From the NCBI GenBank assembly GCA_003605065.1, contig QZJM01000020.1, positions 19,562-83,561 on the forward strand: a DNA stretch of 64,000 bases, in the 5' to 3' direction. Of this stretch, positions 1 to 64,000 are shown piece by piece. How positions within the stretch are numbered: position 1 is the stretch's first letter; the number at the start of each line of letters is the position of its first letter. This DNA is from Dethiobacter sp. Lineage in GTDB: Bacteria; Bacillota; Dethiobacteria; DTU022; UBA8154. The notes under the pieces were generated by a model. It was not told the origin of the DNA and searched no databases. It saw nothing but the letters and a program-made list of their open reading frames with translations. A program made the translations under genes and the position numbers.

Positions 1-1
1 T

Positions 2-301
2 ACACGCGCTAACGTGCTCGTTGTCGGCGAAGAAGAGGAAACCTACAGCGGTGGCCTGGTCGCGGAAGAACTGAGTTTTGTGTCCGGTAATGCTCCCCTG
101 GAGACCCTCGAAGTGGAGATCAAGATCCGCTACCGCGCCCCTCTTGTCCCCGCCACCCTCTATCCTCCGGAAGGAGACCGCGCCAGGGTGCTTTTTGCCG
201 GCAGGCAGAAAGCCGTGACCCCGGGCCAAGCGGTGGTTTTTTACCAGGGAGATGAAGTGCTGGGAGGGGGCACCATAGCTGCAGGTGTCCTGCACCCCTA
301 A
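2..301 (+). CDS. mnmA: tRNA 2-thiouridylase MnmA, C-terminal fragment (gene begins upstream of the window)
   Basis: The frame is open from the window edge. The C-terminal motifs KIRYRAP...PGQAVVFYQGDEVLGGGTI are typical of the MnmA C-terminus. It sits upstream of alaS, as in many Firmicutes. Confidence 0.7.
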   Translation, partial: TRANVLVVGEEEETYSGGLVAEELSFVSGNAPLETLEVEIKIRYRAPLVPATLYPPEGDRARVLFAGRQKAVTPGQAVVFYQGDEVLGGGTIAAGVLHP

Positions 302-334
302 AACTAAACCTGGACCTCGTCCCGATCTTTAATT

Positions 335-460
335 AATTCAACTTTCAAGACCTGCACCACCTGGGTTCATGGAGCATAACACCTAAATTCAATTTTCAAG
401 ACCTGACACCATCTGGACCTAACACCTAAATTCAATTTTCAAGACCTGACACCATCTGGA
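335..460. repeat. tandem direct repeat: two perfect 40-bp units (378-417 and 421-460) of AACACCTAAATTCAATTTTCAAGACCTGACACCATCTGGA, plus a degenerate upstream copy (335-364)
   Basis: Seen directly in the sequence. The units are joined by a CCT linker and followed by GGGG and a T-run. Confidence 0.85.
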
Positions 461-550
461 GGGGTATTTTTTTTGTTCAAAAGGGGAAATATATATTCTA
501 TTAATAAGTTATTACTATAATTATAATTAAGGAAGGAGTAAGTTTTTTCC

Positions 551-796
551 ATGTCTTGCCCGGTCTGCAAGAGTATTAACACGGGTAAAGTAGGCCACAA
601 TGCGTACTACTGTGCCGATTGTCTCCTGGAATTTACGGAAAACGACGGAGAAATAGCAATATATTATATCGATGCCGAAGGATCTTCTTATGCCCTGAGG
701 GATAAAGATGCCGCCGCCATACTGGTGAAGTCCATCCGTGAGGGCAATGATTTGCTGTTACAGGAAAGTATAGAAGAGCTGATTATAAAAAGCTAA
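551..796 (+). CDS. small zinc-ribbon protein (CPVC...CADC), hypothetical
   Basis: 81-aa ORF preceded by a GGAAGGAG RBS 12 nt upstream. It has two CxxC pairs. I could not assign a family. Confidence 0.5.
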   Translation: MSCPVCKSINTGKVGHNAYYCADCLLEFTENDGEIAIYYIDAEGSSYALRDKDAAAILVKSIREGNDLLLQESIEELIIKS

Positions 797-816
797 GCAC
801 GGAGAGGGAGAGGAAA

Positions 817-1809
817 TTGGATGGAGTCAAGGGGATCATCATTTTTCCCCTGCTTTTAGCCATAGTGGTCACTTACCTTTTGTGCCCTGTCGTAGATTAC
901 CTGGAAAGGCAGAGATTATCCAGGTCTGCGGCCATAGGAATTATCTACCTGTTTTTTGCGGCACTCTTTCTGCTCATCTGTCTCAATGTAGTGCCCTCTT
1001 TAATTGAGGAACTGCAGCAGTTGGTTTCTCTTTTGCCTGAATATACTGAAAAGTTTCTGCTTTTTGTAACACAGCTTGGAAAGGATTTCCAGAGCTTTAA
1101 CCTCCCCGAGGGCATACAAAATGCCTTGAATGAAAACATCCGGCAGCTGCAGAGTGCCCTGACCATAAACCTGGAAAAATTGTCGCAGCTTCTGATGGTC
1201 CTTTTCCGCCAGACTTTTGCCCTGCTGCTGGTACCCCTGTTTGCCTTTTATATTCTCCGGGACAACACCCTCATTAAGAGGCGCTTCCTACAGCTTTTTC
1301 CCCTGCCGTCCCGCTATATTATGGAAGACACCTTACAGGAAATAGACCGGACCCTGGGGGCTTACCTCAGGGGAATCTTTATTATCAGCCTGTCGGTGGG
1401 TGTTATGATGTACCTGGGGTTACTGATCCTGGGAGTGGAATTTGCCCTTTTTTTCGGGATTATAAACGCCCTGACCAATGTTATTCCCTACTTTGGCCCC
1501 CTCATCGGGGCGGTGCCGGTTCTCCTGGTGACCCTTCTGCATTCTTCCGAGCTCTTCTGGAGGACATTACTCTTGATCGTGATTGTTCAGCAGATCGAAA
1601 GCCAGTTCATCGCCCCCCAGGTTTTAGGCCGCAGCCTGGGCTTTCATCCCCTCACCGTAATCATCGCCCTGCTTCTGGGGGGTATATACATGGGCTTTTT
1701 CGGGCTGATCGTCATCGTGCCCCTGGCGGCCATCCTGCGCATTATTTTCCGGCATTTTTCTCCGGCAATCGTCCGGGCCGTAAAAAAAGAACAGCTGGAA
1801 AAAAAATGA
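817..1809 (+). CDS. AI-2E family transporter (PerM/YhhT-like permease)
   Basis: 330-aa polytopic membrane protein with a TTG start. The layout of its hydrophobic segments and C-terminal region (TNVIPYFGPLIG...QQIESQFIAPQV) is characteristic of the AI-2E/UPF0118 family. Confidence 0.8.
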   Translation: MDGVKGIIIFPLLLAIVVTYLLCPVVDYLERQRLSRSAAIGIIYLFFAALFLLICLNVVPSLIEELQQLVSLLPEYTEKFLLFVTQLGKDFQSFNLPEGIQNALNENIRQLQSALTINLEKLSQLLMVLFRQTFALLLVPLFAFYILRDNTLIKRRFLQLFPLPSRYIMEDTLQEIDRTLGAYLRGIFIISLSVGVMMYLGLLILGVEFALFFGIINALTNVIPYFGPLIGAVPVLLVTLLHSSELFWRTLLLIVIVQQIESQFIAPQVLGRSLGFHPLTVIIALLLGGIYMGFFGLIVIVPLAAILRIIFRHFSPAIVRAVKKEQLEKK

Positions 1810-1831
1810 TCCCCTATAATTTTCCTTTCAA

Positions 1832-1860
1832 TTGACATCCTTAATAATTGCCGATATAAT
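1832..1860 (+). promoter_or_regulatory. sigma-A type promoter for alaS: TTGACA, 17-nt spacer, TATAAT
   Basis: TTGACA at 1832-1837 and TATAAT at 1855-1860, 29 nt upstream of the alaS ATG. Confidence 0.5.
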
Positions 1861-1888
1861 TGTTTTGATTAAAATCAGGAGGACAGAG

Positions 1889-4537
1889 ATGAAAAGCAGC
1901 GAAATTCGGGATAAATTTTTAAAATTCTTCCAGGAAAAGGGTCACCTTGTTCTACCCAGTTCTTCTCTAGTACCTCAGAATGATCCCACCTTACTGCTGA
2001 TCGGAGCGGGAATGGCCCCCCTTAAGCCTTATTTTACCGGGGAGAAAACCCCTCCTCATCCCCGGGTGGCAACCTGCCAGAAGTGTGTGCGCACTCCCGA
2101 CATTGACAAAGTGGGTATTACCGCCAGGCATGCCACCTTTTTTGAGATGCTGGGCAATTTTTCCTTCGGTGATTACTTCAAAGAGGAAGCCATCAGCTGG
2201 GCGTGGGAACTGGTCACCCAAGGCTACAACATTCCCGAAGAGCGACTTTATGTAAGCATTTACGAAAATGACGACGAAGCTTTTGCCATCTGGAGGGACA
2301 AGATCGGCCTTCCGGAATCCAGGATATACCGCCTGGGTAAGGATGACAACTTCTGGGAAATAGGCCAGGGACCCTGCGGCCCATGTTCAGAGATTTACTA
2401 TGACCTCGGTCCCGAGTACGGCTGCGGCCGTCCTGACTGTGAGGTGGGCTGCGACTGTGACCGTTTCCTGGAAGTATGGAACCTTGTTTTTACCCAGTTC
2501 AACAAAGAAGCCGATGGCAGCTACAAGCCCCTCGAGCAAAAAAATATCGATACCGGCGCCGGCCTGGAGCGGCTGGCCCTGGTGCTGCAGGGAGTAAGCA
2601 ACCTGTTTGAAATAGACACCGTCAGGCCGGTCCTGGAACATTTTGCTTCCAAAGCCGGGGTTACCTATGGCCGGGACTGCAAAAAGGATATTTCCCTGCG
2701 CGTCCTGACGGAACACCTGCGTGGTGTTGCCTTTATGGTGGCTGACGGGATTATGCCCTCCAACGAGGGAAGAGGCTATGTCCTGCGGCGGATTTTGCGC
2801 CGGGCTGTAAGACACGGCAAGCTCCTGGAGCTGGAGGCTCCATTCCTCAGCGAAGCGGTCCTCCTGCTGGTAGAGCTTATGGGGGACGCCTATCCCGAGC
2901 TTAGGAAAAACAGTGACTACATTATGCGCGTCATCAGGCTGGAAGAAGAGCGCTTTAAAGAAACCCTGGAACAGGGCATGGATATACTGGAAAATCACAT
3001 CGCCGCTTTGCAAGCAGGGGGAAAAGCGGTTCTCCCCGGAGAAGTGGCTTTCAAGCTTTACGATACCTACGGTTTCCCCCTTGATTTGACCAGGGAAATT
3101 CTCGGTGAAAGCGGCCTTTCCGTTGATGAGAAAGCCTTTGACAGTTCCCTGGAGCAGCAGAGGGAAAGGGCCCGTGGGGCCGCCTTGGGCACCCAGGAAG
3201 CCGGGCAGAAAAATGTCCTGTTATCCTTCCTGGTAAAAGGGATGGTTACGCAGTTTGTGGGCTATGATACGCTGAGCGCCGAAGGGGAGGTAATCGGCAT
3301 CGTCGCCGCCGGCAGGGGAGAGCTTTTAGCGGAAGCGGATCTGCAGACCGGTGAGGAAGAGCTTTACCTGATCCTGGATCAAAGCCCTTTTTATTCCGAA
3401 AAGGGGGGACAGGTAGGAGATACGGGCCTTATCACCGCGCCGGAAGGAGTGGTCCTGGTTAAAAACACCCTACCCGGGCCCGGTGAGCAGATCCTGCATC
3501 TTGTAGAAATTAAAGAGGGCCGTATCCGCACCGGGGAAAGGGTCCGGGCCCTTGTGGAGCAAAAGCGCAGGCAGGATATCGCCAGGCACCATACCTCCAC
3601 GCACCTTCTCCACCGCGCCTTAAGAGACCTCCTGGGCGAACACGTGCATCAGGCCGGTTCCCTTGTGTCCCCCGAGCGCCTGCGCTTTGACTTTTCCCAC
3701 TTTACCCAACTGCAGGCCCAGGAAATTGCCAGGCTGGAGGAAACGGTGAACGACCTTCTGCAGAAAAATTTACCGGTGCAAACCTCCTATGTGAAGCTGG
3801 ACCAGGCCCTGGAGATGGGAGCGATGGCCCTTTTCGATGAAAAATACGGGGAAAAGGTCAGGCTGGTGCAGATTGACGATTACTCCCTGGAACTTTGCGG
3901 CGGAACCCATGTGGGCTCCACGGGGGAGATAGGGGTGTTCAAAATTCTCTCCGAAGGCGGAGTGGGTGCGGGTATGCGCCGCATCGAAGCCCTCGCCGGG
4001 GACAGCGCTTACCGCTACTTTGTCCACCGCGATGAAATCCTTAAAGAAGTTTCCATGCTGGTGAAAGCGCCGGTGGAAAAGGTATCCGAAAAACTTCAGG
4101 AAATACTGGAATCCCAGAAAGAACTGCAGCGCAGGATCAAGCAGCTTTCCCAGAAATTATCCCGTCACCAGCTGGAGGGCATCCTGGAACAGGTGGATCA
4201 TTCCCTGGGCGTGCCCGTGCTGAGCACCCGGGTGGAAGCGGAAAGCATGGAAACCCTGCGGGAGTACCTGGATAAGCTCCGTGATAAGCTGGGAAGCGGT
4301 ATTATTATGCTTGGCTCCGTTACCAACGGAAAAGTGTTCCTCGCTGCTGCTGTTACCCAGGATCTGGTCAAGAAGGGCTTCCATGCCGGCAGGCTTATCG
4401 GGGAAGCTGCCAGGATCACCGGGGGTGGAGGCGGAGGCCGTGCTGATATGGCCCAGGCTGGCGGCAAAGACCCGCAAAAACTTCAGCAGGCCCTTGCCAG
4501 TGTGCTGTCGCTGGTACAGGAGCAGCAAAAGCAATAG
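1889..4537 (+). CDS. alaS: alanine--tRNA ligase
   Basis: N-terminus MKSSEIRDKFLKFFQEKGH, the HxxxH...CGGTH editing motifs and a C-terminal DHHA1-like GGGGGRADMAQAGG stretch. AGGAGGA RBS. The track ORF begins at 1832, but the ATG at 1889 with its RBS is the likely start. Confidence 0.95.
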   Translation: MKSSEIRDKFLKFFQEKGHLVLPSSSLVPQNDPTLLLIGAGMAPLKPYFTGEKTPPHPRVATCQKCVRTPDIDKVGITARHATFFEMLGNFSFGDYFKEEAISWAWELVTQGYNIPEERLYVSIYENDDEAFAIWRDKIGLPESRIYRLGKDDNFWEIGQGPCGPCSEIYYDLGPEYGCGRPDCEVGCDCDRFLEVWNLVFTQFNKEADGSYKPLEQKNIDTGAGLERLALVLQGVSNLFEIDTVRPVLEHFASKAGVTYGRDCKKDISLRVLTEHLRGVAFMVADGIMPSNEGRGYVLRRILRRAVRHGKLLELEAPFLSEAVLLLVELMGDAYPELRKNSDYIMRVIRLEEERFKETLEQGMDILENHIAALQAGGKAVLPGEVAFKLYDTYGFPLDLTREILGESGLSVDEKAFDSSLEQQRERARGAALGTQEAGQKNVLLSFLVKGMVTQFVGYDTLSAEGEVIGIVAAGRGELLAEADLQTGEEELYLILDQSPFYSEKGGQVGDTGLITAPEGVVLVKNTLPGPGEQILHLVEIKEGRIRTGERVRALVEQKRRQDIARHHTSTHLLHRALRDLLGEHVHQAGSLVSPERLRFDFSHFTQLQAQEIARLEETVNDLLQKNLPVQTSYVKLDQALEMGAMALFDEKYGEKVRLVQIDDYSLELCGGTHVGSTGEIGVFKILSEGGVGAGMRRIEALAGDSAYRYFVHRDEILKEVSMLVKAPVEKVSEKLQEILESQKELQRRIKQLSQKLSRHQLEGILEQVDHSLGVPVLSTRVEAESMETLREYLDKLRDKLGSGIIMLGSVTNGKVFLAAAVTQDLVKKGFHAGRLIGEAARITGGGGGGRADMAQAGGKDPQKLQQALASVLSLVQEQQKQ

Positions 4538-4580
4538 ATAGATAAATAAAATATATCTATAAGCCGGGGGAGGGGTGGCA

Positions 4581-4862
4581 ATGGCTAAGGATAATAATTT
4601 CGACCATACCATGAAGTTCAATGTCAGGGCGGAAGAGGAAGTAAACGAGGCCCGCATGGTGCTGCAGGAAGTTTATGAGGCCCTCAGGGAAAAAGGATAC
4701 GATCCTATCAACCAGCTCGTGGGCTATCTTTTATCCGGGGACCCCGCCTTTATTACCAGCCACAAAAATGCCCGCAGTAACATCCGCAAACTGGAGCGGG
4801 ATGAACTGCTGGAAGAACTGGTGCGGGCCTACCTGAACAGGGAACTGGAAAAAGAAAGGTGA
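4581..4862 (+). CDS. ireB: IreB-family regulatory phosphoprotein (UPF0297, YrzL-like)
   Basis: Contains [43 protein letters not shown] and occupies the conserved position right after alaS. GGGGAGGGG RBS. Confidence 0.85.
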
Positions 4863-4869
4863 GCTTTAT

Positions 4870-5829
4870 TTGGAATACCGCCTTCTGGGGAAGACAGGCC
4901 TGCATGTTTCCAGACTCTGTTTCGGCACTTTAACGCTGGGGCCCCTTCAGGCTGACCTTCCCCTGGAGCAGGGGGCAGAACTCTTGCAGGAGGCCTATGG
5001 CTGCGGCATAAACTTTTGGGATACGGCGGAGCTGTATTTTAACTACGCTTACCTGCGCCTCGCCCTTAAAAAAATCGGGGATGTACCTGTTATTGCTACC
5101 AAATCTTATGCCTATGACCGGGAGGGGGCCAGGGCCTCCCTGGAAAAAGCGCGGCGGGAAATGGATCTGGACGTTATTCCCGTTTTCCTTTTACACGAGC
5201 AGGAATCGGCGTTAACCCTACAGGGACATAAAGAAGCCCTGGATTTTTTTTTGGAAGCTAAAGGAAAAGGGCTTATTAAGGCCGTGGGAATCTCCTGCCA
5301 CACCGTGGCCGCCGTGGAAGCTGCCGCTGATTTTGAAGGGCTTGACGTAGTTCATGCTATCGTCAACTTTAAAGGGATCGGTATCAAGGATGGTACCATC
5401 GAAGAAATGCTGGCGGCTATCGCCAGGGCCCACAGAAGCGGCTTGGGCCTATATGCCATGAAGGTTTTTGGGGGCGGGCATCTCATAGCCGAAGCGGAAA
5501 AGGCCTTTAATTTTGTCCTGGGCCTGGAAGAGCTGCACTCCCTGGCGGTGGGCATGGCCAGCTCCGAAGAACTGAGGGTAAACTTAAAGTATCTTCAGGG
5601 GATAAAACCGCCGGAGCATCTTGCCCTCAGGCTGGCCCGCAAAAAGCGGCGCCTGAAAGTGGAAGACTGGTGTATCGCCTGCGGTTCCTGTGTGGCAAAC
5701 TGCCCCCAGCAGGCCTTGTTTCTGGAAGACAGCGGGGAACAGTTGAGGGCCGCCGTGGACCCTTCCCGTTGTATTCTTTGCGGCTATTGCGGTGCCTACT
5801 GCTCCGAGTTTTGCCTGAAGATTTTTTGA
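4870..5829 (+). CDS. aldo/keto reductase fused to a C-terminal 2x[4Fe-4S] ferredoxin domain
   Basis: N-terminal AKR signature MEYRLLGKTGLHVSRLCFGT. C-terminus carries CIACGSCVANCP...CILCGYCGAYC. TTG start. Confidence 0.75.
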   Translation: MEYRLLGKTGLHVSRLCFGTLTLGPLQADLPLEQGAELLQEAYGCGINFWDTAELYFNYAYLRLALKKIGDVPVIATKSYAYDREGARASLEKARREMDLDVIPVFLLHEQESALTLQGHKEALDFFLEAKGKGLIKAVGISCHTVAAVEAAADFEGLDVVHAIVNFKGIGIKDGTIEEMLAAIARAHRSGLGLYAMKVFGGGHLIAEAEKAFNFVLGLEELHSLAVGMASSEELRVNLKYLQGIKPPEHLALRLARKKRRLKVEDWCIACGSCVANCPQQALFLEDSGEQLRAAVDPSRCILCGYCGAYCSEFCLKIF

Positions 5830-5878
5830 CTAAATGTTTAAATTAAGTTATGATGGTTAGAAAAGAAGGGCAAACTCC

Positions 5879-6301
5879 ATGAGAATATTGTGCCTGGATA
5901 TAGGAGAAAAAAGAATAGGTGTGGCCGTAAGCGATCCCCTGGGCATAACCGCCCAGGGCCTGGAAGTGATCCAGCGGCAGAGCATCTCCAAAGACCTCCA
6001 AAAAATCCGCCAGCTGTTAAAGGATTACGAGGCCGAGGAAATTGTTTTGGGTTTTCCCCGTAACATGGATGGAACGGTAGGGGAAAAAGCGCGGGAAATC
6101 TTACAGTTCAAAGAGAGGCTGGCCGGCAGTATTTCTATCCCCGTGACAACTTGGGATGAGCGCTTAACCACTGTTGCGGCGCAGCGGACTTTGCTGGAGG
6201 CCGATGTGAGCCGCAAAGGGAGAAAAAAGGTAGTGGATAAGCTGGCCGCTGTTTTGATCCTGGAGGGCTACCTGCGGTATAAGCAGCGTGAAAATGGATA
6301 A
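5879..6301 (+). CDS. ruvX: Holliday junction resolvase-like nuclease RuvX/YqgF
   Basis: MRILCLDIGEKRIGVAVSDPLGITAQGLEVI matches the YqgF family. Conserved position. Confidence 0.9.
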   Translation: MRILCLDIGEKRIGVAVSDPLGITAQGLEVIQRQSISKDLQKIRQLLKDYEAEEIVLGFPRNMDGTVGEKAREILQFKERLAGSISIPVTTWDERLTTVAAQRTLLEADVSRKGRKKVVDKLAAVLILEGYLRYKQRENG

Positions 6302-6344
6302 ACGATAAATAAATGCCAAACGACAAAAGGAAGGATGTTGTAAG

Positions 6345-6686
6345 ATGGAAGAACGCGAAGAGATCATTACGCTGGTCGATGAAGAAGGGGAAAAATTTGA
6401 CTTTGTGGTCCTGGATTATTTTAATGTAGAAAATCTGGAATATGCCGTTCTGCTGCCTTATACTAAAAACGGATCTCCTGCATTCGAACCGGAAGAGTGG
6501 GAAGACGAGGAGACAGATTCGCTGGAAAATGAAGGGGATGCAGTTATTTTTCGTGTCATCAAGGGAAATAACGGTGAAACCGTCCTGCACATGATCGAAG
6601 ACGAGGAAGAATGGGATAAAGTGGTAGAAGTTGCCTATGAAAGGCTTCTCTCAGAGGAAGAGGAAGTGGACGAAACGGAAAAGTAA
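6345..6686 (+). CDS. DUF1292 protein (YrzB-like)
   Basis: ITLVDEEGEKFDFVVLDYFNVENLEYAVLLPY motif with an acidic tail. Conserved between ruvX and mltG. Confidence 0.8.
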   Translation: MEEREEIITLVDEEGEKFDFVVLDYFNVENLEYAVLLPYTKNGSPAFEPEEWEDEETDSLENEGDAVIFRVIKGNNGETVLHMIEDEEEWDKVVEVAYERLLSEEEEVDETEK

Positions 6687-6712
6687 CTCTTACAGGGGGA
6701 GGCAATTCTTTT

Positions 6713-7777
6713 ATGCTCAGGTTAAAACCTTCCCATTATTTTCTAGTGCTGATCCTGGCGGTATTTTTTATCCTGTCCTTACTGGCCTACGAACGGATCA
6801 ATTCTCTGCTGCTGCCGGTCAGTTCTTCAACTGAAGGCCGCCTGCAGGAGATCAATATACCCTTTAATTCCTCCACAGCGCACGTTGCGGCCATATTACA
6901 GCAGGAGGGCATCATCAAAAGCGGCCTGGTTTTTCGCCTTTATGCACGCTATAAAGGTTATGACCAGAAGCTCCAGGCGGGCAGTTATCTCCTCTTTCCG
7001 GGCATGCCCCTGGAGGAGATCCTGGATAAACTGCAGCAAGGGGTCATCTGGGAAAAAGGCCTCCGGTTTACCATTCCCGAGGGCTTTACGGTGGAACAGA
7101 TCGCCGCCAGGCTGGAAAAAGAAGGGTTGGCCGAAAAGGAAGCCTTTCTTAATGCCTGCCTGGAGTATGATCGGGAGGAGCTCTTTGACTTCCCGGAGGC
7201 GGTGCCCCCCGGGGTGAAATATCCTCTGGAGGGCTACCTGTTTCCCGATACATACGAAATCCGTGAGGGCCTTACTGCTGAAGAGATCGCCGCTGTGATG
7301 CTGCGCCGCTTTAACGAAGTCTTCCATGAGGCTTTTCGCCTGCGTGCTTCGGAACTCGGGTTTTCCGTCCACGAGGTTGTAACCATTGCTTCTCTGGTGG
7401 AAAAGGAAGCCCGGGTGCCCCTGGAGCGGCCCCTCATTTCCGCCGTATTCCACAACCGACTGCAATCGAACTATATGCCCTTTCTGCAGTCCTGTGCCAC
7501 CGTGCAGTACGTTCTCGGTGAAACCAGGCCATTCCTGACCTACCAGGACCTGGAGGTCGATTCCCCTTATAACACCTACCTGTATCCAAACCTGCCCCCG
7601 GGGCCCATCGCCTCTCCCGGGCGGGAGGCGCTGGAAGCGGCCCTTTATCCCGCTGACGTAAACTACCTCTATTTTGTCTATAAAGAGGACGGCAGCGGTG
7701 AACATTACTTCAGCACCACCCTCCAGGAACATAACCACCACAAAAGCCTTGCCCAGAGAAACCGGAACAAAAGATAA
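6713..7777 (+). CDS. mltG: endolytic murein transglycosylase MltG (YceG-like)
   Basis: N-terminal TM segment followed by a YceG domain (KLQAGSYLL...YLFPDTYE...YNTYLYPNLPPGPIASPG). Confidence 0.9.
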   Translation: MLRLKPSHYFLVLILAVFFILSLLAYERINSLLLPVSSSTEGRLQEINIPFNSSTAHVAAILQQEGIIKSGLVFRLYARYKGYDQKLQAGSYLLFPGMPLEEILDKLQQGVIWEKGLRFTIPEGFTVEQIAARLEKEGLAEKEAFLNACLEYDREELFDFPEAVPPGVKYPLEGYLFPDTYEIREGLTAEEIAAVMLRRFNEVFHEAFRLRASELGFSVHEVVTIASLVEKEARVPLERPLISAVFHNRLQSNYMPFLQSCATVQYVLGETRPFLTYQDLEVDSPYNTYLYPNLPPGPIASPGREALEAALYPADVNYLYFVYKEDGSGEHYFSTTLQEHNHHKSLAQRNRNKR

Positions 7778-7798
7778 ATTCCTGTATTGGTGTAAGCG

Positions 7799-7823
7799 AC
7801 CCGGGTCCTTTCTTCCCCCGGGT
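7799..7823 (+). terminator. candidate hairpin after mltG (ACCCGGG / CCCGGGT stem) with no T-run
   Basis: 7-bp perfect stem with an 11-nt loop. The weak U-tract means it may only attenuate. Confidence 0.3.
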
Positions 7824-7878
7824 ATATTTATGCCAGAAATGGTAAAGAATAGCTGCAAAAAGGAGATCGTTTCTCTTT

Positions 7879-9552
7879 ATGCAGAGATTAAGACGGCAGC
7901 AGAGAGTGTTATACGCAGCGCTCTTTTTTTCTATGATGATCGGACTGCTCCTGATCCGGCTTGGCCATATCCAGCTTTTCAGAAGCAGCAGGCTGGCCGC
8001 GGAAGCGGTGAGACAGCGGGCACAGGCCGTTATTCTCAACTACAACCGCGGCGATGTGCTGGACCGCAGCGGTATTTCCCTCCTCGGGGGCAAAGAGGAG
8101 AAAGTCCTGGTAGTGTTTCCGGCCCTGATGGCCAAAGGTGATGCCGAGGCTGTGGAGATAGTATCCCATTTTATTCCCCAGGCAGCCATGCCCGGAACCC
8201 CTTTTATCGCCCTGCGCGGTGTGGAACCCCATGAAGAGGAGCTCTTTAAAAACTTAGTCATCCCGGGCCTGGTGGTAACGGAAGCTCGGAGGCGTTACGG
8301 GGCCGATGCCCTGGCCACCCATGTTACGGGCCACACCGGGGCCTCCGACGGCGAGGGAAAAGTGGGTCTGGAACTGGTTTTCAACCGTGAGCTTAAAGGG
8401 GCCTCCCCGACCATGCTGGCCGCCGTTATCGACGGGAAAAAAAACCTCATCGGGGGCCTGGGTTACCGGCTCTGGGAGAGCAGGGAACAGCACCAGCCCT
8501 ATGACCTTGTCCTTACCATCGATTACAACATCCAGCAAAAAGTCGAAGAGATCATGGATTCCCGGGTGGCCAGGGGGGCGGTGGTGGTCATGGATCCCCA
8601 CAATGGTGATATCCTGGCTATGGCCAGCAGGCCCAACTACCTGCAGGCCCGCCTTCCCCTCTACCTTAGCGGCGGGGAGGAATATAAGGATTATTTAAGC
8701 GCCCAGCCCTTTATCAACCGCAGTATCTTAAGCTACCCTCCCGGTTCCGTCTTCAAGATCGTTGTTGCCGCAGCCGCCCTGGATACGGGAAAAGCCTGGC
8801 TGAGCCAAAAATATTACTGCCCCGGTTTTATACAGGTGGGGGATAAAACCTTCAGCTGCCAGCACGGCCCCCACGGGGAGGTGACCCTGGCCCAGGCCTT
8901 TGCTCACTCCTGCAACTCCGTTTTTATTGAGCTGGCCCTGAGCCTGGGGAAGGAAACAATCTACCGGTATGCCACGGCCATGGGGCTGGGAATGGAAACA
9001 GGCCTGCCCCTGGGCAGCGCAGCGCAGGGAGGGGAGGTAAAAGGGATGGTACCTCTGCCTGAAGAAATCCTATTTCTGGGGGATCTGGCCCTGGCGGCAA
9101 TCGGACAGGGTCGGGTAGAGGCCACCCCCCTGCAGGTAGCCCGCCTTACCGCAGTGGCAGCCAATGGCGGCTACCTGGTGGAACCGCGGCTGGTGAAAGC
9201 CCTGCAGTCCAGGCAGGGACTGCAGGTAAAAAGGTTTCCTCCCGGGACCAGGAAGAAGATCTTAAGCCCGGTTACCGTGAGCAAGCTGCGCTATATGATG
9301 TTGGGTGTAGTGGAATATGGAACGGGCCAAGCGGCTTTCAGCAGGGTGCTGCTCCTGGGAGGTAAAACAGGGACAGCGCAGACCAGCAGGTTTTTAAACG
9401 GAAAACCCCGGACCTATTCCTGGTTTACGGGGTGTGTCCCGCTGGAAGAGAGCAGGGCCGTTATCACCGTTTTTGTGGAAGAACCCCTGCAGGGAAACGC
9501 TGCCGAAACTTTTAAACATCTGGCCCAGGCTATATATCCCTTTCTTATTTGA
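7879..9552 (+). CDS. class B penicillin-binding protein (peptidoglycan D,D-transpeptidase, FtsI/SpoVD family)
   Basis: N-terminal TM segment. Motifs SVFK (SxxK), SCN and KTGTA are present. Confidence 0.85.
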   Translation: MQRLRRQQRVLYAALFFSMMIGLLLIRLGHIQLFRSSRLAAEAVRQRAQAVILNYNRGDVLDRSGISLLGGKEEKVLVVFPALMAKGDAEAVEIVSHFIPQAAMPGTPFIALRGVEPHEEELFKNLVIPGLVVTEARRRYGADALATHVTGHTGASDGEGKVGLELVFNRELKGASPTMLAAVIDGKKNLIGGLGYRLWESREQHQPYDLVLTIDYNIQQKVEEIMDSRVARGAVVVMDPHNGDILAMASRPNYLQARLPLYLSGGEEYKDYLSAQPFINRSILSYPPGSVFKIVVAAAALDTGKAWLSQKYYCPGFIQVGDKTFSCQHGPHGEVTLAQAFAHSCNSVFIELALSLGKETIYRYATAMGLGMETGLPLGSAAQGGEVKGMVPLPEEILFLGDLALAAIGQGRVEATPLQVARLTAVAANGGYLVEPRLVKALQSRQGLQVKRFPPGTRKKILSPVTVSKLRYMMLGVVEYGTGQAAFSRVLLLGGKTGTAQTSRFLNGKPRTYSWFTGCVPLEESRAVITVFVEEPLQGNAAETFKHLAQAIYPFLI

Positions 9553-9613
9553 TTTTAGTGCTGATAAATGGTAATATTAAGGGAAGAAATTTGAAAAAAA
9601 AGGCAGGAAACCT

Positions 9614-10375
9614 ATGACAGGCCCGGCGGTTATTGAAACCCGCGACCTTAATGTCTACCTGGAAGAGCATCACATCCTGGAGAATATCAATATCAGCATC
9701 GCCTCCGGCGAAATGGCCGGCATTATCGGCCCCAACGGTGCGGGGAAGACAACCCTGATGCGCGTTCTTTTAGGGCTGGTCCGGGCCACTGCGGGACAGG
9801 TTAAAATTTTCGGCCGCACCCCGGAAATGCTGGGCGGCATGCGGGATGAAATCGGCTATATACCGCAGCGGCCTGTTTTTCACCGGCATTTTCCTGTTTC
9901 CACGCTGGATGTGGTTTTGATGGGCATGGTTACCCCTACTTCCCTGGGCAGACCCTTTTCCCGCCTGCAGCGGGAGAAGGCCCGTGACAGCCTGGAAATG
10001 GTGGGGCTGTGGGATCTGGAGGCCAAACCTTTTACGGAACTTTCCGGCGGGCAGCAGCAGCGTGCCTTCCTGGCCAGGGCGCTCTGCAGGGAACCCCGCC
10101 TGCTCTTGCTGGATGAACCCAACGCCGGACTGGATCTCCCGGCCCAGAGCCGCTTTTTTACCCTTTTGGGGGAACTCCAGCAGAGCCATAACCTCACCGT
10201 GGTAATGGTATCCCACGATTTAACTTTAATTGCCCGTTATGCCCACAAGCTGATCTGTATTAACCGCACCATGCACGTGCACGGAAGCCCGGCCGAGGTG
10301 CTCAACAGCCCTCACCTGGAAAAGGCCTACCGCTGCGAATTCGATGTCCTCTTCGGAAGCCGGGAAAGGGGGTAA
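9614..10375 (+). CDS. metal (Zn/Mn-type) ABC transporter ATP-binding protein
   Basis: Walker A GPNGAGKTT, signature LSGGQQQR and Walker B LLLLDEP. Resembles the ZnuC/TroB family. Confidence 0.85.
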   Translation: MTGPAVIETRDLNVYLEEHHILENINISIASGEMAGIIGPNGAGKTTLMRVLLGLVRATAGQVKIFGRTPEMLGGMRDEIGYIPQRPVFHRHFPVSTLDVVLMGMVTPTSLGRPFSRLQREKARDSLEMVGLWDLEAKPFTELSGGQQQRAFLARALCREPRLLLLDEPNAGLDLPAQSRFFTLLGELQQSHNLTVVMVSHDLTLIARYAHKLICINRTMHVHGSPAEVLNSPHLEKAYRCEFDVLFGSRERG

Positions 10376-10379
10376 TACT

Positions 10380-11264
10380 GTGGAGATGCTGGCGTATAGT
10401 TTTATGCAGAGAGCCTTCCTGGCGGTCCTGATGGTAGGGCTGCTCTGCTCCGTCCTCTCCTTTTTTGTGGTCTTAAACAAGCTTTCCTTCATGGGCGCCG
10501 GTATTTCCCATGCCGTTCTCGGCGGTCTGGCCATCGGAGTTTTACTGGGAGTAAACCCCCTGTATACCGGCGGGGCCTTTGCTGTTTTGATCGCCCTGCT
10601 GGTCGGCTATATCAGTAAGCACAGCAAGATTGGGACAGATACCGTTACCGGTATCTTTTTTGTAACCGGCATGGCCCTGGGGATCACTTTAATCAGCTTT
10701 AAAGAGGGCTATTATCCTGAACTCTTCAGCCTGCTTTTCGGCAATGTCCTGGCTGTGAGCGCAGCGGACCTCCGTTTCCTGGGTGTCGTCATGGCTCTGG
10801 TGCTCCTCTTTATCTTCCTCTTCTTCAAAGAACTTTTAACAATCTCCTTCGACGAGGAACTGGCCCGCGCCAGCGGCCTGCCTGTAACACCTCTGTATTT
10901 GGGCCTGCTGGTTTCCGTAGCCCTCACCGTGGTAATCTCCGTGCTGGTAGTCGGAGTGAACCTGGCCGCCGCACTCCTCGTTATACCCGCCGCGACCGGC
11001 TTCAAGCTGAGCAGGAACTACCGCGTCATGCTGCTCCTGGCAGTTGCCGTGGGCCTTATAAGCGGCCTGGGCGGCCTGGTCATTTCCTACAATTTTAACA
11101 CCCCTTCCGGTGCAGCCATTGTCCTCTGTGCCGCCGCCATCTTCTTCCTGTCTCTTCTGCGGAGCACTGCCGTCAGAATATGCTCCGCTCTGTTCTCTGC
11201 AAAAAAGACTGCGGACGCTTTCCCGGCAGCGAAGGAAAAAGTAAAAAAGCCGGGCAGGCAATAG
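10380..11264 (+). CDS. metal ABC transporter permease (ZnuB/TroC-like)
   Basis: Polytopic membrane protein of the ABC-3 family. Its start (GTG 10380 or ATG 10386) lies just after the ATPase stop. No substrate-binding protein gene is adjacent. Confidence 0.8.
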   Translation: MEMLAYSFMQRAFLAVLMVGLLCSVLSFFVVLNKLSFMGAGISHAVLGGLAIGVLLGVNPLYTGGAFAVLIALLVGYISKHSKIGTDTVTGIFFVTGMALGITLISFKEGYYPELFSLLFGNVLAVSAADLRFLGVVMALVLLFIFLFFKELLTISFDEELARASGLPVTPLYLGLLVSVALTVVISVLVVGVNLAAALLVIPAATGFKLSRNYRVMLLLAVAVGLISGLGGLVISYNFNTPSGAAIVLCAAAIFFLSLLRSTAVRICSALFSAKKTADAFPAAKEKVKKPGRQ

Positions 11265-11571
11265 TAAACTTCAATTACCCCAATATAAATCACATATTAA
11301 CATAAGTTAACAGTAGAAAGCAGCTTTTTTTCAACAGTACCAATATGTGCATTTTTAGCTAAAATAAGCCAAATTATTTTAAAAACAGGAAGGAATTAGC
11401 ATAAAAAAGTAGAATTGAAGAGTACATATAATAAACATATAAAGGAAAAATTTTCCAGTAATAAGTGTTAGCTAAAAACCCTGGTCTCAACATAGTACAA
11501 TTTATATTTAAAAGGGTTTACTTTTTTTTCAAAAAGAGCAGCAGTTTAAAGTAAGAAAAGGAAGGGAGGCA

Positions 11572-13281
11572 ATGGTTACTTTGCGTGTTGTATATACTTC
11601 TTTGAAAAAGCAGCTATCCTGGGAAGACCTGGACCTTGTCTCGCTGCTCAATTACTTTCGCTACTGCTCTTTGCTTGTTACTTCTTTTTTCTACTTTATG
11701 GGGCCTCCGTTTGTTCCTTTTTACCTTAAGGCAGGGGCATCTTTCTGCCTGTTCCTGGAGGCCTTCGTTTTTATCAGGGTCTACAAAGAAAATGAAGGTA
11801 GGTGGGTTAGAAAACTTTTAATCTTCATGGAAACCATTGGCCTGGCCTTTATCCTGATTCTTACGGGAGGGCTGGACAGTCCTTTCCTCTGGTACGCCAT
11901 CAACCCTATCCTTCTCGCTGTTACACTATTACCGGTATATTTCTGCTGGGCCATGGTCGCTGTCTTTCTCTCCTGTGCCCTTTTTTTGCAGAGGTTTACT
12001 CTTTACGGACCGGAAAATGCCCTGCCGCTGTGGCCCAATCGCTCCATATTCTTCCTGATTTTTTTTCTCAGTACTTTTGCGGCCCAGATATTTAACTATC
12101 TTATCCGCAGGCTTTCCCGGCAGGCCAAAATCATGGAAAAACAGCTTAATCATATCAAGTCTCTTTACGAAGCCATCGAGGTTTTTTCTCATCACAACGA
12201 TCCCCAGGAAGTTGCCAACCTTTTCGCTTCCTACAGTAGGACCCTGACCGGGGCCAACAAGGTAATTGTCTGGGTGGAAGGGCAGTTTGGTGCCAATGAC
12301 CCGCTGAAGAAAAATTTTTACTCAGTACGGGGCCCCATGGAGGTCCTCTCCGAGGACAGCTGGTACCCCTATATCAAGCGTATGTTTGAAGAGAGGAAAA
12401 CCGGCCAGGAAATAGATATTCACAGGCTTCCCTCGGGTTCGCACCAGGGCCTGGGGACTCTTATCACCGTAAAAGTTAAATCCAGTTCCAATATCTTCGG
12501 TGTGCTTTCTGCCTATTACCTGAACAACCGGGAAAACATGGACGAAGTAAAAAACACCCTTACATTTTTGGCAGATCTCTGCGCCGGGGCCCTGGAAAAA
12601 CGTTTCCTGGAATCCCTGGCTGAGGAGTTTTTGCTGGTAGAAGAAAAGGATCGTATCGCCGGCGAGATTCACGACAGCGTAACCCAGAATATTTTCGGGC
12701 TGGTTTACGGGTTGGATATGCTGATCAAAAAAGAGACTCTTGATGAAGCCGTGCGTATGCAGCTCAAGCTCCTGCAGAAAACGGCCCAGAGAAGCCTTAG
12801 GGATCTGAGGCTGTCTATTTACTGCATGAGCACTCTTAAAAGCAAGACGGAGCCCTTCGTGGAAGAGGTAAAAAAATACCTCACCGACCTCGGGCAGCTT
12901 AACAATGTAGACGTAAAATTTAGCTGTAACGACGGTTTCGGACCTGTTAACTCCCTGACGAGAAAATCTCTTTACCGCATCATAAGAGAGGCCACCGGAA
13001 ACGCTATTCGTCACGGCGGGTGCGACAGTATCCAGGTTTTTTTAAAGTCACACGGGAACAAGCTTAAACTTACTGTCGCCGATAATGGCTGTGGTTTTGA
13101 ACCCACCGCCGTGGAACAAAAGGGAAAGTTTGGACTGGGCCTTGTTAACATGAAGGAACTGGCCAGAAACATAGGAGGAGAACTAACCATCGAGAGTGTG
13201 CCGGGGAAGGGAACGGTAATTTCCTGTGAAATTCCCCAGGGTCAGGAAAGAAAAGTTTCTAGCGGAGAAAGGAGGGGTTGA
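11572..13281 (+). CDS. sensor histidine kinase of the NarL/DegS-type class (membrane domain, GAF-like domain, HisKA_3, HATPase)
   Basis: 5-6 N-terminal TM segments, an H-box EEKDRIAGEIHDSVTQ and HATPase motifs NAIRHGG...DNGCGF...GLGL. Confidence 0.85.
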   Translation: MVTLRVVYTSLKKQLSWEDLDLVSLLNYFRYCSLLVTSFFYFMGPPFVPFYLKAGASFCLFLEAFVFIRVYKENEGRWVRKLLIFMETIGLAFILILTGGLDSPFLWYAINPILLAVTLLPVYFCWAMVAVFLSCALFLQRFTLYGPENALPLWPNRSIFFLIFFLSTFAAQIFNYLIRRLSRQAKIMEKQLNHIKSLYEAIEVFSHHNDPQEVANLFASYSRTLTGANKVIVWVEGQFGANDPLKKNFYSVRGPMEVLSEDSWYPYIKRMFEERKTGQEIDIHRLPSGSHQGLGTLITVKVKSSSNIFGVLSAYYLNNRENMDEVKNTLTFLADLCAGALEKRFLESLAEEFLLVEEKDRIAGEIHDSVTQNIFGLVYGLDMLIKKETLDEAVRMQLKLLQKTAQRSLRDLRLSIYCMSTLKSKTEPFVEEVKKYLTDLGQLNNVDVKFSCNDGFGPVNSLTRKSLYRIIREATGNAIRHGGCDSIQVFLKSHGNKLKLTVADNGCGFEPTAVEQKGKFGLGLVNMKELARNIGGELTIESVPGKGTVISCEIPQGQERKVSSGERRG

Positions 13282-13285
13282 TTGT

Positions 13286-13921
13286 ATGAGGATCGTTATT
13301 ATTGATGATCACCCCGTGGTACGCCAGGGCGTGCAGCAGACCCTGAGCCTGGAAAAGGAAATGGAAGTTGTAGGCACAGCCAGTTCCTGTCCGGATGGAG
13401 TGGAGCTGATCAACGCCCAGAAACCAGATATGGCCATCGTGGATATGAAAATGCCCGGCGGGGGCGGACTGGAGCTGATCCGCCAGGCCAGGAAACTGGT
13501 ACCACAGTGCCGTTTTATTATCCTCTCCTCTTACGCTTCCCACCGGGAAGTCTCAGAGGCCGTTTCTGAAAATGTGGAGGGCTATATCCTCAAGGAAGCC
13601 CTGCCGGAGGAACTTATTGCCGCTGTCAGGCTCGTGGCCAGGGGCCGCCGTTATTATGATCCGGAGATCATGGACAGCATTGTGAGCAAAGAAGAGAAGG
13701 ATCCCCTTAAAGATCTTACCGGCAGGGAACTGGAGATCCTCCAGGCCCTGGCTGAGGGGCTGAACAACAGGGCCATAGCGGAAAAGCTCTATATCAGTGA
13801 GAACACGGTCAAAAAGCATATCTGTAACCTTCTTGATAAGATGGAGTTTAATGACCGCACCCAGGCGGCCCTTTATGCTTTTTCCCGGGGGCTGAGCAAG
13901 GAACAGGGTATTTCTGAATAA
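13286..13921 (+). CDS. LuxR/NarL-family response regulator (DegU-like)
   Basis: REC domain (MRIVIIDDHP...IVDMKMPGG) plus a C-terminal HTH (LTGRELEILQALAEGLNNRAIAEKLYISENTVKKH). AGGAGGGG RBS. Confidence 0.9.
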   Translation: MRIVIIDDHPVVRQGVQQTLSLEKEMEVVGTASSCPDGVELINAQKPDMAIVDMKMPGGGGLELIRQARKLVPQCRFIILSSYASHREVSEAVSENVEGYILKEALPEELIAAVRLVARGRRYYDPEIMDSIVSKEEKDPLKDLTGRELEILQALAEGLNNRAIAEKLYISENTVKKHICNLLDKMEFNDRTQAALYAFSRGLSKEQGISE

Positions 13922-13991
13922 GCCGGCAGGCCGCCCGGCCCGGCTAAATCATTAGAGACTTGATAAAGAGAAAATATATCGGCTCTTTAAA

Positions 13992-14021
13992 AACACCAGG
14001 CAGCTGAATGGTGTTTTTTTT
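13992..14021 (+). terminator. rho-independent terminator after the two-component operon
   Basis: AACACCA...TGGTGTT stem with a 10-nt loop, followed by TTTTTTTT. Confidence 0.7.
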
Positions 14022-14281
14022 ATCTGTTAGGCCGCATTTTTACCATAATATATTTTGTAATTCATAACTTTTTCTTCATATAAAAGTGTGGTCTTAAGCG
14101 TAGAAATATTGTTGAAAAAAGAATTTTTTTATTCCGTACTACTTTGGGATTATTTATAAATCATCATTTCTGCCCATAAAAATTAGTTTTAAGCGTAATG
14201 TCTTTTTTGGCGTAACAGTTTAAAATCATAGTAGAAACCAGGATGGTTTTTTAAGAGACTATTAATGCACAAACCGCGATT

Positions 14282-14710
14282 ATGCACATGCAGGCTAATA
14301 GCGTAGCGGCTATTCTTGACCCCGGCGAAAATATTATCGTAGGGGTGGAGGGAACGATAGGTAACATTTCCTTTAGCGGGACCGGCTGCATTAATGTACT
14401 GGGGGAAGAGCAGCAAAAATCGGAAAAAGAAACACCAGGAGAGGAAGAAGAATTGGAAGAAGAGGAAGAGACCGGGGACAGCCTGGTTATGCTCTCCGGT
14501 AAGCTTGCCGGTGAAGTTCCTGACGATAACGGAACAGGCGGGGATCTTGAAACTGGCGACGGAGATAGCGGAAAAAACGAGGTGCTCAATACCGGTTCCG
14601 GCGAAGTTTCCGGAAAAGATGATAAGAGCATCTGGCTGGAGCAGTCCTCGGCACTATTAGAAGGTTTACCGGTACTAATCGATAACAGCAATGACGGTCT
14701 CACGGACTGA
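14282..14710 (+). CDS. acidic repeat protein. The ORF is interrupted by an in-frame TGA at 14708-14710, and the same frame continues with a conserved motif up to the TGA at 14801.
   Basis: Gly/Glu/Asp-rich. Contains copies of an LSG-LPV-ID-NG motif that also occurs in the SipW C-terminal tail. The alternative basic frame was rejected. The start codon is uncertain. Confidence 0.4.
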   Translation: MHMQANSVAAILDPGENIIVGVEGTIGNISFSGTGCINVLGEEQQKSEKETPGEEEELEEEEETGDSLVMLSGKLAGEVPDDNGTGGDLETGDGDSGKNEVLNTGSGEVSGKDDKSIWLEQSSALLEGLPVLIDNSNDGLTD

Positions 14711-14799
14711 GAAGAAAAGGCTTTCGAACTGCTGCAGGGTTGGCCTGTGATCATTGAGGATGACGCCGGTGATTTTAGGGCAGTAAGGTGGGGGATACG

Positions 14800-16098
14800 A
14801 TGAACGATAAGCTGGGAAAAAATAAAAATCAAAAAAAGGAACAAAAAAGACCGGGGGCCCTGGTCCGCATGTTCGGAGTTTTGGGCAATATAATTTTTGT
14901 TTTAATGCTTCTGGTAATGTCGGCGCTGGTATTTTTTCTGGTACAGAGCAAGATCGCGGGAAACCCCCCCGGCGTGGCGGGTTACCAGATGCTCATAGTT
15001 ATCAGCGGCAGCATGAACCCCACCTTCGATACGGGGAGCGTGGTATTTGTGCGACCAATGGACCCAAAAAACCTTGCTGCCGGGGATATTATTACTTTTA
15101 AGGGTTCCGGGGGAAGCGACAAATTAACAACCCACCGGATAGTGGACGTGCATACGGAAGACGGCCTTGGTTTTACCACCCGCGGGGATGCCAACAATGT
15201 CAATGACCCGAACATAGTTCCGGCCCGAAACGTAGTCGGGAAAGTGGTCCTGGCCATACCTTATGCCGGCTACCTGTTCAATTATGTGCAGACCAAAGAA
15301 GGTTATATAGCTTTAATCCTGATACCCGGAGTGCTGATCATTTTTACGGAGCTGTACAAGCTCCTTAAATATGCCAGGCAGGTTGACAAAAAAGAAAGCA
15401 CCGGAAAGAAGGACAAAAGACTGGCTTCCGGAAAGCATCCAGAGGAGGCGGCAGCTGAAATAGAAAATGAAGAGGACGAAGCTGCCCTGCCCGGCGGGGA
15501 AGAACCGGCATTTGTTCCCTATTACGCTCATAAAGCAGGGTTTACGGCAGGTAATTATGAGAATGCTGACTACCCGGTCAGCCAGGTCCGTGACAGGCGT
15601 GAGAATGAAGTTAAAGAGGTGCTGGAGAAAGAAAAAATAATAGCTGCTGTGAAAAAAACTGCCGCAGTGGATGAATTAGCTTTTCTAAATAAAGCTGCGG
15701 TTGTGGATAAAACTGCCGTAGCAAATGAAGCTGCCGCTGTGGATGAAATAGCCGCTGTAGATAAAACTGACATCATAAAAGAAGCTGTCATTCTAAAAGA
15801 AACTGCCGTCGTAAATGAAGCTGTCGTCATAGATGAAATAACTGTTCTAGATAAGATAGCCGCTCTCCCCGCCCAGAGCAGCGAATTCACCCCCGTGACC
15901 AGCCGTAAGCCTTACCACGGCGGGAATGAAGAAGCCAGGGAAAAAATTTGGAGAGAGCGGGCTTTTGCCATCTTGAGCGGTCTGCCCGTGGTTGTGGATG
16001 AAAATGGAGAAGAAAGGGTCTGGAAAGAGCGTGCCTTCGCCATGCTGAGCGGTTTGGCCGTGGTTATTGATGATTCCGGGAAAGAAGAGGTTAGCTAG
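14800..16098 (+). CDS. sipW: SipW-type signal peptidase I (S26B, archaeal/ER-type) with a roughly 240-aa C-terminal repeat-rich extension
   Basis: N-terminal TM segment, catalytic box VISGSMNPTFDTGSVVFV and a second TM (GYIALILIPGVLIIF). AAGGTGGGGG RBS. The extension contains Ala/Val/Asp-rich tandem repeats and two WxERAFAxLSGLPVVxD motifs. Confidence 0.8.
   Translation: MNDKLGKNKNQKKEQKRPGALVRMFGVLGNIIFVLMLLVMSALVFFLVQSKIAGNPPGVAGYQMLIVISGSMNPTFDTGSVVFVRPMDPKNLAAGDIITFKGSGGSDKLTTHRIVDVHTEDGLGFTTRGDANNVNDPNIVPARNVVGKVVLAIPYAGYLFNYVQTKEGYIALILIPGVLIIFTELYKLLKYARQVDKKESTGKKDKRLASGKHPEEAAAEIENEEDEAALPGGEEPAFVPYYAHKAGFTAGNYENADYPVSQVRDRRENEVKEVLEKEKIIAAVKKTAAVDELAFLNKAAVVDKTAVANEAAAVDEIAAVDKTDIIKEAVILKETAVVNEAVVIDEITVLDKIAALPAQSSEFTPVTSRKPYHGGNEEAREKIWRERAFAILSGLPVVVDENGEERVWKERAFAMLSGLAVVIDDSGKEEVS
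15640..15860 (+). repeat. in-frame tandem nucleotide repeats (about 30-60 bp units) encoding an AAVDE/AVVNE-type low-complexity segment inside sipW
   Basis: Seen in the sequence: units such as aaaactgccg-agt-gatgaa-tagc recur about six times. Confidence 0.6.
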
Positions 16099-16102
16099 CC
16101 CT

Positions 16103-16360
16103 ATGACCCAAAGAATCATGGTAAGTATAACAATCCTTACGCTTATGGCGGTGCTGATCGGCGGCGCCACCATGGCCTGGTTTACAGCCCAGGCGGAAAT
16201 AACCGATAACGTATTCCAGGCCGGGACACTGACCATTGACGCACAAGAAACGTGGGCATACGAAAGCGGGCCGTTGACTAACTGGAACCCCGTTTTCAAC
16301 GGGACAAGCAATAAAAACCTCAAAATTGGGGCAGGACTGCTGCAGGGTATGCCGGAATAG
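16103..16360 (+). CDS. short TasA/camelysin-family secreted protein with a SipW-cognate signal peptide
   Basis: Its signal peptide ends in GGATMAWFTAQAEITDNVFQAGTLTID, the SipW-cognate class. It lies immediately downstream of sipW. It is only about 86 aa, against about 260 aa for TasA. Confidence 0.6.
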   Translation: MTQRIMVSITILTLMAVLIGGATMAWFTAQAEITDNVFQAGTLTIDAQETWAYESGPLTNWNPVFNGTSNKNLKIGAGLLQGMPE

Positions 16361-16678
16361 GTGATATCGGCAATGCACCTGTATTTATGGAAACAAGGGA
16401 CATTAAAGGGTTTTTTTAAGGAAATACATTGAAAATTGTAAAAATCTGCAGGAATTTACATTACTTTCATCGAACTAAAGCATCAGAAAACGGTGGAAGA
16501 GAATGACGAGCTTTAGAGTTGCAGGGGCAAATAGGTTTTAATCTAAGGATCCCGGCCGGTGTTACCGGGACGACCGGAACCTGGTACAGCATGCCTTCTA
16601 CCGAACGTCAAAAAACCCTTTTTATTTCTTATAGAGCACCTGTTATTTAAAAAAATTAAAGCGGGCGGTGTAAAAAAA

Positions 16679-18820
16679 ATGGAGCGGAAGAAGCGTCTGG
16701 ATGAAATACATGGGCAGATCATGGAGCTTAAAGATCGTTTTAAACATTTGGGCTACAGGCTGATCCAAGAGGGGGAAAGACTTAAAAACCCCGGTTGTCC
16801 GCCGGACGATGTTCTCTTTCAGGAGGTTGCGGAGGAGACCAAAAAATTTAAACTCCTGACGGAAAAACTGGCAGCGGCGGGAAGAGCATTATCCTGGTCC
16901 GGGCTTAATGGCGGAGTTGATTCCCTGGACAAAATGGAGGAAATGTGGAAAGGTCTTGCCGGGCATTTAACCTACCTATATGTACTGGAACAACAAACGG
17001 AGCAGGCCATTGCTCTTGTTAAAAGAGCTATGCAAGCAACCCTGCCGGGAAAACAATTATCGGCAGAACTGGAGTCTTTCAAGAAAAAACTGCGCTATTA
17101 CGAAGAAGTTCTTTCCCGGAATGTGGATGATGAAGAAGCGGCGGAAATGCGCCGCCAGTTCTTGACGGGGGTTCACCCCCTGATCGCTTTTTTAAGGCTG
17201 GCGGAGGAGTACCTGGGAGACCATGAAGAAGCTTCAGAACTTTTTCTGGTGTCAGCGCGGGAATTTGGAAACTTGCTTACCGTAGCAGCGGCAAGGGGAA
17301 ACCTTATTCTTCCTCAGTCAGATCAAAAAGGTGCAGAAAGAAATGAAGAGGAAGTAAAAATAAAATACGAAGCAAAAAAGGTTAAAGAAGTAGAAAAAAA
17401 GGAAAGCGGAAGTAAGAGTTACAGCGGTTATTTAGATGAAATGAATGTCGAACCGGTGGCCGGCAGGAAGCTGAATCAGCGTGAGAGGCTGGTAGAGCAG
17501 ATCTTTAACCTGATCAGGGATGGTAAGCTGGGACCGGCTTTTTGGCTGAATTGTTACTGTGAACAGGTATGGGAAAAGGCGCCGCTGCCTTCCTGGCTGA
17601 TAAAAGCCGTAGAGATTGCGGAAGTTGTCGAAGGCGATGGCGGCGTGGCCGCCGGATGGCTTTCTTACATTTACAAGCACAATAATTTTGAGAGCCTGCT
17701 GGAAAAGAAAACTGGAGGAGAAAATAAGTTGGTGTTCAGTCTTTTCTCAGCTGCTTCCCTGTTGAGACCGGCCCTGGTGGCACCCGGAAGTGGTGCACCT
17801 CTCCTCCTGAAAAAAATAGGTGGTCTGCCCGGGGGTATTCAGGAACTCTGCGCTGTGCTGGCCGGTAACGGGGAGCAGGTTGGATTGGATTGGAAAAAGG
17901 AATTACAGGCGCTCTCCCACGAGGTAACGACCTGGCAGAAACGGAACCAGAAGTTGACCCTGGCCTCCCCCCTGGCGGTAAAGTTATGGGAGAAGATGCA
18001 GGAAGAAGGAGAATTACTCTATAAACTCCTGCAGCCTGTGAAAGAAAACGCAAAGGGTGCCCTAGAAGATATCCGCATGCTTGTCTCCTACCTGCGTGAA
18101 GAAAACAATCTCAAGAAGGAAGTGGCCGATCTTTATTACGGAATGCAGGATTCAAAAGAGTCCCTGGAAATTTTCCATATACCTGGGTCCTGGCAGGTGC
18201 TGGCCCGTTTAAGAGAGGCTTTAAAGCTGGCTGAACGCTGGTTAAAGCTCCACGAGAGAATTACCAAAAATAAGGAAGCAAGAACTCCCCAGAAAGATGA
18301 TTTGCGGGAACCCCTGTTGTCAGCCAGGAAGGACCTGGAGGGGGCGGCCAGGAAGTATGGGGATGATACCATGGTTAGTGCGGGAATCGCTTTATGCGAG
18401 CGTGTGTTTGATTCCCTGGAAAAATATTTTCAGGAAAGAAGGACGGAAATTCCCACAGCAGAAGTACTGTCTGCTCTGGAGTTGAGCAAGAACCCCCAGT
18501 TGAAACTTAAACCATCCTGGAAGCCTAAAGCAGAAACTGTGGAAAAGCTGGGAAAAGCCCTGGTGGAACTTTTAAATGAAGGAGAAGTAAATACCGGAAA
18601 GGCAGAGACAAAAAACGATGATCTGGAATTTGCTGTGAGAAAAGAGGCCGGCACTTATAATCTTTCGAATAACGATACAGCACTTCCGACCCCTAATCTG
18701 AGAAAGACGTGGGAAAGAGATGAAGTATTATCACCACAGGAACGGGATTTTTTAATGAACACCCTGAGAAGCTTTTATAAGGAAAGAACCGAACAGCAAC
18801 AAGACTTAAATGAAAGCTAA
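16679..18820 (+). CDS. large hypothetical soluble protein (about 713 aa) with no domain I recognise
   Basis: Long ORF, Glu/Lys-rich and predicted helical. Its stop overlaps the start of the next gene, which suggests translational coupling. The track ORF begins at 16559, but MERKKRLDEI at 16679 is the first plausible start. Confidence 0.55.
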   Translation: MERKKRLDEIHGQIMELKDRFKHLGYRLIQEGERLKNPGCPPDDVLFQEVAEETKKFKLLTEKLAAAGRALSWSGLNGGVDSLDKMEEMWKGLAGHLTYLYVLEQQTEQAIALVKRAMQATLPGKQLSAELESFKKKLRYYEEVLSRNVDDEEAAEMRRQFLTGVHPLIAFLRLAEEYLGDHEEASELFLVSAREFGNLLTVAAARGNLILPQSDQKGAERNEEEVKIKYEAKKVKEVEKKESGSKSYSGYLDEMNVEPVAGRKLNQRERLVEQIFNLIRDGKLGPAFWLNCYCEQVWEKAPLPSWLIKAVEIAEVVEGDGGVAAGWLSYIYKHNNFESLLEKKTGGENKLVFSLFSAASLLRPALVAPGSGAPLLLKKIGGLPGGIQELCAVLAGNGEQVGLDWKKELQALSHEVTTWQKRNQKLTLASPLAVKLWEKMQEEGELLYKLLQPVKENAKGALEDIRMLVSYLREENNLKKEVADLYYGMQDSKESLEIFHIPGSWQVLARLREALKLAERWLKLHERITKNKEARTPQKDDLREPLLSARKDLEGAARKYGDDTMVSAGIALCERVFDSLEKYFQERRTEIPTAEVLSALELSKNPQLKLKPSWKPKAETVEKLGKALVELLNEGEVNTGKAETKNDDLEFAVRKEAGTYNLSNNDTALPTPNLRKTWERDEVLSPQERDFLMNTLRSFYKERTEQQQDLNES

Positions 18821-21386
18821 AGAGAAAGGAATGATTAATTCCTTGCCTTCTCCTATCAATGCTACGGGAATACTTTTACACGGCAGCTTGAAGGAGCCTC
18901 CTCTTGCCGAAGAGGCCTTAAGGGCCTTAAATTCAGAGGCTTATTCTTCGGCGGGGTTTAAAAAGGCTGCCGGTTCGGATTATTACTCCTACAGGCAGCT
19001 GGAAGAACTTATTTGTACCCTCACGGAAGCTGAGGATGTCCTGGTGGTTAATAACCTCATGGCGGCGGCCTTTCTAGTTTTCCATACCCTGGCGCGGGGC
19101 AGGGAGATTATTGTTTCCAGGAGGGATCTGCACCAAAATGCTTTTTCCGCTTCCCTGGCCGGGGTTGCCCAGAGTTGTGGGGCATACCTGAAAGAAGTGG
19201 GAGGGAAGGAAACCGCCGCACCCGGGGATTATCAGGGTGCTGTTACGGAGCAGTCGGCCCTGTTTTTGACGATTAACAGTCTGGGCAGTTCTAAAAGGGA
19301 AGCTTTCCATGAAGGTATGCCTGCCGGCTTGGGGAAGCCTGAGCTGGCAGTGGTGGGTATTCTTGATAATGCTGCGCTGCTGGATCTGGCACCTTTCGGG
19401 CTGCCCGACGTGCTGCAGGTCCAAAAGCTGATCACCGGAGGGTTTGACATTGTTGTTTTTAGGGGCGATAAGCTCCTGGGAGGGCCCCCGGCAGGAATTA
19501 TAGCCGGAAAAGGCAGGTATCTTTCCCTGCTTAAGCAGGCAACGCTGGCTTCCGCTTTAAGCGCTGGCAGGATCGATAGGGCGACGCTGGAAGCGACTTT
19601 GGCATTATACCTGGACAAGGAAGAGGCTCTGAAGAAAATCCCTTTGCTGAGCATGATTTCGGCGCCACCCCCCCGTATTGAAAAACGGGCCTGGAAACTT
19701 GTTGAAGAGCTGAAGGATTCACTGGAAGGGGTGTTTAATATCAGTATGACTGCCGGGGAAGCCCATATCACTGAGGAAAGCAACGGTCTGGGGGCACTCC
19801 CCAGTTTTCAGGTGTCTATCAGTTCAGAGAAGCTTTCTGCCGCTCAGATTTCTGAACTGCTGACTAAAGGTAATCCACCGGTAATTCCATGTGAATTGAA
19901 AGAGGCGATTTTGCTTGATCTCAGATCTGTCCAGGAAAAAGAAGATGATCTTTTACTTAATTCCATACTTGATTCCCTGGGAGGAGACCGCAAGGAAATC
20001 CGGGTGCTCGATACAGTTCCCAGTCCCATCTGGACGTTAAATGAAGAGAATACCTTTATTTATGCCAACAAAGCCTGTGAGAATTTCTGGGGGTTGGAGA
20101 ACAGCAGCATCTTAGGTAAAGCAATAAGTGAGATTCTTGCCCCGGGAGAGGCAGGAGCCTTATTAAAGAGTATAAAGACGGTAATGAAAAGCAAAGAAAA
20201 AATCGCCATCGAACTAAAGATGAAATCTTTTGGGAACAAGGATAAATGGATGGATATTATTCTTGTACCGCTCTTAAATGGTCAGGAAGAAATTTCCGGG
20301 GTTACATTTACGGCGCATGATGTTACAGAGCGCAAGCGTACTGAAGAAGAATTGAAATATATCAGTATGCATGATTCACTGACGGGTCTTTATAACCGGG
20401 TTTATTTTGAAGAGGAGATGCGTCGGCTAAACACTCACCGGCACTACCCCCTAAGCATTATTGTCTGTGATGTGGACGGTTTGAAGTTTACAAATGATAT
20501 CCTGGGACATGAAAAAGGAGACAAGCTTTTAAAGACGGCGTCTAATCTTATTAAAAAGCCTTTTCGTACATCCGATGTGGTGGCCAGGGTAGGAGGAGAC
20601 GAGTTTGCCATTATTCTGCCCCGGACCAATGAAAAGACCGCGGAGGAGATCTGTGAACGTATAAAAAAGAATGTCGAAAAATACAACCAGGAAAAGAAAG
20701 GTATTCCCTTGAGCCTTCCCCTTGGTTTTGCCACAGGAGAAGAGGCCTCCGGGGGAATTCTGGAAATATTTAAAAATGCGGACAGCAATATGTATAAAAA
20801 TAAATTTGCCCATGGCAAAGCAGTGAAAAGGCAGGTTTTTGAATCTCTGCTGGAAATTCTGGCGGAGAAAGACTTTATGAGCAAGAGTAAAGCAGAACGA
20901 CTGCAGGAAATGCTGCTGTTGCTTGGACAGGCTGTGGGGATGTCACCGGGGGAAATAAAAAATATTTTATTGCTGTCCAGGGTATATGATATTGGCAAGG
21001 TGAATATCGATGATTCCATTCTCTTTAAAGAAGGAGCGTTAAGTGACGCAGAGTGGGAGGAAATTAAACGCCACCCGGAAACAGGTTATCGTATTGCCCG
21101 TTTTTCAGCGGAAATGAACCCCATCGCCGATTTCATTATGCAGCACCATGAATGGTGGGACGGGAATGGTTATCCTGCCGGCTTAAAGGGGAAGGATATC
21201 CACCTTTACCCCCGCATTTTGGCTATTGTGGACGCCTATCAGGCCATGACCAGTCACAGGCCTTACAGGGAGCTACTTTCCCGTGAAGAAGCCATTCAGG
21301 AACTGAAGAGATGCAGCGGAATTCAGTTCGATCCCCGGCTGGTAGAGATCTTTATAAACTTAATCGACCAGGAGAACTTAGTTTAA
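18810..21386 (+). CDS. multidomain signalling protein: degenerate SelA-like domain, PAS, GGDEF (diguanylate cyclase) and HD-GYP (c-di-GMP phosphodiesterase)
   Basis: The N-terminal roughly 300 aa align to selenocysteine synthase SelA (VLVVNNLMAAAFLV...REIIVSRRDL...FRGDKLLGGPPAGIIAGK...RATLEATLALYL). A PAS domain follows. The GGDEF domain carries RVGGDEFAIIL. The HD-GYP domain carries HHEWWDGNGYPAGLKG. An alternative start is the ATG at 18831. Confidence 0.85.
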   Translation: MKAKEKGMINSLPSPINATGILLHGSLKEPPLAEEALRALNSEAYSSAGFKKAAGSDYYSYRQLEELICTLTEAEDVLVVNNLMAAAFLVFHTLARGREIIVSRRDLHQNAFSASLAGVAQSCGAYLKEVGGKETAAPGDYQGAVTEQSALFLTINSLGSSKREAFHEGMPAGLGKPELAVVGILDNAALLDLAPFGLPDVLQVQKLITGGFDIVVFRGDKLLGGPPAGIIAGKGRYLSLLKQATLASALSAGRIDRATLEATLALYLDKEEALKKIPLLSMISAPPPRIEKRAWKLVEELKDSLEGVFNISMTAGEAHITEESNGLGALPSFQVSISSEKLSAAQISELLTKGNPPVIPCELKEAILLDLRSVQEKEDDLLLNSILDSLGGDRKEIRVLDTVPSPIWTLNEENTFIYANKACENFWGLENSSILGKAISEILAPGEAGALLKSIKTVMKSKEKIAIELKMKSFGNKDKWMDIILVPLLNGQEEISGVTFTAHDVTERKRTEEELKYISMHDSLTGLYNRVYFEEEMRRLNTHRHYPLSIIVCDVDGLKFTNDILGHEKGDKLLKTASNLIKKPFRTSDVVARVGGDEFAIILPRTNEKTAEEICERIKKNVEKYNQEKKGIPLSLPLGFATGEEASGGILEIFKNADSNMYKNKFAHGKAVKRQVFESLLEILAEKDFMSKSKAERLQEMLLLLGQAVGMSPGEIKNILLLSRVYDIGKVNIDDSILFKEGALSDAEWEEIKRHPETGYRIARFSAEMNPIADFIMQHHEWWDGNGYPAGLKGKDIHLYPRILAIVDAYQAMTSHRPYRELLSREEAIQELKRCSGIQFDPRLVEIFINLIDQENLV

Positions 21387-21452
21387 TTTATTCAAGTTTA
21401 CGGGTTTTAAGGTAGAGACAAAAATGTGTCAGCCGTAAGGGAGTGAAAAGAA

Positions 21453-22667
21453 ATGGCAGAAGTGGTTATTACCGGTTTAGGTCCTGTGGCCCCCAACGGT
21501 GTAGGTAAAGAGAGCTTCTGGAATGCCCTTAAAGAAGGGAAGTCGGGTATTCGCCGCATCAGCCGCTTTGACCCGGACGGTAGTATTTCCCGGATAGCCG
21601 GTGAGGTTCCACCTGAATGGGTGGAGGCTATCAGCCCCTTTCCCGGAACAAAAAGAGCCTGGAGCACCCATATGGTTATAACTGCGGCACACCTGGCCAT
21701 GGATGATGCTGGCATAAGCAAAGCGGAATTTTCCAAGAGCCTGTCCGGTATCTATGTGGGGATCAGCACCAATGACATGGAGTTTGGTGAACGGGAATAT
21801 GAAACGTTTAAACACTCCGGTTCCACCAAAGCTAATGTTATCTCTTCTTCCTTTCCTCATGCCGCTGCCAGTGAAATAGCCGGCGAATTTAAGTGTGCGG
21901 GGCGGGTAATGACTGTCTCTACGGCATGTTCTTCCGGTATTTTGAGTATCATCTCTGGTGCGGAATCTATCCTGAGGGGCGAGAACGATCTGGTTTTAGC
22001 CGGCGGAGGGGATGCCCCCCTGACTCCCTTTGTTGTTTCCTGTTTTTCCTCTGCGGGCCTTCATCCCACCTCTTATAATGACAGTCCCCTTATGGCCAGC
22101 AGGCCTTTTGATGCTAAAAGGGACGGAGGCGTTTTATCCGAGGGGGCGGGAATGATCGTTATCGAAAACTCCGAGAGGGCTCGTTTAAGGGGGGCAAAGG
22201 TTTATGCCAGGATCAGCGGCTGGGGAGTTGCCAACGCCACTTCCCCGTTGTCTGTGACTTTATCTTTTGTCTCTTCCATAACCCAGGCTCTGCAAAAAGC
22301 CAAACTACCCCTGAATATGCTGGATTATATCTGTGCCCATGCACCCGGCATTAAATTTACAGATAAAGTCGAAACAGAAGCGATTAAAAATGTTTTTGGA
22401 CAGTACGCTTACAACCTGCCGGTTAGCTCCATTAAATCTATGATAGGCAACCCCCTGTCTGCGGCAGGCCCTTTGCAGGTAATTACCACAGCCCTGGTTA
22501 TACAAAATAAGTTTATCCCACCCACCGTAAACTATGAGCACCCTGACCCGGCCTGCGATCTGGATTACGTTCCCAACAGGGGGCGTGTGGCCAGGGTAAG
22601 AAATGCCCTGATAAACCTTTTAGGTGTTGGTGGCTGCATTGTTTCCATGGTTATAACCGAGCCATAG
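21453..22667 (+). CDS. beta-ketoacyl-ACP synthase I/II (FabF/FabB)-like thiolase-fold protein with a non-canonical active site
   Basis: KAS N- and C-domains with VSTACSSG (Cys) and CAHAPG (His). The second catalytic His is replaced by Asn (KSMIGNPLSAAG against canonical KSMTGHLLGAAG). No other fab genes are nearby. Confidence 0.8.
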   Translation: MAEVVITGLGPVAPNGVGKESFWNALKEGKSGIRRISRFDPDGSISRIAGEVPPEWVEAISPFPGTKRAWSTHMVITAAHLAMDDAGISKAEFSKSLSGIYVGISTNDMEFGEREYETFKHSGSTKANVISSSFPHAAASEIAGEFKCAGRVMTVSTACSSGILSIISGAESILRGENDLVLAGGGDAPLTPFVVSCFSSAGLHPTSYNDSPLMASRPFDAKRDGGVLSEGAGMIVIENSERARLRGAKVYARISGWGVANATSPLSVTLSFVSSITQALQKAKLPLNMLDYICAHAPGIKFTDKVETEAIKNVFGQYAYNLPVSSIKSMIGNPLSAAGPLQVITTALVIQNKFIPPTVNYEHPDPACDLDYVPNRGRVARVRNALINLLGVGGCIVSMVITEP

Positions 22668-22670
22668 AGA

Positions 22671-25160
22671 ATGGAGAAAAGTATGATTATTTTTACTATT
22701 GTATTGTTAGCTCTGATAGCAGTGGCTCACGTAGTAATGGGCACAATTATTTATAAAAAGGCTCCCCGTGCTATGCTCAACCGTTTATGCCTGGGTTTTG
22801 CGCTAAATGCCAGTTTATGGAGTGTTTCTGTTCTTTTTGTTATTCTGCAAAATGATTACGAGCAGGCCCTTTTCTGGATTAGAATGTCACATGCCTTGGC
22901 GGCGACTACACCCTCGTTTATGTTTGCCCTGGTTTATTGTTTTAAAGCCGGGATTAAGTATCCTTACAGAAAAGTGTTCTGGGTTTTTTTGTTCAGCCTG
23001 GCACTGGCCTTGTTGTGTTTGACGCCTGCCGTTATTAAGGATGTAGTCCTGGCCGCGGAAGGTAAAATTAAGATTTATGGCCCCGTTTTCCCTCTTTATA
23101 CGATCTTTTTCGCAGTGGTGCCTGTCCTTTCCCTGTACAACCTTTTCCGGCAGCTGCGCCAGTCACGGGGCCTGGTTCGTTTCCAAATACGTTATTTTTT
23201 CGGTGGTATTCTTATTGCTTTTATTTTAGGTAGCCTTGTTAACCTTTTTCTTCCGCTGATGGGCATTACAACAGATAACCTGCGCAGTTTGGGGCCTGTA
23301 TTTACGCTTATAAGCGTTATCTCCATTACTTATGCCATTGCTAAGTACCGTCTGATGGATATAAGCTTAGCCCTTCGCCGGATCATTGCCAATTCCCTGT
23401 CCATAATGCTGGTGGCCGGGATTTATATCTTGGCAATTTTCCTGGCAAAAAAGCAATTTATGGCTTATTCGGATTATTTAACATTATTTTTAATTATTCT
23501 GCTGGTTGTTTCATTCCAGACAATAAAGAACCAGGTACAGTCATTAATTGACCGGTACTTTTTCCGTGGTGCTTATAATTACTTTACGACTCTGAGAAAT
23601 GTTACTAAAGCCATGGTTTCCATTCTTAACAGGGAAAAGCTCCTTTCCTTTCTGACAGACAAGATTATGGAGACTATTTATATCCGGGGGGCTGCTTTTT
23701 TTCTAAGGGAACAAGACGGCTCCTTTACCGCTGTAACAAAAAAATATCTAGCACCTTTTCTTCCTTTGGAGAAAGAATACAGCAAATTGGAGCCCGAAAA
23801 CCCCCTGATCCTGCTCCTGGAAAAAAGGGGAGATGTACTGCTGAAAACTGATTTAAGGGGCGTTGAGCCTGAAGAAAAAAGAGAACTTCTTGTGGGAGAA
23901 ATGAAAAAACTTCATTCTGAAGTGGCTGTGCCGCTGTTTATAGAAGGGAAAATGGACGGTGTTTTTTTCCTGGGTTACAAATTGTCGGGAGAGCCGTATT
24001 CCAAGGAGGATGTAAACCTGCTTTCCACTTTAAGTTATCAGATTGCCGTTTCTCTAAAGAATGCCCGGCTTTACCATGAGATCCTGGAGATTAAGCAATA
24101 TCTGGAGAATGTCCTGGAAAATATGGGTAACGGGTTGATAGCCGTTAATGCGGGGGGAAGGATCACTACTTTTAACAGCACAGCGGAGAAACTTACAGGT
24201 TTAAAAGCCAGGGAGGTACTGGGTAAAAAGGTGGATAAAACCCTTGATCCCGGGTTGTCCTGGCAGTTGCTGCAGACCTTAAATAACGGTCAGAGGAGAA
24301 GTGAAGTGGAAGTAGAGGTGCCGGTAGGTAACTTGACATGCTTTTTGTGCTGCAGCACGGCCCTGGTAGAGTTGAACGATTCAAGGGAACGCGGAGCGAT
24401 TATGGCTCTAAGCGATATCACCCGTATTAAAGAGCTGGAGAGAGAAAAAAGCGAAGTGCAAAGGCTGGCTTCCCTGGGGGAAATGGCCGCAGGAATGGCG
24501 CACGAAATAAAAAACCCGCTTGTATCCATTAAAACCTTTGCGGAACTCCTGCCAGAAAAATACGAAAACCATGAGTTTCGTTACAGTTTTTCCCAGATAG
24601 TATCCCAGGAAATAGAACGTATCAACAACCTGGTCATGGGGCTTCTTAAAATTTCCAGAGATCAGCAGGTCTATAATTATGATGAGGTTAATATTGAAGT
24701 TCTGCTGGACGAAATTTTTCTTTTAGTACTTCCCCAGCTTAATGCGCAAAATATAGGCGTTTATAAGCATTATGAACCGGACGTTCCCGTTATTCAGGCT
24801 GACAGGGAACAGTTAAAACAAGCTCTTTTTAATATATGTTTAAATGGAATTCAGGCCATGCCCGGGGGTGGGGAGCTGAGGGTGGAAATTTTACCTGTTA
24901 TGGTTCTCGCTGGTGAGACGGCCGGCGTTCTTTCCCCGGGGAAAAAGGTAAAGATAGTGATTGAAGATACGGGAATAGGGATTTCTTCTCCGGAAAAAGA
25001 AAAGATATTTGATCCATTTTTTACTACCAAGGCTGATGGGGTGGGAATCGGCTTGAGTATAAGCCATCGTGTGATCACCAGCCATGGGGGGAGCATTCAG
25101 GTCCGCAGCAGTAAAGGTGAAGGGACTGTTTTTGAGATTTACCTTCCGGCCGGGGATTAA
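22671..25160 (+). CDS. sensor histidine kinase: N-terminal 7TM sensor, GAF, PAS, HisKA, HATPase
   Basis: Seven N-terminal TM segments, an H-box AHEIKNPLVSIKTFAELL and complete N/G1/G2 boxes (DTGIGI, GVGIGLS). It starts 4 nt after the KAS-like gene. Confidence 0.85.
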   Translation: MEKSMIIFTIVLLALIAVAHVVMGTIIYKKAPRAMLNRLCLGFALNASLWSVSVLFVILQNDYEQALFWIRMSHALAATTPSFMFALVYCFKAGIKYPYRKVFWVFLFSLALALLCLTPAVIKDVVLAAEGKIKIYGPVFPLYTIFFAVVPVLSLYNLFRQLRQSRGLVRFQIRYFFGGILIAFILGSLVNLFLPLMGITTDNLRSLGPVFTLISVISITYAIAKYRLMDISLALRRIIANSLSIMLVAGIYILAIFLAKKQFMAYSDYLTLFLIILLVVSFQTIKNQVQSLIDRYFFRGAYNYFTTLRNVTKAMVSILNREKLLSFLTDKIMETIYIRGAAFFLREQDGSFTAVTKKYLAPFLPLEKEYSKLEPENPLILLLEKRGDVLLKTDLRGVEPEEKRELLVGEMKKLHSEVAVPLFIEGKMDGVFFLGYKLSGEPYSKEDVNLLSTLSYQIAVSLKNARLYHEILEIKQYLENVLENMGNGLIAVNAGGRITTFNSTAEKLTGLKAREVLGKKVDKTLDPGLSWQLLQTLNNGQRRSEVEVEVPVGNLTCFLCCSTALVELNDSRERGAIMALSDITRIKELEREKSEVQRLASLGEMAAGMAHEIKNPLVSIKTFAELLPEKYENHEFRYSFSQIVSQEIERINNLVMGLLKISRDQQVYNYDEVNIEVLLDEIFLLVLPQLNAQNIGVYKHYEPDVPVIQADREQLKQALFNICLNGIQAMPGGGELRVEILPVMVLAGETAGVLSPGKKVKIVIEDTGIGISSPEKEKIFDPFFTTKADGVGIGLSISHRVITSHGGSIQVRSSKGEGTVFEIYLPAGD

Positions 25161-25213
25161 TTAATTTGCAGGGTGTTATTCAAAAATAAGTCGCGAGAGA
25201 TAGATTATCCACA

Positions 25214-27226
25214 TTGGAAAGGCAGTTGTATAAGTTGAAGCTGGTTGTGCTCATTTCCCAAAAAGAAAGTATCTTAAGGAAAATTAAAGAGTTTATCCCG
25301 GAAGACTATATCCTCCTGGAGGGTGAACCCGGGCCGAAAGGTTTACAGCTGCTGGGGAATATAGTTTCCGGTGTTATCCTGGTGGATACCAGTATCCACG
25401 GTATTCAAATGTGGATCGGAGAGGCCTTGCGGCTGAGAGCTGATTTAACCTACCTGGGAATTGCCGATAGAGCGGCTGCTGAAAATTTTCCATTCCCATT
25501 GTTTTATGACTTCATTTCTCCGCCTTTTAATTCCCGGCAGGTAAGCAGTTTGCTCGAGCGGGCCTGGGAAAGGGGTCAGCTTAATTTTGAACTTAAGACG
25601 CTTAAAAAAAATCCCGGGGGTAATGATGTAAACAGCTCTTTAAACAGCTCTTCCTCCCATCGCCTCAAGGAGCATGTTTTGTGTGAATTCTCCAGGGCGT
25701 TGAGTAATAATTTTAACCGGAACCGTCTCCTGGAGCTTTTTATGGATGCCGTTGCAGAACTGGTACCTGTGGGGAAATTATCACTTTTGTTATTTAACGA
25801 GAACCTGAATAAGTTTATAATTTCGGCGCAAAGAGGGCTGGATCCGCTTTACTGTTCCGGATTACTGTTTAATCCTTCCTCGGGGCTGCTTGCCTGGTTA
25901 ACCGGGGAGGGACGCATCCTTCGTACCGAAGAAGCAGCGGGCTTTGCTAAAACTTCCTCAGAAGTCCTCCAGGAGATGAAGCTGCTGCAGGCTGTCGTTT
26001 GTATACCGCTGGTGGTCCATGGGCAGTTGGTGGGAACTCTTAACCTGGGTCCCAAGGTGACCGGTTCGCTGTTCTCTGACGATGAGCTTGAGGTGCTTTA
26101 TATACTGTCCGGAAATGTTGCTATGGCCTTACGAGATATTGAGCTGCATCACCAGATACGCTATCAAAAATATTTTATTGAAAATATTCTTCAGCGTATG
26201 AATAGCGGTGTTATAGCTATAAACCAGGAAAATCTGATCATAACTTTCAACTATCGCGCCGGAAAAATACTGTCTTTTCAGCCGGAAGAGGTAATGGGTA
26301 AGGATCTGCGTTGTTTGCCCAGCCCCCTTGGAGATTTGCTCTATGACACCCTTACTATGGGCAGGGTGTATCATAAAGAGGAGATTATACTGGCATTCGG
26401 GCATATTCCCCTGGAATTCAGTACCTATCAATTGCTGGATGAAGAGCGGGCTGTTGCCGGGAGTGTGATGATCTTTGATGATATATCAGAAAGAAAACAG
26501 CTGGAGGTAGAGCGCCGCCAGGCCGATCAACTGGATGTTCTTAACAAGTTTGTGGGGCAGCTGGCTCATGAAATTAAAAATCCGATGGTGGCTATACAGA
26601 CTTTTTGCGAACTTTTACCGGAAAAATATGAAGACAGCTCTTTCCGTGATTTTTTTACCCATACCGTTCGCCAGGAAGTTCAGAGGTTAAATGAACTGGT
26701 GGAGCAGCTTATTGCTTTTTCCACTTCACTTTCCTACAAGTTCATGCCTGTAGAGATTCATGAGACCCTGGACAGGGCCCTCTTAATGCTGCAGGAACAG
26801 GGTAAGGGGCAGAAGACCTCCGTTAATACTTCTTATTCACCGGATAAGTTTAACATTAGGGCTGATAAAATCTTACTGGCCAGGTCTTTTTCTTATCTCC
26901 TGAGAAACTCTTTTCAGGCTATGGAAAAAGGAGGCAGCCTTTTTATCCATACATTTTTTGATGGCTCTTTATTTGAAAATGGAGGCGTTGGTATTCACTT
27001 CTGGGATTCCGAAACAAAAACGGAGATCAGTAACGTGGAGAAATTATTTAATCCCCTTTGTGCCCGGGAGAGCGGGTATATATCCCTGGAGCTGCCGGTT
27101 TGCCGTAAAATTATTGAGGATCACGGCGGACATGTCCGAGCGTCTTTAACCAAGGACAAATATCTTAAGTTTGAGGTATATTTGCCGATATTTTCTGGTG
27201 AAGGGGGTGAAAATGTTGCCACATAA
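25214..27226 (+). CDS. paralogous cytoplasmic sensor histidine kinase (pseudo-receiver-like N-terminus, GAF, PAS, HisKA) with a degenerate ATP-binding domain
   Basis: H-box LAHEIKNPMVAIQTFCELL is present. The G1 (DxGxG) and G2 (GxGxGL) boxes of the HATPase domain are not recognisable. The TTG start is uncertain. Confidence 0.7.
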   Translation: MERQLYKLKLVVLISQKESILRKIKEFIPEDYILLEGEPGPKGLQLLGNIVSGVILVDTSIHGIQMWIGEALRLRADLTYLGIADRAAAENFPFPLFYDFISPPFNSRQVSSLLERAWERGQLNFELKTLKKNPGGNDVNSSLNSSSSHRLKEHVLCEFSRALSNNFNRNRLLELFMDAVAELVPVGKLSLLLFNENLNKFIISAQRGLDPLYCSGLLFNPSSGLLAWLTGEGRILRTEEAAGFAKTSSEVLQEMKLLQAVVCIPLVVHGQLVGTLNLGPKVTGSLFSDDELEVLYILSGNVAMALRDIELHHQIRYQKYFIENILQRMNSGVIAINQENLIITFNYRAGKILSFQPEEVMGKDLRCLPSPLGDLLYDTLTMGRVYHKEEIILAFGHIPLEFSTYQLLDEERAVAGSVMIFDDISERKQLEVERRQADQLDVLNKFVGQLAHEIKNPMVAIQTFCELLPEKYEDSSFRDFFTHTVRQEVQRLNELVEQLIAFSTSLSYKFMPVEIHETLDRALLMLQEQGKGQKTSVNTSYSPDKFNIRADKILLARSFSYLLRNSFQAMEKGGSLFIHTFFDGSLFENGGVGIHFWDSETKTEISNVEKLFNPLCARESGYISLELPVCRKIIEDHGGHVRASLTKDKYLKFEVYLPIFSGEGGENVAT

Positions 27227-28247
27227 GCCCAGAATACTGATCGTCGATGATGAACTGGGACCAAGGGAAGCGCTGAGGATGATTTTATCTGATGATTACG
27301 ATGTGGTTGCGGCCAGTAACGGGAATCAGGCCATGGAAAACCTTTCCCGGTTAGAATTTGATCTGGTGATACTGGATATCAGGATGCCCGATATCAGCGG
27401 TATTGACCTTCTGGCCGAGGTGAGGAAAAAAGCTCCGGATACGGAGGTTGTTATGATTACCGCTTATGCCTCCGTGGATACGGCTACCAATGCCCTGCGA
27501 CTCGGTGCCCTGGATTATCTCATTAAACCATTTGATCGGCATTCCGTGAAGGAGGCCGTGGAAAAAGGCCTTTCACGCCGCAGTAAAACTAAAACGCTTA
27601 AGAGTAAGCTGGACGAACTTGAGCTTGTCAACGAGTCCCTGAAAGCGGAAGCTGAAAATGCTTACAATAATATCCACAAGCATTATACGGAAACGGTGCG
27701 GTCGCTGGTAACAGCCATCGATGCTAAAGATTCCTATACCAAGGGGCACCAGGAAAGGGTCGCCATTTATGCTATGCTCCTGGCGGTGGAAGTAAATCTT
27801 TCTGTCGGTGAAATGAGCCTGCTCCAACAGGCAGCGGTACTCCATGATATAGGAAAGATCGGGGTGCTGGAGAACATTCTCAGGAAAAAAGGGCCGCTTA
27901 CACCGGAGGAGTTTAAATTAATTAAACAGCATCCTGTCATTGGGGCGGGGATTATTTCTCCTGTAGAGTTCCTTAAAGAAGCAGTCCCCATAGTTCTTCA
28001 TCATCACGAGAAATTTGATGGGACGGGCTATCCCCGGGGTCTTAAGGGTTTGCACATACCAGAAGGTGCCAGGATCATCACAATTGCCGATGCTGTAGAT
28101 GCCATGTTAACTGAACGCCCTTATGCGCAGGCTAAAACACCCTCGCAGGTAAGAGAGCAGCTGCTCCTCTGCTCGGGAACACAGTTTGATCCCCGGCTGG
28201 TAAGGATTGCTTTAAAAATAGACCTGCCTTCCAGACGTATACTCTAA
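27213..28247 (+). CDS. response regulator with an HD-GYP output domain (c-di-GMP phosphodiesterase class)
   Basis: REC domain (ILIVDDE...LVILDIRMPD) followed by HD-GYP (HHHEKFDGTGYPRGLKG). It overlaps the previous kinase by 14 nt. GGGGG RBS. Confidence 0.85.
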   Translation: MLPHKPRILIVDDELGPREALRMILSDDYDVVAASNGNQAMENLSRLEFDLVILDIRMPDISGIDLLAEVRKKAPDTEVVMITAYASVDTATNALRLGALDYLIKPFDRHSVKEAVEKGLSRRSKTKTLKSKLDELELVNESLKAEAENAYNNIHKHYTETVRSLVTAIDAKDSYTKGHQERVAIYAMLLAVEVNLSVGEMSLLQQAAVLHDIGKIGVLENILRKKGPLTPEEFKLIKQHPVIGAGIISPVEFLKEAVPIVLHHHEKFDGTGYPRGLKGLHIPEGARIITIADAVDAMLTERPYAQAKTPSQVREQLLLCSGTQFDPRLVRIALKIDLPSRRIL

Positions 28248-28281
28248 AATAAATAAATAACATAGAATATCATAAAAGATT

Positions 28282-28310
28282 CCTTAAGGAAGGTTTAAGG
28301 GTCTTTTTTT
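28282..28310 (+). terminator. probable rho-independent terminator after the signalling operon
   Basis: CCTTAA...TTAAGG hairpin followed by a T7 run. Confidence 0.5.
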
Positions 28311-28323
28311 CTTTATGGGCAGG

Positions 28324-28332
28324 TGATATAAT
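28324..28332 (+). promoter_or_regulatory. extended -10 element TGaTATAAT upstream of apgM and the pil cluster
   Basis: Sequence motif only. No clear -35. Confidence 0.3.
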
Positions 28333-28384
28333 TTTTAAATAGTAGTTTCTGCCTGTTTTTATCAGCCTGAAAGGAGATTAAACT

Positions 28385-29584
28385 GTGAAATATATAGTGA
28401 TCCTGGGGGACGGTATGCCTGATTATCCACTGGAGGAACTGGGAGGGAAGACGCCCCTGCAGTATGCCCGTACCCCTTATATGGATAAGCTTGCCAAACA
28501 GGGGGAGATGGGCATGGTCAAGACTGTACCCCAGGGCATGCCGGCGGGGAGCGACGTGGCCAACCTCTCCGTGATGGGCTACGACCCGGCAAGATATTAT
28601 ACCGGGCGCTCTCCCATCGAAGCGGTAGCTATGGGTGTAAAGCTGGCCGAAGAGGACATGGCCTTTCGCTGTAACCTGGTAACGCTTTCCGGGGAGGGGC
28701 CTTATAAAAAAAGAAGGATGCTTGATTACAGTTCCGATGAGATCAGCACCCCCGAGGCCCGGGAAATTATAGAAGAAGTAGCGGCAAGGCTGGGAAATGA
28801 AACTTTTAACTTCTATACCGGCATCAGCTACCGGCATCTGATGGTCTGGAGGGGAGGGCCGGACGGCTTTGACCTTACACCACCCCATGATATTACGGGT
28901 AAAGAGATTGCCGCCTATCTTCCCGAGGGAGAGAATGGCCCGGTATTGCTCCGGTTCATGGAAGAGAGCTGCAGCTTCCTGCCTGAGCATACTGTCAACA
29001 GGGAGCGCCAGTCCCGGGGGCTTAGACCGGCTAATTCCATCTGGTTATGGGGGCAGGGGAGGCGGCCCCGCCTGGATAGTTTTAAAGAAAAATACGGGGT
29101 GGAGGGGGCGGTTATCTCCGCCGTGGACCTTATTAAAGGCCTGGGTATCCTGGCCGGGCTGGAGGTTGTAAATGTCCCCGGAGCTACGGGGAATATAAGC
29201 ACAAATTTCCGGGGGAAGGCCCTTAAAGCTGTGGAAGCATTAAAGGAGGGCCGTGATTTTGTCTTTATTCACATCGAGGCTCCCGACGAGGCCGGACACC
29301 GGGGAGAACTGGAAATAAAAATAAGGGCCATCGAAGAGATCGACGAGAAGGTGGTGGGGGAAGTCCTGCGCGGGCTGGAGGAGTTTCCGGAGTACAGGCT
29401 CATGGTCCTCTCCGACCACCCCACCCCGCTTACACTGCGCACGCATACGGCGGAACCCGTGCCTTTCTGCATCTATAATAAGGGAGACGCTGTCAAAAAC
29501 CCGCAGGGCGAATTCAGCGAAAGCTTTGCCGCCGGAGGGGTATTCTTTCCGGAAGGTTACCGGCTGATGGATCATTTCCTCTAA
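28385..29584 (+). CDS. apgM: cofactor-independent phosphoglycerate mutase, archaeal type (ApgM family metalloenzyme)
   Basis: MKYIVILGDGMPDYP...KTPLQYARTPYMD... matches the ApgM family. GTG start with an AAAGGAG RBS. Confidence 0.85.
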   Translation: MKYIVILGDGMPDYPLEELGGKTPLQYARTPYMDKLAKQGEMGMVKTVPQGMPAGSDVANLSVMGYDPARYYTGRSPIEAVAMGVKLAEEDMAFRCNLVTLSGEGPYKKRRMLDYSSDEISTPEAREIIEEVAARLGNETFNFYTGISYRHLMVWRGGPDGFDLTPPHDITGKEIAAYLPEGENGPVLLRFMEESCSFLPEHTVNRERQSRGLRPANSIWLWGQGRRPRLDSFKEKYGVEGAVISAVDLIKGLGILAGLEVVNVPGATGNISTNFRGKALKAVEALKEGRDFVFIHIEAPDEAGHRGELEIKIRAIEEIDEKVVGEVLRGLEEFPEYRLMVLSDHPTPLTLRTHTAEPVPFCIYNKGDAVKNPQGEFSESFAAGGVFFPEGYRLMDHFL

Positions 29585-29664
29585 AAAAGGAAATTGTTTT
29601 TTAATGTTGAAATAATAGTTAAATTTAACTTAATTATTCTAGGCTGGATAAAGGTGTAAAATTT

Positions 29665-30213
29665 ATGAGTGAAAGTAAAAGTCCTTTTAAAGGGGAAATA
29701 AACTTAATCCCGGGGGATCTGCTGGCATTACGGCAGAAAAAAAGGGAAAAGTATTTCTTGTCAGTAGGGCTGTCTATAACCGTGCTTTTTTTTGTAGTAC
29801 TTTATTTTTATCCCGAAATTATAATACGCAGCTATGAGCATGATCTGGCGCACGGGAAGGAAATTCAAGACAGGGTGAAAAATCAGGAAGAGCAGTATAA
29901 ATCCTTATTATCCAGGAAAAAGGAATGTGAACATGTTGCAGAGGTATTTAAAAAAATTGAAAAGCGCACCATAAGCATCGAAGAACTTTTAAATACATTC
30001 AGTTCCGTATTGCCCCGGGATATTAAAATAGAGTCTTTTAATCTACAGGGCAATGAGAGAATCGATATTTCTTTTCAGGTTCATAATCCTGTCCAGGTTG
30101 CCGAGCTGATAGTCATTTTAAATAATTTAAAAACCTTTAGAGTGGAAAATCCTGTAAAGATGCCCCTGCGAGACCGGGAAGAAATTGTTACGTTTATTCT
30201 TTATTTCAACTAA
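29665..30213 (+). CDS. pilN: type IV pilus assembly protein PilN-like
   Basis: N-terminal EINLIP motif, one TM segment and a periplasmic domain. Same operon as pilO. Confidence 0.7.
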   Translation: MSESKSPFKGEINLIPGDLLALRQKKREKYFLSVGLSITVLFFVVLYFYPEIIIRSYEHDLAHGKEIQDRVKNQEEQYKSLLSRKKECEHVAEVFKKIEKRTISIEELLNTFSSVLPRDIKIESFNLQGNERIDISFQVHNPVQVAELIVILNNLKTFRVENPVKMPLRDREEIVTFILYFN

Positions 30214-30234
30214 ATAGTATTTACCGGAGGTAAA

Positions 30235-30885
30235 ATGGAAAGATTTATTTCAGCTTTAAAACAAAAGAGAAGGGCAGTTATCTTTCTTTCCATATTAGTA
30301 GTGGCAGCATACTTCTATATGCAGCATGTTTTTTTAAACCAAATGTTTAGATTGCAACAGGTAATCCACCAACTGGATATACAAAACGAAACTACTGCTC
30401 GCTTTTTCAGTTTGCAGGAAGAGATTTCCCGCCTGGAGGCCGAGGTGTCGGCGTATGATTTTGAAATAGCGGCGATGAAAGCTTCACTGCTCCCTTATTT
30501 GGATATACCCGGTCTGACGGTAGGACTTTACCGTCTGGTACAAGAGCACAACCTGACAGGGGATTATCTAATTTTTGACTCTTTAATTAAAGAAGAAAAT
30601 TTTAGTTACTGTACCATGGAGTTGGCTGTAATCGGAGCTAGTGAAAATGTTTATAATTTTCTCGTTGAACTGGAAAGGCCTCCCCTGAGCTTTGGTTTCG
30701 TTGATCTTCTTCTCAAAACGGCAGGAGAAAATACTTTAGAAGCCAGGCTGCTGCTGGAGGTTTATGTCCTTCCTCAACCGGAAAGCGAACCGACTCCATA
30801 CAAGTTCTTCACTGGAGAGTACGGATATCCTCATCCCTTTGATATGTTTGGGCTTGTAAGAGAAGCTGACCGGGAAGACTTTTAA
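30235..30885 (+). CDS. pilO: type IV pilus assembly protein PilO-like
   Basis: Single N-terminal TM, coiled coil, and a C-terminal domain of PilO size. Confidence 0.55.
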   Translation: MERFISALKQKRRAVIFLSILVVAAYFYMQHVFLNQMFRLQQVIHQLDIQNETTARFFSLQEEISRLEAEVSAYDFEIAAMKASLLPYLDIPGLTVGLYRLVQEHNLTGDYLIFDSLIKEENFSYCTMELAVIGASENVYNFLVELERPPLSFGFVDLLLKTAGENTLEARLLLEVYVLPQPESEPTPYKFFTGEYGYPHPFDMFGLVREADREDF

Positions 30886-30888
30886 GTT

Positions 30889-31266
30889 TTGGGAAGCACA
30901 ATCCTTTTTCTATGGCTGCTTTTCTGGCAAATATTTTACCCCTCTATGTCCCACGGATCAGCCTTGGCCGGATTTCTTACCGGGGGAGGTTTATTTTATG
31001 CTATCGCTCTTTTGAGCCGGAACGGGATGGGGGGCGGTGACGTCAAATTAATGGCTGTCCTGGGTTTGGGGGCAGGGTGGCCTTACGTGATTGTGGTAGT
31101 ACTGCTGTCATTTGTACTGGGGGCTGTTACGGATCTAGTTTTACTGGCTTTAAAACTTACCACGCGTAAATCGCCCCTGGCCTTTGCTCCTTTTCTTTCC
31201 CTGGCCTTCCTGCTGTCAACTTTCTGGGGGGCGAAGATCTGGCAGTGGTATTTTTCTTTTCTGTAA
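30889..31266 (+). CDS. short A24-family prepilin peptidase-like membrane protein (peptidase core only, TadV/CpaA-like length)
   Basis: GMGGGDVKLMAVLGLGAGW motif and about 5 TM segments. The N-terminal half of a canonical PilD is absent. TTG start with no RBS. Confidence 0.5.
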   Translation: MGSTILFLWLLFWQIFYPSMSHGSALAGFLTGGGLFYAIALLSRNGMGGGDVKLMAVLGLGAGWPYVIVVVLLSFVLGAVTDLVLLALKLTTRKSPLAFAPFLSLAFLLSTFWGAKIWQWYFSFL

Positions 31267-31386
31267 TTAATTCCCGGGGGAAATAAGATTGGAAGAGGTT
31301 TACCATGTTTAAGTTCGGACTATAATGATGACCCGTAAGATCATGGACGTTGTATAAAAATATTTCTCCTCCTTATAATACCTTTA

Positions 31387-31415
31387 TTGACAATATTTAC
31401 TTATGATGCTATACT
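31387..31415 (+). promoter_or_regulatory. sigma-A type promoter (TTGACA, 17-nt spacer, TATACT) upstream of pilB
   Basis: TTGACA at 31387-31392 and TATACT at 31410-31415. Confidence 0.5.
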
Positions 31416-31501
31416 GCTTGGTAATAATATAGGAGTTTTAAAAATTTTTTAGCGATAAAAGTCGATATTTTATTATGTTTTTCGGGGAGGAACCGCTTTT
31501 G

Positions 31502-33184
31502 ATGCGGGCAGTTAAAAAAAGGCTTGGGGACATTTTAATTGAAATCGGAGCTATTACGGAAGAACAGCTTAAGGCAGCGCTGGTGGAGCAGAAAAAAAGC
31601 AAAAAACGCCTGGGCCGGGTTCTTATTGAGAAAAATTTTCTTTCTGAAGAAAAGTTATTGAAGGGCCTGGAGGAACAGCTAAAAATACCGCGGGTTGATT
31701 TGGACAAGCTTACTATAAATACGGAAGCGGTTTACTCCATTCCTTATACGATGGCCAGGAGATATAATGTTCTTCCCGTTAAAAGGGAAGGGAAGAACCT
31801 GACTGTGGCCACAGCAGATCCGCTTAACGTTATTGCTTTTGATGATATTGCCGTACTAACCGGATGTAAAGTTTCTGCCGTTATCGCTACGGATGAAGAA
31901 ATCAGAAAGGCCATCCCTCGTTATTTCGGCTTAGCGGAATCTGCAGCGGCTGCAGGGTCGGTCTTTACAGAAGATGTCAGGGAAGAAAGCGCCTTCCCCC
32001 CGGAAGAATTTACGGAAGAGGCCCCTGTGGTACAATTGGTTAATTCGCTCCTGGATAAGGCTATTAAAGAGGATGCCAGCGATATCCACCTGGAACCGGT
32101 CGAAAAAGGCCTGAGAGTCCGCCTGCGTATCGACGGCGTTCTCCGGGATTATCCTTCACCTTCCAAAGAGGCCATGCCTTTGATTTTGTCCCGTCTCAAA
32201 ATTCAGGCTGGGATGAATATTGCGGAAAAAAGGCTTCCCCAGGATGGGAATATCCAGATGGAATGGCATAAGAAAGATATTAATATCCGTGTTTCCACCC
32301 TGCCTACCATCTACGGGGAAAAACTGGTCCTGCGCCTGCTCCACCCTGATAAAGTGATTATGCCCATTGATGTCCTGGGCTTCAACATTAAAAACCGTCA
32401 GCGCTATCTTAAGTTTTTGGATAACGCTTACGGCCTGATCCTTGTTACGGGACCCACTGGCTGCGGCAAAACAACTACCCTTTATTCCACGCTGCATTAT
32501 ATTAATAAACCCGAATTAAATATTATCACTGTCGAAGATCCCGTGGAATACAGGCTCGACGGTATTAACCAGGTCCAGGTAAATAATAAAATAAACCTGA
32601 CCTTTGCCAATGCCCTGCGCACCATGCTGCGCCAGGATCCCAATGTGATCATGGTCGGGGAGATCCGTGACGTGGAAACAGCGGAGATCGCCACCAGGGC
32701 AGCGCTTACCGGCCACCTGGTCTTCTCCACACTGCATACTAACGACGCTCCCCGGACGGTCACAAGGCTTTTGGACATGGGAGTGGAACCCTTTCTTTTA
32801 ACATCTTCACTTCTAGGGGTTGTAGCCCAGCGCCTGGTAAGGCTTACCTGCAGGAGCTGTAAAACTGAATATGTTCCCGCTGAAGAAGAGCTGGCCTTGT
32901 TCCGGGAAATAAGCGGAGATAAAGACCTTCCCGTTTTTTTCAAGGGCAGGGGATGCCAAAAATGTAATTTTTCCGGATTCAAGGGGCGTACTGCTATCCA
33001 TGAGGTCATGCCGGTAGACGGAAAAATGCGGCAGCTTATCCTCAAAAGCAGAGATACGGAGGAAATCAGGAGCCACGCCGTGGCTTTGGGCATGCAGTCC
33101 CTCATGGAGGACGGAATCCAAAAGGTCCGGGAGGGTATCACAACATTAAGTGAGCTCATGCAGGCAGCCTATAACGTCTTTTAA
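31502..33184 (+). CDS. pilB: type IV pilus assembly ATPase PilB (GspE family)
   Basis: N-terminal T2SSE_N domain, Walker A GPTGCGKTT, a tetracysteine motif and Asp/His boxes. Confidence 0.9.
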   Translation: MRAVKKRLGDILIEIGAITEEQLKAALVEQKKSKKRLGRVLIEKNFLSEEKLLKGLEEQLKIPRVDLDKLTINTEAVYSIPYTMARRYNVLPVKREGKNLTVATADPLNVIAFDDIAVLTGCKVSAVIATDEEIRKAIPRYFGLAESAAAAGSVFTEDVREESAFPPEEFTEEAPVVQLVNSLLDKAIKEDASDIHLEPVEKGLRVRLRIDGVLRDYPSPSKEAMPLILSRLKIQAGMNIAEKRLPQDGNIQMEWHKKDINIRVSTLPTIYGEKLVLRLLHPDKVIMPIDVLGFNIKNRQRYLKFLDNAYGLILVTGPTGCGKTTTLYSTLHYINKPELNIITVEDPVEYRLDGINQVQVNNKINLTFANALRTMLRQDPNVIMVGEIRDVETAEIATRAALTGHLVFSTLHTNDAPRTVTRLLDMGVEPFLLTSSLLGVVAQRLVRLTCRSCKTEYVPAEEELALFREISGDKDLPVFFKGRGCQKCNFSGFKGRTAIHEVMPVDGKMRQLILKSRDTEEIRSHAVALGMQSLMEDGIQKVREGITTLSELMQAAYNVF

Positions 33185-33196
33185 GGGGATAAAAAG

Positions 33197-34216
33197 ATGG
33201 ATATCGACGATCTGTTAAGACAGGCAGTGGACCGGAAAGCTTCTGATTTGCATTTAACTGTGGGGGCGCCTCCTATTTTAAGGTTGAATGGTGCTTTAAC
33301 TCCTGTAAATACCCTACCGCTTAAACTTGAAGATACCCGGGCGCTGGCAGAGCAGATGTTGAACAAGGAAGAATATAATTCTTTTCAGGAGAAAGGGGAG
33401 GTAGATCTATCTTACAGTATAACCGGGGTAGGAAGGTTTCGTGTCAACATTTACCGGCAGCGGGGGACGGTCAGTATCGCGGCCAGGGTTTTAAATACGG
33501 AAATTCCCACCATTTCCTCTCTTGGGCTTCCGGAGATCTTATGCGAACTGGTCAAGAGCCCGAAAGGGTTAATTCTGGTTACCGGCCCCACGGGGAGCGG
33601 AAAGTCAACCACCCTGGCCGCCATGATCGATTACATTAACGAAAACAGTGCCCTGCACATTCTGACACTGGAAGATCCCATCGAATACCAGCACAAACAT
33701 AAAAAAAGTATTGTCAACCAGAGAGAAATGGGAGCGGACAGTAAATCTTTTCCCAATGCCCTGCGGGCAGCGCTGCGTCAGGATCCTGATGTTATCCTGG
33801 TGGGAGAAATGAGGGATCTGGAAACCACTGCCATTGCCATGACCGCAGCAGAGACGGGACACCTGGTTATGGCTACGCTGCATACGATCGACGCGCCCCA
33901 GACCATTGACCGGATTATTGATGTTTTCCCTCCCAGCCAGCAGCAGCAGATCCGCGTGCAGCTCTCCAACACCCTGGCAGGGATTATCTCCCAGCGTCTT
34001 CTGCCCCGCAAAGACGGTAAGGGCAGGGTCGCGGCACTGGAAATATTAGTCAGTACTCCGGCGGTGCGCAATTTAATCAGGGAAGGGAAAATTCATCAAA
34101 TTTATTCCGTTTTACAGACCGGGTCCAAGTTTGGTATGCAGACCATGGAGAGCCACCTGCAGCACCTTTATGACAAGGGCCTGGTCAGGGATGTGGACTC
34201 CTTGAACCGGCGGTAA
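33197..34216 (+). CDS. pilT: twitching motility (retraction) ATPase PilT
   Basis: Walker A GPTGSGKST, the conserved AIRNLIREGK motif and a size of about 340 aa. Confidence 0.95.
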   Translation: MDIDDLLRQAVDRKASDLHLTVGAPPILRLNGALTPVNTLPLKLEDTRALAEQMLNKEEYNSFQEKGEVDLSYSITGVGRFRVNIYRQRGTVSIAARVLNTEIPTISSLGLPEILCELVKSPKGLILVTGPTGSGKSTTLAAMIDYINENSALHILTLEDPIEYQHKHKKSIVNQREMGADSKSFPNALRAALRQDPDVILVGEMRDLETTAIAMTAAETGHLVMATLHTIDAPQTIDRIIDVFPPSQQQQIRVQLSNTLAGIISQRLLPRKDGKGRVAALEILVSTPAVRNLIREGKIHQIYSVLQTGSKFGMQTMESHLQHLYDKGLVRDVDSLNRR

Positions 34217-34311
34217 ACAGGAAATCAAACAGGAAGCAGTTCTTTATCCGGAGCAACCGCAGTTTAAAGAAGCAGAAGAGCAGTAATTACAGGTTTTAAG
34301 GGGAGGTACCT

Positions 34312-35583
34312 GTGCCTGTCTACAATTTTCGTGCTAAAAACTGGAATGGTGTATGGAAGGAAGGGGTTGTCACCGCCGATGAAAAGCGGGAGGCGGCCCG
34401 AAGCCTGGGTGAGCGGGGTCTTGTCGTCATCAGCATCAAAGATTATCGCGGCCTGCACAAACTCGGAAAAATAAAAGTACCCCGCAGCCTGAGCAGGGAA
34501 GCTTTCGTAAATCTTGGCAAGACGGTAAAGTTTTCTTCCATTTTAAAGACCCGCCCCGGGACCAGGGATTTAATGTTCTTCAGCCGCCAGTTTTCCACGA
34601 TGATCGATGCCGGCATAACCATTCTTAACGGCCTGCAGCTGCTGAAAGAACAGATGGAACACCCCGTCTTGAAAAAGAAACTGGGGGATGTGGCCAAAAG
34701 CGTGGAAGAGGGAAATTCGCTGGCCGAGTCATTCCGGGCCCAAAACGGTATTTTCCCTTCCCTTTTTATAAACATGATCGAAGCCGGTGAATCAAGCGGA
34801 GCCCTGGAAACGGTCCTTAAAAGAATGGCTCTGCATTTCGAAAAACAGCATGACCTGGAACAGAAGATTAAGTCCGCGACTATCTATCCCAAGTTTATTA
34901 TCACCGTCATATTTTTGGCCGTAATCTTTTTGATGACGGTAGTGCTGCCCAGAATTACGGGGATGTTTGAAGGTATGAACGTAAAACTGCCGGCGACGAC
35001 CAGGATGCTCCTGGTCATGGGAGAAGTCCTGAGTTCATACTGGCACCTTGTTTTGTTGGCACTGCTGCTCATCTACTTTGGCCTGAACAGATTTTTAACA
35101 ACGGAAAAAGGTGTTTATTATAGGGACAGGCTGCGCCTCTCCCTGCCCCTGTCCGGCTCTATTTACCGCAAGATCTTAATTGCCCGCTTCAGCCGCACCC
35201 TGGGCATGCTGCTGGCCAGCGGTGTGGGCCTGCTGCAGGCTTTGGAGCTTGTGGAAAAGGTAACCGGCAATATGGTTTTTGAGGATATCATTAAACAGGC
35301 CCGGGAGGGGATTGCAGAAGGGCAGCCCATGGCTGAACCCCTGGCTGCGGCCGCTTTTTTCCCGTCCATGGTCATTGAAATGATCAGCATCGGGGAACAG
35401 ACGGGCACTTTGGATGGCATGCTAATCAAGGCGGCGGAATTTTTTGAGGCCGATGTCTCCTACGTCGTAGAGCGCCTCAGCTCCCTGACCGAACCGGTCT
35501 TAATCCTTTTCATGGCCGGAATTATCGGTTTTATCGCCGTATCCATCCTCATGCCCATGCTTGAAGTTTACCAGCTTTTTTAA
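34312..35583 (+). CDS. pilC: type IV pilus platform protein PilC (GspF family)
   Basis: Two T2SSF domains and three TM segments. GTG start with an AGGGGAGG RBS. Confidence 0.9.
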   Translation: MPVYNFRAKNWNGVWKEGVVTADEKREAARSLGERGLVVISIKDYRGLHKLGKIKVPRSLSREAFVNLGKTVKFSSILKTRPGTRDLMFFSRQFSTMIDAGITILNGLQLLKEQMEHPVLKKKLGDVAKSVEEGNSLAESFRAQNGIFPSLFINMIEAGESSGALETVLKRMALHFEKQHDLEQKIKSATIYPKFIITVIFLAVIFLMTVVLPRITGMFEGMNVKLPATTRMLLVMGEVLSSYWHLVLLALLLIYFGLNRFLTTEKGVYYRDRLRLSLPLSGSIYRKILIARFSRTLGMLLASGVGLLQALELVEKVTGNMVFEDIIKQAREGIAEGQPMAEPLAAAAFFPSMVIEMISIGEQTGTLDGMLIKAAEFFEADVSYVVERLSSLTEPVLILFMAGIIGFIAVSILMPMLEVYQLF

Positions 35584-35666
35584 GGGGGTGATCTTATGAA
35601 GGAAAAACAATCTTTTTAAAAACGGCAGGTTTAAGAAATTATATCAAATAATAAATCTTAAAGGAG

Positions 35667-36096
35667 ATGAAGAACAATAAATTTTAGGAAAAAGTTATTC
35701 CTGCCCGGGAAAAATGAAAAAGGTTTTACGCTGATCGAACTCTTAATCGTTATCGCTATCATCGGGGTTTTAGCGGGGATAGCCATTCCCAGTTTTACCG
35801 GGCAAGTTGATACGGCCAGGGTAAAAGCAGACGATGCCAGCATGACAGCAATAGCCAATGCCGTCAGGGTTTATTATGCTGAACATAACAAATGGCCCGG
35901 CGGGCTCATTAATGATAGTGTTGGTATCAAGTTGGATCCTGATGAGGTTAATACGGATAATAAATTGGCAAAAGATCTTAAAACTTATTTGGATACTATC
36001 CCCAAGCCACAACAGGGTACTGACAAATTTTTCTGGGTAAGAATATCCGCTGGAAAAGTAGAAGTAAAAGTTGGAGGAGCTGCTAGTCCCTTCTAA
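35667..36096 (+). CDS. pilA: type IV major pilin (PilA-like). The frame encoding the pilin is open from 35671 but has no ATG/GTG/TTG before the G|FTLIELLIVIAIIG processing site. The nearest ATG (35667) is in the -1 frame.
   Basis: Prepilin motif KG|FTLIELLIVIAIIGVLAGIAIP plus a conserved C-terminal domain. The start needs a +1 shift in the TTTT run at 35682-35685 or a rare start codon. Confidence 0.6.
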
Positions 36097-36471
36097 GCGT
36101 CATAAAGATAATATAATTTAGATAATATAATTTATTTATCCGGCACGTTATAAGGATGAAATAACTGCTTTTCGTATCAGCCGAACCAGGGGAAATAAAT
36201 TAGGTCTAACCTGATTAACGCTCATAACAGTTCTTTTCGGTCCGGTGCAAAGGCACAGCCATCTTACTTGTTAAGAATCAACTCTAATAATATTCATAGA
36301 AATTAACGGGATTTAAAGAAAAGCGCCGGTGCTCGTTAAAGGTAGGACCCGGAGGTTCCCGGCACTTTAAAACTCTGCCTGGGCTGCTCAGGCCTGGTTT
36401 GGACGTAAAATTATAAGCATGCTGCGCAAACTGCATAAAAGGCCGGGACCTTACGGTAAGAGGTATAAATT

Positions 36472-36894
36472 ATGAGGAAATTGACCCCGGAAGATGGGTT
36501 TACGCTGATTGAAATTGCTGTTACCATTGCTATTCTGGGCCTAGTTATGATTACCTTTGGCTCTTTTTTTACCGGCAGTTATGTCAATGTCTTTGCTGCC
36601 GGGCGTAAAACCCAGGCCCTGAACCTGGCCCAGGAGAAAATGGAGGAATTAAAGTCCAGGGGTTATCATAGCTTAGGGAATGAATACCTGGAAGATAAGG
36701 AGAATTACTCTTTTGCGGAAGAATATCCGGAGTTTGGAGAGACGCAAGGGTTCAGGAGAGAGTTTCGCCTGCAGAGGGAGTCTTTAATGATCAAGGGATA
36801 CGAAGCGGCGGGGATAAAAGTGGAGGTGTCGGTTTCTTACCAGAGCAACAGACGGTCTGTTTCCCTAACCTCCTTTATTAAAGAAGGGAATTAA
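36472..36894 (+). CDS. minor pilin / pseudopilin (prepilin-type N-terminal cleavage/methylation domain)
   Basis: DGFTLIEIAVTIAILGLV N-terminus. 140 aa. Confidence 0.7.
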   Translation: MRKLTPEDGFTLIEIAVTIAILGLVMITFGSFFTGSYVNVFAAGRKTQALNLAQEKMEELKSRGYHSLGNEYLEDKENYSFAEEYPEFGETQGFRREFRLQRESLMIKGYEAAGIKVEVSVSYQSNRRSVSLTSFIKEGN

Positions 36895-36895
36895 A

Positions 36896-37393
36896 GTGAA
36901 CGGGTTTATAACGGCCAAAAAGGGTTTTATTTTAGTAGAAGTTATGGTGGTGGTTACCCTTTTAGCCCTGGTTTTTGGCGCCATCTTTTCTTTGTATTTT
37001 TTTGGTGTAAACTCTTTCGTCAGGGGAACGGTCCGGACGGATATCCAGCAGAATGTTCGGGTTGCCGCTTCCTATATCATTCAGGAAATCCGTTTTGCCA
37101 ATTCTTTAAAAGTATTAAACGAGGGAGTAGAGGGAAGCCCCGGTAATGAAATCGAGTACACAAAACCCGGGGATCCCAGCAACAGGAAGTATAAAATAAA
37201 GAGGAATATAAAAAATGAGGTTGTTTTGCTTACGATTACCGGTTCGTTAACTTCCTCCAATATTATTGCCTACGGGATGTCTGAACTTAGTTTTGAACGG
37301 GGGCTTGAGCATACCCTTGAATTTGCCCTGACCGGCACCGAAGGTGGACAGGATTTCCGGGTGCAGGGCGCTATTCGTCCCAGAAATTTGTAG
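36896..37393 (+). CDS. minor pilin, PilW/FimU-like
   Basis: KKGFILVEVMVVVTLLALV prepilin-type N-terminus. GTG start abutting the previous stop. Confidence 0.55.
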   Translation: MNGFITAKKGFILVEVMVVVTLLALVFGAIFSLYFFGVNSFVRGTVRTDIQQNVRVAASYIIQEIRFANSLKVLNEGVEGSPGNEIEYTKPGDPSNRKYKIKRNIKNEVVLLTITGSLTSSNIIAYGMSELSFERGLEHTLEFALTGTEGGQDFRVQGAIRPRNL

Positions 37394-37406
37394 GTGGGGG
37401 CTGTAC

Positions 37407-37784
37407 ATGCTGCTCTACAAGAACGAGGAAGGCTCAGCGCTGACGCTGGTGATCTTTGTTACGCTGGCGTTATTATTTCTGGGAACTTCCCTGGCTACGC
37501 TCAGCACCACGGAGGTGAGAATTGCCGCCAGCCAGGAGAGAGGGACCCAGGCTTTCTATCTGGCTGAATCGGGGGCAGAAGCTGCCTGGAGGATTCTGGA
37601 GAATGTTCCCGCTTTCCGGGAAAGCTTTCAGGAAAATTATGGCCCGGGAAGATTTGCGGTAACTTTTAGGGATGAACCTGGCAATAAGGTGGTTATCACT
37701 TCGACCGGTATTGTAGGCAGTGCCACAGAGACCGTAGTCCTGGAGTTGGTTCGAGGCTTCCGGGCTGTGTGGATAAGCCAGTAG
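37407..37784 (+). CDS. PilX-like minor pilin
   Basis: N-terminus MLLYKNEEGSALTLVIFVTLALLFLGTSLATL is typical of PilX N-terminal domains. GGTGGGGG RBS. Confidence 0.5.
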   Translation: MLLYKNEEGSALTLVIFVTLALLFLGTSLATLSTTEVRIAASQERGTQAFYLAESGAEAAWRILENVPAFRESFQENYGPGRFAVTFRDEPGNKVVITSTGIVGSATETVVLELVRGFRAVWISQ

Positions 37785-37924
37785 TTTCCAACGTCCCGCC
37801 CACACCTGCTCCTGATCATGAGCATACAAAATACGGGTGTGATCTTGTCCCCCCGTGGTACAGAAGTTCAAATGGTGCCAAATTTTAATGTCACTTATGG
37901 TTTGCTTAAGATAATACAGCGAAA

Positions 37925-38980
37925 ATGGGGTATTCCATGATGCTGAGGAAAAGATATTCACCTGTCGGCCTGGATTTTGCAGATAAAACAATCAGGGCCG
38001 TGCAGTTAAGGCAGGAAAAAAGGAGTGTTACCTTATCCAATTATAAGATTGTTCATGTACCGGACGGCTGCCTGCAGGCAGGGATTATCCAGGACCCGGA
38101 GGAACTAAAAAATATTTTAAGCGAGCTTGTCAAAAGCGAGACTTTTAAAGGGCGAACGGTGAATTTTAACATCAGCGCCCAGCAGGTACATTTCCGTACG
38201 ATTATTTTACCCCGGTTAACGCCGCAGGAGCTTGCCGAAGCTATTTACTGGGAAGCCGATAAATACCTGGAAGGATCTCTGGAAGATCCGGTTGTAGATT
38301 ACCTTACCCTCGGGGAGAAGGAAGATGCGGGAAGAACAGTACTGGAGGTACTGCTCCTGGCCTCTTCCCGGAAGGTTGTAGAGGGTTATGTTAAACTCCT
38401 GGATAGCGCCGGATTAGAGCCTCTGTCCCTGGAAATTAAGCCGGTTTCCTTGTTTAGACTAATGAAACAAATTTACCCCCTCAGTCAGAAGCATTTTGAA
38501 AAGGAATGTTTAATGACCCTGGATATAGGTGATGAGGGGACCACCCTGATCATTATGGACGAGGGCAAATTGCTTTTTGCCAGGAATATTAATTTTGGAA
38601 GAGATTATATTATGAACAAGATTATGGAATCAAACGGGAAAGGAATGCCTCCAGAGGGTCAATTTGCAGAAGATGAAGTTCTTGTGGCGGCGGCAGAGGC
38701 TTTACTGGTGGAAGTGGAACGCTCCCTGGAGTATTTTACCTATTATATGGAAAACAGGGAAAAAGTTGTAAGGCATCTCTGCTTTACCGGTACCGGTTCC
38801 CGTATGCATGGCCTTACCTCTTTTTTAAGCATGAATCTTAATATGGAAAGCCATCATGCCGATCTCTTTTCCTTTCTGGACTTCACGGGACAGCTAAAAA
38901 AGGAAGAGATCGCGGAAGATGCTTTTCAACTGGCGGTGGCACTGGGCTCTTCCCTGCGGCAATGGCCTGCCGGGAAATAG
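37925..38980 (+). CDS. pilM: type IV pilus assembly protein PilM (actin-like ATPase fold)
   Basis: VGLDFADKTIRAVQL N-terminus and an ASKHA fold of PilM size. Confidence 0.8.
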   Translation: MGYSMMLRKRYSPVGLDFADKTIRAVQLRQEKRSVTLSNYKIVHVPDGCLQAGIIQDPEELKNILSELVKSETFKGRTVNFNISAQQVHFRTIILPRLTPQELAEAIYWEADKYLEGSLEDPVVDYLTLGEKEDAGRTVLEVLLLASSRKVVEGYVKLLDSAGLEPLSLEIKPVSLFRLMKQIYPLSQKHFEKECLMTLDIGDEGTTLIIMDEGKLLFARNINFGRDYIMNKIMESNGKGMPPEGQFAEDEVLVAAAEALLVEVERSLEYFTYYMENREKVVRHLCFTGTGSRMHGLTSFLSMNLNMESHHADLFSFLDFTGQLKKEEIAEDAFQLAVALGSSLRQWPAGK

Positions 38981-39007
38981 GTTAAAGAACATCTTGAGGA
39001 GGTTTTT

Positions 39008-42000
39008 ATGGGTTTACGCCTTGTCCTGGGGAGGGCCGGGAGCGGCAAAAGCGAGCTTTGCCTGGGGGAAATTTCCAGAGAGCTGAAGGAGAGGCCGGAC
39101 GGTTACCCCCTGATATATATCGTTCCGGAGCAGGCCACTTTCCAGGCGGAGTATGCCCTCGCTGCTTTTTACGGGCTGGGGGGGACAATTCGTGGCCAGG
39201 TGTTGAGCTTTCGCCGCCTGGCCTGGAAAGTGATGCAGGAGGCCGGGAGCGGGAAGGCCCTCTTTATCGATGATGCCGGCAAGGGTATGGTGCTGCGCAA
39301 GGCCCTGGAAAAGCTTAAGGGGGAGCTCAGGGTGTTCAGGCATGCCGGGGAGCAGGTAGGGGTGCTGGATAACCTCGTGCAGCTGTACAACCAATTGAAA
39401 CGTTCCTGTATAGATGTTTGCCGGTTAAAGGAAACCTTTCATAAGCACGCAGAGACAGGGGAAGGCCTGTCTTCTTTGTTTAAAGAGAAAATGAAGGATC
39501 TTATCCTTATCCTGGAGGAAGCGGAGGGCGAACTGACCGGGCGCTATCTGGATAATGAGGATTACCTGAACCTGCTGGCCTTGCAAATGCCGGGCTCTTC
39601 TTTTTTGAAGGGGGCTGAAGTGTGGGTCGATGGTTTTTACAGCTTTAACAGCCAGGAGTACCTGGTGCTGGAGGGCCTTCTAAAGATCTGCCGGCGGGTT
39701 ACCGTTACTGTCTGCCTGCACCGGGACTGTTCTCCCGGAGAAAAAGTAGACGAGCTGGACCCCTTTTATCCTGCAGCCATAACCTGCCAGAAGCTGCAGC
39801 AAAGGGCCAAAGCCGGAGGCCTTTACCTGGAAAAGGTTATCCTGGCGGAGGAGAACCTGCCCCGCTTTAGGGGGAGGCCGGGCCTGAGTTACCTGGAGAG
39901 AAACCTGCACTGTTACCCGGTTAAACCTTTTGAGGGGGAGGTATCGTCCCTGCGCCTGGCGGCCGCACCACATCGCCGCGGCGAGGTGGAATACCTGGCC
40001 CGCGAGTTGATCGGGCTGATACGGGATGGGGGCTGGCGCTGGCGGGATATGGCTGTAATTGTCAGCAGCCCGGATGATTACCGGGATATTATTTCCACAG
40101 TTTTTGGCGACTACCAAATCCCTTTTTTCCTGGATCAAAAGCGCCCCGTGATACATCACCCCCTGGTGGAATTTATCCGCTCGTCCCTGGAAGTGGTAAA
40201 CCGCAACTGGCGGTACGAGGCTGTTTTTCGCTGTATCAAGACGGAATTTCTCCTTCCCTTTGCTGAGGATAAAAACGAGAGACAGAAGTGGCGGGAGAGG
40301 GCTGACAGGCTGGAAAATTATGTCCTGGCCTTTGGCATCCAGGGCGCTCTCTGGCTGGGGGAAGAGCCCTGGAAATTCCGCCTGAGGGATACGCTGGAAG
40401 AAGAGGACGAAGGGGAAGGGACACTTTCCGGGGGAGAGGAAGCCTACCTGAGGCTGATTAATGAAACAAGGCGAATGGTAAGCGCGCCGCTGATACGTTT
40501 CCGGGAAAAGTTCAAAGTTGCCGGAACGGTTAGGGAGAAAACGATGGCCGTATATGAGCTTTTAAGCGATGCCAGGGCCTGGGATCGCCTGGAGTTGTGG
40601 AGGGGGGAAGCCCTGTACCGGGGCAATCCCGAGAAAGCCAGGGAGCACCTGCAGGTATATAAAGGGGTTATCAACCTCATGGATCAACTGGTGGAAATTA
40701 TGGGGGAACAAAAAATGCCTGCTACTCTCTACGCGCGCATTGTAGAAGCGGGGCTGGAGTCCCTGCGCCTCAGCCTGGTCCCTCCCTCTCTGGACCAGGT
40801 CTTTGTCGGCGATGTGGAAAGGAGCAGGCCGGGGGCGGCCAGCTTTGTTTTTCTCCTGGGGGTGAATGACGGTGTGCTGCCTTCCCGTCCCCGGGAGGAC
40901 GGTATCTTTTCCGAGGAGGAGCAGGAAGCTGTAAGCAGTTGGGGGTTGGAACTGGCACCGGGGGAACGGCGCCGCCTGCTTGACGGGCAGTTCCTAATTT
41001 ACATGGCCTTAACCCGCGCGGCACGCGGTCTGTGGGTAAGCTATCCCCTGGCCGACGAGGAAGGTCGGGCGCTGGTCCCCTCCCTGCTCATGGCCCACCT
41101 GAAAGAGCTCTTTCCTTCCCTGCAGGAAGAACTGCTGGCAGCAGAACCGGATGATGAAGATAATTTGTGGGGGCAGGTTGCTCCTTGCAGTTGTACCGGA
41201 AGACATGGAGATAGTTTTGAAGAAAGCCCTGCCGGTTATGGTGGTGACAGCAGCGTAATTAAATATGCCGGCGCTGCCGGCAGTGAGAGGGAAGGCAGGT
41301 ATGCAGCGGCTTTATGGCCGCATGTGGTTCACCCCCGCCGGACACTGTCGCACCTGGCTGTGAAGCTCAGCCGCTGGAAGACAGGAGCAAAAATTCACTC
41401 TCTCTGGTGGGAGGTTTACAACTGGTATGCTGCGGAAGAACTCTGGCGTGGGCAGGCGAAGCGCCTGCTGGGGGGAATCTTTTATGAGAACCGTGAAAAG
41501 CCGCTGTCCTCAAAGACCAGTCTGCAGCTCTACGGGAAGGAGTTCAAAGCCAGCGTTTCCCGTCTGGAAAGGTACCGGGCCTGTCCCTTTTCCCATTTTA
41601 TTTCCCACGGCCTGCGACTCCGGGAGCGCCAGCTCTACCGGCTGGAGTCGCCGGATATCGGGCGTTTTTTTCACGCCGCCCTGCGCAATTTTGCCCTGTC
41701 CCTGCAGGAAAAAAAGCTGGAGTGGGGGGATCTGGAAAGTCAAAAATGCCTGCAGCTGGCGGCCGAAGAGGTGGAACGGCTGGTACCGCGGCTGCAGAAG
41801 GAGATCCTGCTTAGTTCCAGCCGCTACCGCTATCTGGCCGGAAAGCTGAATAAAACCGTCGGGCAGGCCGTGCTGATGCTGGGGGAACATGCCAGGCGCA
41901 GCAGCTTCAAGCCTGTGGGACTGGAGCTCGCCTTCGGTCCGGGGGGAGACCTGCCCGGTGCAGGCTTTGAGCTGGAAAACGGCTGCCAGGTGGAGCTGGC

Positions 42001-42700
42001 CGGGCGCATTGACAGGGTGGATGTAGCTCACGATAAGGAAGGGCAGGCTTACCTGTGCGTCATCGATTATAAATCGGGACGGACGCAGCTTAAGCTGCCG
42101 GAGATATATTTCGGCCTCTCGCTGCAGGTGTTAACCTACTTGGATATTGTTTTGACCAATGCCCTGACGTGGCTGGGGGAGGAGGCCCTCCCGGCAGGCG
42201 TCCTGTACTTCCGCGTCCACACCCCCCTGATCAGCTCCGGGGTGGTTTTACCCCCCGATAAAATAGAGCAGGAGCTGCGCAGGCGCTATAAAATGAAGGG
42301 GCTGGTGCTGGAGGACCGGGAAATAGTGCGTATGATGGATAACCGCCTGGAAATGGGGTATTCCGAGGTCATCCCCGTGGGGCTGACCAGGGAAGGGAGT
42401 TTTTACCGGAATTCGGCTGCTTTGAGCAGGGAGCGTTTTGCCCTGCTGCGCGAGCACGTACGCCACCTTATTAAGGCTGCGGCAGGGGAAATTGCCGGGG
42501 GGCTGGTGGAGATCGCGCCCTACCGCCTGGGCAGGAGCAAGGCCTGTACATACTGCTCCTATCAGGCGGTATGCCAGTTTGATACGGCGCTGGAAGGGAA
42601 CGGCTTTCGCCTGTTAAAGGGCGGGGAAGCGGAAGGCATCTGGCAGGGCCCGGAAAAAAGGACGGGAAAAGGGAGGGGTAAGGAAGATGACAGGCAGTGA
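39008..42700 (+). CDS. addB: ATP-dependent helicase/nuclease subunit B (AddB/RexB)
   Basis: N-terminal Walker A GRAGSGKS and a C-terminal PD-(D/E)xK nuclease with an Fe-S cysteine cluster (CPFSHF...CTYCSYQAVCQ). Confidence 0.9.
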   Translation: MGLRLVLGRAGSGKSELCLGEISRELKERPDGYPLIYIVPEQATFQAEYALAAFYGLGGTIRGQVLSFRRLAWKVMQEAGSGKALFIDDAGKGMVLRKALEKLKGELRVFRHAGEQVGVLDNLVQLYNQLKRSCIDVCRLKETFHKHAETGEGLSSLFKEKMKDLILILEEAEGELTGRYLDNEDYLNLLALQMPGSSFLKGAEVWVDGFYSFNSQEYLVLEGLLKICRRVTVTVCLHRDCSPGEKVDELDPFYPAAITCQKLQQRAKAGGLYLEKVILAEENLPRFRGRPGLSYLERNLHCYPVKPFEGEVSSLRLAAAPHRRGEVEYLARELIGLIRDGGWRWRDMAVIVSSPDDYRDIISTVFGDYQIPFFLDQKRPVIHHPLVEFIRSSLEVVNRNWRYEAVFRCIKTEFLLPFAEDKNERQKWRERADRLENYVLAFGIQGALWLGEEPWKFRLRDTLEEEDEGEGTLSGGEEAYLRLINETRRMVSAPLIRFREKFKVAGTVREKTMAVYELLSDARAWDRLELWRGEALYRGNPEKAREHLQVYKGVINLMDQLVEIMGEQKMPATLYARIVEAGLESLRLSLVPPSLDQVFVGDVERSRPGAASFVFLLGVNDGVLPSRPREDGIFSEEEQEAVSSWGLELAPGERRRLLDGQFLIYMALTRAARGLWVSYPLADEEGRALVPSLLMAHLKELFPSLQEELLAAEPDDEDNLWGQVAPCSCTGRHGDSFEESPAGYGGDSSVIKYAGAAGSEREGRYAAALWPHVVHPRRTLSHLAVKLSRWKTGAKIHSLWWEVYNWYAAEELWRGQAKRLLGGIFYENREKPLSSKTSLQLYGKEFKASVSRLERYRACPFSHFISHGLRLRERQLYRLESPDIGRFFHAALRNFALSLQEKKLEWGDLESQKCLQLAAEEVERLVPRLQKEILLSSSRYRYLAGKLNKTVGQAVLMLGEHARRSSFKPVGLELAFGPGGDLPGAGFELENGCQVELAGRIDRVDVAHDKEGQAYLCVIDYKSGRTQLKLPEIYFGLSLQVLTYLDIVLTNALTWLGEEALPAGVLYFRVHTPLISSGVVLPPDKIEQELRRRYKMKGLVLEDREIVRMMDNRLEMGYSEVIPVGLTREGSFYRNSAALSRERFALLREHVRHLIKAAAGEIAGGLVEIAPYRLGRSKACTYCSYQAVCQFDTALEGNGFRLLKGGEAEGIWQGPEKRTGKGRGKEDDRQ

Positions 42701-45700
42701 GCACGAGAAAGAGCCGCAAAAGCCCGCAGGGAGCAACTGGACGGAGGAGCAGTGGCAGGCTATTACCTGCCGGGGGAAGAATACCCTGGTGACAGCCGGG
42801 GCCGGCTCGGGAAAGACCAGGGTGCTGGTGGAGCGGGTCCTGCAGCTTATCACGGAGGGGAACAACCCCGTGGAGATAGACAGGCTGCTGGTTGTTACCT
42901 TCACTACCACCGCGGCTGCGGAGATGAAGCAGCGCATCGGGGGCGCTCTGGAAAAAGCTATTAAGGAAAACCCCCGCCTTCCCCACCTGCGCCGCCAGCT
43001 TTTGCTGCTGAACAAGGCGTCGATCAGCACCGTTCATTCCTTTTGCCTGGAAGTTATCAGGCGTTATTACTACCTGCGCAACCTGGATCCTTCCTTCCGG
43101 ATTCTGGAAGAAACAGAAGCCGAACTGCTGAGACAGGAAATAATGGAAGAGATCCTGGAGGAGTATTACGAGAGCCAGGAGGCGGACAGCCCTTTTTACC
43201 GCCTGGTGGAGGTATACAGCACCGACCGCGGGGATCAGGCTTTGCAGATGCTGGTGCAGCGCCTCTATCTTTTTTCCAGGAGCCATCTTCAGCCCGCCGC
43301 ATGGCTGCGGGCACAAGCAGGCACTTTTATGGTAAAAGACGCCGAGGAACTGGAACAAACATCGTGGGTAAAGGAACTGCTGCTAGATTGCCGGCTGCAG
43401 TTGGAAAATTTTATCGAACGGATGCAGGAGGCCCTGCAGATTGCCTGCCGGCTGGGGGGGCCGGTGCCATATGTGGAAAACCTGGAAGAAGAGCTTAAGG
43501 CGCTGCAGGTTATGAGGGAAGCCTCCTTCCATTCCTGGGGGGAGCTTTTTGACGCCATGCAGGCGCCTGTTTTCGGCCGTTTGCGGGCCTGCAGGGGGAA
43601 CGAATATGACCCCCTTATAAAAGAAAAAGTTGCCAAAAGCCGTGAGGCCTGTAAGCAAGAACTGCGCAGGCTTAAAGAGGAGCTTTTCCAGCGCTCCCTG
43701 GAGGAGCAGGCGGCGGAGCTAAAGCTCCTCGCTCCTTTGCTGGATATCCTGGTGGAGCTGGTTTTGGCTTTTGAAGGGCGCTACCGCCAGGCCAAGGAAG
43801 AAAAGGGTGCTGCCGACTTTTCCGACCTGGAGCATTATGCGCTGCAGATTTTGAGCCGTCCTGATGCTGCTCCCGGTTCCCTGGAACCTTCAGAGGCGGC
43901 CCTGGAGTACAGGAAACAGTTTAGCGAGGTGCTGGTGGACGAATACCAGGATATAAACCAGGTGCAGGAGGCTATCCTGCGGCTGGTTTCCCTGCCGGAA
44001 CCCGGGGGGAATCTCTTCATGGTGGGAGATGTAAAGCAGAGCATCTACCGTTTCCGCCTGGCCGAGCCGGAGCTTTTCCTCTATAAGCTGCGCGCTTATA
44101 CCTGTGGGCTTTTCCCGGGAATGTGCATTGCCCTTACCCATAATTTTCGCAGCCGCCGGGAAATCCTGGCGGGAGTGAATTTTCTTTTCAGCCAGATTAT
44201 GGACGAGACCGTGGGAGAGATAGAGTACGACCGCAGGGCCTGGCTGCATTACGGCGCATCCTACCCGCCGGTGCCGCAGGAGGGGCCCAGGGACTCCTTT
44301 GCTGTAGAAGCCCTTTTGATCTCCTCTTCCGGGGAAACTGTTTGTGAGGATGGCGCTGCGGATAATGATGAAGAAGTTCGCGATGCATTCAGCAGCGGGG
44401 AAGGTTTTGCCGCGGAGGGAGAAACGGAAGACCCCCTGCAGGAAGCAGAAGAGGAAGAACTGGAAAAAGCCAGCCTGGAGGGCCGCCTCATAGCTCAGAA
44501 AATAAAGGGACTTATGGGGGAAAACGGGGAGGAGCCTTTTCGTATCCTCGATGGCCGAACCAATAAGCAGCGCCCTGTAACCTACCGGGATATGGTTATC
44601 TTGCTGCGCTCGGCCCGGAACTGGGCCATGCCTGTCCTGGAAGAGCTGCGCCGGGCTGGAATACCTGCCTACGCGGAGTTAAGTACAGGCTATTTTGCGG
44701 CCACAGAGGTAGAGGTGATGCTTTCTCTTTTGAGGATCATCGATAACCCCTTTCAGGAAATCCCCTTGGCTGCGGTGCTCCGTTCACCTCTGCTGGGGTT
44801 AACCGCCGAAGAACTGGCGCTTCTCCGCATGGAGGCCCCGGGGGCGAACTATTATGAGGCGCTGCAGTCGTACTGCGCGGGCGCTGAAGATGACGGGGAT
44901 CCCCTGCGGAAGAAGTTAGAAAATTTCCTGCGGGATCTGTGCAGGTGGCAGGACGAGGCCCGGCAGGGCTCCCTGGCCGGACTGATCTGGCAGGTGTACA
45001 GTGATACGGGCTATTATGATCTGGTAGGAGGCATGCCGGGAGGCAACCAGCGTCAGGCCAACCTGCGGGCTTTGTACGACCGTGCTCGTCAGTATGAGGC
45101 TACCTCCCTGCGGGGATTGTTCCGTTTCCTGCGTTTTATGGAGAGGATCAAAGAGCGGGGAGGCGACCTGGGAGCGGCGCGGGCGCTGGGAGAGCAGGAG
45201 AACGTTGTGCGTATTATCACCGTGCATAAGAGTAAGGGATTGGAGTTCCCCGTGGTCTTTGTAGCGGGGCTGGCCAGGCAGTTTAATATGCAGGACCTGC
45301 GGGAGGATTTTCTCCTGCACAAAGAACTGGGCTTTGGACCGAAATTTGTAGATACCGAACGGCGCCTGGTTTATCCTACCCTCCCCTGGCTGGCGCTCAA
45401 AAAACGCCTGCTGCGGGAGCTGCTGGCGGAAGAAATGCGCATTCTGTACGTGGCCCTGACGCGGGCCCGGGAAAAATTAATTCTCATCGCCACAGTCCAT
45501 GATTTAGCAAAAGAGGTACAAAAATGGGAACCCCCGGCACGGGGGAAGGAGCTGCTCTTTCCCGCTTATTACCGGGCACGGGGCAAAAGTTACCTGAACT
45601 GGATCGGGCCAGCCCTGCTGCGCCATCCCCGGGCCGTTGTTTTGCGGGAGATGCCGGGGATAGCTGCTGCGCTGCCCTGCCTGGAGGAAAAAGAGCCTTC

Positions 45701-46580
45701 TTCCTGGCGTGTGCAGGTGTTATCTTTCCGGGAGGCAGCAGGTGGGGCAGGGCTTGTTAAAGAGGAAGGTGAAGGGAGAAAATGGCGGGAACAGGTGGCG
45801 CGCCTGGAACCGGTCCCCGTTGGCAGGAGGTGGGCGGAAGAAATTGCGCGGCGCCTGTCCTGGCGCTACCCTCACCAGGCGGCGGAAAGCCATTTTGCCA
45901 AGATGTCCGTCTCCGAATTGAAGAAGCTCCTGGCGGCGGGGTTAGGGGGGGAGGATGCCGCCGAAGCACCCTGGTTTAAATTTTTCCCCGGTACAGGGCT
46001 GCGTCCCCGTTTCCTGGGGGAAAGCAGCCTGACTGCGGCGGAGAGGGGAACGGCCTATCATGCTGTTATGCAGCATCTCAGGCTTGAACCTCCACCTGAT
46101 GCAGGGGATATACGCTGTCAGTTGGAGGAAATGGCTGCCCGTGGTCATTTAACCCCTCAGGAAAAGGAAGCGGTGGACCCGGAGTCCATAGCCGCTTTTT
46201 TTCAGACCCCCCTGGGACAAAGAATCACCGGCGCCCTGCGGGTAAGGCGCGAGGTTGCTTTCAGCCTGGCTCTTCCTGCCGCCGGGGTTTATCCGGACTG
46301 GCCGGGAGACAGAGAGGATCGTAAAAATTCGTTGCAGGGGGAAGACCAGGTGCTCATCCAGGGAGTCATCGACTGCCTGGCATGGGAAGATGACGGGCTA
46401 TTGCTGGTTGACTACAAGACCGACAATACGGCCGGACTGGAGGACGAAACCCTGAAAAACCGTTACCGCCTGCAGCTTGATCTTTACTCCCGGGCCGTGG
46501 AATTAATCTGGAATGTAAAAGTAAAGGGCAAATACCTGTACTTCTTTGACAACCGGCAGGTAGTGGCCCTGGAAAAATAG
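42687..46580 (+). CDS. addA: ATP-dependent helicase/nuclease subunit A (AddA)
   Basis: UvrD-like helicase motifs (TAGAGSGKT, VDEYQD) and a C-terminal nuclease domain. It overlaps addB by 14 nt. Confidence 0.95.
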   Translation: MTGSEHEKEPQKPAGSNWTEEQWQAITCRGKNTLVTAGAGSGKTRVLVERVLQLITEGNNPVEIDRLLVVTFTTTAAAEMKQRIGGALEKAIKENPRLPHLRRQLLLLNKASISTVHSFCLEVIRRYYYLRNLDPSFRILEETEAELLRQEIMEEILEEYYESQEADSPFYRLVEVYSTDRGDQALQMLVQRLYLFSRSHLQPAAWLRAQAGTFMVKDAEELEQTSWVKELLLDCRLQLENFIERMQEALQIACRLGGPVPYVENLEEELKALQVMREASFHSWGELFDAMQAPVFGRLRACRGNEYDPLIKEKVAKSREACKQELRRLKEELFQRSLEEQAAELKLLAPLLDILVELVLAFEGRYRQAKEEKGAADFSDLEHYALQILSRPDAAPGSLEPSEAALEYRKQFSEVLVDEYQDINQVQEAILRLVSLPEPGGNLFMVGDVKQSIYRFRLAEPELFLYKLRAYTCGLFPGMCIALTHNFRSRREILAGVNFLFSQIMDETVGEIEYDRRAWLHYGASYPPVPQEGPRDSFAVEALLISSSGETVCEDGAADNDEEVRDAFSSGEGFAAEGETEDPLQEAEEEELEKASLEGRLIAQKIKGLMGENGEEPFRILDGRTNKQRPVTYRDMVILLRSARNWAMPVLEELRRAGIPAYAELSTGYFAATEVEVMLSLLRIIDNPFQEIPLAAVLRSPLLGLTAEELALLRMEAPGANYYEALQSYCAGAEDDGDPLRKKLENFLRDLCRWQDEARQGSLAGLIWQVYSDTGYYDLVGGMPGGNQRQANLRALYDRARQYEATSLRGLFRFLRFMERIKERGGDLGAARALGEQENVVRIITVHKSKGLEFPVVFVAGLARQFNMQDLREDFLLHKELGFGPKFVDTERRLVYPTLPWLALKKRLLRELLAEEMRILYVALTRAREKLILIATVHDLAKEVQKWEPPARGKELLFPAYYRARGKSYLNWIGPALLRHPRAVVLREMPGIAAALPCLEEKEPSSWRVQVLSFREAAGGAGLVKEEGEGRKWREQVARLEPVPVGRRWAEEIARRLSWRYPHQAAESHFAKMSVSELKKLLAAGLGGEDAAEAPWFKFFPGTGLRPRFLGESSLTAAERGTAYHAVMQHLRLEPPPDAGDIRCQLEEMAARGHLTPQEKEAVDPESIAAFFQTPLGQRITGALRVRREVAFSLALPAAGVYPDWPGDREDRKNSLQGEDQVLIQGVIDCLAWEDDGLLLVDYKTDNTAGLEDETLKNRYRLQLDLYSRAVELIWNVKVKGKYLYFFDNRQVVALEK

Positions 46581-46674
46581 ATACTAACTCCCGAGAATTT
46601 AATAACATCCGGTGTCTTTTTGTGATATAATAATTTTGATGGTGGTATTTATTTTAAGGGGGTATTATCCGAGA

Positions 46675-47550
46675 ATGCGTTATGAAGGCGCTGTTTACCG
46701 TCCTCCCAGTGAGGCCGGCAGCCTGATCCTGCAGGCTGCTATCGGCTGTTCTCATAACCGCTGTATCTTCTGCGTTTCCTATCTAGACAAGAAATTCCGT
46801 GAGAGAAAAATGGAGGAGATTGTAGAGGATATCGATTATGCTGCTGCACATGTAAAAGGTGTGCACAGGGTTTTTCTGGCTGACGGCAATGCCATGGTTA
46901 TGGATACGGCCAAGCTGCTGGCCATACTGGATAAGCTCCACGAGGCCTTTCCCAGGTTGGAGCGGGTGGGCATTTATGCTACTCCCCGGGACCTGCTCCA
47001 TAAGAAACAAGAAGAGCTGGTGGAGTTAAGGCAGGCAGGGCTAAATATTGTTTACCTGGGAGTGGAAACGGGAAACGAGGAACTTCTGGCCTGGATTCGT
47101 AAAGGCGCTACGCGGCAGGAAGTCAGCGAGGCCGGCAGGCGGGCCAGGGAAGCCGGCCTTATTCTCTCCGTTACCGTGATTAACGGGCTGGGGGGCAGGG
47201 AAAAGATGGCTGTCCATGCCCGCGATACGGCCACGCTTATAAACGAGATTGATCCTGATTACCTGGGCCTGTTGACACTGATGGTCTGCCAGGGGACATC
47301 CCTGGCCAGGCAGGTGCAAAAAAACCTGTTCCAGGTTCCCGAGCCCATGGAGATCCTGAAAGAGATTGAAATGATGATCGAACCGCTGGAGCTGAGCAAC
47401 TGTGTCTTCCGCTGCAACCACGCTTCCAACTACCTCCCTCTGAAGGGGACCTTTCCCCGGGATAAACAGAGACTGCTCGATACCCTGCGCTCTGTGCACT
47501 ACAGCGGTGATACCGGCGTCCTGCGCCCGGAATACTTGCGCGGCCTCTAG
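46675..47550 (+). CDS. radical SAM family protein
   Basis: YRPPSEAGSLILQAAIGCSHNRCIFCVSY cysteine cluster near the N-terminus. GGGGG RBS. Confidence 0.7.
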   Translation: MRYEGAVYRPPSEAGSLILQAAIGCSHNRCIFCVSYLDKKFRERKMEEIVEDIDYAAAHVKGVHRVFLADGNAMVMDTAKLLAILDKLHEAFPRLERVGIYATPRDLLHKKQEELVELRQAGLNIVYLGVETGNEELLAWIRKGATRQEVSEAGRRAREAGLILSVTVINGLGGREKMAVHARDTATLINEIDPDYLGLLTLMVCQGTSLARQVQKNLFQVPEPMEILKEIEMMIEPLELSNCVFRCNHASNYLPLKGTFPRDKQRLLDTLRSVHYSGDTGVLRPEYLRGL

Positions 47551-47687
47551 TAAGAATATGACCGGAAAGTTATTGTTGCTTTAGCAATGATAACTTTTCC
47601 GTCCAAATAAAATATAGACACGCACAAAATCCCTTTTCGCCCCATATACTTATACAGTGACCCTTTTAAAAGGTGGGGGGGAAAGGG

Positions 47688-48392
47688 ATGTTTGCTGTAC
47701 TGGCAGCGGTGGCCCTGGTTCTGAAGAGCATCATGCTTCTCGTTTCCTATATTACCAACGATTCATTTCCCCAGCCCCTGAAGTCCCAGGAAGAAAGGCA
47801 TTTCCTGCAGCTTTTGAGCAATGGTAACGAGGAGGCCAGGCAGGTTCTTATTGAGCGTAACCTTCGCCTGGTAGCACATGTGGTTAAGAAATTTGAAAAC
47901 ACCGGGGAGGATAAGGAGGATCTTATTTCCATCGGAACGATCGGTTTGATTAAGGCTATCAATACTTTTGATAACTCCAAAGGAGCACGGCTGGCCACTT
48001 ATGCCGCCAAGTGCGTGGAAAACGAGATACTGATGCATATCAGGGCCGGCAAGAAGACAAGGCAGGAAATATCTCTCCATGAGCCCATCGGTATTGACAA
48101 GGACGGGAACGAGATTACCCTGGAGGACATACTGGGGAGCAATACTGATGAGGTGCTGGATGAGGTCGAGATGATTCTTCTTGATGAAAAACTTAAAAGG
48201 GTAATTAAAAAATTGAAACCCAGGGAGCGTAAGGTTTTAATGATGCGCTACGGCCTGGAAGGAAAGAAAAAGTATACACAGAGGGAAATAGCCGTTGAGC
48301 TGGGTATCTCCCGTTCCTATGTCTCCAGGATAGAAAAAAAAATACTGTGCAAAATAGCCGAAGAATTCCAGCTTGATGGCTTCCAAAACTGA
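47688..48392 (+). CDS. sigK: RNA polymerase sporulation sigma factor sigma-K (pro-sigma-K), uninterrupted
   Basis: Pro-sequence MFAVLAAVALVLKSIMLLVSYITNDSFPQPL with the NxFPQPL processing motif. Sigma-70 regions 2 through 4 are present. GGTGGGGGGG RBS. Confidence 0.85.
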   Translation: MFAVLAAVALVLKSIMLLVSYITNDSFPQPLKSQEERHFLQLLSNGNEEARQVLIERNLRLVAHVVKKFENTGEDKEDLISIGTIGLIKAINTFDNSKGARLATYAAKCVENEILMHIRAGKKTRQEISLHEPIGIDKDGNEITLEDILGSNTDEVLDEVEMILLDEKLKRVIKKLKPRERKVLMMRYGLEGKKKYTQREIAVELGISRSYVSRIEKKILCKIAEEFQLDGFQN

Positions 48393-48486
48393 ATTTAAAA
48401 ACATGTCGAATTGACACTATTGCCTCGGAAATAACCAAAAAGCGAATAGAGCCCAATGTTCGGAAGGTACAAATGCTGCTTTGTCC

Positions 48487-48515
48487 TTGTTAAAACTTTT
48501 TTTTATATGTATACT
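48487..48515 (+). promoter_or_regulatory. sigma-A-like promoter (TTGTTA, 17-nt spacer, TATACT) followed by a roughly 230-nt leader before the yqeG-like gene
   Basis: Sequence motif only. Confidence 0.35.
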
Positions 48516-48745
48516 GGGTGAAGAGATACGCGATCTTTGGCAGGACAGGAGGGTACTAATACCGGCTTTTTTTGACGGCCGTAGATTAATGTACAAGGGT
48601 TTTTCGGAATGTACGGGTTGTATCCCGGCCTATTTTGGTTAACTTTTCCTGGTGGGGGAAGAAATATTATTGTTCAGGATTATATATCTTAATTAAGAAG
48701 AGGTTTAAAACTAAACTTCCTGCCTTACAGGAGGAGGGTTAAAGC

Positions 48746-49252
48746 ATGTGGAAATACTTGTGTCCAAAACAATATGTGGAGGACGTCCACGGGATAGATT
48801 TGCAGGAGCTTAAGGAAAAAGGCATTAAGGGAATTATTTTGGATCTGGATAACACTCTGGTACCCTGGAATGACAAAGCTGTTTTCCCGGAGGTAAAGGA
48901 GTGGATTCAACAGGTCAAAGAGGCCGGCTTCAGTACCTGTATCGTTTCTAACAATAACCTCCGGCGGGGAGGGGAGTTTTCGGAAATCCTGGAAATACCG
49001 GCGTTTTGGAAAGCGGTTAAACCCCGCCGAAGGGCTTTCCGCAAGGCCCTCAAACTGATGGGGCTCAAGCCTTCCCAGGCGGCTGTGATAGGAGATCAGG
49101 TTTTTACCGATATCCTGGGGGGGAATCGACTGGGACTTCACACTATCCTGGTGCGTCCTTTAAACCAGAGGGAATTTTTAGGGACAATGTGCGTGCGGAA
49201 AGTGGAAAAAGCCGTGCTTTCCAGTTTAAAGCGCAAGGGGTATTTGAAATAA
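48746..49252 (+). CDS. yqeG: YqeG-family HAD-IIIA phosphatase
   Basis: GIILDLDNTLVPW (the DxD motif) and the characteristic YqeG C-terminus. Confidence 0.8.
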   Translation: MWKYLCPKQYVEDVHGIDLQELKEKGIKGIILDLDNTLVPWNDKAVFPEVKEWIQQVKEAGFSTCIVSNNNLRRGGEFSEILEIPAFWKAVKPRRRAFRKALKLMGLKPSQAAVIGDQVFTDILGGNRLGLHTILVRPLNQREFLGTMCVRKVEKAVLSSLKRKGYLK

Positions 49253-49279
49253 TCCTGGCCGGAAATTCTTCAGAAGGTT

Positions 49280-49498
49280 TCACTCAAAATAAACCTTTAG
49301 TTTAAGGTTGCCTGCTGCATCGCGCAGAAATGACAGTTCGGTAATGTTCAGCCCTGCTACGCAGGGCTCTTCATTTTTGATATCTTCCAGAGCTTTGCGT
49401 ACAGCCTGAAGGAGGAGAGCAATGCTGTTAAGGTCTTTTTTGGCTTCAAGATAGGAATCCAGTTTCCTGGTAACGGTGATCTTATTTACAGCCGGCAT
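49280..49498 (-). CDS. small hypothetical protein (72 aa), the only credible minus-strand gene in the window
   Basis: It is convergent with yqeG. I could not assign a family. Confidence 0.35.
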   Translation of the reverse strand: MPAVNKITVTRKLDSYLEAKKDLNSIALLLQAVRKALEDIKNEEPCVAGLNITELSFLRDAAGNLKLKVYFE

Positions 49499-49702
49499 GA
49501 TTCAATCGCTCCAATTTTTATAGAATATGCTTTTACTAGTTATTTTGCCAAATATTTGTAAAAAAACACCTTATGACTCTGGTCATAAAATTTGTCCATT
49601 TTTGAAGGAAAGATAGAATATTTGTGGAAATAATATCTTTAATTAAATTGGTAAAAAAAAGCCCAAAGAAGAATGCGGGCCAGAGATTTTAGAAGGAGTG
49701 TC

Positions 49703-50185
49703 ATGTTTTTTAAACAGGTGAACGAAAACAGCAGGCAAAATAGAGGCTTTACCGTAATTGAGCTGCTGACAGTGCTGGCCATAATGGCGATTATGGCTGC
49801 AGTGGTACTGCCCCGGGTAACGGTTCTTTCCCGTTGGAAACTGGAATCGGCGGCCAAGGGCCTGGCCAGTGACCTGCGCCTGGTACGCCAGGAGGCCATT
49901 ACCACCGGCCAGGTCAGTAGGGTAGTTTTTTATGTTTTTACAAACCGTTACCAGGTACGACTACCGGGGGAAGACCGCTGGGTTAACCTTCCGGAAGGGG
50001 TTTCTTATGAGGGTTCAACAACCTTCTCGGGGAACCCTCCCAATGTGCACTTTAACAAGCAGGGACACCCCAGCGGTGGAGGAACGGTAATATTCAAATC
50101 GGACCAGGGTGAAAAGCGTTATATAATTGTTACCCCGGTAACCGGAAGGGTCAGGATATCCAAAGTACCGCCTGAACATTGGTAA
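49703..50185 (+). CDS. GspH/FimT-like pseudopilin (prepilin-type N-terminal domain)
   Basis: RG|FTVIELLTVLAIMAIMAAVVLP N-terminus. AGAAGGAG RBS. It is isolated from the main pil cluster. Confidence 0.65.
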   Translation: MFFKQVNENSRQNRGFTVIELLTVLAIMAIMAAVVLPRVTVLSRWKLESAAKGLASDLRLVRQEAITTGQVSRVVFYVFTNRYQVRLPGEDRWVNLPEGVSYEGSTTFSGNPPNVHFNKQGHPSGGGTVIFKSDQGEKRYIIVTPVTGRVRISKVPPEHW

Positions 50186-50424
50186 GAGATTTTATTCAAG
50201 TGAATACAATGTTTCAAAATTACCGATATTTTAAAACTTTAGCAGGATTTTCCCCCTGAAAGTGGAATTTAAAAATAGCTATGGGCATAGTAAAGAATGG
50301 CTAGAAATGTATTTAAAATTATCTGGCTTTATTTAAGCAAATCCTTAAGAAACACAAAAATAAAAGAAGAATATGGAGGAAAACAGTTACGCATAAAAAG
50401 AGGTTAAATATTATCCGGCAAAAA

Positions 50425-51462
50425 ATGCTGGAAAAAAACGTCGCAGCTATTCTAGTTTCCCACCGTTCCAACGTTTTTTATTTAAGCGGGTTTACGGGCA
50501 GTAGTGGTTTTTTGCTGGTAACTCCTGAAGAGGCTCTGCTTTATACGGATTTTCGCTATTTAGAGCAGGCCGGAGAACAGTCTCCCGCTTTTGAGGTTGT
50601 GAAGGTAGAGAGTTCTACTGATTATTCCCGGGCAGCCGGCCTGCTTTCCCAAAGGGGGCTGCCAAACCTGGCCGTGGAAGAGGCCCGTTTGACTTTAAGA
50701 GAATACAATATGCTTAAAGAGGCTGTCTCTGGTACTGCACTGCTTCCCCTGTATAATTTTTTTGAGGAAATCAGGGCTGTAAAGGAAGAACCGGAGGTGG
50801 AGTTAATAGCAAGGGCGGCGCGTATAGCCGTTGAAGCCTGGCAGGATGTGCTTTCTCTGCTCAAGCCCGGTATCAGTGAGCTGGAAGTGGCTTATGAACT
50901 GGAGTATCGTTTGCGCAAAAGGGGCTCAGAAAGATTGCCATTTGAGATCATTGTCGCTTCCGGCGAGCGTTCGGCCCTGCCCCATGGGATAGCCAGCACC
51001 AGGATAATCCGGGAAGGAGAACTGGTTGCTGTTGATTTTGGAGCAGTATCTGGCGGTTACTGCTCTGATATGACCAGGACTTTCCTCCTGGGAGAGCCTT
51101 CGGAAAAGCAGCAGGAAATCTATAACCTGGTACATGAAGCTCAGGAAATGGCTTTTAAAATGATCAAGGCGGGGCAGGAATGTGCCGGTGTGGATGCCGT
51201 GGTACGCCAGTACTTTCAGCAGCAGGGTTACGGAGCGCACTTTGGCCACGGGCTGGGCCACGGTGTAGGGTTGGATGTCCATGAACTTCCCACCCTGTCA
51301 CCGAAAGGGCAGGAAACATTACAGGAAATGATGGTCTTTAGTGTCGAACCGGGTATATATATCGAGAAATGGGGAGGGGTTAGGATAGAAGATCTCGTTG
51401 TCCTGCGTCACGGTGGACTGCAAATTCTCACGGGAAGCGACAGGAAACTTTTGTTGGGTTAA
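50425..51462 (+). CDS. Xaa-Pro aminopeptidase / M24 family peptidase (YqhT-like)
   Basis: Creatinase N-domain plus a pita-bread fold. Metal ligands are present in HGLGHGVGLDVHE...SVEPGIY...RIED. Conserved N-terminal residues appear to be encoded upstream of the first ATG. Confidence 0.85.
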   Translation: MLEKNVAAILVSHRSNVFYLSGFTGSSGFLLVTPEEALLYTDFRYLEQAGEQSPAFEVVKVESSTDYSRAAGLLSQRGLPNLAVEEARLTLREYNMLKEAVSGTALLPLYNFFEEIRAVKEEPEVELIARAARIAVEAWQDVLSLLKPGISELEVAYELEYRLRKRGSERLPFEIIVASGERSALPHGIASTRIIREGELVAVDFGAVSGGYCSDMTRTFLLGEPSEKQQEIYNLVHEAQEMAFKMIKAGQECAGVDAVVRQYFQQQGYGAHFGHGLGHGVGLDVHELPTLSPKGQETLQEMMVFSVEPGIYIEKWGGVRIEDLVVLRHGGLQILTGSDRKLLLG

Positions 51463-51488
51463 ATATAAAATGGGGAGTGATTTAATGA

Positions 51489-52046
51489 ATGATATCTACT
51501 AATGATTTCCATACCGGGTTAACCATCGAATTAGACGGGGATGTCTATATCGTGATCGAATTCCAGCATGTCAAACCCGGAAAGGGTTCCGCTTTTGTGC
51601 GCTCGCGTTTGAAAAATATGCGCAGTGGTGCTACTACGGAAAGGACCTTCAGGGCGGGGGAAAAGGTTTCCCGGGCCATCATTGAGAGGAAAGGAATGGA
51701 ATATCTCTATAACGCAGGGGAAGAATATATTTTAATGGATATGGAAAGCTATGAACAGATCTCCCTTGGTTCTCACAAGCTGGGAGACAGCTTGAAATAT
51801 TTGAAGGAAAATATGCGCCTTAATATATTGCTTTTCAAAGATGATGTCATCGGTATCGAGCTTCCGAATTCCGTTGAGCTGAAAGTTGTGGAGACGGATC
51901 CGGGGTTTAAAGGTGATACCGCCGCCGGTGGAAGCAAGCCGGCCAGGCTGGAAACGGGCCTGATTGTGCAGGTGCCTTTCTTTATCAATGAGGGGGATAT
52001 TCTTAAAATAGATACCCGTACCGGTGCTTATCTTGAGCGCGTTTAG
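51489..52046 (+). CDS. efp: elongation factor P
   Basis: [20 protein letters not shown]...[17 protein letters not shown], including the KPGKG loop. Confidence 0.95.
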
Positions 52047-52095
52047 TTAAAAATATAGTTGGTGTTTATTATTAAATTTTAAGGGGGTTTTATTA

Positions 52096-52602
52096 ATGGA
52101 AGATCTTAATACCAGGATGGGTTACTTGAGGGGCTTGGCTGAAGGGCTGGGGATAAACGATGATACCAGGGAAGGAAAAATTATCAACCAGATAATTTCT
52201 GTACTTGATGATATCGTGGATTCCGTGGAAACTATGAAAGAAGATTACGACGAACTGTTTTCTTATGTGGAAGCCATTGATGAAGATCTGACCGATCTGG
52301 AGAACGACTTCGAAGACGCTGAAGACGCTGAAGATGATGAAGATGATGAAGATGATGAAGATGACTTCGACGATGAAGAGGATGAGGATGAAGACGAGGA
52401 TGACGGGGATTACGATGTAAGTTTTACGGTGGAATGCCCGGAATGCCGCCAGGAAGTGATTATCGACGAAGATATCCTGGAGGACGAGGAGTCCCTGGAG
52501 GTGCTCTGCCCCAACTGTGGGAGGGTAGTCTTTATAAATGACGAAGAGTGGGAAGAAGAGCTTGAAGGAACAGAGAAGGAAGATGATAAAGAGGGTGAAT
52601 AA
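52096..52602 (+). CDS. highly acidic protein with a C-terminal CxxC...CxxC zinc ribbon (position of B. subtilis YqhV)
   Basis: Contains the D/E run DAEDAEDDEDDEDDEDDFDDEEDEDEDEDD followed by CPECRQEV...CPNCGRV. Confidence 0.55.
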   Translation: MEDLNTRMGYLRGLAEGLGINDDTREGKIINQIISVLDDIVDSVETMKEDYDELFSYVEAIDEDLTDLENDFEDAEDAEDDEDDEDDEDDFDDEEDEDEDEDDGDYDVSFTVECPECRQEVIIDEDILEDEESLEVLCPNCGRVVFINDEEWEEELEGTEKEDDKEGE

Positions 52603-52665
52603 TCCCTTTTCCAGTACGTAAGCAGGTGAAATAGCCTGAAGACGGCAAGCCCTTGTACATAAATA

Positions 52666-52697
52666 CTCCCGGTTTTTTAGACCGGGAGTTTTTTTTT
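52666..52697 (+). terminator. rho-independent terminator (CTCCCGGT / ACCGGGAG stem followed by T9)
   Basis: Perfect 8-bp stem, 7-nt loop and nine Ts. Confidence 0.8.
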
Positions 52698-52803
52698 AAA
52701 ATAATCTGCCTGTCAGCATAAAAAGTAATTTTTTGAAATACTTATTCCTAAGAGGGAGAGTGTCCAGGCCTTACCTTTATGCCAATGGAGGGTGAAGCTA
52801 TCC

Positions 52804-53799
52804 GTGCGTGATGCTGCTTATAATATTAAAAAACAGATAGGCCATTTCCTGGCTCCTAAAGTCCGCTTGATTATAGAAAATTTGCCAGATGAGCTTTTGG
52901 AAAAAACAGAAGAAATACGCTTAAGACATTCCAGGCCCCTTATCATCTTCTGGGCCGGAGGAGAATCCTACCTCAGTGAAAAAGGTCCCGTTCCCACACC
53001 CAGGGAGGCTTATCTCACCGACGGAGAAGATCTGGAAAAAACGCTGGATTTGCTCAGCAACTATTCCCTTTATGCTTATGAGGAAGAACTGAGGCAGGGA
53101 TATCTGACTATTCCCGGCGGGCACCGCGTAGGGCTGGCGGGAAGAGCGGTGCTTGAGGGAGGCAGGATCAAGGTTTTGCGGGATATAAGTTCTTTAAATT
53201 TTCGCGTGGCGCGCCAGGTTAAAGGAGTGGGTGAAAAAGTACTGGCTTTTATCTTTGACAGGCGAATGGGACGTATCATGCATTCCCTTATTATTTCTCC
53301 TCCCCAGGGGGGGAAGACAACTCTGCTTCGGGACCTGGCCCGGCTGATCAGTGAGGGCACCGGCATTCTGGGCCAGGCAGGGAAAAAAGTGGGCATTGTT
53401 GACGAACGTTCCGAAATAGCGGGCTGTTACCAGGGAATTCCCCAGCTCGATGTGGGGTTCAGGACAGATGTGCTGGATGCCTGTCCTAAGGCGGAGGGAG
53501 TGATGCTTATGCTGCGCTCTCTTTCCCCGCAGGTGATCATTACGGATGAAATCGGACGGGGGGAAGATGTAAATGCCATTGAAGAGGCTATCCATGCCGG
53601 TGTATCTGTAATAGCCTCGGCTCACGGTTCCAGCCTGGAAGAAATCTGCCAGAGACCAATCCTGGGCGGGCTGCTGTTAAAAAATTATTTTGAAAGGCTG
53701 ATTTTTCTAAGCAACAGCAGAGGGCCGGGGACGCTGGAGATGATCATCGAGGGGGAGCGGGGATTACCCCTTTATTCTTCACGTCAAGGAGGAGAGTAA
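52804..53799 (+). CDS. spoIIIAA: stage III sporulation protein AA (AAA+ ATPase)
   Basis: Walker A PPQGGKTTLLRD and the SpoIIIAA-typical N-terminus (EEIRLRHSRPL). GTG at 52804 with a GGAGGGTG RBS. The track ORF begins at 52792. Confidence 0.85.
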   Translation: MRDAAYNIKKQIGHFLAPKVRLIIENLPDELLEKTEEIRLRHSRPLIIFWAGGESYLSEKGPVPTPREAYLTDGEDLEKTLDLLSNYSLYAYEEELRQGYLTIPGGHRVGLAGRAVLEGGRIKVLRDISSLNFRVARQVKGVGEKVLAFIFDRRMGRIMHSLIISPPQGGKTTLLRDLARLISEGTGILGQAGKKVGIVDERSEIAGCYQGIPQLDVGFRTDVLDACPKAEGVMLMLRSLSPQVIITDEIGRGEDVNAIEEAIHAGVSVIASAHGSSLEEICQRPILGGLLLKNYFERLIFLSNSRGPGTLEMIIEGERGLPLYSSRQGGE

Positions 53800-54320
53800 T
53801 GTACCTGAAATTCTGGGGAGCCTCTTTGATCATTTTGGCCGCATATTTTTTTGGTCATAACATATCTTCCATGTACCGTAATCGTGTCTGCCAGCTGGAA
53901 GAGCTGCTGCTGGGGCTGGAGATGTTTCTTACGGAGATAACTTACGGCCTTACTCCTTTACCGCAGGCTTTTATAAATATTGGCAAAAAATTAAAAGACC
54001 CTGTGGGCAGGCTTTTTTCCGATACTGCCTGGATAATGCAAAAAAGCAGGGGACTGAGCGCCCGGGAGTGCTGGAAAAAGGCTTTAAAAAATAACTCCGG
54101 CGCCCTGGAATTTTTCGGGGGGGGGCTGGAGCTGCTGGATAGGCTGGGGTTTATCTGGGGTAAAGGTGATAAAAGCGGGCAGCTGAGGCAAATAGCTTTA
54201 ATGCAGGAATTATTAAGACAGGCCCACCGGGAGGCGCAACAAGATTATCAAAAAAACGAAAAAATGTGGAAATACCTGGGGTTGCTGGGCGGATTAACCC
54301 TGGTAATCTTTCTTATCTAA
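53799..54320 (+). CDS. spoIIIAB: stage III sporulation protein AB
   Basis: Position and size fit, with one N-terminal TM segment. ATG overlaps the spoIIIAA stop (TAATG). Confidence 0.75.
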   Translation: MYLKFWGASLIILAAYFFGHNISSMYRNRVCQLEELLLGLEMFLTEITYGLTPLPQAFINIGKKLKDPVGRLFSDTAWIMQKSRGLSARECWKKALKNNSGALEFFGGGLELLDRLGFIWGKGDKSGQLRQIALMQELLRQAHREAQQDYQKNEKMWKYLGLLGGLTLVIFLI

Positions 54321-54350
54321 ATATTTTTATCCGGGGAAAGGGGTAATAAA

Positions 54351-54554
54351 ATGAATGCCTTGAGAGTGGACCTCCTCTTTCAGATTGCCGGGATCGGGAT
54401 TTTTATTTCCGTCCTTAATATCGTTCTAAAACAGGCGGGAAAGGAAGAACAAGCTCAGATGCTCACACTGGTTGGAGTAGTAATTGTCCTGTTGCTGGTT
54501 TTGCAGCTGGTAGGAGACCTTTTTACTAACATGCGTGTTATTTTTAATTTCTGA
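54351..54554 (+). CDS. spoIIIAC: stage III sporulation protein AC
   Basis: 67-aa two-TM protein (IFQIAGIGIFISVLN...DLFTNM) similar to B. subtilis SpoIIIAC. Confidence 0.85.
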   Translation: MNALRVDLLFQIAGIGIFISVLNIVLKQAGKEEQAQMLTLVGVVIVLLLVLQLVGDLFTNMRVIFNF

Positions 54555-54580
54555 GCCTTTTAAGAGCAGGTGTTCTCTTT

Positions 54581-54967
54581 ATGGAAATAGCCCAGATTGT
54601 AGTTTTTGGGGTTATAGCTGCCATTTTCATCACCTTTATTCGCCAGAGCCGACCGGAGATAGCACAACTGCTTTCTCTGGCTGTTGGTATCGTTATTGTG
54701 GCTTACCTTCTCGGCTACCTCAAAATGATTATTGATGTTATTACTGATCTGGCCCTGGAGGCTGAGATAAATACTGTTTTCCTGAGGACTCTTTTACGGG
54801 TTATCGGAGTAGCTTACCTGGCTGAGTTCGGCGCCCAGATCTGCCGGGACGCCGGGGAGGGAAGCATTGCCGTGAAGATTGAATTTGCCGGAAAGCTTAT
54901 CATCCTGGTGATGGCCATACCTATTCTTATCGCCGTTCTGCAGGGCATTGTTAATTTTATACCTTAG
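54581..54967 (+). CDS. spoIIIAD: stage III sporulation protein AD
   Basis: MEIAQIVVFGVIAA...IGVAYLAEFGAQICRDAGEGSIAVKIEFAGKLIIL aligns closely to B. subtilis SpoIIIAD. Confidence 0.9.
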   Translation: MEIAQIVVFGVIAAIFITFIRQSRPEIAQLLSLAVGIVIVAYLLGYLKMIIDVITDLALEAEINTVFLRTLLRVIGVAYLAEFGAQICRDAGEGSIAVKIEFAGKLIILVMAIPILIAVLQGIVNFIP

Positions 54968-55005
54968 TATGGCGGAAAAGCACTAAATTGAGGTGGCAGG
55001 TAGTA

Positions 55006-56217
55006 GTGTTAAAAAGGCTTTTGCTGTCAAGAATCGGCGTTTTACTTCTGCTGGTACTGTTGTTTTCGGGGATACCCTTTCTTCCGGCTGCCGCGGAGGA
55101 AGAAGCCCGAACGCAGGTGCTTAAGCCCGGAGAAAATGCCGGTGAAGAGATCTCTTCCCTGGAGGGGTGGGAACAGGTGGAAAAGTACTGGCGTGAACTG
55201 GAAGCAGAAGTGGGGGAATTTTTGCCTTCCTGGAATATAAGAGATATCTGGAAAAAAGATGAGGGTGGAATAGTTCCCGGAGTTGGCGAAATATTAAGGG
55301 GACTGTGCCGGTATCTTTTTATGGAAATTGTGGCCAATCTTGGACTGCTGGGCCAGTTAATTCTCCTGGCAGTGGCTGCTGCTTTATTAAAAAGCCTGCA
55401 GGGGGCTTTTGGCAGTGAGGAGGTAGCCAGGATAACGGAAGCCGTCGCTTTTTTTGTTCTGCTGGGGCTGGCCTTAAAAAGTTTTACCGTTGCCCTGGAC
55501 ATAGGCAGGAGCGCGGTAGACAGTATGGTCAATTTTATGATGGCCCTTCTTCCCGTATTATTTACTTTACTGGCATCTTTGGGTCATATTACTTCTGCCA
55601 CCCTGTTTCATCCCTTTATCATTTTTTCTGTTAATATTATGGCTTCGTTGGTACGTAATGTTTTGTTCCCTCTTATTTTTTTCGCTACCATTCTCTACCT
55701 GGTAAATCATTTTTCACCGCATTTTAAGATTAACCGGTTAGCAGATCTTTTCAGGGACATCAGCATCTGGGCACTGGGTTTGATGCTAACTCTCTTTGTA
55801 GGCCTTACGGCACTTCAAGGAGTTGCCGGGGGGATAGGGGATGCGCTCTCTTTAAGGACGGCCAAATTTATGACCGGAGTCTTTATTCCCGTAGTGGGGA
55901 AAATGCTGGCCGATGCCGTGGAAACGGTCCTGGGGTATTCCCTGCTTTTGAAAAACAGCGCGACTGTTGCCGGGCTGGCAATGCTTTCTTTAATGATCGC
56001 CTTTCCCCTGCTTAAACTCCTTTCACTGATCATAATTTATAAATTTTCCGGTGCTCTGATCCAGCCCCTGGGGGAAACAACCCTGGGAGAGGCCCTGCAT
56101 ACCATGAGCAATTGTCTGATTATGGTTTTTGCTGCGGTGGCAACGGTAGCGCTGGCCTTTTTTATTGGTATTGCCATTATTGTAGGTGCCAGCAATGCTA
56201 CCATTATGCTGCGCTAA
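55006..56217 (+). CDS. spoIIIAE: stage III sporulation protein AE
   Basis: Signal peptide plus 7 TM segments of SpoIIIAE-like size. GTG at 55006 with a GAGGTGG RBS. The track ORF begins at TTG 54988. Confidence 0.8.
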   Translation: MLKRLLLSRIGVLLLLVLLFSGIPFLPAAAEEEARTQVLKPGENAGEEISSLEGWEQVEKYWRELEAEVGEFLPSWNIRDIWKKDEGGIVPGVGEILRGLCRYLFMEIVANLGLLGQLILLAVAAALLKSLQGAFGSEEVARITEAVAFFVLLGLALKSFTVALDIGRSAVDSMVNFMMALLPVLFTLLASLGHITSATLFHPFIIFSVNIMASLVRNVLFPLIFFATILYLVNHFSPHFKINRLADLFRDISIWALGLMLTLFVGLTALQGVAGGIGDALSLRTAKFMTGVFIPVVGKMLADAVETVLGYSLLLKNSATVAGLAMLSLMIAFPLLKLLSLIIIYKFSGALIQPLGETTLGEALHTMSNCLIMVFAAVATVALAFFIGIAIIVGASNATIMLR

Positions 56218-56235
56218 AAATGTCCTTCTTAAAAG

Positions 56236-56907
56236 GTGAGCGAGATGATTGAAGCAACCGGAAACCTTATTCGTTATATTGTTATTCTACTTTTTTTAAG
56301 CACCCTTTTGGAGATGATTTTGCCCCAGGGAGTTTTTCGCCGTTATTTGCGTATGATCGTGGGAATTTTATTGATCTTCACCCTGCTTACACCATTGCAA
56401 AAGATTATGCGCATGGCCCCGTACTGGGAGATGCCGGCCCTGTCAGGAGGCGTGCAGAATGATAAAGAGCTAAGCGCCATACTTCAGCAGGGAGGAGAAA
56501 TGTACAGGGAAAATATAAACATTGCCCTGGAAGATTACCGCTACAAGATATTTTCATTGCTGGAGAATGAGTTCGACAGGAAATTCGGGCAAAAACTGCT
56601 TCACCTGGAAGTATCAATGGAGGAGAATCCTGAAAGCAGGGAATTCGGTTCTCTAAAGGGCATTTATGCCGTAGTCCGGGAGAAAGGAACTGTTGATACC
56701 GGAAAAAGCGGGGGAAAGGTGGAAGAGGTCAGGATTACCGTGAATTTAACGGGTAAAAACGGGAGCACTTCCCGGGGGGGCGTTCTGGAAGAAAAGGAGT
56801 TCATGCCTGACGATATTTACTTGGATAAAGCTCTGGATATGCACAGGTATATCGCTGCTTATTTCCAACTTCCTTCTGAAAAAGTTGAAGTAAAAATTTT
56901 GCCTTGA
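56236..56907 (+). CDS. spoIIIAF: stage III sporulation protein AF
   Basis: Two N-terminal TM segments plus a soluble domain. Position fits. Confidence 0.75.
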   Translation: MSEMIEATGNLIRYIVILLFLSTLLEMILPQGVFRRYLRMIVGILLIFTLLTPLQKIMRMAPYWEMPALSGGVQNDKELSAILQQGGEMYRENINIALEDYRYKIFSLLENEFDRKFGQKLLHLEVSMEENPESREFGSLKGIYAVVREKGTVDTGKSGGKVEEVRITVNLTGKNGSTSRGGVLEEKEFMPDDIYLDKALDMHRYIAAYFQLPSEKVEVKILP

Positions 56908-56919
56908 GGAGTGAAAAAA

Positions 56920-57552
56920 GTGTCTGACAGGAAAGAAAAAAATAATCTCCTTGATTATCTAAAAATTTTTTGGAAGGAGGGGCAGGTAGGCGGCAGGAAG
57001 AAAAATTATTTTTTGTTATCATTACTGCTTTTGGGAATAATATTAATGTTTACCAGCTCTTTTTTTGCACCGCAAAAAAAGTTGCCTTCGTACAGCTCTA
57101 TTCCCGCTGATAAGGTGCAGGAGTCGCCGGTTTCCGGGGATACTTATGAAAAAGATTTGCTGAGATCGCTGCAGCAGGTTCTGGAGAATATAGATGGAAT
57201 CAGCCAGGTTCACGTTTTTATCAGTTATGACAGCGGCAAGGAATCATTTTATGCCAGGGTTAACGAGGAAAGCAACCGCCAGACGACAGAGCGTGATCGT
57301 GAAGGGGGAACGCGGGAAATCTTTGAGACTAACAGCAAAGAGGATTATGTTTTGCTGCGGGAGGCGGGAGGAGGAGAAAAGCCTCTTCTGCTCAGTGAGA
57401 ACATGCCCAGGGTCAGCGGGATCCTGGTTGTGGCCAGGGGCGTAGAAAACAGTCTCCTGCGCCTGAAGGTAGTACGCGCCATCCAGAGCGTGCTGAAGTT
57501 GCCTGTTCACAGAATAGCCGTTCTACCCCTTGGAGACAACAAGAACAGGTGA
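56920..57552 (+). CDS. spoIIIAG: stage III sporulation protein AG
   Basis: N-terminal TM segment and a C-terminal SpoIIIAG/YscJ-like ring domain. GTG at 56920 with a GAGGAG RBS. Confidence 0.75.
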   Translation: MSDRKEKNNLLDYLKIFWKEGQVGGRKKNYFLLSLLLLGIILMFTSSFFAPQKKLPSYSSIPADKVQESPVSGDTYEKDLLRSLQQVLENIDGISQVHVFISYDSGKESFYARVNEESNRQTTERDREGGTREIFETNSKEDYVLLREAGGGEKPLLLSENMPRVSGILVVARGVENSLLRLKVVRAIQSVLKLPVHRIAVLPLGDNKNR

Positions 57553-57573
57553 AAGGGGGTGATTTAAAAGGTA

Positions 57574-58104
57574 ATGAACAGGAAAACAGTGTGGTTTCTC
57601 AGTATATTTTTAGTGGCAGTCGTTACTTATTTTTTTGTAGGCGGTCTGGAAAAAGAGATGAGCCGGATTGAAATAGCCCCGGACGAAGAGATATTCCGGC
57701 CCATCCTTTCCGGAGATTTATCCGATGATCCTGCCAAATGGCAATTTGACGATGCTCATGCTTTTTTTGTAGAGTATCGCCTGGAAAGGGATCGGGTCCG
57801 GGGGCAGGAAGTGGAGATGCTCAACGAAATGATCAATAATCCCCAGGTGGGGGCAGAAGCGCGGAATGAGGCAGAGAAGCAGCTTTTAAATTTAGTTGAT
57901 CTTATGGAAAAAGAACTGATCATCGAGAACATGTTAAAAGCGCAGGGGTATAATGATGCCCTGTTATTTGCCCGCAAAGGGGTGGCCACGGTAATGATCC
58001 ATGCAGAGCAGCTGAGTGAGGGGGATTTTATAAGGATAACCGAGATGGTATCTGCCATTTCAGGGGTTTCCAGGGAGCAGGTCCAGATAATCCAGCACAA
58101 ATAA
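57574..58104 (+). CDS. spoIIIAH: stage III sporulation protein AH
   Basis: MNRKTVWFLSIFLVAVVTYFFV N-terminus with a TM anchor and a C-terminal YscJ/FliF-like domain. Confidence 0.8.
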   Translation: MNRKTVWFLSIFLVAVVTYFFVGGLEKEMSRIEIAPDEEIFRPILSGDLSDDPAKWQFDDAHAFFVEYRLERDRVRGQEVEMLNEMINNPQVGAEARNEAEKQLLNLVDLMEKELIIENMLKAQGYNDALLFARKGVATVMIHAEQLSEGDFIRITEMVSAISGVSREQVQIIQHK

Positions 58105-58230
58105 AATTGAAATTTTTATTAAAAAATAAATTGTTGGGAATAAAAAAATTGAAACAGCACAGCAAAATCTGATATAATTGGATTATGTTATAAAGTATGT
58201 TAATTTTATTATACATAAGGAGGAAAAGGT

Positions 58231-58617
58231 ATGGGTGAAGGACGTAACCTTCCTTCGGAACTGGGTGTGGTTCGTATTGCTGACGAGGTTGTTTCCATTA
58301 TTTCCGGCCTGGCAGCTACGGAGGTTGACGGTGTGGCCAGCATGAGTGGAGGTATCGCCGGGGGTATTGCCGAGGCTCTGGGACGTAAAAACTTATCCAA
58401 GGGAGTAAAAGTGGAAGTAGGTGAAGAAGAGGCCGCCGTGGATTTATACTTAATAGTTCGCTATGGTTCGCGCATACCCGATGTGGCCTGGGCGGTCCAG
58501 GAGAATGTAAAAAAAGCCATTGAGAATATGACCGGCTTAAATGTTGTGCGGGTGAATGTTCATGTGCAGGGAGTCAGTTTCCCGCAGCAAAAAACAGAAG
58601 AAGAAGGAATTAAATAG
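58231..58617 (+). CDS. Asp23/Gls24-family alkaline shock protein (YqhY-like)
   Basis: GVVRIADEVVSIISGLAATEVDGVASMSGG matches the Asp23 family. AAGGAGG RBS. Confidence 0.85.
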   Translation: MGEGRNLPSELGVVRIADEVVSIISGLAATEVDGVASMSGGIAGGIAEALGRKNLSKGVKVEVGEEEAAVDLYLIVRYGSRIPDVAWAVQENVKKAIENMTGLNVVRVNVHVQGVSFPQQKTEEEGIK

Positions 58618-58623
58618 CAATGC

Positions 58624-58887
58624 TTAAGCTAACCTTCTGATTCGGGGACATTCCCCGACACCTCTTAGGTAAGGGGACACACCTCTTTAGGTAAGGGGAC
58701 ACACAGAGGAATGTCCCCATGGAATGTCCCCATGGAATGTCCCCATACACCTTAAGGGGACATTCCCCGATGCTTTAACAGGGATGTGTCCCCATACACC
58801 TTAAGGGGACATTCCCCGACGCTTTAACAGGGGTGTGTCCCCATACCTTATAACAGGGGTGTGTCCCCATACCTTAAAGGTTAGCTT
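58624..58887. repeat. complex mosaic repeat element built from GGGGACA/TGTCCCC heptamers in both orientations, with sub-repeats (3 x 13 bp, 2 x 24 bp, 2 x 49 bp, 2 x 28 bp), bounded by 11-bp perfect inverted repeats AAGCTAACCTT (58626-58636) and AAGGTTAGCTT (58877-58887)
   Basis: Seen directly in the sequence. It lies in the asp23-amaP intergenic region. Confidence 0.85.
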
Positions 58888-58915
58888 TGCTTTATTTGAA
58901 AGGAGATTAGTTTCT

Positions 58916-59455
58916 ATGGGAACGGGAAAACGTATCATACTGGTTGTCCTCGGATTACTTGCCCTCTTAGGCGGTCTGGTTTTAATATTTGCCACACTGG
59001 GAGTTCTCGACGGAACGGCTCTTTATAACTTGTTTCGATATACCGGAGATTTGCGTTATACCGCTCTGGGCTTCCTGATCCTGCTCGCAGGAGTTATCTT
59101 GCTGGCCTTCTCCACGCAGGGCGGGAAAAAGAAAGAGGGCGGTACTATTGTCAGCTTTACGGAAATCGGGGAGATTCGCATTTCTTTTAAGGCAATCGAA
59201 AATATGGTTTTGACTGCCTCCCGTAAAATTAAAGGTATCAGGGAAGTAAACACGCGTATTGATTTTATTGAACAGGGGCTGGTTATCTACATGCGTATAA
59301 AAGTTATTCCTGATGTGGCCATTCCCGGTCTGGTTAGTGAACTGCAGGGAAAGGTTCGGGAATATGTTCAAGAGATCAGCGGGGCAAGTGTGGCCGAGAT
59401 AAAAGTCCTGGTAGAAAATATTGCCCAGGAAAAAATAGAAAAGAATGTTCGTTAA
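58916..59455 (+). CDS. amaP: alkaline shock response membrane anchor protein AmaP
   Basis: MGTGKRIILVVLGLLALLGGLVLIF plus a second TM segment. It is a conserved partner of Asp23. AAAGGAGA RBS. The track ORF begins at 58835 inside the repeat element. Confidence 0.75.
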   Translation: MGTGKRIILVVLGLLALLGGLVLIFATLGVLDGTALYNLFRYTGDLRYTALGFLILLAGVILLAFSTQGGKKKEGGTIVSFTEIGEIRISFKAIENMVLTASRKIKGIREVNTRIDFIEQGLVIYMRIKVIPDVAIPGLVSELQGKVREYVQEISGASVAEIKVLVENIAQEKIEKNVR

Positions 59456-59469
59456 GGGTGTGAAGAGCA

Positions 59470-59694
59470 ATGGATGATCATATTTTAAAATTTTTAAATG
59501 AAAATTTCGGTAAAATTGTGGGCGGTTTTCTGGGGCTGCTTATAGCGCTGATTATTGTTATCTTTGGCTTTTGGAAAGGTATATTTATAATTTTTTGTAT
59601 CCTGGTGGGAATTTTTATTGGTGCCAAAGTAGAAAAGCACGAAGGTCTGCGTAATTTTCTAGACAGGTTCCGGTTTTCGCGGGAGCGTTTTTAA
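59470..59694 (+). CDS. DUF2273 small integral membrane protein
   Basis: 74 aa with two TM segments (GFLGLLIALIIVIFGFWKGIFIIFCILVGIFIGA). Commonly found with asp23 and amaP. Confidence 0.7.
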   Translation: MDDHILKFLNENFGKIVGGFLGLLIALIIVIFGFWKGIFIIFCILVGIFIGAKVEKHEGLRNFLDRFRFSRERF

Positions 59695-59756
59695 CCTTTT
59701 TAAAAACCACCTGCAAAGGGGTTTTTTACTTTTTACGGGGAAGGAGTAAGGCAAAT

Positions 59757-60155
59757 TTGAAAAGAAGGTTGTCCAGGGAATGTGCTTTTAAGGCTCTTTT
59801 TATGATTGATCTAGGCAATAACAACCAGGAAGGCGCCTTAAATTATGTTTTAAGAGATGCCGGCCTTTCTGAGAAGGAGCAGTTGTATTGTGTTAACCTG
59901 GTAAAAGGGGTCTTGGGCAAAAAGAAGGAGCTTGATGAAATCCTGTCAGGCTACCTCGTTAACTGGCAATTTGACCGCCTGGCGGTAACGATACGCAATA
60001 TACTGCGACTGGCACTTTATGAAATGCTCTATCACGATGATGTTCCCCCCCCTGTTTCCATTAACGAAGCCATAGAAATGGCCAAGGTATACCAGGATAG
60101 TGAGGCATCGCGTTTTGTTAACGGTATTTTGGACAAGATCAGGAAAAGCACTTAA
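59757..60155 (+). CDS. nusB: transcription antitermination factor NusB
   Basis: MKRRLSRECAFKALFMIDL... aligns across the full length of NusB. TTG start with a GGAAGGAG RBS. Confidence 0.9.
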   Translation: MKRRLSRECAFKALFMIDLGNNNQEGALNYVLRDAGLSEKEQLYCVNLVKGVLGKKKELDEILSGYLVNWQFDRLAVTIRNILRLALYEMLYHDDVPPPVSINEAIEMAKVYQDSEASRFVNGILDKIRKST

Positions 60156-60173
60156 AAAAGGTGGTTAAAAATC

Positions 60174-61121
60174 ATGTTTTTCCTGGGGATGGATACCTCT
60201 AATTACGTAACCTCCATGGCTGTCATCCAGGCAGGCCCGGAGGATTTTTTTCGCCTGCACTGGGAAAAAAGGATTAGCCTGGAAGTAATTAGAGGCGGAA
60301 AGGGATTAAGACAGGGCGAGGCCGTTTTCCAGCATTTAAGGAACATGCCCCTGTTGTGGGAAGAAGCGGCTGAGCACCTGCCTGCAGAGAAACTGAAGGG
60401 TATAGCTGCTTCCATAAGACCCCGGCCCGTTGAAGGTTCATACATGCCCGTGTTTCAGGTAGGGAAGAGCTTTGGCGGGAGCGCTGCTGCTCTCCTGGGA
60501 ATCCCTTTTTATGCCTGCAGCCACCAGGAAGGTCATATTGCCGCGGGAGTGTGGTCAGCGCGGTGTTTTGCCAGGGATTTTCTGGCTTTACATCTTTCGG
60601 GAGGCACTACGGAACTTTTACAGGTTAACAGGGTTTCCCGGGGAGAATTTCAGATAAGGCTTCTGGGGGGAACAACTGATTTGAATGCCGGCCAGTTTGT
60701 GGATCGTATTGGTGTAAAACTGGGTTTTTCTTTTCCCGCCGGAAGAGAGCTGGAACAGCTTGCGGCCCGGAGTAAAGAAGGAGGGCTAAAAGTTCCTGTT
60801 TTCGTGAAGGGCTATGATACCAGTTTTTCCGGTCCCGCCACCTTCGCAGAGAGGGCTATTGATGAAGGTGCTCCGGCAGCAGAGGTTGCCAGGGGAGTAG
60901 AGGTATGCCTGGCCCGTTCTTTACTGGAAATAGTCCGTAAGGCTGCCAGGGACAAGGAATTGAAAAGTGTGCTGGTAGTTGGAGGCATTGCAGCAAATGC
61001 TTTTATCAGAAAAAACCTTGTGGAAGGTTTGCCGCTGGTTAAGTTTTTCTTTCCGGAACCGGCTTTTGCTGGTGACAACGCTGTGGGGGCAGCGCTCCTG
61101 GCCGGATATAACATGGCATGA
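60174..61121 (+). CDS. divergent TsaD/Kae1/YgjD-family (ASKHA) protein
   Basis: GMDTSNYVTSMAVI, the HxEGH metal-binding motif (SHQEGHIAAG), LSGGTTEL and C-terminal VVGGIAANAFIR...GDNAVGAALLAGY. It is shorter (315 aa) than canonical TsaD and diverges from it. Confidence 0.6.
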   Translation: MFFLGMDTSNYVTSMAVIQAGPEDFFRLHWEKRISLEVIRGGKGLRQGEAVFQHLRNMPLLWEEAAEHLPAEKLKGIAASIRPRPVEGSYMPVFQVGKSFGGSAAALLGIPFYACSHQEGHIAAGVWSARCFARDFLALHLSGGTTELLQVNRVSRGEFQIRLLGGTTDLNAGQFVDRIGVKLGFSFPAGRELEQLAARSKEGGLKVPVFVKGYDTSFSGPATFAERAIDEGAPAAEVARGVEVCLARSLLEIVRKAARDKELKSVLVVGGIAANAFIRKNLVEGLPLVKFFFPEPAFAGDNAVGAALLAGYNMA

Positions 61122-61304
61122 CAGCTTTAGCTTTTGCCGCCTTAGTATTTAAGGAATATTGCGAATATATGAGGCGGAAAGGAAAATTTCGTTAAGATAG
61201 CGAAATTATTAGCGTAAAATTCCAAGGAAATTTATTTTTAATTTCTACTTTGGACAGGCAAAAAAGAGTAATAATCTGTTGAATTAAAAAGGATTCTAAT
61301 TCAC

Positions 61305-61322
61305 TTGTGGCGAATATCACAA
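61305..61322 (+). promoter_or_regulatory. candidate Rex (NADH/NAD+ redox-sensing repressor) operator TTGTGgcgaatatCACAA
   Basis: Both half-sites of the TTGTGAAnnnnnnTTCACAA consensus are perfect. It lies 54 nt upstream of the NuoE-like gene. Confidence 0.45.
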
Positions 61323-61375
61323 GGTGGTTTAGGCTTGGTATTATTTGAAACCTTCTAAAAAGGAGTTGTTGTTTT

Positions 61376-61885
61376 ATGGCCAAAAGCGGAACTCTGGAGG
61401 TGGGTGCAATCCCTTATGATGTGTTCGACACGGTTATTGCCAAGTATAACGGGGATCCCACAGCAATTATCTCTATTCTCCAGGACATTCAAGAACATTT
61501 AGATTATGTTCCCAAGGATGGCATCTCTTATCTTGCGGAAAAGCTTGGTGTCTCTCCGGCAAAAATTTATGGTATAGTAACGTTTTATGCCCAGTTCAGG
61601 CTGCAGCCCAAGGGCAAATACATTATTATGCTTTGCGAAGGTACTGCCTGCCATGTTAACGGTGCTAAAATGGTGGGTAAGGCTATTGAGGAAGAGTTGA
61701 ATATTAAAGGCGGAGAAACAACAGGCGATGGCAATTTTACCCTGGAAAAGGTTGCCTGTATAGGCTGCTGCAGCCTTTCTCCAGTAATGGTCATTAATGA
61801 GGAAACTTATGCTAAGTTAACACCTGAAAGTACTCGTAAAATATTGAAGGAATACCAGGAACGGGAAGCAGCTGCCCAAAATTAA
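61376..61885 (+). CDS. NuoE/HndA-like [2Fe-2S] thioredoxin-fold subunit of an NADH-dependent hydrogenase or formate dehydrogenase
   Basis: CEGTACHVNG...CIGCCSLSPVMVINE cysteine motif. AAAGGAG RBS. Confidence 0.85.
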   Translation: MAKSGTLEVGAIPYDVFDTVIAKYNGDPTAIISILQDIQEHLDYVPKDGISYLAEKLGVSPAKIYGIVTFYAQFRLQPKGKYIIMLCEGTACHVNGAKMVGKAIEEELNIKGGETTGDGNFTLEKVACIGCCSLSPVMVINEETYAKLTPESTRKILKEYQEREAAAQN

Positions 61886-61911
61886 GGTGAGGGAACGAGG
61901 AGGTGCCTGTA

Positions 61912-63678
61912 TTGCAACAAGGAAAAACAGTTATTAAAGTAGGCTTCAGCACTTGCGGTATAGCCGCTGGCGGTAACAAGGTTTATGAGGTACTGACAAA
62001 AGGAATTGCCAAAGACAATTTGCAGGTAGTGCTCCAGAAAACAGGCTGTATCGGCATGTGTTATCTTGAGCCCATTGTGGATGTCATTACCCCGGAGGGA
62101 AACCTGTTTTCCTACGGGGGGGTAACGGAAGAGAATGCCATCAGGATCATGGAGGAGCATATCAAACAAGGGCAGCCGCCCGAAGATTTGTTAATTAACA
62201 AAGAGAGAGAAGAAGTTGTAGGACAGCAGGTTAGGATAGCTTTACGCAACTGCGGTATTATTGATCCCGAATCCATGAATGATTACAGAGAAAGCGGAGG
62301 ATATAAAGCTATTGAAAAAGCTCTCCTGGAGATGACCCCTGAAAAAGTTATAGATGAAGTTCTTCGCTCGGGTCTCCGGGGCAGGGGAGGAGCCGGATTC
62401 CCCACCGGATTGAAGTGGCGATTTACCAGGCAGTATCAAAGCAATCAAAAATATTTAGTCTGTAATGCCGATGAAGGAGACCCCGGGGCTTTTATGGACC
62501 GCAGTATTATCGAAGGGGATCCCCATGCAGTCCTGGAGGGGATGATGATTGCCGCTTATGCCATCGGGGCTTCGGAAGGGCATATTTATGTGCGTGCGGA
62601 ATACCCCCTGGCTATTATTCGCCTTGATAAGGCAATTAAGGATATGAAAGAGGCAGGCCTGCTGGGTAACAATATCCTTGGCAGCGGGTTTAATTTCACT
62701 TTAAAAATTAAAAAGGGAGCCGGGGCATTTGTTTGCGGGGAGGAAACTGCTCTCATCGCTTCCCTGGAGGGAGAAAGGGGCATGCCCAGGTTGAAGCCTC
62801 CTTTCCCGGCTGAAGCAGGGCTTTGGAAAAAACCCACCTGTATCAATAACGTAGAAACTTTTGCCAATGTACCCTGGATTATTTTAAATGGAGCGGAGAA
62901 GTACGCCGCTTACGGGACAGAAAAGAGCAAGGGAACAAAGGTTTTTGCCCTGGCCGGCAAAGCGAAGCGAGGCGGGCTGATCGAGGTTCCCATGGGTATT
63001 ACCCTGAAAGAAGTAATTTTTGGAGTTGGCGGGGGTATCCGCGACGACAAAAAGTTTAAAGGTGTACAGCTCGGTGGCCCTTCGGGAGGCTGTATCCCGG
63101 AAAGCCTTCTGGACACTCCTGTAGACTATGACTCTGTCGGAAAAACCGGTGCCATCATGGGGTCCGGCGGTATGATCGTTATGGACGAGACTACATGTAT
63201 GGTGGACATGGCTCGTTTCTTCTCCAATTTTGTCCAGAACGAGTCCTGTGGGAAGTGCATCCACTGCAGGTTGGGGACGAAGAGGATGCTGGAGATCCTG
63301 AACCGTATTACAGAGGGCAAGGCCCAGCCGGAGGAACTGGACTTACTGGAAGAGATTGCTTATAACGTCAAAGAAGGGGCTTTATGCGGACTGGGTCAAA
63401 CTGCTCCCAACCCTGTACTGACCACTCTTAACTATTTCCGGGAAGAATATGTGTCCCATATTATGGATCGCAAATGCCCGGCAAAGGTTTGTTATGAGCT
63501 CCTAACTTATACCATTGACCCTGAGTTGTGCAACGGCTGCCGGCGTTGCAGCAAGCGCTGCCCGACGGAGGCTATTTCAGGCAACAAGAAGGAGCCTCAT
63601 GTTATTGACCAGGAAAAGTGTATTAAGTGCGGCAATTGCTTTGATACCTGCAGGTTTAAGGCGGTTTTGGTGGATTAA
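61912..63678 (+). CDS. NuoF/HndC-like NADH-binding flavoprotein subunit (FMN, [4Fe-4S], N-terminal [2Fe-2S], C-terminal 2x[4Fe-4S])
   Basis: GRGGAGFPTGLKW (NADH/FMN site), a SLBB domain, the CGKCIHCRLG cluster and C-terminal ferredoxin motifs CNGCRRCSKRCP...CIKCGNCFDTC. TTG at 61912 with a GAGGAGG RBS. The track ORF begins at GTG 61903. Confidence 0.9.
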   Translation: MQQGKTVIKVGFSTCGIAAGGNKVYEVLTKGIAKDNLQVVLQKTGCIGMCYLEPIVDVITPEGNLFSYGGVTEENAIRIMEEHIKQGQPPEDLLINKEREEVVGQQVRIALRNCGIIDPESMNDYRESGGYKAIEKALLEMTPEKVIDEVLRSGLRGRGGAGFPTGLKWRFTRQYQSNQKYLVCNADEGDPGAFMDRSIIEGDPHAVLEGMMIAAYAIGASEGHIYVRAEYPLAIIRLDKAIKDMKEAGLLGNNILGSGFNFTLKIKKGAGAFVCGEETALIASLEGERGMPRLKPPFPAEAGLWKKPTCINNVETFANVPWIILNGAEKYAAYGTEKSKGTKVFALAGKAKRGGLIEVPMGITLKEVIFGVGGGIRDDKKFKGVQLGGPSGGCIPESLLDTPVDYDSVGKTGAIMGSGGMIVMDETTCMVDMARFFSNFVQNESCGKCIHCRLGTKRMLEILNRITEGKAQPEELDLLEEIAYNVKEGALCGLGQTAPNPVLTTLNYFREEYVSHIMDRKCPAKVCYELLTYTIDPELCNGCRRCSKRCPTEAISGNKKEPHVIDQEKCIKCGNCFDTCRFKAVLVD

Positions 63679-63737
63679 AGAAATGCCGGTCTGAGGCCAG
63701 TTAATTATTTTTAAAGTAAAGGGGTTGAGTAAAGCGC

Positions 63738-64000
63738 ATGAGTCGAGTACGCATTAATATAAACGGTCAGGAATTATCCGGCCATGACGATCAAACCATT
63801 CTGGATCTAGCCAGGGAAAATGCCATTTATATTCCCACGCTTTGTTTTAGTGGCGATCTGGAAATATATGCTTCCTGCGGTCTTTGCCTGGTTGAAGTGG
63901 AGGGGATGCCCCGCTTGGCCAGGGCATGTGCCACAAAAATTAGTGATGGGATGGTAATCCAGACGGAGAATGATAAAATCAGCAAAGCCAGGAAACTGGC
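63738..64000 (+). CDS. NuoG-like catalytic large subunit, N-terminal [2Fe-2S] ferredoxin domain (either [FeFe]-hydrogenase HydA or formate dehydrogenase alpha). The gene continues past the window edge.
   Basis: ININGQELSGHDDQTILDLARENAIYIPTLCF...CGLCLVEVEG pattern. Confidence 0.75.
   Translation, partial: MSRVRININGQELSGHDDQTILDLARENAIYIPTLCFSGDLEIYASCGLCLVEVEGMPRLARACATKISDGMVIQTENDKISKARKL

Follow-up and report, generated by a model that had tools for sequence, protein, structure and literature searches.

The in-frame TGA that interrupts a small acidic reading frame directly upstream of sipW in this Dethiobacter species is probably an ordinary TGG-to-TGA nonsense mutation that became fixed in the lineage, rather than a recoding device. 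The stop lies on a conserved tryptophan of a repeated motif: in a gap-free alignment the other three motif copies all have TGG at this column, as the preliminary description of this DNA had proposed. The window, i.e. the whole stretch of DNA that was analysed, comprises 64,000 nt, and the features considered here are listed in Table 1. Past the TGA, the frame of the ORF continues through 30 sense codons (EEKAFELLQGWPVIIEDDAGDFRAVRWGIR) to another TGA (14801-14803); this stop and the sipW ATG (14800-14802) overlap as ATGA. On re-reading the sequence, the coordinates given earlier for the ORF, its TGA, the 30-codon continuation and this overlap all turned out to be correct.

Table 1. Coordinates of the acidic ORF, the in-frame TGA, sipW and associated features within the window.
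Feature	Position	Strand	Remarks
Terminator-like hairpin and T-run	13989..14018	+	Inverted repeat I1, 15-nt arms, then TTTTTTTT
Acidic orphan ORF, 142 aa	14282..14710	+	ATG at 14282; stop TGA 14708-14710
Motif copy B (KSIWLEQSSALLEGLPVLIDNSNDGL), translated copy	14624..14701	+	E 4.6e-5, HMM from SipW copies only
In-frame TGA on the motif Trp column	14708..14710	+	Putative ancestral codon TGG
Post-TGA segment, 30 open codons and terminal TGA	14711..14803	+	Motif copy C (EEKAFELLQGWPVIIEDDAG), then tail DFRAVRWGIR
Shine-Dalgarno of sipW (AGGTGGGGGA)	14786..14795	+	Inside post-TGA frame; 4 nt before ATG
sipW-type signal peptidase I, 432 aa	14800..16098	+	TIGR02228, 130.5 bits vs cut-off 51.85
Motif copies 1 and 2 (EKIWRERAFAILSGLPVVVDENGEE / RVWKERAFAMLSGLAVVIDDSGKEE), SipW C-terminus	15940..16089	+	Tandem pair
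Truncated tasA/camelysin-like gene, 97 aa	16067..16360	+	SipW-dependent signal peptide

The product of the acidic ORF has a pI of 4.05 and no transmembrane segment, and it is annotated as a hypothetical protein in a Dethiobacter sp. metagenome-assembled genome (MAG). Its codon-usage score was 0.27 in frame, compared with -0.18 and -0.36 off frame, on a scale where real genes have a mean of 0.34 (sd 0.07). An antisense ORF of 197 aa covers the whole feature (14251-14844), but with a score of -0.17 it was set aside as an artefact that the acidic sense frame produces. No Shine-Dalgarno match was found for either ATG of the ORF (0 kcal/mol, the median of the other genes being -7.2 kcal/mol), nor was a sigma-70-like promoter found upstream on the + strand. 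The ORF matched no NCBIfam or Pfam family, TapA included, and possesses no hydrophobic segment of the kind found in a TapA-like signal peptide (maximum 19-residue hydropathy 1.08). Since the terminator-like hairpin stands 3′ of an upstream LuxR-type response-regulator gene, the ORF and sipW appear to form the start of a new transcript.

The motif is 24-26 aa long. Two tandem copies stand at the end of the ORF, the translated copy B and copy C beyond the TGA, and a second tandem pair is found at the SipW C-terminus (W-to-G cores at 15949-16008 and 16021-16080). The two SipW copies were identical at 13 of 19 residues. Copy B shared 8-9 of the 19 residues with them and copy C 9-10, making the untranslated copy the one in the ORF that is closest to SipW. 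In a leave-out test, 3,048 six-frame segments from the window and from a second strain, L001, were screened with an HMM that had only the two SipW copies as input. Apart from these copies themselves, it matched copy B best (IWLEQSSALLEGLPVLIDNS, E 4.6e-5), followed by the post-TGA segment (E 2.7e-3), and the next match reached only E 0.13. BLASTP with composition adjustment, using the ORF with W at the stop against the SipW tail, aligned the tandem pairs colinearly (19/44 identical, E 1e-10), and none of 100,000 residue shuffles of the post-TGA copy attained its observed score against the other three copies. The similarity is thus not a compositional effect, a concern that the preliminary description had raised. 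Of the copies listed there, the SipW pair, copy B and the post-TGA copy were recovered, while SLVMLSGKLAGEVPDDNG was not significant (0.4 bits). Between copies, codon positions 1 and 2 were better conserved than position 3.

A profile search with the motif among 1.84 billion representative proteins matched only the two self proteins. The HMM hunt for a motif family that had been suggested therefore revealed no family, the motif being confined to two adjacent proteins. When the ORF, the tail and the motif were compared with Pfam, NCBIfam and the PDB, the sole outcome was a sub-threshold similarity to the CBS domain (PF00571, 14.2 bits against a gathering threshold of 24, E 0.057, 15 profile positions). 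This candidate was rejected, and no CBS proteins were found among the PDB matches. The motif may be a protein-protein contact element that joins the soluble protein and the SipW tail. The AlphaFold2 model of the last 70 SipW residues had a mean pLDDT of 55.7, too low for use; at this low confidence, each repeat might consist of a helix and then a short strand.

The post-TGA segment had a codon score of 0.25, which just 1% of off-frame 30-codon windows reach. Its coding-type codons, together with its position as the closest match to the SipW copies, suggest that its translation ceased only recently or persists at a low level. Codon usage, the likeness of copy C and the conservation of codon positions 1 and 2 point to long selection at the protein level, followed by a recent stop. 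With Trp at the TGA, the junction reads ...NDGLTD-W-EEKAFELLQGWPVIIEDDAGDFR. The segment showed no substitutions between the two strains; at about 1-2% divergence this is expected by chance over 90 nt with P about 0.2-0.3 and is not significant.

L001 (Logan SRR22388160) is an independent assembly from a different sample and is 98.6% identical to the window. The difference of about 1.4% consisted of many SNPs and indels; among the indels are one of 186 nt and, at the junction, one of 3 nt. L001 carries the TGA as well (at 672-674, matching 14708-14710), and its extended frame retains the stop-start overlap, as TAATG where the window has ATGA. A sequencing or assembly error hiding a true TGG codon was among the options considered in the preliminary description. 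A single-base change from a sense codon in a MAG would be enough to produce it, but the TGA was found in two independent assemblies from different samples and strains and is located outside any homopolymer, and we regard such an error as highly improbable. The same description had also proposed a very recent nonsense pseudogene. A nonsense mutation of TGG finds good support in the paralogous copies, but the mutation predates the split of the strains and is in this sense not very recent.

Database relatives of the ORF were limited to copies from the same species, with cluster members of 142, 142 and 140 aa. Searches of 5.8 billion and of 1.84 billion proteins and scans of contigs brought up no diverged orthologue, and conservation of the stop and extension could be followed in one other available strain (the 98.6% identical L001), which has the same TGA and extension. 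Since neither an intact 173-aa version nor a TGG allele was found among the cluster members or the searched proteins, we infer the ancestral TGG from the paralogous copies only. Metagenome contigs gave 0 matches to a degenerate codon pattern across the TGA, allowing any codon at the stop, and 0 matches to an exact 38-mer from sipW. A scan of genome contigs with SipW detected a single distant locus in Bacilli (30% identity), with no orthologous context.

The preliminary label of the downstream gene as SipW-type was borne out by its TIGR02228 score (Table 1); against the Bacillus SipW equivalog NF046067 it scored 145.5 bits, under the cut-off of 190. The protein is 100% identical to RJX27992.1 from a Dethiobacter sp. 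MAG. In the catalytic core (SGSM, THR and GDAN), residues S71, M72, H112, R113, G129, D130 and N132 were invariant in 88 homologues, the window protein included. Transmembrane segments with basic flanks span residues 18-55 and 167-190, and the C-terminal tail of about 240 aa is cytoplasmic. A second, regulatory role has been reported for SipW (Terra et al. 2012, J Bacteriol 194:2781, as cited in PMC4551309 and PMC4292775). The Shine-Dalgarno of sipW forms a duplex of -8.4 kcal/mol with the anti-Shine-Dalgarno, so sipW needs no coupling to the upstream frame.

In the closest relatives of the SipW peptidase domain (45-64% identity), from Dethiobacteria and Candidatus Contubernalis, SipW is fused behind a receiver domain and an acidic linker. 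This N-terminal receiver domain and linker occur in nearly all closely related SipWs and are missing from the window SipW, which has 68 residues before SGSM, compared with 174-608 in relatives that are at least 40% identical. A tblastn search of 13900-17000 with the N-terminal 145 residues of a relative detected no receiver-domain remnants upstream of sipW. In phmmer and BLASTP comparisons of the ORF with 88 SipW relatives bearing N-terminal extensions, only the window's own SipW tail was similar. Downstream, the tasA-like gene matched TIGR04088 with 32.6 bits (cut-off 19). Its PF12389 match covered positions 4-50 of 196 and no more, and residues 1-63 alone aligned with the 207-aa protein of a relative. 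The whole HK-RR-ORF-sipW-tasA' block is missing from the syntenic site in relatives; its GC profile showed no compositional anomaly. Given the absence of the block in relatives, the truncated tasA-like gene and the missing receiver domain of SipW, the surroundings look like a fast-changing accessory island.

Signals for recoding were sought around the TGA. The hairpin CAGG-GUUGG-CCUG (14735-14747) has 4 bp and lies outside the minimum-energy fold; the fold of 14700-14805 was no better than shuffles (z 0.12), and Rfam gave no match at E<=1 in 13900-16700. The preliminary description was right to dismiss this hairpin as a SECIS element. Selenocysteine insertion, or a UGA reassigned as in genetic code 4 or 25, could draw on the in-frame UGA and on this hairpin, with GU in its loop and 24 nt downstream. 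However, the aligned residue in all three paralogous copies is Trp (TGG) and not Cys, no SECIS is present, TGA terminates 9 of the 35 long ORFs in the window, and ORFs of 1230 and 1297 aa are intact under table 11. Both possibilities are effectively refuted. No tRNA genes, hence no tRNA-Trp, were found within the window. A scan for other in-frame coding pairs separated by a stop yielded adjacent same-frame genes and antisense artefacts and was uninformative.

According to the explanation that we favour, the ORF would be, or would until recently have been, a real protein-coding gene restricted to this Dethiobacter species. Its ancestral product would have been a strongly acidic cytoplasmic protein, 173 aa long and with a tandem motif pair at the C-terminus, encoded by a frame whose stop overlapped the sipW start (ATGA). 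One G-to-A transition would have changed the Trp codon of the second motif copy from TGG to TGA, and would have reached fixation ahead of the split between the two strains sampled. At present, translation would normally stop at codon 142, presumably with good efficiency, to give a product with one motif copy, and any Trp inserted at the UGA would probably reflect mere background leakiness. The 30 downstream codons would be a young relic with its decay still ahead, and translation of sipW would continue from its own strong Shine-Dalgarno. We favour this course of events because the stop falls gap-free on the W column, one transition away from the TGG of the other copies, and because a second strain, assembled independently, shares the TGA. 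It is further favoured by the use of TGA as an ordinary stop with no stable structure or Rfam match, by the post-TGA coding signature that points to a recent stop, by other lineage-specific losses (the tasA-like truncation, the loss of the receiver domain and the absence of the block), and by sipW having its own Shine-Dalgarno. Expression of the ORF counts as predicted, and the lack of a recognisable ribosome-binding site weighs against this explanation.

The better preservation of copy C than of copy B, its unchanged sequence and the retained overlaps are also expected from continued low-level translation. As the preliminary description had also considered, the UGA might be read through. Decoding at a useful rate by a near-cognate tRNA-Trp would give a 142-aa isoform with a single motif copy and a 173-aa isoform with two, and ribosomes that read through and ended on the sipW start would couple the translation of sipW to that of the upstream gene. 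Trp at this position would rebuild the motif exactly, and tRNA-Trp(CCA) can decode UGA in bacteria (PMC13092985). The open frame of 30 codons after the TGA has coding-like codon usage, holds the better-conserved motif copy and is identical in both strains, and its stop-start overlap is present in both despite the 3-nt indel. Against this, a 30-codon open run arises by chance in about 24% of cases, (61/64)^30, finding 90 nt unchanged is not significant, no downstream structure or known element was seen, no diverged orthologue with a conserved stop and extension was found, and the window holds no tRNA gene. Nor is the stop on the Trp column evidence for recoding, since a TGG-to-TGA mutation puts it there automatically. 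Read-through of UGA as Trp is neither supported nor refuted, with nothing specifically in its favour, and we consider a functional role for it unlikely.

It also seems improbable to us that the whole ORF is a dead relic of a rearranged cytoplasmic SipW extension, silent on both sides of a TGA that is one among several lesions of a decaying accessory island. Such an origin would account for the missing Shine-Dalgarno at both ATGs and the missing promoter, for the lack of homologues outside the species and for the truncation of the adjoining tasA-like gene; moreover, the relatives have an acidic linker fused before SipW at the position of the ORF. The derivation from that linker draws on position and composition only, and the ORF has no detectable similarity to the relatives' receiver domain or linker. 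Its 142-codon part has codon usage in the range of real genes (0.27), and a frame of 151 codons is open. Synonymous and non-synonymous differences between the strains stood at 3:2 in the ORF, a count too small to show selection; sipW (8:4) and a downstream 713-aa gene (11:6) had this same ratio.

As a fixed nonsense mutation, the TGA would give a clear-cut case of a species-specific gene with a premature stop. Its main bearing would be on annotation: what is listed as a 142-aa ‘hypothetical protein’ would be a truncated 173-aa gene, and the adjoining tasA-like gene is also truncated. The UGA would matter more if it proved to be a maintained leaky stop. We suggest, with considerable doubt, that the lineage swapped the relatives' N-terminal receiver and linker for the tandem motif on the SipW tail and an acidic partner, with the UGA as a maintained leaky stop. 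If true, the UGA would determine how much of the one-motif isoform is made relative to the two-motif isoform, and would couple the translation of sipW to read-through. To our knowledge, very few chromosomal cases of functional UGA-to-Trp read-through are known from bacteria. The receiver-linker-SipW fusions point to a phosphorylation-linked control of a biofilm-matrix signal peptidase, for which no description was found in the searched literature.

In the coat gene of phage Q-beta, UGA read-through yields the A1 protein. This case and the decoding of UGA by tRNA-Trp(CCA) resemble ours in having a UGA where Trp restores the protein and a coding-like extension. Unlike Q-beta, the extension here is 30 codons long, has no known stimulatory context and was seen in one further, near-identical strain, and nothing tells this TGA site apart from a plain mutation. 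The B. subtilis operon tapA-sipW-tasA likewise has a small gene before sipW within one transcription unit, a gene with a SipW-dependent signal peptide after it and a SipW with a cytoplasmic C-terminal tail, the part in which its regulatory role reportedly lies. Unlike TapA, the product of the ORF lacks a signal peptide, a transmembrane segment and any TapA similarity, the SipW of the window has a tail of about 240 aa that bears lineage-specific repeats, and its tasA-like gene is truncated. The receiver-linker-SipW fusions share a long acidic cytoplasmic region near SipW, followed by a Peptidase_M73 (TasA-like) gene. They differ from the window, where the extension of SipW is C-terminal, the receiver domain is absent and the acidic region is a separate ORF in another frame. 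Nonsense-truncated genes of bacterial accessory loci show the same one-step transition in a Trp codon, with an intact-looking frame downstream, fixation in the lineage and degraded neighbouring island genes (here the tasA-like gene). Unlike in those genes, the ancestral state is read here from paralogous repeats, and the shortened product, with one motif copy left, may still be functional.

The acidic ORF directly upstream of sipW in this metagenome-assembled Dethiobacter sp. genome corresponded to RJX27991.1, annotated 'hypothetical protein', and the feature reported at its end in the preliminary description was real and accurately described. Its product was strongly acidic (pI 4.05; 33 D+E versus 6 K+R) and had no hydrophobic segment. 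Neither of the two candidate ATGs had a Shine-Dalgarno match. Past the terminal TGA the frame remained open up to a second TGA, which shared bases with the sipW ATG (ATGA), and the strong Shine-Dalgarno sequence of sipW (-8.4 kcal/mol) was located within this post-TGA frame. A 197-codon antisense ORF on the minus strand (14251-14844) spanned the whole feature including the TGA. Its codon score of -0.17 marks it as an artefact arising from GAR richness in the sense frame.

Features of the locus, in window coordinates
Feature	Position	Length	Remarks
Direct repeat GT(C/T)TTAAGCGTA	14091-14102 and 14186-14197		Copies 95 nt apart, in AT-rich region upstream of the ORF
Upstream ORF	14282-14710	142 residues	Terminal TGA 14708-14710
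Open frame past TGA 14708-14710		30 codons	Terminal TGA 14801-14803
sipW	14800-16098	432 aa	SipW-type signal peptidase
tasA/camelysin-like gene	16067-16360	97 codons	Residues 1-63 align to 207-aa relative, rest absent

SipW was 100% identical to RJX27992.1, matched TIGR02228 with 130.5 bits (cut-off 51.85) and had invariant catalytic-core residues. Its two transmembrane segments (18-55 and 167-190) had basic flanks, so the positive-inside rule predicts a cytoplasmic location for the 240-residue C-terminal tail. Tandem repeats of 18 nt (6 aa), rich in Ala and Val, were found in the tail (15689-15838). The same locus was recovered from a different strain (L001; Logan, run SRR22388160) with 98.6% identity. 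L001 had 3 nt inserted where the ORF meets sipW, and a 186-nt in-frame insertion after 15865, in the SipW tail, the length of which is thus polymorphic (432 vs 494 aa).

The tail ended in a tandem motif pair, WRERAFAILSGLPVVVDENG and WKERAFAMLSGLAVVIDDSG. A leave-out HMM was built from these two copies alone and searched against 3,048 six-frame segments from the window and the second strain. The top non-self match, IWLEQSSALLEGLPVLIDNS (copy B, E 4.6e-5), lay at the end of the ORF. The post-TGA segment, EKAFELLQGWPVIIEDDAG (copy C), was also matched (E 2.7e-3), and the match after it reached only E 0.13. An additional copy that had been proposed, SLVMLSGKLAGEVPDDNG, scored 0.4 bits and was not significant. 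The likeness was not compositional, since the tandem pairs of the ORF and SipW aligned colinearly with composition adjustment on (BLASTP E 1e-10) and 0 of 100,000 shuffled post-TGA peptides attained the true summed score against the other copies. In a gap-free alignment the TGA occupied a column in which the remaining three copies had TGG, which agrees with the placement of the stop on the conserved Trp in the preliminary description. Identity to the SipW copies was 9-10 of 19 residues for copy C, as against 8-9 of 19 for the translated copy B. When the copies were compared with one another, conservation was higher at codon positions one and two (23-27/38) than at position three (8-10/19), and the motif has therefore been kept by protein-level selection while synonymous sites drifted.

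The family that the preliminary description hoped to find with the motif consisted of SipW and the ORF themselves only, when a profile of the four copies was searched against 1.84 billion representative proteins. The 173-residue read-through product, used as a query, matched only a same-species 142-aa protein; lengths within the ORF protein cluster were 142, 142 and 140 aa. Pfam, NCBIfam and PDB gave nothing above threshold. A CBS-like match was sub-threshold (14.2 bits vs 24), and the AlphaFold2 model of the tail was unreliable (mean pLDDT 55.7). Two products of adjoining genes, one a soluble cytoplasmic protein and the other a membrane peptidase with a cytoplasmic tail, both carried the motif in tandem at the C-terminus. 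This placement suggests a shared interaction element, the two proteins binding each other or a common partner.

The simplest account of the stop, and probably the correct one, is plain nonsense truncation. On this view a lineage-specific gene of 173 codons lost the Trp codon of its second motif copy by a G-to-A transition (TGG to TGA) that was fixed before the two strains split; what remains is a product of 142 aa, followed by a young relic of 30 codons. In the ORF frame the 30 post-TGA codons had a codon-usage score of 0.25, which is the 26th percentile among true coding 30-codon windows and is attained by only 1% of off-frame windows; their translation ended recently or continues. The zero substitutions between strains in the post-TGA 90 nt decide nothing, as this is expected by chance at 1-2% divergence (P about 0.2-0.3). 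That the whole ORF is a dead relic seems unlikely; strain differences in its 142-codon part (3 synonymous, 2 non-synonymous) were too few to test, in a ratio matching those of sipW (8:4) and the 713-aa gene (11:6). The position of the stop on a conserved Trp is not evidence for recoding, because any nonsense mutation of a Trp codon looks so. In bacteria, tRNA-Trp is known to decode UGA as a near-cognate codon (PMC13092985); this would restore the original protein, so that some full-length product is plausible. Maintained read-through, in which such a product would be under selection, is a doubtful explanation; the comparison covered two near-identical strains.

Sequencing error, which had been offered as one source of the TGA, is very improbable, as the identical TGA was present in L001, assembled from a different strain. 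Selenocysteine or a changed code is more improbable still. TGA terminated 9 of the 35 long ORFs of the window, the paralogous residue was Trp and not Cys, and a 106-nt stretch taking in the stop and its downstream flank folded no better than shuffled sequences (z 0.12). The four-pair hairpin was outside the minimum-energy structure, and the doubt already expressed about it as a SECIS element was justified. Rfam gave no match at E<=1 across 13900-16700. Most likely the feature is an ordinary one: an orphan gene has acquired a premature stop, and the biofilm-matrix locus around it is degrading.

In four related genomes the syntenic site had an ABC-3 permease gene directly 5′ of the 713-aa gene homologue. 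The block of histidine kinase, LuxR-type response regulator, ORF, sipW and shortened tasA-like gene (11572-16360) is therefore lineage-specific; no GC anomaly was detected over it. We regard it as a fast-changing accessory block.

The L001 tasA-like gene had insertions of 8 nt and 1 nt. The non-coding stretch between this gene and the 713-aa gene (16361-16678) was hypervariable between the two strains, with 32 substitutions plus indels per 318 nt versus about 1% in flanking genes. Both sites of the direct repeat were kept in L001 with one substitution per copy; the LuxR-type response regulator whose gene lies immediately upstream (13226-13921) is a candidate for binding there. Further downstream (18810-21386), an 858-aa protein had a SelA-like PLP domain (PF03841, E 7.6e-61) fused to PAS, GGDEF and HD-GYP. 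Relatives (L007, L010, L011 and L013) conserved this architecture and the pairing with a preceding 6xx-aa Pfam-less gene. A 250-266-aa methyltransferase gene was found between the SelA-like-GGDEF and ketoacyl synthase genes in L001 (7560-8312), L007, L010 and L013, and was missing from the window strain at the corresponding 21387-21452.

The closest SipW relatives, 45-64% identical over the peptidase domain, came from Dethiobacteria, Candidatus Contubernalis and other Bacillota. In nearly all of them the protein began with a receiver domain (PF00072), a long acidic linker joined this to the peptidase, and the C-terminal tail was only short. Nearly all of the relatives P0003-P0067, with loci L003-L005 (6001-7032), had these parts in a single polypeptide; the linker was acidic, low-complexity and 100-450 aa long, and phospho-acceptor sites were degenerate in some receiver domains. 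Such fusions were not described in the searched literature, and arguably deserve more attention than the stop codon. The gene after the relatives' SipW encoded a 207-aa Peptidase_M73 (TasA-like) protein, to which only the first ~63 residues from the window's 97-codon gene aligned. Unlike its relatives, the window SipW lacked a receiver domain, and a tblastn search for remnants was negative. The linker position was occupied by the separate acidic ORF, with no detectable similarity to the linker, and the cytoplasmic extension was at the C-terminus of SipW instead.

Follow-up and report, generated by a model that had tools for sequence, protein, structure and literature searches.

A metagenome-assembled contig labelled Dethiobacter sp. 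carries a bacterial signalling operon that is real, conserved and seemingly not yet described, and that is a composite of two separable modules. Module A comprises the genes g1 and g2, and module B (g3-g6) encodes a ketosynthase (KAS), a sensor histidine kinase (HK), a pseudokinase (pseudoHK) and a response regulator (RR). A 64,000-nt stretch of this contig (proteins RJX27994-96), hereafter the window, was analysed for gene content, residue states, conservation and linkage. The best explanation, to which we give about an even chance, is a composite c-di-GMP control operon of two modules, in which a signal synthase and a receptor kinase drive c-di-GMP breakdown; if true, it looks like a new lipid-signal circuit. 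The original prediction had treated the six genes as one system and had stated that no system with such a gene set was described. No description of the operon was found in the searchable literature, in agreement with the latter statement. The former had to be abandoned, as the modules are separable and the operon of close relatives, in its canonical form, comprises seven genes, among them one for a methyltransferase (MT).

Six linked genes had been predicted, and the six ORFs were found at the predicted positions, all co-directional and joined by overlaps or short gaps. The domain calls were nearly all upheld by profile annotation (Pfam, NCBIfam). The features of the operon are as follows:

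16679..18820, + strand: g1, 713 aa, all-alpha, accessory module A (with g2 as partner)
18810..21386, + strand: g2 (RJX27995.1), 858 aa, SelA-derived domain/PAS/GGDEF/degenerate HD-GYP, predicted diguanylate cyclase
21453..22667, + strand: g3 (RJX27996.1), 404 aa, KAS I/II-fold ketosynthase with a Cys-His-Asn triad
22671..25160, + strand: g4, 829 aa, membrane sensor histidine kinase (HisKA_7TM, GAF, PAS, HisKA, HATPase_c)
25214..27226, + strand: g5, 670 aa, soluble pseudokinase (pseudo-receiver, GAF, PAS, HisKA with intact His, degenerate catalytic domain)
27171 or 27213..28247, + strand: g6, REC-HD-GYP response regulator of RpfG-type architecture, predicted c-di-GMP phosphodiesterase
28283..28313, + strand: terminator-like hairpin (CCUUAAG...CUUAAGG, then a U-run), weak and AT-rich

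The g1 and g2 genes overlap by 11 nt, the gaps for g2-g3, g3-g4 and g4-g5 are 66, 3 and 53 nt, respectively, and g5 overlaps g6, for which the ATG at 27213 is the likely true start. For g1, alignment of homologues preferred the ATG at 16679 over the GTG at 16559 called by NCBI, which would give a protein of 753 aa. A terminator had been proposed at 28282-28310. The hairpin and the following U-run are indeed present, but the structure is weak (dG of -10.8 kcal/mol, z-score of -1.5) and was not called in a consensus terminator scan. A type IV pilus ATPase (PilB) with an MshEN domain carrying the RLGxxLIxxGAI...Q motif is encoded 3 kb downstream, and SipW/TasA-like genes lie nearby.

Co-location of these genes elsewhere was the check set in advance for the predicted system. 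The gene order g1, g2, MT, KAS, HK, pseudoHK, RR was found in at least 12 lineages, with protein identities of 35-75% and differing flanks; one relative's locus adjoins a LanM/Nif11 lanthipeptide locus. The module A pair is very rare, is also found by itself and has decayed in one lineage (L041), where g1 and g2 are degraded and the methyltransferase is absent while the core is intact. Module B occurs without g1-g2 in L020 and L021/L022, and is an ancient, widely conserved core. An unbiased metagenome census, seeded solely by ketosynthase motifs, yielded 58 ketosynthase loci. The 7TM kinase gene directly followed the ketosynthase gene in 54 of them, with gaps between the two ranging across loci from 3 nt to about 100 nt, and a REC-HD-GYP protein was present in 10 of the 13 nearer loci. 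The SelA-derived domain is part of the accessory module and, in the wider family, does not share the conservation of the ketosynthase; a single joint PLP/acyl pathway is thus unsupported. The suggestion of a small molecule produced or perceived within the operon gains real support from the KAS-kinase adjacency and from a recurrent methylating enzyme.

Profile searches assigned the N- and C-terminal ketoacyl-synthase domains to g3, and its best PDB matches were FabF structures (E of 1e-69, approximately 40% identity). The protein scored under every NCBIfam equivalog cut-off and did not reach the fabF model TIGR03150 (316.9 bits versus a cut-off of 493.75). The predicted Cys-His-Asn arrangement was confirmed by comparison with the FabF structures: Cys159 lies in TACSSG, His296 in CAHAPG and Asn333 in KSMIGNPL, the last replacing His340 (KSMTGHLL) of FabF. 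A FabF/KAS II identity was rejected on the grounds of this triad, which is Cys-His-Asn instead of Cys-His-His throughout the family, and of the score below the cut-off. The catalytic Cys, His and Asn, together with Lys328, do not vary across some 120 clusters, a sign of an enzyme under selection. With the nucleophilic Cys and the His/Asn oxyanion-decarboxylation pair of condensing enzymes retained, g3 looks like a working enzyme.

A methylating enzyme is encoded directly upstream of the ketosynthase in almost all relatives. It is a class I SAM methyltransferase in 14 of the 17 loci with a KAS identity of 46% or more, and an unrelated B12-radical-SAM enzyme in 18 of the 28 loci of a distant clade; the methyltransferase is absent in several lineages. 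Such non-orthologous displacement argues for a biosynthetic pair with the ketosynthase. The relatives' methyltransferase has approximately 250 aa and gave only generic UbiE/Methyltransf_11 matches, to no specific family. A search of the whole window for a homologue returned none, and the window appears to have lost this gene, so that its product, if any, would differ, or the synthase arm would be impaired.

Matches to HisKA_7TM, GAF, PAS, HisKA and HATPase_c (81.5 bits) were obtained for g4, whose residues 1-281 contain 8-9 hydrophobic segments. None of its H, N, G1, F and G2 boxes is missing (AHEIKNP, NGIQAM, DTGIG, FDPFFTTK and GVGIGL). The g5 protein matched GAF, PAS and HisKA, and its degenerate HATPase, as predicted, survived the profile analysis: HATPase_c reached only 24.5 bits, below the gathering score of 26.4, the G1 and G2 boxes are replaced by DSETK and YISLEL, and the Asn of the N-box varies. 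The loss of G1 and G2 is conserved in relatives, whereas the H-box HEIKNP is invariant. The absence of the ATP-binding N/G1/G2 boxes rules out a canonical HisKA histidine kinase. The two kinases share 41-51% identity in the DHp region and 28% over the whole proteins. The proposal that g5 serves g4 as a partner, itself non-autophosphorylating, fits the conserved loss of the ATP-lid motifs alongside an intact H-box. There is moderate support for a pseudo-receiver at the N-terminus of g5; hhalign matched the region to the REC domain of g6 (80% probability, E of 1.5e-5) in the absence of a Pfam match, and Asp58 of the pocket is retained, but the acidic pair (DD to QK), the Lys (to Pro or Ser) and the Thr are lost. 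In g6, the REC (E of 1e-29) and HD_5 (E of 7.7e-33) domains were both recognised. Its REC residues DD, D55, T and K are invariant (VDDE, ILDIRMP, ITAY, IKPF), so that a full phospho-acceptor set is fused to HD-GYP, as in RpfG-type regulators. Seven of the eight PmGH metal-site ligands are retained, the E185 position being Tyr, a mark of the Y/F subgroup, and the GYP motif reads HHHEKFDGTGYP.

Within module A, g1 had been described as an orphan. It has no match in Pfam or NCBIfam, but remote homologues exist, and it is not a complete orphan. The g2 protein matched SelA (E of 7.6e-61), PAS, GGDEF (1.2e-35) and HD_5 (6.2e-29), so the predicted SelA-like domain withstood profile analysis. This type of fusion was found in only about 10 clusters among 5.8e9 proteins. 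Its domains are as follows:

18855..19931, + strand: SelA-derived fold-type-I PLP domain (aa 16-374), aligning with residues 68-437 of A. aeolicus SelA (E of 2e-42)
20007..20339, + strand: PAS domain (aa 400-510), PAS_4, E of 1.6e-13
20367..20810, + strand: GGDEF domain (aa 520-667), GGDEF motif intact, I-site RTSD
20847..21341, + strand: degenerate HD-GYP domain (aa 680-844) with an intact GYP block, HHEWWDGNGYP

The alignment begins at SelA residue 68 (model position 72), and the N-terminal tRNA(Sec)-binding domain (A. aeolicus residues 1-66) is absent from g2. The equivalent of the PLP-binding Lys285 is retained (GDKLLGGP) in the window and 10 close lineages and is gone in the distant relatives L016 and L017. 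Residues Arg86, Arg312 and Arg315 of SelA bind selenophosphate (PMC4607533); they correspond to E, S and S in g2 and are never Arg in its relatives. The SelA equivalog TIGR00474 was not reached (225 bits versus a cut-off of 267.9). The active-site GGDEF and RxxD I-site (RTSDVVARVGGDEF) are invariant across 13 lineages. In the HD-GYP domain, the PmGH ligands E185, H189 and H221 are replaced by M, K and Y, so that three of the eight are missing, including the His of the HD motif, which is Y, H, C or L in relatives. The H189A and H221A substitutions each abolish PmGH activity, and RpfG is active with only six ligands (PMC4159591); some activity could remain in g2. Two HD-GYP domains and one GGDEF domain had been predicted. 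The GGDEF is intact and both HD_5 domains were matched, but the degeneration in g2 leaves the operon with one credible phosphodiesterase instead of two. As only one HD-GYP looks catalytic, the best reading of g2 is that of a diguanylate cyclase.

From these data we infer the following enzyme activities, signal, phosphotransfer and outputs. The divergent FabF-fold condensing enzyme g3 probably makes an acyl-derived hydrophobic small molecule, which g4 (7TM-GAF-PAS) probably senses in or at the membrane. The kinase would then phosphorylate g6, switching on c-di-GMP hydrolysis. The g5 protein, predicted not to bind ATP while keeping the phospho-acceptor His, a DHp helix resembling that of g4 and the phosphatase motif HExxN, probably also acts on g6, either as a phosphatase controlled by a cytoplasmic signal or together with g4, in a heterodimer or a relay; the action of both kinases on g6 would amount to push-pull control. 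The opposing arm is probably g2, a putative diguanylate cyclase gated by its PAS and SelA-derived PLP-type domains. The latter would no longer be able to bind tRNA or selenophosphate and presumably functions like PLP-fold sensor domains, e.g., in MocR/GabR regulators. The helical protein g1 is expected to work with g2. Overall, the local c-di-GMP level would be set by two inputs, each sensed separately, with the nearby pilus ATPase and SipW/TasA-like genes as likely readers. It counts against this explanation that the cassette encodes neither an acyl carrier protein nor a thioesterase, an acyl-CoA ligase or an exporter, and that HisKA_7TM is a domain without a known ligand.

The adjacency of the ketosynthase and kinase genes fits a synthase-receptor pair, and it also fits a membrane-lipid enzyme co-expressed with a sensor of membrane state. 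In the latter case, which we consider fairly unlikely, the ketosynthase and methylase would modify the chain length or methyl branching of the cell's own membrane fatty acids, the 7TM kinase would sense the membrane in a DesK-like manner, and the genes would share an operon for co-expression only, with no diffusible signal. The status of g3 as a FabF paralogue (about 40% identity to FabF structures), the lack of an export or release enzyme, the potential of methylases beside fatty-acid enzymes to yield branched lipids and a multi-TM sensor devoid of an extracytoplasmic domain are all compatible with this. However, the regulator is predicted to act through c-di-GMP hydrolysis rather than through the transcription of lipid genes, several lineages can dispense with the methylase, and a housekeeping-type role leaves unexplained both the strictly conserved His-to-Asn change and the adjacency to one kinase family in 54/58 loci across phyla. 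It is quite improbable that the ketosynthase-like protein makes no signal and instead binds acyl-ACP or malonyl-ACP, reporting the status of fatty-acid synthesis to the kinase by protein contact. The tight coupling of the two genes would suit such contact, and RpfF and RpfC, which physically interact, provide a precedent for it; a pure binder is nevertheless hard to reconcile with the invariance of all the catalytic residues over about 120 clusters and the recurrent link to two kinds of methylating enzyme. The least probable reading is a small secondary-metabolite cluster, in which the product is an antibiotic or lipid and not the ligand of the kinase. A ketosynthase with a tailoring methylase does form a minimal biosynthetic pair, and one relative has the lanthipeptide neighbour mentioned above, but no carrier protein, further tailoring enzyme, resistance gene or transporter is present, the regulator lacks a DNA-binding output, and the kinase link is constant while the flanks vary between loci.

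The structure of the window itself was also considered, with attention to one site:

21367..21452, no strand assigned: g2/g3 junction including the 66-nt intergenic region, the site of the relatives' methyltransferase, where near-identity with L007 ends

Contig L007 is 98.6% identical to positions 14055-21367 of the window, the break falling 20 nt before the g2 stop, and continues with a methyltransferase and with a ketosynthase that shares only 67% identity with g3. As the window is part of a MAG contig, this divergence could mean that g1-g2 of one population were joined to the KAS-HK-HK-RR genes of another, making the missing methyltransferase an artefact. We hold such a chimera to be about as improbable as a pure acyl-ACP binder. 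L007 itself looks mosaic, its methyltransferase and ketosynthase being 83% and 81% identical to those of L001 and its g2 only 57%. In the window, g3-g6 and g1-g2 stand at about equal distances from all relatives. Moreover, the nearest ketosynthase relatives (L018/L019, 71%) also have no upstream methyltransferase and share the PBP-ABC-ABC3 synteny found upstream in the window, and three contig records exist for each of g1, g2 and the ketosynthase. Even if a chimera were true, the methyltransferase detail alone would change and the system would still exist.

When compared with known systems, g3 shares its fold, length, about 40% identity and the conserved Cys nucleophile, first His and Lys with FabF/KAS II. 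It differs in the second catalytic His, which is Asn in every family member, in the AHGTST (to AHAPG) and, in the window, GFGG (to GVGG) motifs, and in its signalling context, as opposed to a fab cluster. The core and C-terminal domains of SelA are 33-36% identical to g2, with the PLP Lys conserved, but g2 lacks the tRNA-binding N-domain and all three selenophosphate Arg residues and is fused to PAS-GGDEF-HD-GYP. Thiolase-superfamily Cys-His-Asn condensing enzymes serve as synthases of cell-cell signals in PpyS (photopyrones), DarB (dialkylresorcinols) and PqsD/PqsBC (quinolones). Their fold is that of KAS III/FabH and their signals go to receptors of the LuxR or LysR type, whereas g3 has a KAS I/II fold and a histidine kinase as its partner. 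The Rpf/DSF system of Xanthomonas consists of the RpfF synthase, the RpfC sensor kinase and RpfG, a REC-HD-GYP c-di-GMP phosphodiesterase (PMC4159695, PMC4159591). Here too, a fatty-acid-pathway enzyme is encoded beside a multi-TM kinase and the presumed cognate regulator is REC-HD-GYP, g6 having the RpfG architecture. In contrast, the putative synthase is a thiolase-fold ketosynthase while RpfF is a crotonase, g4 is a non-hybrid 7TM-GAF-PAS kinase while RpfC is a hybrid HK-REC-HPt, a pseudokinase and an optional methylase are added, the hosts are anaerobic Bacillota and other phyla instead of Xanthomonadales, and there is no sequence homology past generic domains. Membership in Rpf/DSF was rejected, as the window contains no crotonase and the kinase is non-hybrid. 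In the Phc system of Ralstonia, the SAM methyltransferase PhcB acts on a fatty-acid-pathway intermediate to give a hydrophobic signal, methyl 3-hydroxymyristate, which is read by the membrane histidine kinase PhcS of the same operon, with the atypical two-component proteins PhcR/PhcQ downstream (PMC8578825, PMC11960443), an arrangement resembling that of the relatives. Phc, however, lacks a ketosynthase and its output is transcriptional, via PhcA, whereas the window lacks a methyltransferase, that of the relatives belongs to no specific family, and the predicted output is c-di-GMP hydrolysis. The best reading is that of a circuit analogous to both Rpf/DSF and Phc.

The operon occupies 16679-28247 of the forward strand and consists of six co-directional ORFs, which overlap or lie at most 66 nt apart. 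Its first three proteins (g1, g2 and g3) exactly match the consecutive NCBI entries RJX27994.1, RJX27995.1 and RJX27996.1. Searches against Pfam and NCBIfam upheld the domain calls of the original prediction for the operon proteins.

Domain content of the operon proteins (16679-28247, forward strand; Pfam and NCBIfam)
g1: no match
g2: SelA, PAS, GGDEF and HD_5
g3: two ketoacyl-synthase (KAS) domains, below every equivalog cut-off
g4: HisKA_7TM, GAF, PAS, HisKA and HATPase_c
g5: GAF, PAS and HisKA; HATPase_c sub-threshold
g6: REC and HD_5

The terminator proposed for the operon amounts to no more than a weak, AT-rich hairpin followed by a U-run at 28283-28313. An Rfam search of the whole 64 kb at gathering thresholds identified no c-di-GMP riboswitch and no other known RNA.

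The original prediction would have been refuted if these genes were never co-located elsewhere, and the gene neighbourhoods of relatives showed that they are. All the recovered neighbourhoods of the g2 fusion shared the order g1, g2, SAM methyltransferase, ketosynthase, 7TM histidine kinase, pseudokinase and REC-HD-GYP regulator, at protein identities of 35-75% and with differing flanks. The window was the only one of them without the methyltransferase, and no homologue of this gene was found across its whole 64 kb. The ketosynthase family is much larger than the g2 fusion, as its SSIKSMIGNP signature occurred in approximately 120 clusters, and in the sampled contexts of this family the methyltransferase, ketosynthase, kinase, pseudokinase and regulator genes were found without g1 or g2. 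The g1-g2 pair was present alone, without this core, in two distant MAGs. On a 272-kb marine-sediment contig (L041:7454-9943), g1 is broken into three frameshifted ORFs, g2 is truncated to GGDEF-HD-GYP and there is no methyltransferase, yet the ketosynthase, kinase, pseudokinase and regulator genes are intact. The Cys-His-Asn ketosynthase with the 7TM kinase therefore forms the stable unit, to which a methylase, another kinase-like protein and a regulator are usually added, and the g1-g2 module is accessory. One MAG with the seven-gene operon (L012, JAGVAS010000056.1) is labelled Desulfovibrio sp. (DeMMO6_36), all other carriers being Bacillota, and may represent a mis-binned contig or a mislabel.

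A metagenome census seeded only on ketosynthase motifs returned 77 loci. The next gene after the ketosynthase encoded a g4-like kinase in 54 of the 58 loci with enough downstream sequence, and the 7TM region was matched in 52 of these 54. A class I methyltransferase was located upstream of the ketosynthase in most loci with a KAS identity of at least 46% (14 of 17), and a REC-HD-GYP gene followed in 10 of 13 of these nearer loci. In the distant clade (KAS identity <46%), a B12-binding radical-SAM enzyme was encoded directly upstream in 18 of 28 loci; with partial contigs included, approximately 29 such loci were found (e.g., L045:8314-9984, L052:8333-9979 and L057:5735-7456). A triad recurs: a condensing enzyme, which is conserved, is accompanied by a multi-TM kinase and by a methylating enzyme that belongs to one of two unrelated types. 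Comparison of the relatives' methyltransferase with BioC, fatty-acid O-methyltransferase and UbiE gave only generic sub-threshold matches, and its assignment to any of these specific families was rejected.

At the residue level, g3 carries Cys, His, Asn and Lys in place of the Cys, His, His and Lys of FabF. The g4 kinase has 8-9 hydrophobic segments and all kinase boxes. In g5, HEIKNP is kept, the G1 and G2 boxes are absent and the N-box is variable, a state conserved in every relative; judging from these motifs, g5 is predicted to be incapable of autophosphorylation. The first ~120 residues of g5 matched a receiver profile at 80% probability, with only the Asp kept. The DHp regions of g4 and g5 are 41-51% identical, versus 28% overall. 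The REC phospho-acceptor pocket of g6 is complete, and seven of the eight metal ligands of the HD-GYP protein PmGH are kept, which places g6 in the Y/F subgroup.

The original prediction had counted two HD-GYP domains in the operon. That both are active was rejected on the ligand analysis of g2: it has M, K and Y at the PmGH ligands E185, H189 and H221, and the substitutions H189A and H221A abolish PmGH activity (PMC4159591), so that g2 is read as a cyclase whose HD-GYP domain is degenerate. Among the aligned relatives, the HD histidine of this domain varies (Y, H, C or L), and no variation occurs in the GGDEF motif or the RxxD I-site. The alignment of the SelA-like part of g2 to A. aeolicus SelA starts at SelA residue 68, the tRNA-binding N-domain being absent. 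The PLP lysine is kept (GDKLLGGP), and E, S and S occupy the positions of the three selenophosphate-binding arginines of SelA (residue roles according to PMC4607533). The domain is therefore derived from SelA, but is predicted not to be a selenocysteine synthase. The PLP lysine is lost in two distant relatives of g2, which suggests that the domain is able to function without catalysis. The g2 fusion is very rare, with only about 10 clusters in 5.8 billion proteins.

A profile search of 1.84 billion representatives returned 848 relatives of g1. Many of these are 1,800-2,100 aa long, with the g1-like region forming the N-terminal ~700 aa, and in the large relatives (P0269, P0277, P0291 and others) this region is followed by a central STAND-type P-loop NTPase (AAA_22/nSTAND1). 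On its own, g1 thus represents an uncharacterised module of signalling type that is elsewhere part of larger proteins. No name and no defence-system match was found among the g1 relatives, and a defence system formed by g1 and its STAND relatives was rejected, PADLOC having given no meaningful match.

The type IV pilus genes pilB, pilT and pilC are located at 31475-35583, 3 kb downstream of the operon. In the N-terminus of PilB, an MshEN domain is accompanied by two RLG...Q repeats (RLGxxLIxxGAI...Q) resembling the c-di-GMP-binding motif, and PilB is a candidate local c-di-GMP effector. Directly upstream of the operon, two ORFs were recognised by eye, with no profile match: a 436-aa ORF (14788-16098), which has a long tail rich in repeats and the SipW-type signal-peptidase motifs SGSMNPTF and TRGDANNVND, and an 85-aa ORF (16104-16360) with a TasA/camelysin-class (SipW-cognate) signal peptide. 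On the same visual judgement, both were taken as biofilm-matrix-type genes. The pilus ATPase downstream and the SipW/TasA-like genes upstream would be plausible local readers of c-di-GMP. A HisKA_3 kinase and a LuxR-type regulator are encoded further upstream (11572-13921). A similar 572-aa HisKA_3 kinase is encoded divergently beside g1-g2 in a Syntrophomonadaceae MAG where this pair stands alone (L017:1868-3586), and this may be a second recurrent neighbour.

An assembly chimera at the g2/g3 joint of the window is an unlikely possibility, raised by L007, a Logan metagenome contig (SRR22388160). L007 is 98.6% identical to the window over 14055-21367 and past 21367 (L007:7521) turns abruptly to a methyltransferase and a ketosynthase, the latter sharing only 67% identity with that of the window; these two are 83% and 81% identical to those of another lineage (L001). 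However, the identity pattern makes L007 itself a mosaic, and its switch at 21367 means either that strains have exchanged cassettes or that the contig is chimeric. The nearest ketosynthase relatives of the window also lack the methyltransferase and share its upstream synteny, which likewise argues against a chimera in the window. When independent contigs were sought by the exact sequence of the ketosynthase in the window, the index searched gave no record. The syntenic region (7822-11264; penicillin-binding protein, ABC ATPase and ABC-3 permease genes) is common to related loci (L009, L002, L006, L001 and L018) at 76-80% nucleotide identity. These genes directly abut g1 or the ketosynthase in the relatives, and ~5-7 kb of extra genes lie between in the window. 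On this shared synteny a mobile island was rejected; the locus is more likely chromosomal, with insertions and losses that are specific to lineages. L007 also carries 186 nt (L007:1834-2020) that are absent from the window at 15866, a site within the SipW-like ORF's tail of repeats.

From the anatomy and linkage of the operon, we infer that the ketosynthase would make a hydrophobic, acyl-derived molecule and that the 7TM kinase would be its receptor, the pair driving the REC-HD-GYP phosphodiesterase. Such a synthase-receptor pair would best explain the recurrent methylase-ketosynthase-kinase triad and a regulator whose only output is c-di-GMP hydrolysis. Two points weaken the main alternative, a membrane-lipid remodelling enzyme co-expressed with a sensor of membrane state: the output is not transcriptional, and the linkage is specific. 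A ketosynthase serving as a non-catalytic co-sensor is disfavoured, as its catalytic residues are invariant and it is associated with a methylase. Within the synthase-receptor circuit, g5 would be incapable of autophosphorylation, but its His and HExxN motif are retained, as is a DHp region resembling that of g4; most economically, it would act on g6, the regulator that g4 would also address, under cytoplasmic GAF/PAS control, either as a phosphatase or as a partner of g4 in a heterodimer or relay. Together with g1, g2 would supply c-di-GMP under separate PAS and PLP-domain control.

The conserved cassette is a solid, broadly conserved finding, and its function is predicted. The searched literature contained no description of a SelA-GGDEF fusion, of a ligand for HisKA_7TM, of a KAS I/II-fold Cys-His-Asn signal synthase or of the KAS-7TM kinase cassette as a whole, and nothing relevant on clusters of radical SAM, ketosynthase and kinase genes. 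We tentatively put forward a joint reading, which we consider somewhat more likely to fail than to hold. The cassette, usually with a methylating enzyme, would represent a phylogenetically broad family of cell-cell signalling systems of lipid type that has so far gone unrecognised; it occurs in anaerobic Bacillota, in Armatimonadota, in Omnitrophota and in others, and its output would be c-di-GMP hydrolysis in the branch nearest the window. At the same time, the SelA-derived PLP domain of g2 would have been recruited from the selenocysteine machinery and would, with g1, feed sensory input of a new class into diguanylate cyclases. If true, this would establish a synthase chemistry that is new among bacterial signals and give the orphan HisKA_7TM sensor domain a class of ligands. 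It would also offer a clean natural pair of a kinase and a conserved pseudokinase without an ATP lid on one c-di-GMP phosphodiesterase, and would be the first instance of the catalytic core of SelA being recruited for second-messenger signalling. The carriers, anaerobes that have been little studied, come from the subsurface, soda lakes, digesters and sediments, where cell-cell communication is almost uncharted. All operon components are soluble or standard membrane proteins, which makes them directly testable in routine assays. The circuit logic matches that of RpfF/RpfC/RpfG and of PhcB/PhcS, but the operon parts are not homologous to either system beyond generic domains; the logic is already known from Rpf and Phc, and the components and their combination are new.

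What the first reader, a model, noticed from the sequence alone, without database searches (positions are those of the whole stretch)
16679..18820. 713-aa orphan protein translationally coupled to the signalling operon
This long ORF is Glu/Lys-rich and predicted to be all-helical. It has no P-loop, no TM segment and no motif I can place. Its stop (18818-18820) overlaps the next gene's start region. Its size, its position at the head of the operon and the lack of recognisable homology make it the best single candidate here for a new protein family.
Basis: inference. Interest (0 to 1): 0.5.

Follow-up and report, generated by a model that had tools for sequence, protein, structure and literature searches.

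The report
Free-standing helical module beside c-di-GMP enzyme
The "orphan" is a real, uncharacterised all-helical protein, but it has relatives: it is a stand-alone copy of the front ~650 residues of a widespread family of giant bacterial ATPases, and in Dethiobacter-like bacteria it is nearly always encoded directly in front of an enzyme that makes or breaks the second messenger c-di-GMP.

Summary

The free-standing forms make one clade of 26 representatives. In 14 of 17 independent contexts a PAS-GGDEF-HD-GYP gene follows directly; two others have PilZ next door. A C-terminal motif (T/S-x-Q-E-R/K-E/D-F-I/L) occurs in 13 of those 14 and in no long form.

Best reading (inferred): a non-catalytic adaptor that docks on the c-di-GMP enzyme. 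The claimed stop/start overlap depends on a non-conserved ATG. It is an undescribed domain family of unknown function.

The parts
16447..16461 (+). Conserved upstream motif TGCAGGAATTTACAT, probably a promoter or operator element of the operon
   Evidence: Identical 15-mer upstream of the orthologues in L001 and L007 and near-identical in L008, although the proteins are only ~40% identical. It is the only exact copy in the window. Function not tested.
16679..18820 (+). CDS of the 713-aa helical protein (the finding); a free-standing copy of the N-terminal module of the long ATPase family
16679..17308 (+). N-terminal helical domain (residues 1-210): three long helices (2-36, 44-70, 83-118) plus short helices
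17327..17455 (+). Disordered E/K-rich linker (residues 217-259)
   Evidence: pLDDT mostly below 60, with segments 217-224 and 239-259 below 50. Length and sequence vary between homologues.
17456..18598 (+). Conserved all-helical core (residues 260-640) carrying the family signatures PAFWL, P.PSWL, LLRPALVAPGSGA, W419, W437, W521 and NPQL.L.P.W.P
   Evidence: 48 columns at >=70% identity, only 3 of them polar. pLDDT mostly >90. No solved structure aligns more than ~175 residues.
18731..18814 (+). C-terminal tethered helix with motif SPQERDFL (residues 685-692; helix 686-712), separated from the core by a stretch that is disordered at residues 642-668
   Evidence: The motif occurs in 13 of 14 short forms that are followed by a GGDEF-HD-GYP gene. 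It is absent from the PilZ-context and other-context short forms and from every long form in the set. pLDDT profile.
18831..21386 (+). Partner gene: SelA-like PLP domain, PAS, GGDEF (with RxxD I-site), HD-GYP. An alternative start at ATG 18810 would overlap the orphan's stop
   Evidence: Pfam, NCBIfam, motifs, start-site comparison.
21453..22667 (+). FabF-like beta-ketoacyl synthase, a conserved member of the operon
   Evidence: Pfam. Synteny in L001, L002, L007, L008, L093, L097 and L101.
22671..25160 (+). 7TM-GAF-PAS histidine kinase
   Evidence: Pfam; synteny.
25214..27226 (+). GAF-PAS histidine kinase
   Evidence: Pfam; synteny.
27213..28247 (+). Response regulator with HD-GYP domain (HD and GYP motifs intact); probable last gene of the operon
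   Evidence: Sequence and motifs. Syntenic genes annotated Response_reg + HD_5 in L001, L002, L007 and L095.

Best explanation
Identity (well supported). The protein is a free-standing, non-catalytic, cytoplasmic helical protein. It is homologous end to end with the N-terminal ~650-790-residue module of a large, undescribed family of ~1,850-aa P-loop ATPases of AAA_22/nSTAND type. It belongs to a single clade of short forms that lack the ATPase.

Mechanism (inferred). In this clade the module works as an adaptor subunit of a local c-di-GMP signalling unit. It is made from the first cistron of the operon, next to a PAS-GGDEF-HD-GYP enzyme. It binds that enzyme through a short C-terminal helix (T/S-x-Q-E-R/K-E/D-F-I/L) that hangs on a disordered tether. 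The two large helical domains serve as the interaction surface that links c-di-GMP synthesis or breakdown to a partner or target. In the long relatives the same module is driven by the fused NTPase switch; in the short forms that switch has been replaced by the c-di-GMP machinery (GGDEF-HD-GYP, or PilZ in two loci). It is not resolved whether the module is the input to the enzyme or the output of the signal.

The confidence given (0.4) is for the whole statement including the mechanism. For the identity part alone I would give about 0.9.
For: Homology.
- The profile of 9 close relatives hits 848 representatives (379 at E<=1e-10). Long proteins match profile positions ~8-605 in one stretch.
- tblastn of long proteins finds the orphan in the window at 6e-28.
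- Conserved columns span residues 1-640.
- Adding these sequences raised AlphaFold pLDDT from 58 to 86 and pTM from 0.30 to 0.64.
- The long-form architecture is constant: module, ~370 aa, Walker A, Walker B. Pfam sees AAA_22/nSTAND1 there.

Non-catalytic. Of 48 columns at >=70% identity across 141 sequences, only 3 are polar: R363, E513 and D/E552. There is no P-loop or TM segment.

Short clade. 26 representatives, all under 1,000 aa, form one NJ clade.

Link to c-di-GMP.
- A GGDEF-HD-GYP gene lies directly downstream in 14 of 17 independent contexts, including loci without SelA, KAS or the methyltransferase.
- PilZ genes are adjacent in the two sortase/SipW contexts.

Docking tail. The motif is present in 13 of 14 GGDEF-linked forms and in none of the 3 other-context short forms. 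In the full protein set the only matches are short proteins under 760 aa; no long form has it. It lies after a segment with pLDDT below 50.

Own regulatory region. A conserved upstream 15-mer is present.
Against: - No physical interaction was tested, and no complex prediction could be run.
- Gene adjacency and motif co-occurrence are correlative, and many of the 14 contexts come from related Bacillota MAGs.
- One divergent GGDEF-linked form (L102) lacks the tail motif, and one short form (P0016, L094) has no c-di-GMP gene nearby.
- The long relatives sit in defence-like neighbourhoods (PLD+SNF2 helicase, beta-CASP nuclease, plasmids, transposases). The ancestral role of the module may therefore be unrelated to second-messenger signalling.
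- The NJ tree has no support values and is midpoint-rooted.
Confidence: 0.4

Rival explanations
1. The module is itself a c-di-GMP receptor or effector of a new type. It binds the nucleotide made by the neighbouring enzyme (or works below PilZ) and executes the output, for example control of SipW/TasA/sortase-type surface fibres.
For: The common denominator of 16 of 17 short-form contexts is a c-di-GMP component: GGDEF-HD-GYP or PilZ. SipW, TasA/camelysin-like and sortase genes flank the gene in L004 and L012, and a SipW-like gene plus a TasA-type leader ORF lie directly upstream in the window.
Against: There is no PilZ-type RxxxR or D/NxSxxG motif, and only one conserved Arg (R363) in the whole module. 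Nucleotide binding cannot be judged with these tools. The surface-fibre link rests on 3 loci, and in the window those genes are separated from the orphan by a 320-nt spacer with its own conserved motif.
Confidence: 0.2
2. It is a conflict/defence effector module, as in the long ATPases, that has come under c-di-GMP control. It would be a toxic or growth-arresting helical effector (membrane- or macromolecule-targeting) released by signalling instead of by an NTPase switch.
For: The long relatives look like defence genes. They form two-gene operons with a ~380-aa partner in 33 of 80 loci, next to an HKD+SNF2 helicase that matches PADLOC C3a139 at 4e-127 or a beta-CASP nuclease, and they occur on plasmids and near transposases. 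The same ATPase chassis occurs with a different N-terminal part (RNaseH-domain protein, Azospirillum), as expected for swappable effector or sensor modules. There are weak profile hits of the N-terminal bundle to plant CC-NLR CC domains (E 0.07-0.11).
Confidence: 0.12
3. It is a decaying remnant of a long ATPase gene (a truncated pseudogene-like ORF) with no function of its own, co-transcribed with the signalling genes by accident.
For: It lacks everything downstream of the module. One locus (L101) does hold a fragmented copy.
Against: Intact ORFs of similar length are conserved in 26 representative clusters down to ~30% identity, with conserved gene order, a clade-specific C-terminal motif and a conserved upstream element. 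The confident AlphaFold model shows a complete fold.
Confidence: 0.03
4. It is a phage or plasmid structural protein (for example tape-measure-like) resident in the chromosome.
For: Long helical, E/K-rich composition. The best BFVD matches are tape-measure proteins.
Against: Those BFVD matches have E>=3e-3, TM<=0.14 and rmsd>30 A. tblastn finds no match in 50,697 phage or 72,556 plasmid records. No PHROG reaches E<0.08. The neighbours are chromosomal signalling genes.
Confidence: 0.01

Closest known systems
Unnamed family of ~1,850-aa 'ATP-binding protein'/'AAA family ATPase'/'hypothetical protein' genes (e.g. Salinibacter ruber pSR118 WP_162892365.1; MAG Deltaproteobacteria MBI3801876.1)
   Same: The N-terminal ~650-790 residues are homologous to the whole orphan. 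They share the same domain order and the signatures LRPALLAPxTGA, the conserved Trp residues and the xEAxxFAxRW helix.
   Different: The long proteins continue into a P-loop ATPase (GGRQLGKT, LLLDEADRF) and a ~500-aa C-terminal region. They are followed by a ~380-aa partner gene and sit in defence-like neighbourhoods across many phyla. The orphan has none of these and instead carries a clade-specific C-terminal tail motif. This family is itself uncharacterised.
STAND / AAA_22 / nSTAND1 NTPases of bacterial conflict systems (Pfam PF13401, PF20703; Kaur et al. 2020, PMC7159879)
   Same: The ATPase part of the long relatives scores weakly against these models (E 3e-8 to 3e-3). The overall logic, with a variable N-terminal module, a central NTPase and a C-terminal region, is similar.
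   Different: The orphan has no NTPase at all. The Pfam scores are at or just below the gathering cut-offs in most long proteins (AAA_22 exceeds its cut-off in two), and no PADLOC or NCBIfam model matches. I did not find the helical module described in that literature, though my search was limited.
Accessory or adaptor proteins of c-di-GMP enzymes, and PilZ-type receptors
   Same: Encoded next to a GGDEF-HD-GYP enzyme or a PilZ protein. Apparently non-enzymatic.
   Different: No sequence or structural similarity to PilZ or any other known c-di-GMP-binding domain. About 5 times larger than PilZ, and a different all-helical fold.
[not shown]
   Different: Identity is 5-17%, rmsd is often above 5-10 A, and no match covers the 380-residue core. 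These are fold-level commonplaces, not homologues.

Membership tests
N-terminal helical module of the unnamed ~1,850-aa ATPase family | Profile similarity over the whole module in one stretch | tested here: met
   The profile built from the orphan and 8 relatives matches long proteins at positions ~8-605, E down to 4e-63. The reverse tblastn of P0029 against the window gives 6e-28.
N-terminal helical module of the unnamed ~1,850-aa ATPase family | Signature columns: LRPALLAPxTGA, A287, P304, G322, W419, W437, W521, WxP near residue 614 | tested here: met
   All are present in the orphan (LLRPALVAPGSGA and the rest), at 73-98% conservation across 141 sequences.
Full-length member of the ~1,850-aa ATPase family | Fused P-loop ATPase (Walker A GGRQLGKT, Walker B LLLDEADRF) ~370 residues after the module | tested here: not met
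   No Walker A in the orphan. The ORF ends at residue 713, and nothing else in the window matches the ATPase part.
Full-length member of the ~1,850-aa ATPase family | ~380-aa partner gene directly downstream (33 of 80 loci; start within 60 nt of the long gene's stop or overlapping it in 31 of the 33) | tested here: not met
   An HMM of the partner finds nothing in the window or in any short-form locus.
GGDEF-HD-GYP-linked short clade (defined here) | Free-standing gene directly upstream of a PAS-GGDEF-HD-GYP gene | tested here: met
   True of the window and of 13 further independent loci.
GGDEF-HD-GYP-linked short clade (defined here) | C-terminal motif T/S-x-Q-E-R/K-E/D-F-I/L after a disordered tether | tested here: met
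   SPQERDFL at residues 685-692. The tether at residues 642-668 has pLDDT below 50.
STAND / AAA+ NTPase | Walker A and Walker B motifs, NTPase fold | tested here: not met
   No motif, no Pfam AAA hit, and an all-helical model without a beta-sheet.
PilZ-type c-di-GMP receptor | RxxxR and D/NxSxxG motifs; PilZ beta-barrel | tested here: not met
   Neither motif is present, there is no PF07238 hit, and the model is all-helical.
Any c-di-GMP-binding protein | Direct binding of c-di-GMP | not testable with these tools
   Needs a binding assay. Only one conserved Arg (R363) is available as a candidate contact.
Phage or plasmid structural protein | Sequence or fold similarity to phage or plasmid proteins | tested here: not met
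   No tblastn hit in the phage or plasmid collections. PHROGs E>=0.085. BFVD TM<=0.14.
CC domain of CC-NLR / alpha-pore-forming toxins | Significant sequence-profile or fold match to the four-helix CC bundle or the ClyA-type fold | tested here: inconclusive
   [not shown]

The most novel reading that the evidence does not exclude
The ~650-residue helical module is a new kind of signalling output or adaptor domain with a fold not represented in the PDB, and bacteria plug it into different molecular switches. In many phyla it is fused to a STAND-like ATPase (and occasionally to a complete sigma-70). In Dethiobacter-like Bacillota it is free-standing and docked by a tethered C-terminal helix to a PAS-GGDEF-HD-GYP enzyme. 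The short form would then be a previously unrecognised component of c-di-GMP signalling, and it would offer a way to learn what the large, apparently defence-related ATPase family does.
Probability: 0.3. Interest if true: 0.7.

Novelty: new variant of a known kind. Interest (0 to 1): 0.5.

Why it matters
No curated library (Pfam-A 2025, NCBIfam 2026, PADLOC 2023, PHROGs) models this module, and no solved structure shares its core fold. Yet it occurs in at least 848 representative protein clusters across many phyla, mostly as the N-terminal part of giant ATPases that look like defence or conflict genes.

The free-standing version here offers a simpler system for finding out what the module binds or does. 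It has a well-defined enzymatic neighbour (GGDEF-HD-GYP) and a candidate docking motif. If the proposed docking is real, it adds a new accessory component to c-di-GMP signalling in anaerobic Bacillota, and it shows a domain moving between an NTPase-driven system and a second-messenger-driven one.

At minimum, the result justifies a new domain-family definition and corrects the 'orphan' label and the annotated start codon.

Tried and rejected
- Curated libraries. Pfam, PADLOC, NCBIfam, PHROGs and PDB sequences, with the single protein and with the A1 profile, gave nothing significant.
- First AlphaFold run with 9 sequences. Too poor to use (pLDDT 58), and its Foldseek-PDB search was meaningless.
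- Word-indexed search with the mixed alignment A4. It returned only the 9 known relatives plus one weak hit.
- Genome scan with A4.
- The afdb50 fold library was unavailable.
- Rfam on the whole window at gathering threshold and on the 390-nt leader at E<=5 gave no family, in particular no c-di-GMP riboswitch. The leader fold is not unusually stable, z -0.73.
- The sigma-70-type promoter and terminator scan was not above the shuffled expectation.
- The JGI name 'chemotaxis protein histidine kinase CheA' for P0002 was rejected: no Pfam domain supports it, and the protein has a long E/A-rich low-complexity linker.
- The TerB hit (E 0.42) and the mannonate dehydratase hit (E 0.15) were rejected as chance.
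- Literature searches (SelA+GGDEF+HD-GYP; Dethiobacter+c-di-GMP; STAND+sigma factor; HD-GYP/GGDEF/ketoacyl) found no description of this protein or operon.
- I looked for PilZ, TasA-like or sortase genes from L004 in the window. Only the SipW-like gene is shared.
Full report
**1. The observation**

- The + strand carries an uninterrupted ORF ending with TAA at 18818-18820. The longest version starts at GTG 16559 (753 aa) and the ATG at 16679 gives 713 aa.
- The identical 753-aa protein is in NCBI as 'MAG: hypothetical protein C4554_03105 [Dethiobacter sp.]' on a 90-kb contig.
- All homologues align from the ATG, the family profile starts at residue 41 of the 753-aa version, and a GG(C/T)GG(T/G)G element sits 8-10 nt upstream of the ATG in several orthologues. 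16679 is therefore the better start, and the deposited call is probably 40 codons too long.
- Composition is L 14.2%, E 12.2%, K 9.4%. There is no Walker A and no HExxH or CxxC motif. The most hydrophobic 19-mer (KD 1.58) is the conserved helix LVFSLFSAASLLRPALVAP, not a TM segment.
- GC and GC3 equal those of the neighbouring genes, so nothing suggests recent import.
- No Pfam, PADLOC, NCBIfam, PHROG or PDB-sequence match was found.

**2. The junction with the next gene**

- The downstream ORF can be opened at ATG 18810, which would overlap the stop by 11 nt. That ATG has no Shine-Dalgarno element.
- The conserved N-terminus of the homologues (LP.PINATG) corresponds to ATG 18831 or TTG 18843.
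- In five homologous loci the gap is 16-40 nt, with a clear SD.
- The two genes are tightly packed and surely co-transcribed. Overlap-type coupling is not a conserved feature.

**3. Head of the operon**

- Upstream lies a 320-nt non-coding stretch. It holds the 15-mer TGCAGGAATTTACAT (16447-16461), which is identical upstream of orthologues that are only ~40% identical in protein (L001, L007; near-identical in L008). It is unique in the window.
- The genes further upstream differ between loci: a SipW-like peptidase here, an ABC transporter or a penicillin-binding protein elsewhere. The downstream genes are conserved.
- No Rfam family is present, even at E<=5, and the leader is not unusually structured.

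**4. Close relatives and their context**

- A single-sequence search of 5.8 billion proteins gives only 9 clusters (39-53% identity), all from Bacillota or Dethiobacter-type metagenomes.
- Together with a metagenome scan and look-ups of further short relatives, I obtained 17 independent genomic contexts.
- In 14 of them the next gene encodes a PAS-GGDEF-HD-GYP protein (window, L001, L002, L007, L008, L011, L093, L095, L096, L097, L098, L100, L101, L102).
- The rest of the operon is usually present: SAM methyltransferase (absent in the window), FabF-like KAS, 7TM histidine kinase, GAF-PAS histidine kinase, and response regulator with HD-GYP. It is not obligatory. L095 lacks the KAS and methyltransferase, L102 has only the pair, and in L093, L095 and L101 the partner has no SelA-like domain. 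The constant unit is therefore helical protein plus PAS-GGDEF-HD-GYP.
- Two contexts differ. P0002 (L004/L005) lies between a PilZ gene and SipW, TasA/camelysin-like and sortase-substrate genes. P0009 (L012) is followed by a sortase and a PilZ gene.
- One short form (P0016, L094) lies among unrelated mobile-element-type genes.

**5. Not an orphan**

- An exhaustive HMMER search with the profile of the 9 relatives against 1.84 billion cluster representatives gave 848 hits at E<=1e-3, 379 at <=1e-10 and 76 at <=1e-30.
- After ~25 short proteins, the list consists mainly of ~1,800-2,000-aa proteins whose N-terminal ~750 residues match profile positions ~8-605 in a single stretch.
- In these proteins a Walker A motif follows ~370 residues after the module.
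- A 39-sequence alignment shows a strongly conserved ATPase (GSCFIYGGRQLGKTALL; ILLLLDEADRFL; FKVVFAGLHNVQR; NYYPSLIQLYC) and a further ~500-residue C-terminal region.
- Pfam sees only borderline AAA_22, nSTAND1, AAA_16 and ATPase_2 there. NCBIfam, PADLOC and PDB sequences see nothing.
- Mapped on the orphan, conserved columns run from residue ~10 to ~640.
- Reverse tblastn of long proteins against the window finds only this ORF, at E 6e-28.
- Independent support for true homology: adding the distant sequences raised the AlphaFold model from pLDDT 58 / pTM 0.30 to pLDDT 85.8 / pTM 0.64.

**6. What the long family looks like**

They come from Cyanobacteria, Myxococcota, Acidobacteriota, many Actinomycetes, Alpha-, Beta- and Deltaproteobacteria, Chloroflexota, Planctomycetota, Latescibacterota and others. 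71 of the 79 long proteins in the loci kept carry the module.
- Clustering of flanking ORFs shows a ~380-aa gene downstream in 33 of 80 loci. In 31 of those its start lies within 60 nt of the long gene's stop or overlaps it, most often by a 4-nt ATGA overlap; one copy lies 79 nt and one 3.7 kb downstream. It has no Pfam or PADLOC match.
- An HKD(PLD)+SNF2 helicase occurs in 14 loci, with a full-length match to PADLOC model C3a139 at 4e-127. A beta-CASP metallo-nuclease occurs in 8 actinomycete loci.
- Copies occur on plasmids, annotated 'ATP-binding protein', 'AAA family ATPase' or 'hypothetical protein', next to transposases.
- The same ATPase chassis also occurs behind a different N-terminal part in an Azospirillum 'RNaseH domain-containing protein'.
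- Two representatives carry a complete sigma-70 (regions 1.2-4) fused in front of the module.
- All this resembles NTPase-based conflict systems with exchangeable N-terminal modules. The family itself is undescribed in every resource I could query.

**7. Structure**

- The confident model has four parts: an N-terminal domain (1-210; three long helices plus short ones), a disordered E/K-rich linker (217-259), a large all-helical core (260-640), and a tail in which a low-confidence stretch (642-668) precedes a terminal helix (686-712).
- BFVD gives only tape-measure-like noise, with TM<=0.14.
- The core fold is thus not represented among solved structures at this sensitivity.
- Of 48 columns conserved at >=70% in 141 sequences, 45 are hydrophobic, Pro, Gly or Trp. 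Only R363, E513 and D/E552 are polar. This is the signature of a scaffold, not of an enzyme.

**8. The short clade and its tail**

- In a neighbour-joining tree of the module, 26 representatives, all under 1,000 aa, form one clade that includes the window protein. The next branches hold P0028 (893 aa), P0029 (1,819 aa) and P0034 (1,244 aa) (no support values).
- The C-terminal motif T/S-x-Q-E-R/K-E/D-F-I/L (SPQERDFL at 685-692 here) is present at the very end of 13 of the 14 GGDEF-linked proteins, including those whose partner lacks SelA.
- It is absent from the two PilZ-context proteins and from P0016. In the set of 161 proteins the only matches are short proteins under 760 aa; no long form has it.
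- A short conserved helix on a disordered tether that co-occurs with one particular neighbour is what a docking motif would look like. This is inference, not demonstration.

**9. The partner**

- The product of 18831-21386 has a SelA-like PLP domain lacking the first ~70 positions of the SelA model. I recall those positions as the N-terminal tRNA-binding part of SelA. The domain keeps the GDKLLGGP motif, which I recall as containing the SelA Schiff-base lysine; both points are from memory and were not tested.
- It also has a PAS domain, a GGDEF domain with an intact GGDEF motif and RxxD I-site, and an HD-GYP domain with an intact HHEWWDGNGYP motif.
- In the HD-GYP domain the HD dyad reads YD. 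That position is H in five orthologues, Y in three and L in one.
- The response-regulator HD-GYP at the end of the operon has both motifs intact.

**10. Interpretation**

- Shown: the ORF; its family relations; its architecture; its lack of catalytic signatures; its conserved pairing with the GGDEF-HD-GYP gene; and the clade-specific tail.
- Inferred: it acts as a non-enzymatic adaptor that docks on the c-di-GMP enzyme and links it to an input or a target, and the c-di-GMP machinery has taken the place that the fused NTPase switch occupies in the long relatives.
- I put ~0.9 on the identity statement and ~0.35-0.4 on the adaptor mechanism.
- Rivals are a direct c-di-GMP receptor or effector (0.2), a conflict-type effector under c-di-GMP control (0.12), a functionless remnant (0.03) and a phage or plasmid structural protein (0.01).

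**11. Verdict**

- It is a free-standing member of a large, undescribed domain family with an apparently new fold, recruited into a c-di-GMP operon.
- Its function remains unknown, and the mechanism offered is testable.

Noticed in passing
window 14788-16098 and 16103-16360: Directly upstream lies a SipW-type signal peptidase (NCBIfam SipW 1e-42, residues 32-210) with an unusual ~225-residue C-terminal extension rich in A/V/D/E/K repeats. It is followed by an 85-aa ORF whose first 50 residues match the camelysin/TasA (Peptidase_M73) leader and N-terminus. The ORF then stops, so it is either a very short TasA-like protein or a truncated one.
   Followed up: partly
window 18831-21386 (residue 719 of the product): The HD-GYP domain of the SelA-PAS-GGDEF-HD-GYP protein reads YDIGK instead of HDIGK, while the HHExxDGxGYP motif is intact. 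The position is H in L001, L007, L008, L093 and L097, Y in L095 and L101, and L in L002. The phosphodiesterase may be inactive or altered in part of the clade, while GGDEF and its I-site are invariant.
   Followed up: partly
window 18831-19950: A SelA-like PLP-enzyme domain (Pfam SelA 8e-61, GDKLLGGP motif kept, first ~70 positions of the SelA model missing) is fused to a c-di-GMP enzyme as its N-terminal, presumably sensory, domain. I found no description of this architecture in the literature searches.
   Followed up: partly
window 21453-22667; L001 5216-5983 and equivalents: A FabF-like ketoacyl synthase, preceded in most relatives by a SAM methyltransferase that is missing in the window, is embedded in a purely regulatory operon. 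Together with the PLP domain this might make or modify a small signalling molecule sensed by the 7TM kinase. Not tested.
   Followed up: no
window 16559-16678: The NCBI protein (753 aa) starts at GTG 16559. Homologue alignment and the SD position indicate ATG 16679, so the deposited annotation is probably 40 codons too long.
   Followed up: yes
L013-L092, L103 (long family): The long ATPase gene and a ~380-aa gene of unknown function form a recurrent, translationally coupled pair across many phyla. An HKD+SNF2 helicase (PADLOC C3a139) or a beta-CASP nuclease is often adjacent. No PADLOC model hits the pair, so it may be an undescribed defence system.
   Followed up: partly
P0047 (residues 96-393) and P0052 (residues 235-495): Two long-family representatives carry a complete sigma-70 (regions 1.2, 2, 3, 4) fused N-terminally to the helical module. 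In L095 a sigma-70-family gene lies ~1.2 kb upstream of a short form. This is a possible hint of a link to transcription.
   Followed up: no
L104 1873-9084 (Azospirillum ramasamyi WP_111068371.1): A 2,403-aa 'RNaseH domain-containing protein' shares only the ATPase chassis (residues 823-1685 of P0029) and lacks the helical module, so the chassis is combined with alternative N-terminal parts.
   Followed up: partly
L101 8001-9175: In a 272-kb marine-sediment contig the helical gene appears fragmented: a 222-aa ORF matches residues 444-641, and tblastn matches 266-641. The GGDEF-HD-GYP gene is shortened to 322 aa, while the KAS, both kinases and the RR-HD-GYP are intact. The pair may be decaying together.
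   Followed up: no
L004 2103-3020 and 8631-9476: Surface proteins next to the PilZ-context relative end in PKTGEFPP followed by a hydrophobic stretch and basic residues. This looks like a non-canonical sortase sorting signal, and a sortase gene lies at the end of the cluster.
   Followed up: no
window 39008-46580: Two very large + strand ORFs (1,230 and 1,297 aa) have clearly higher GC (0.58) and GC3 (0.66-0.67) than the rest of the window. By size and position before a run of small genes they could be rpoB/rpoC. Not tested.
   Followed up: no
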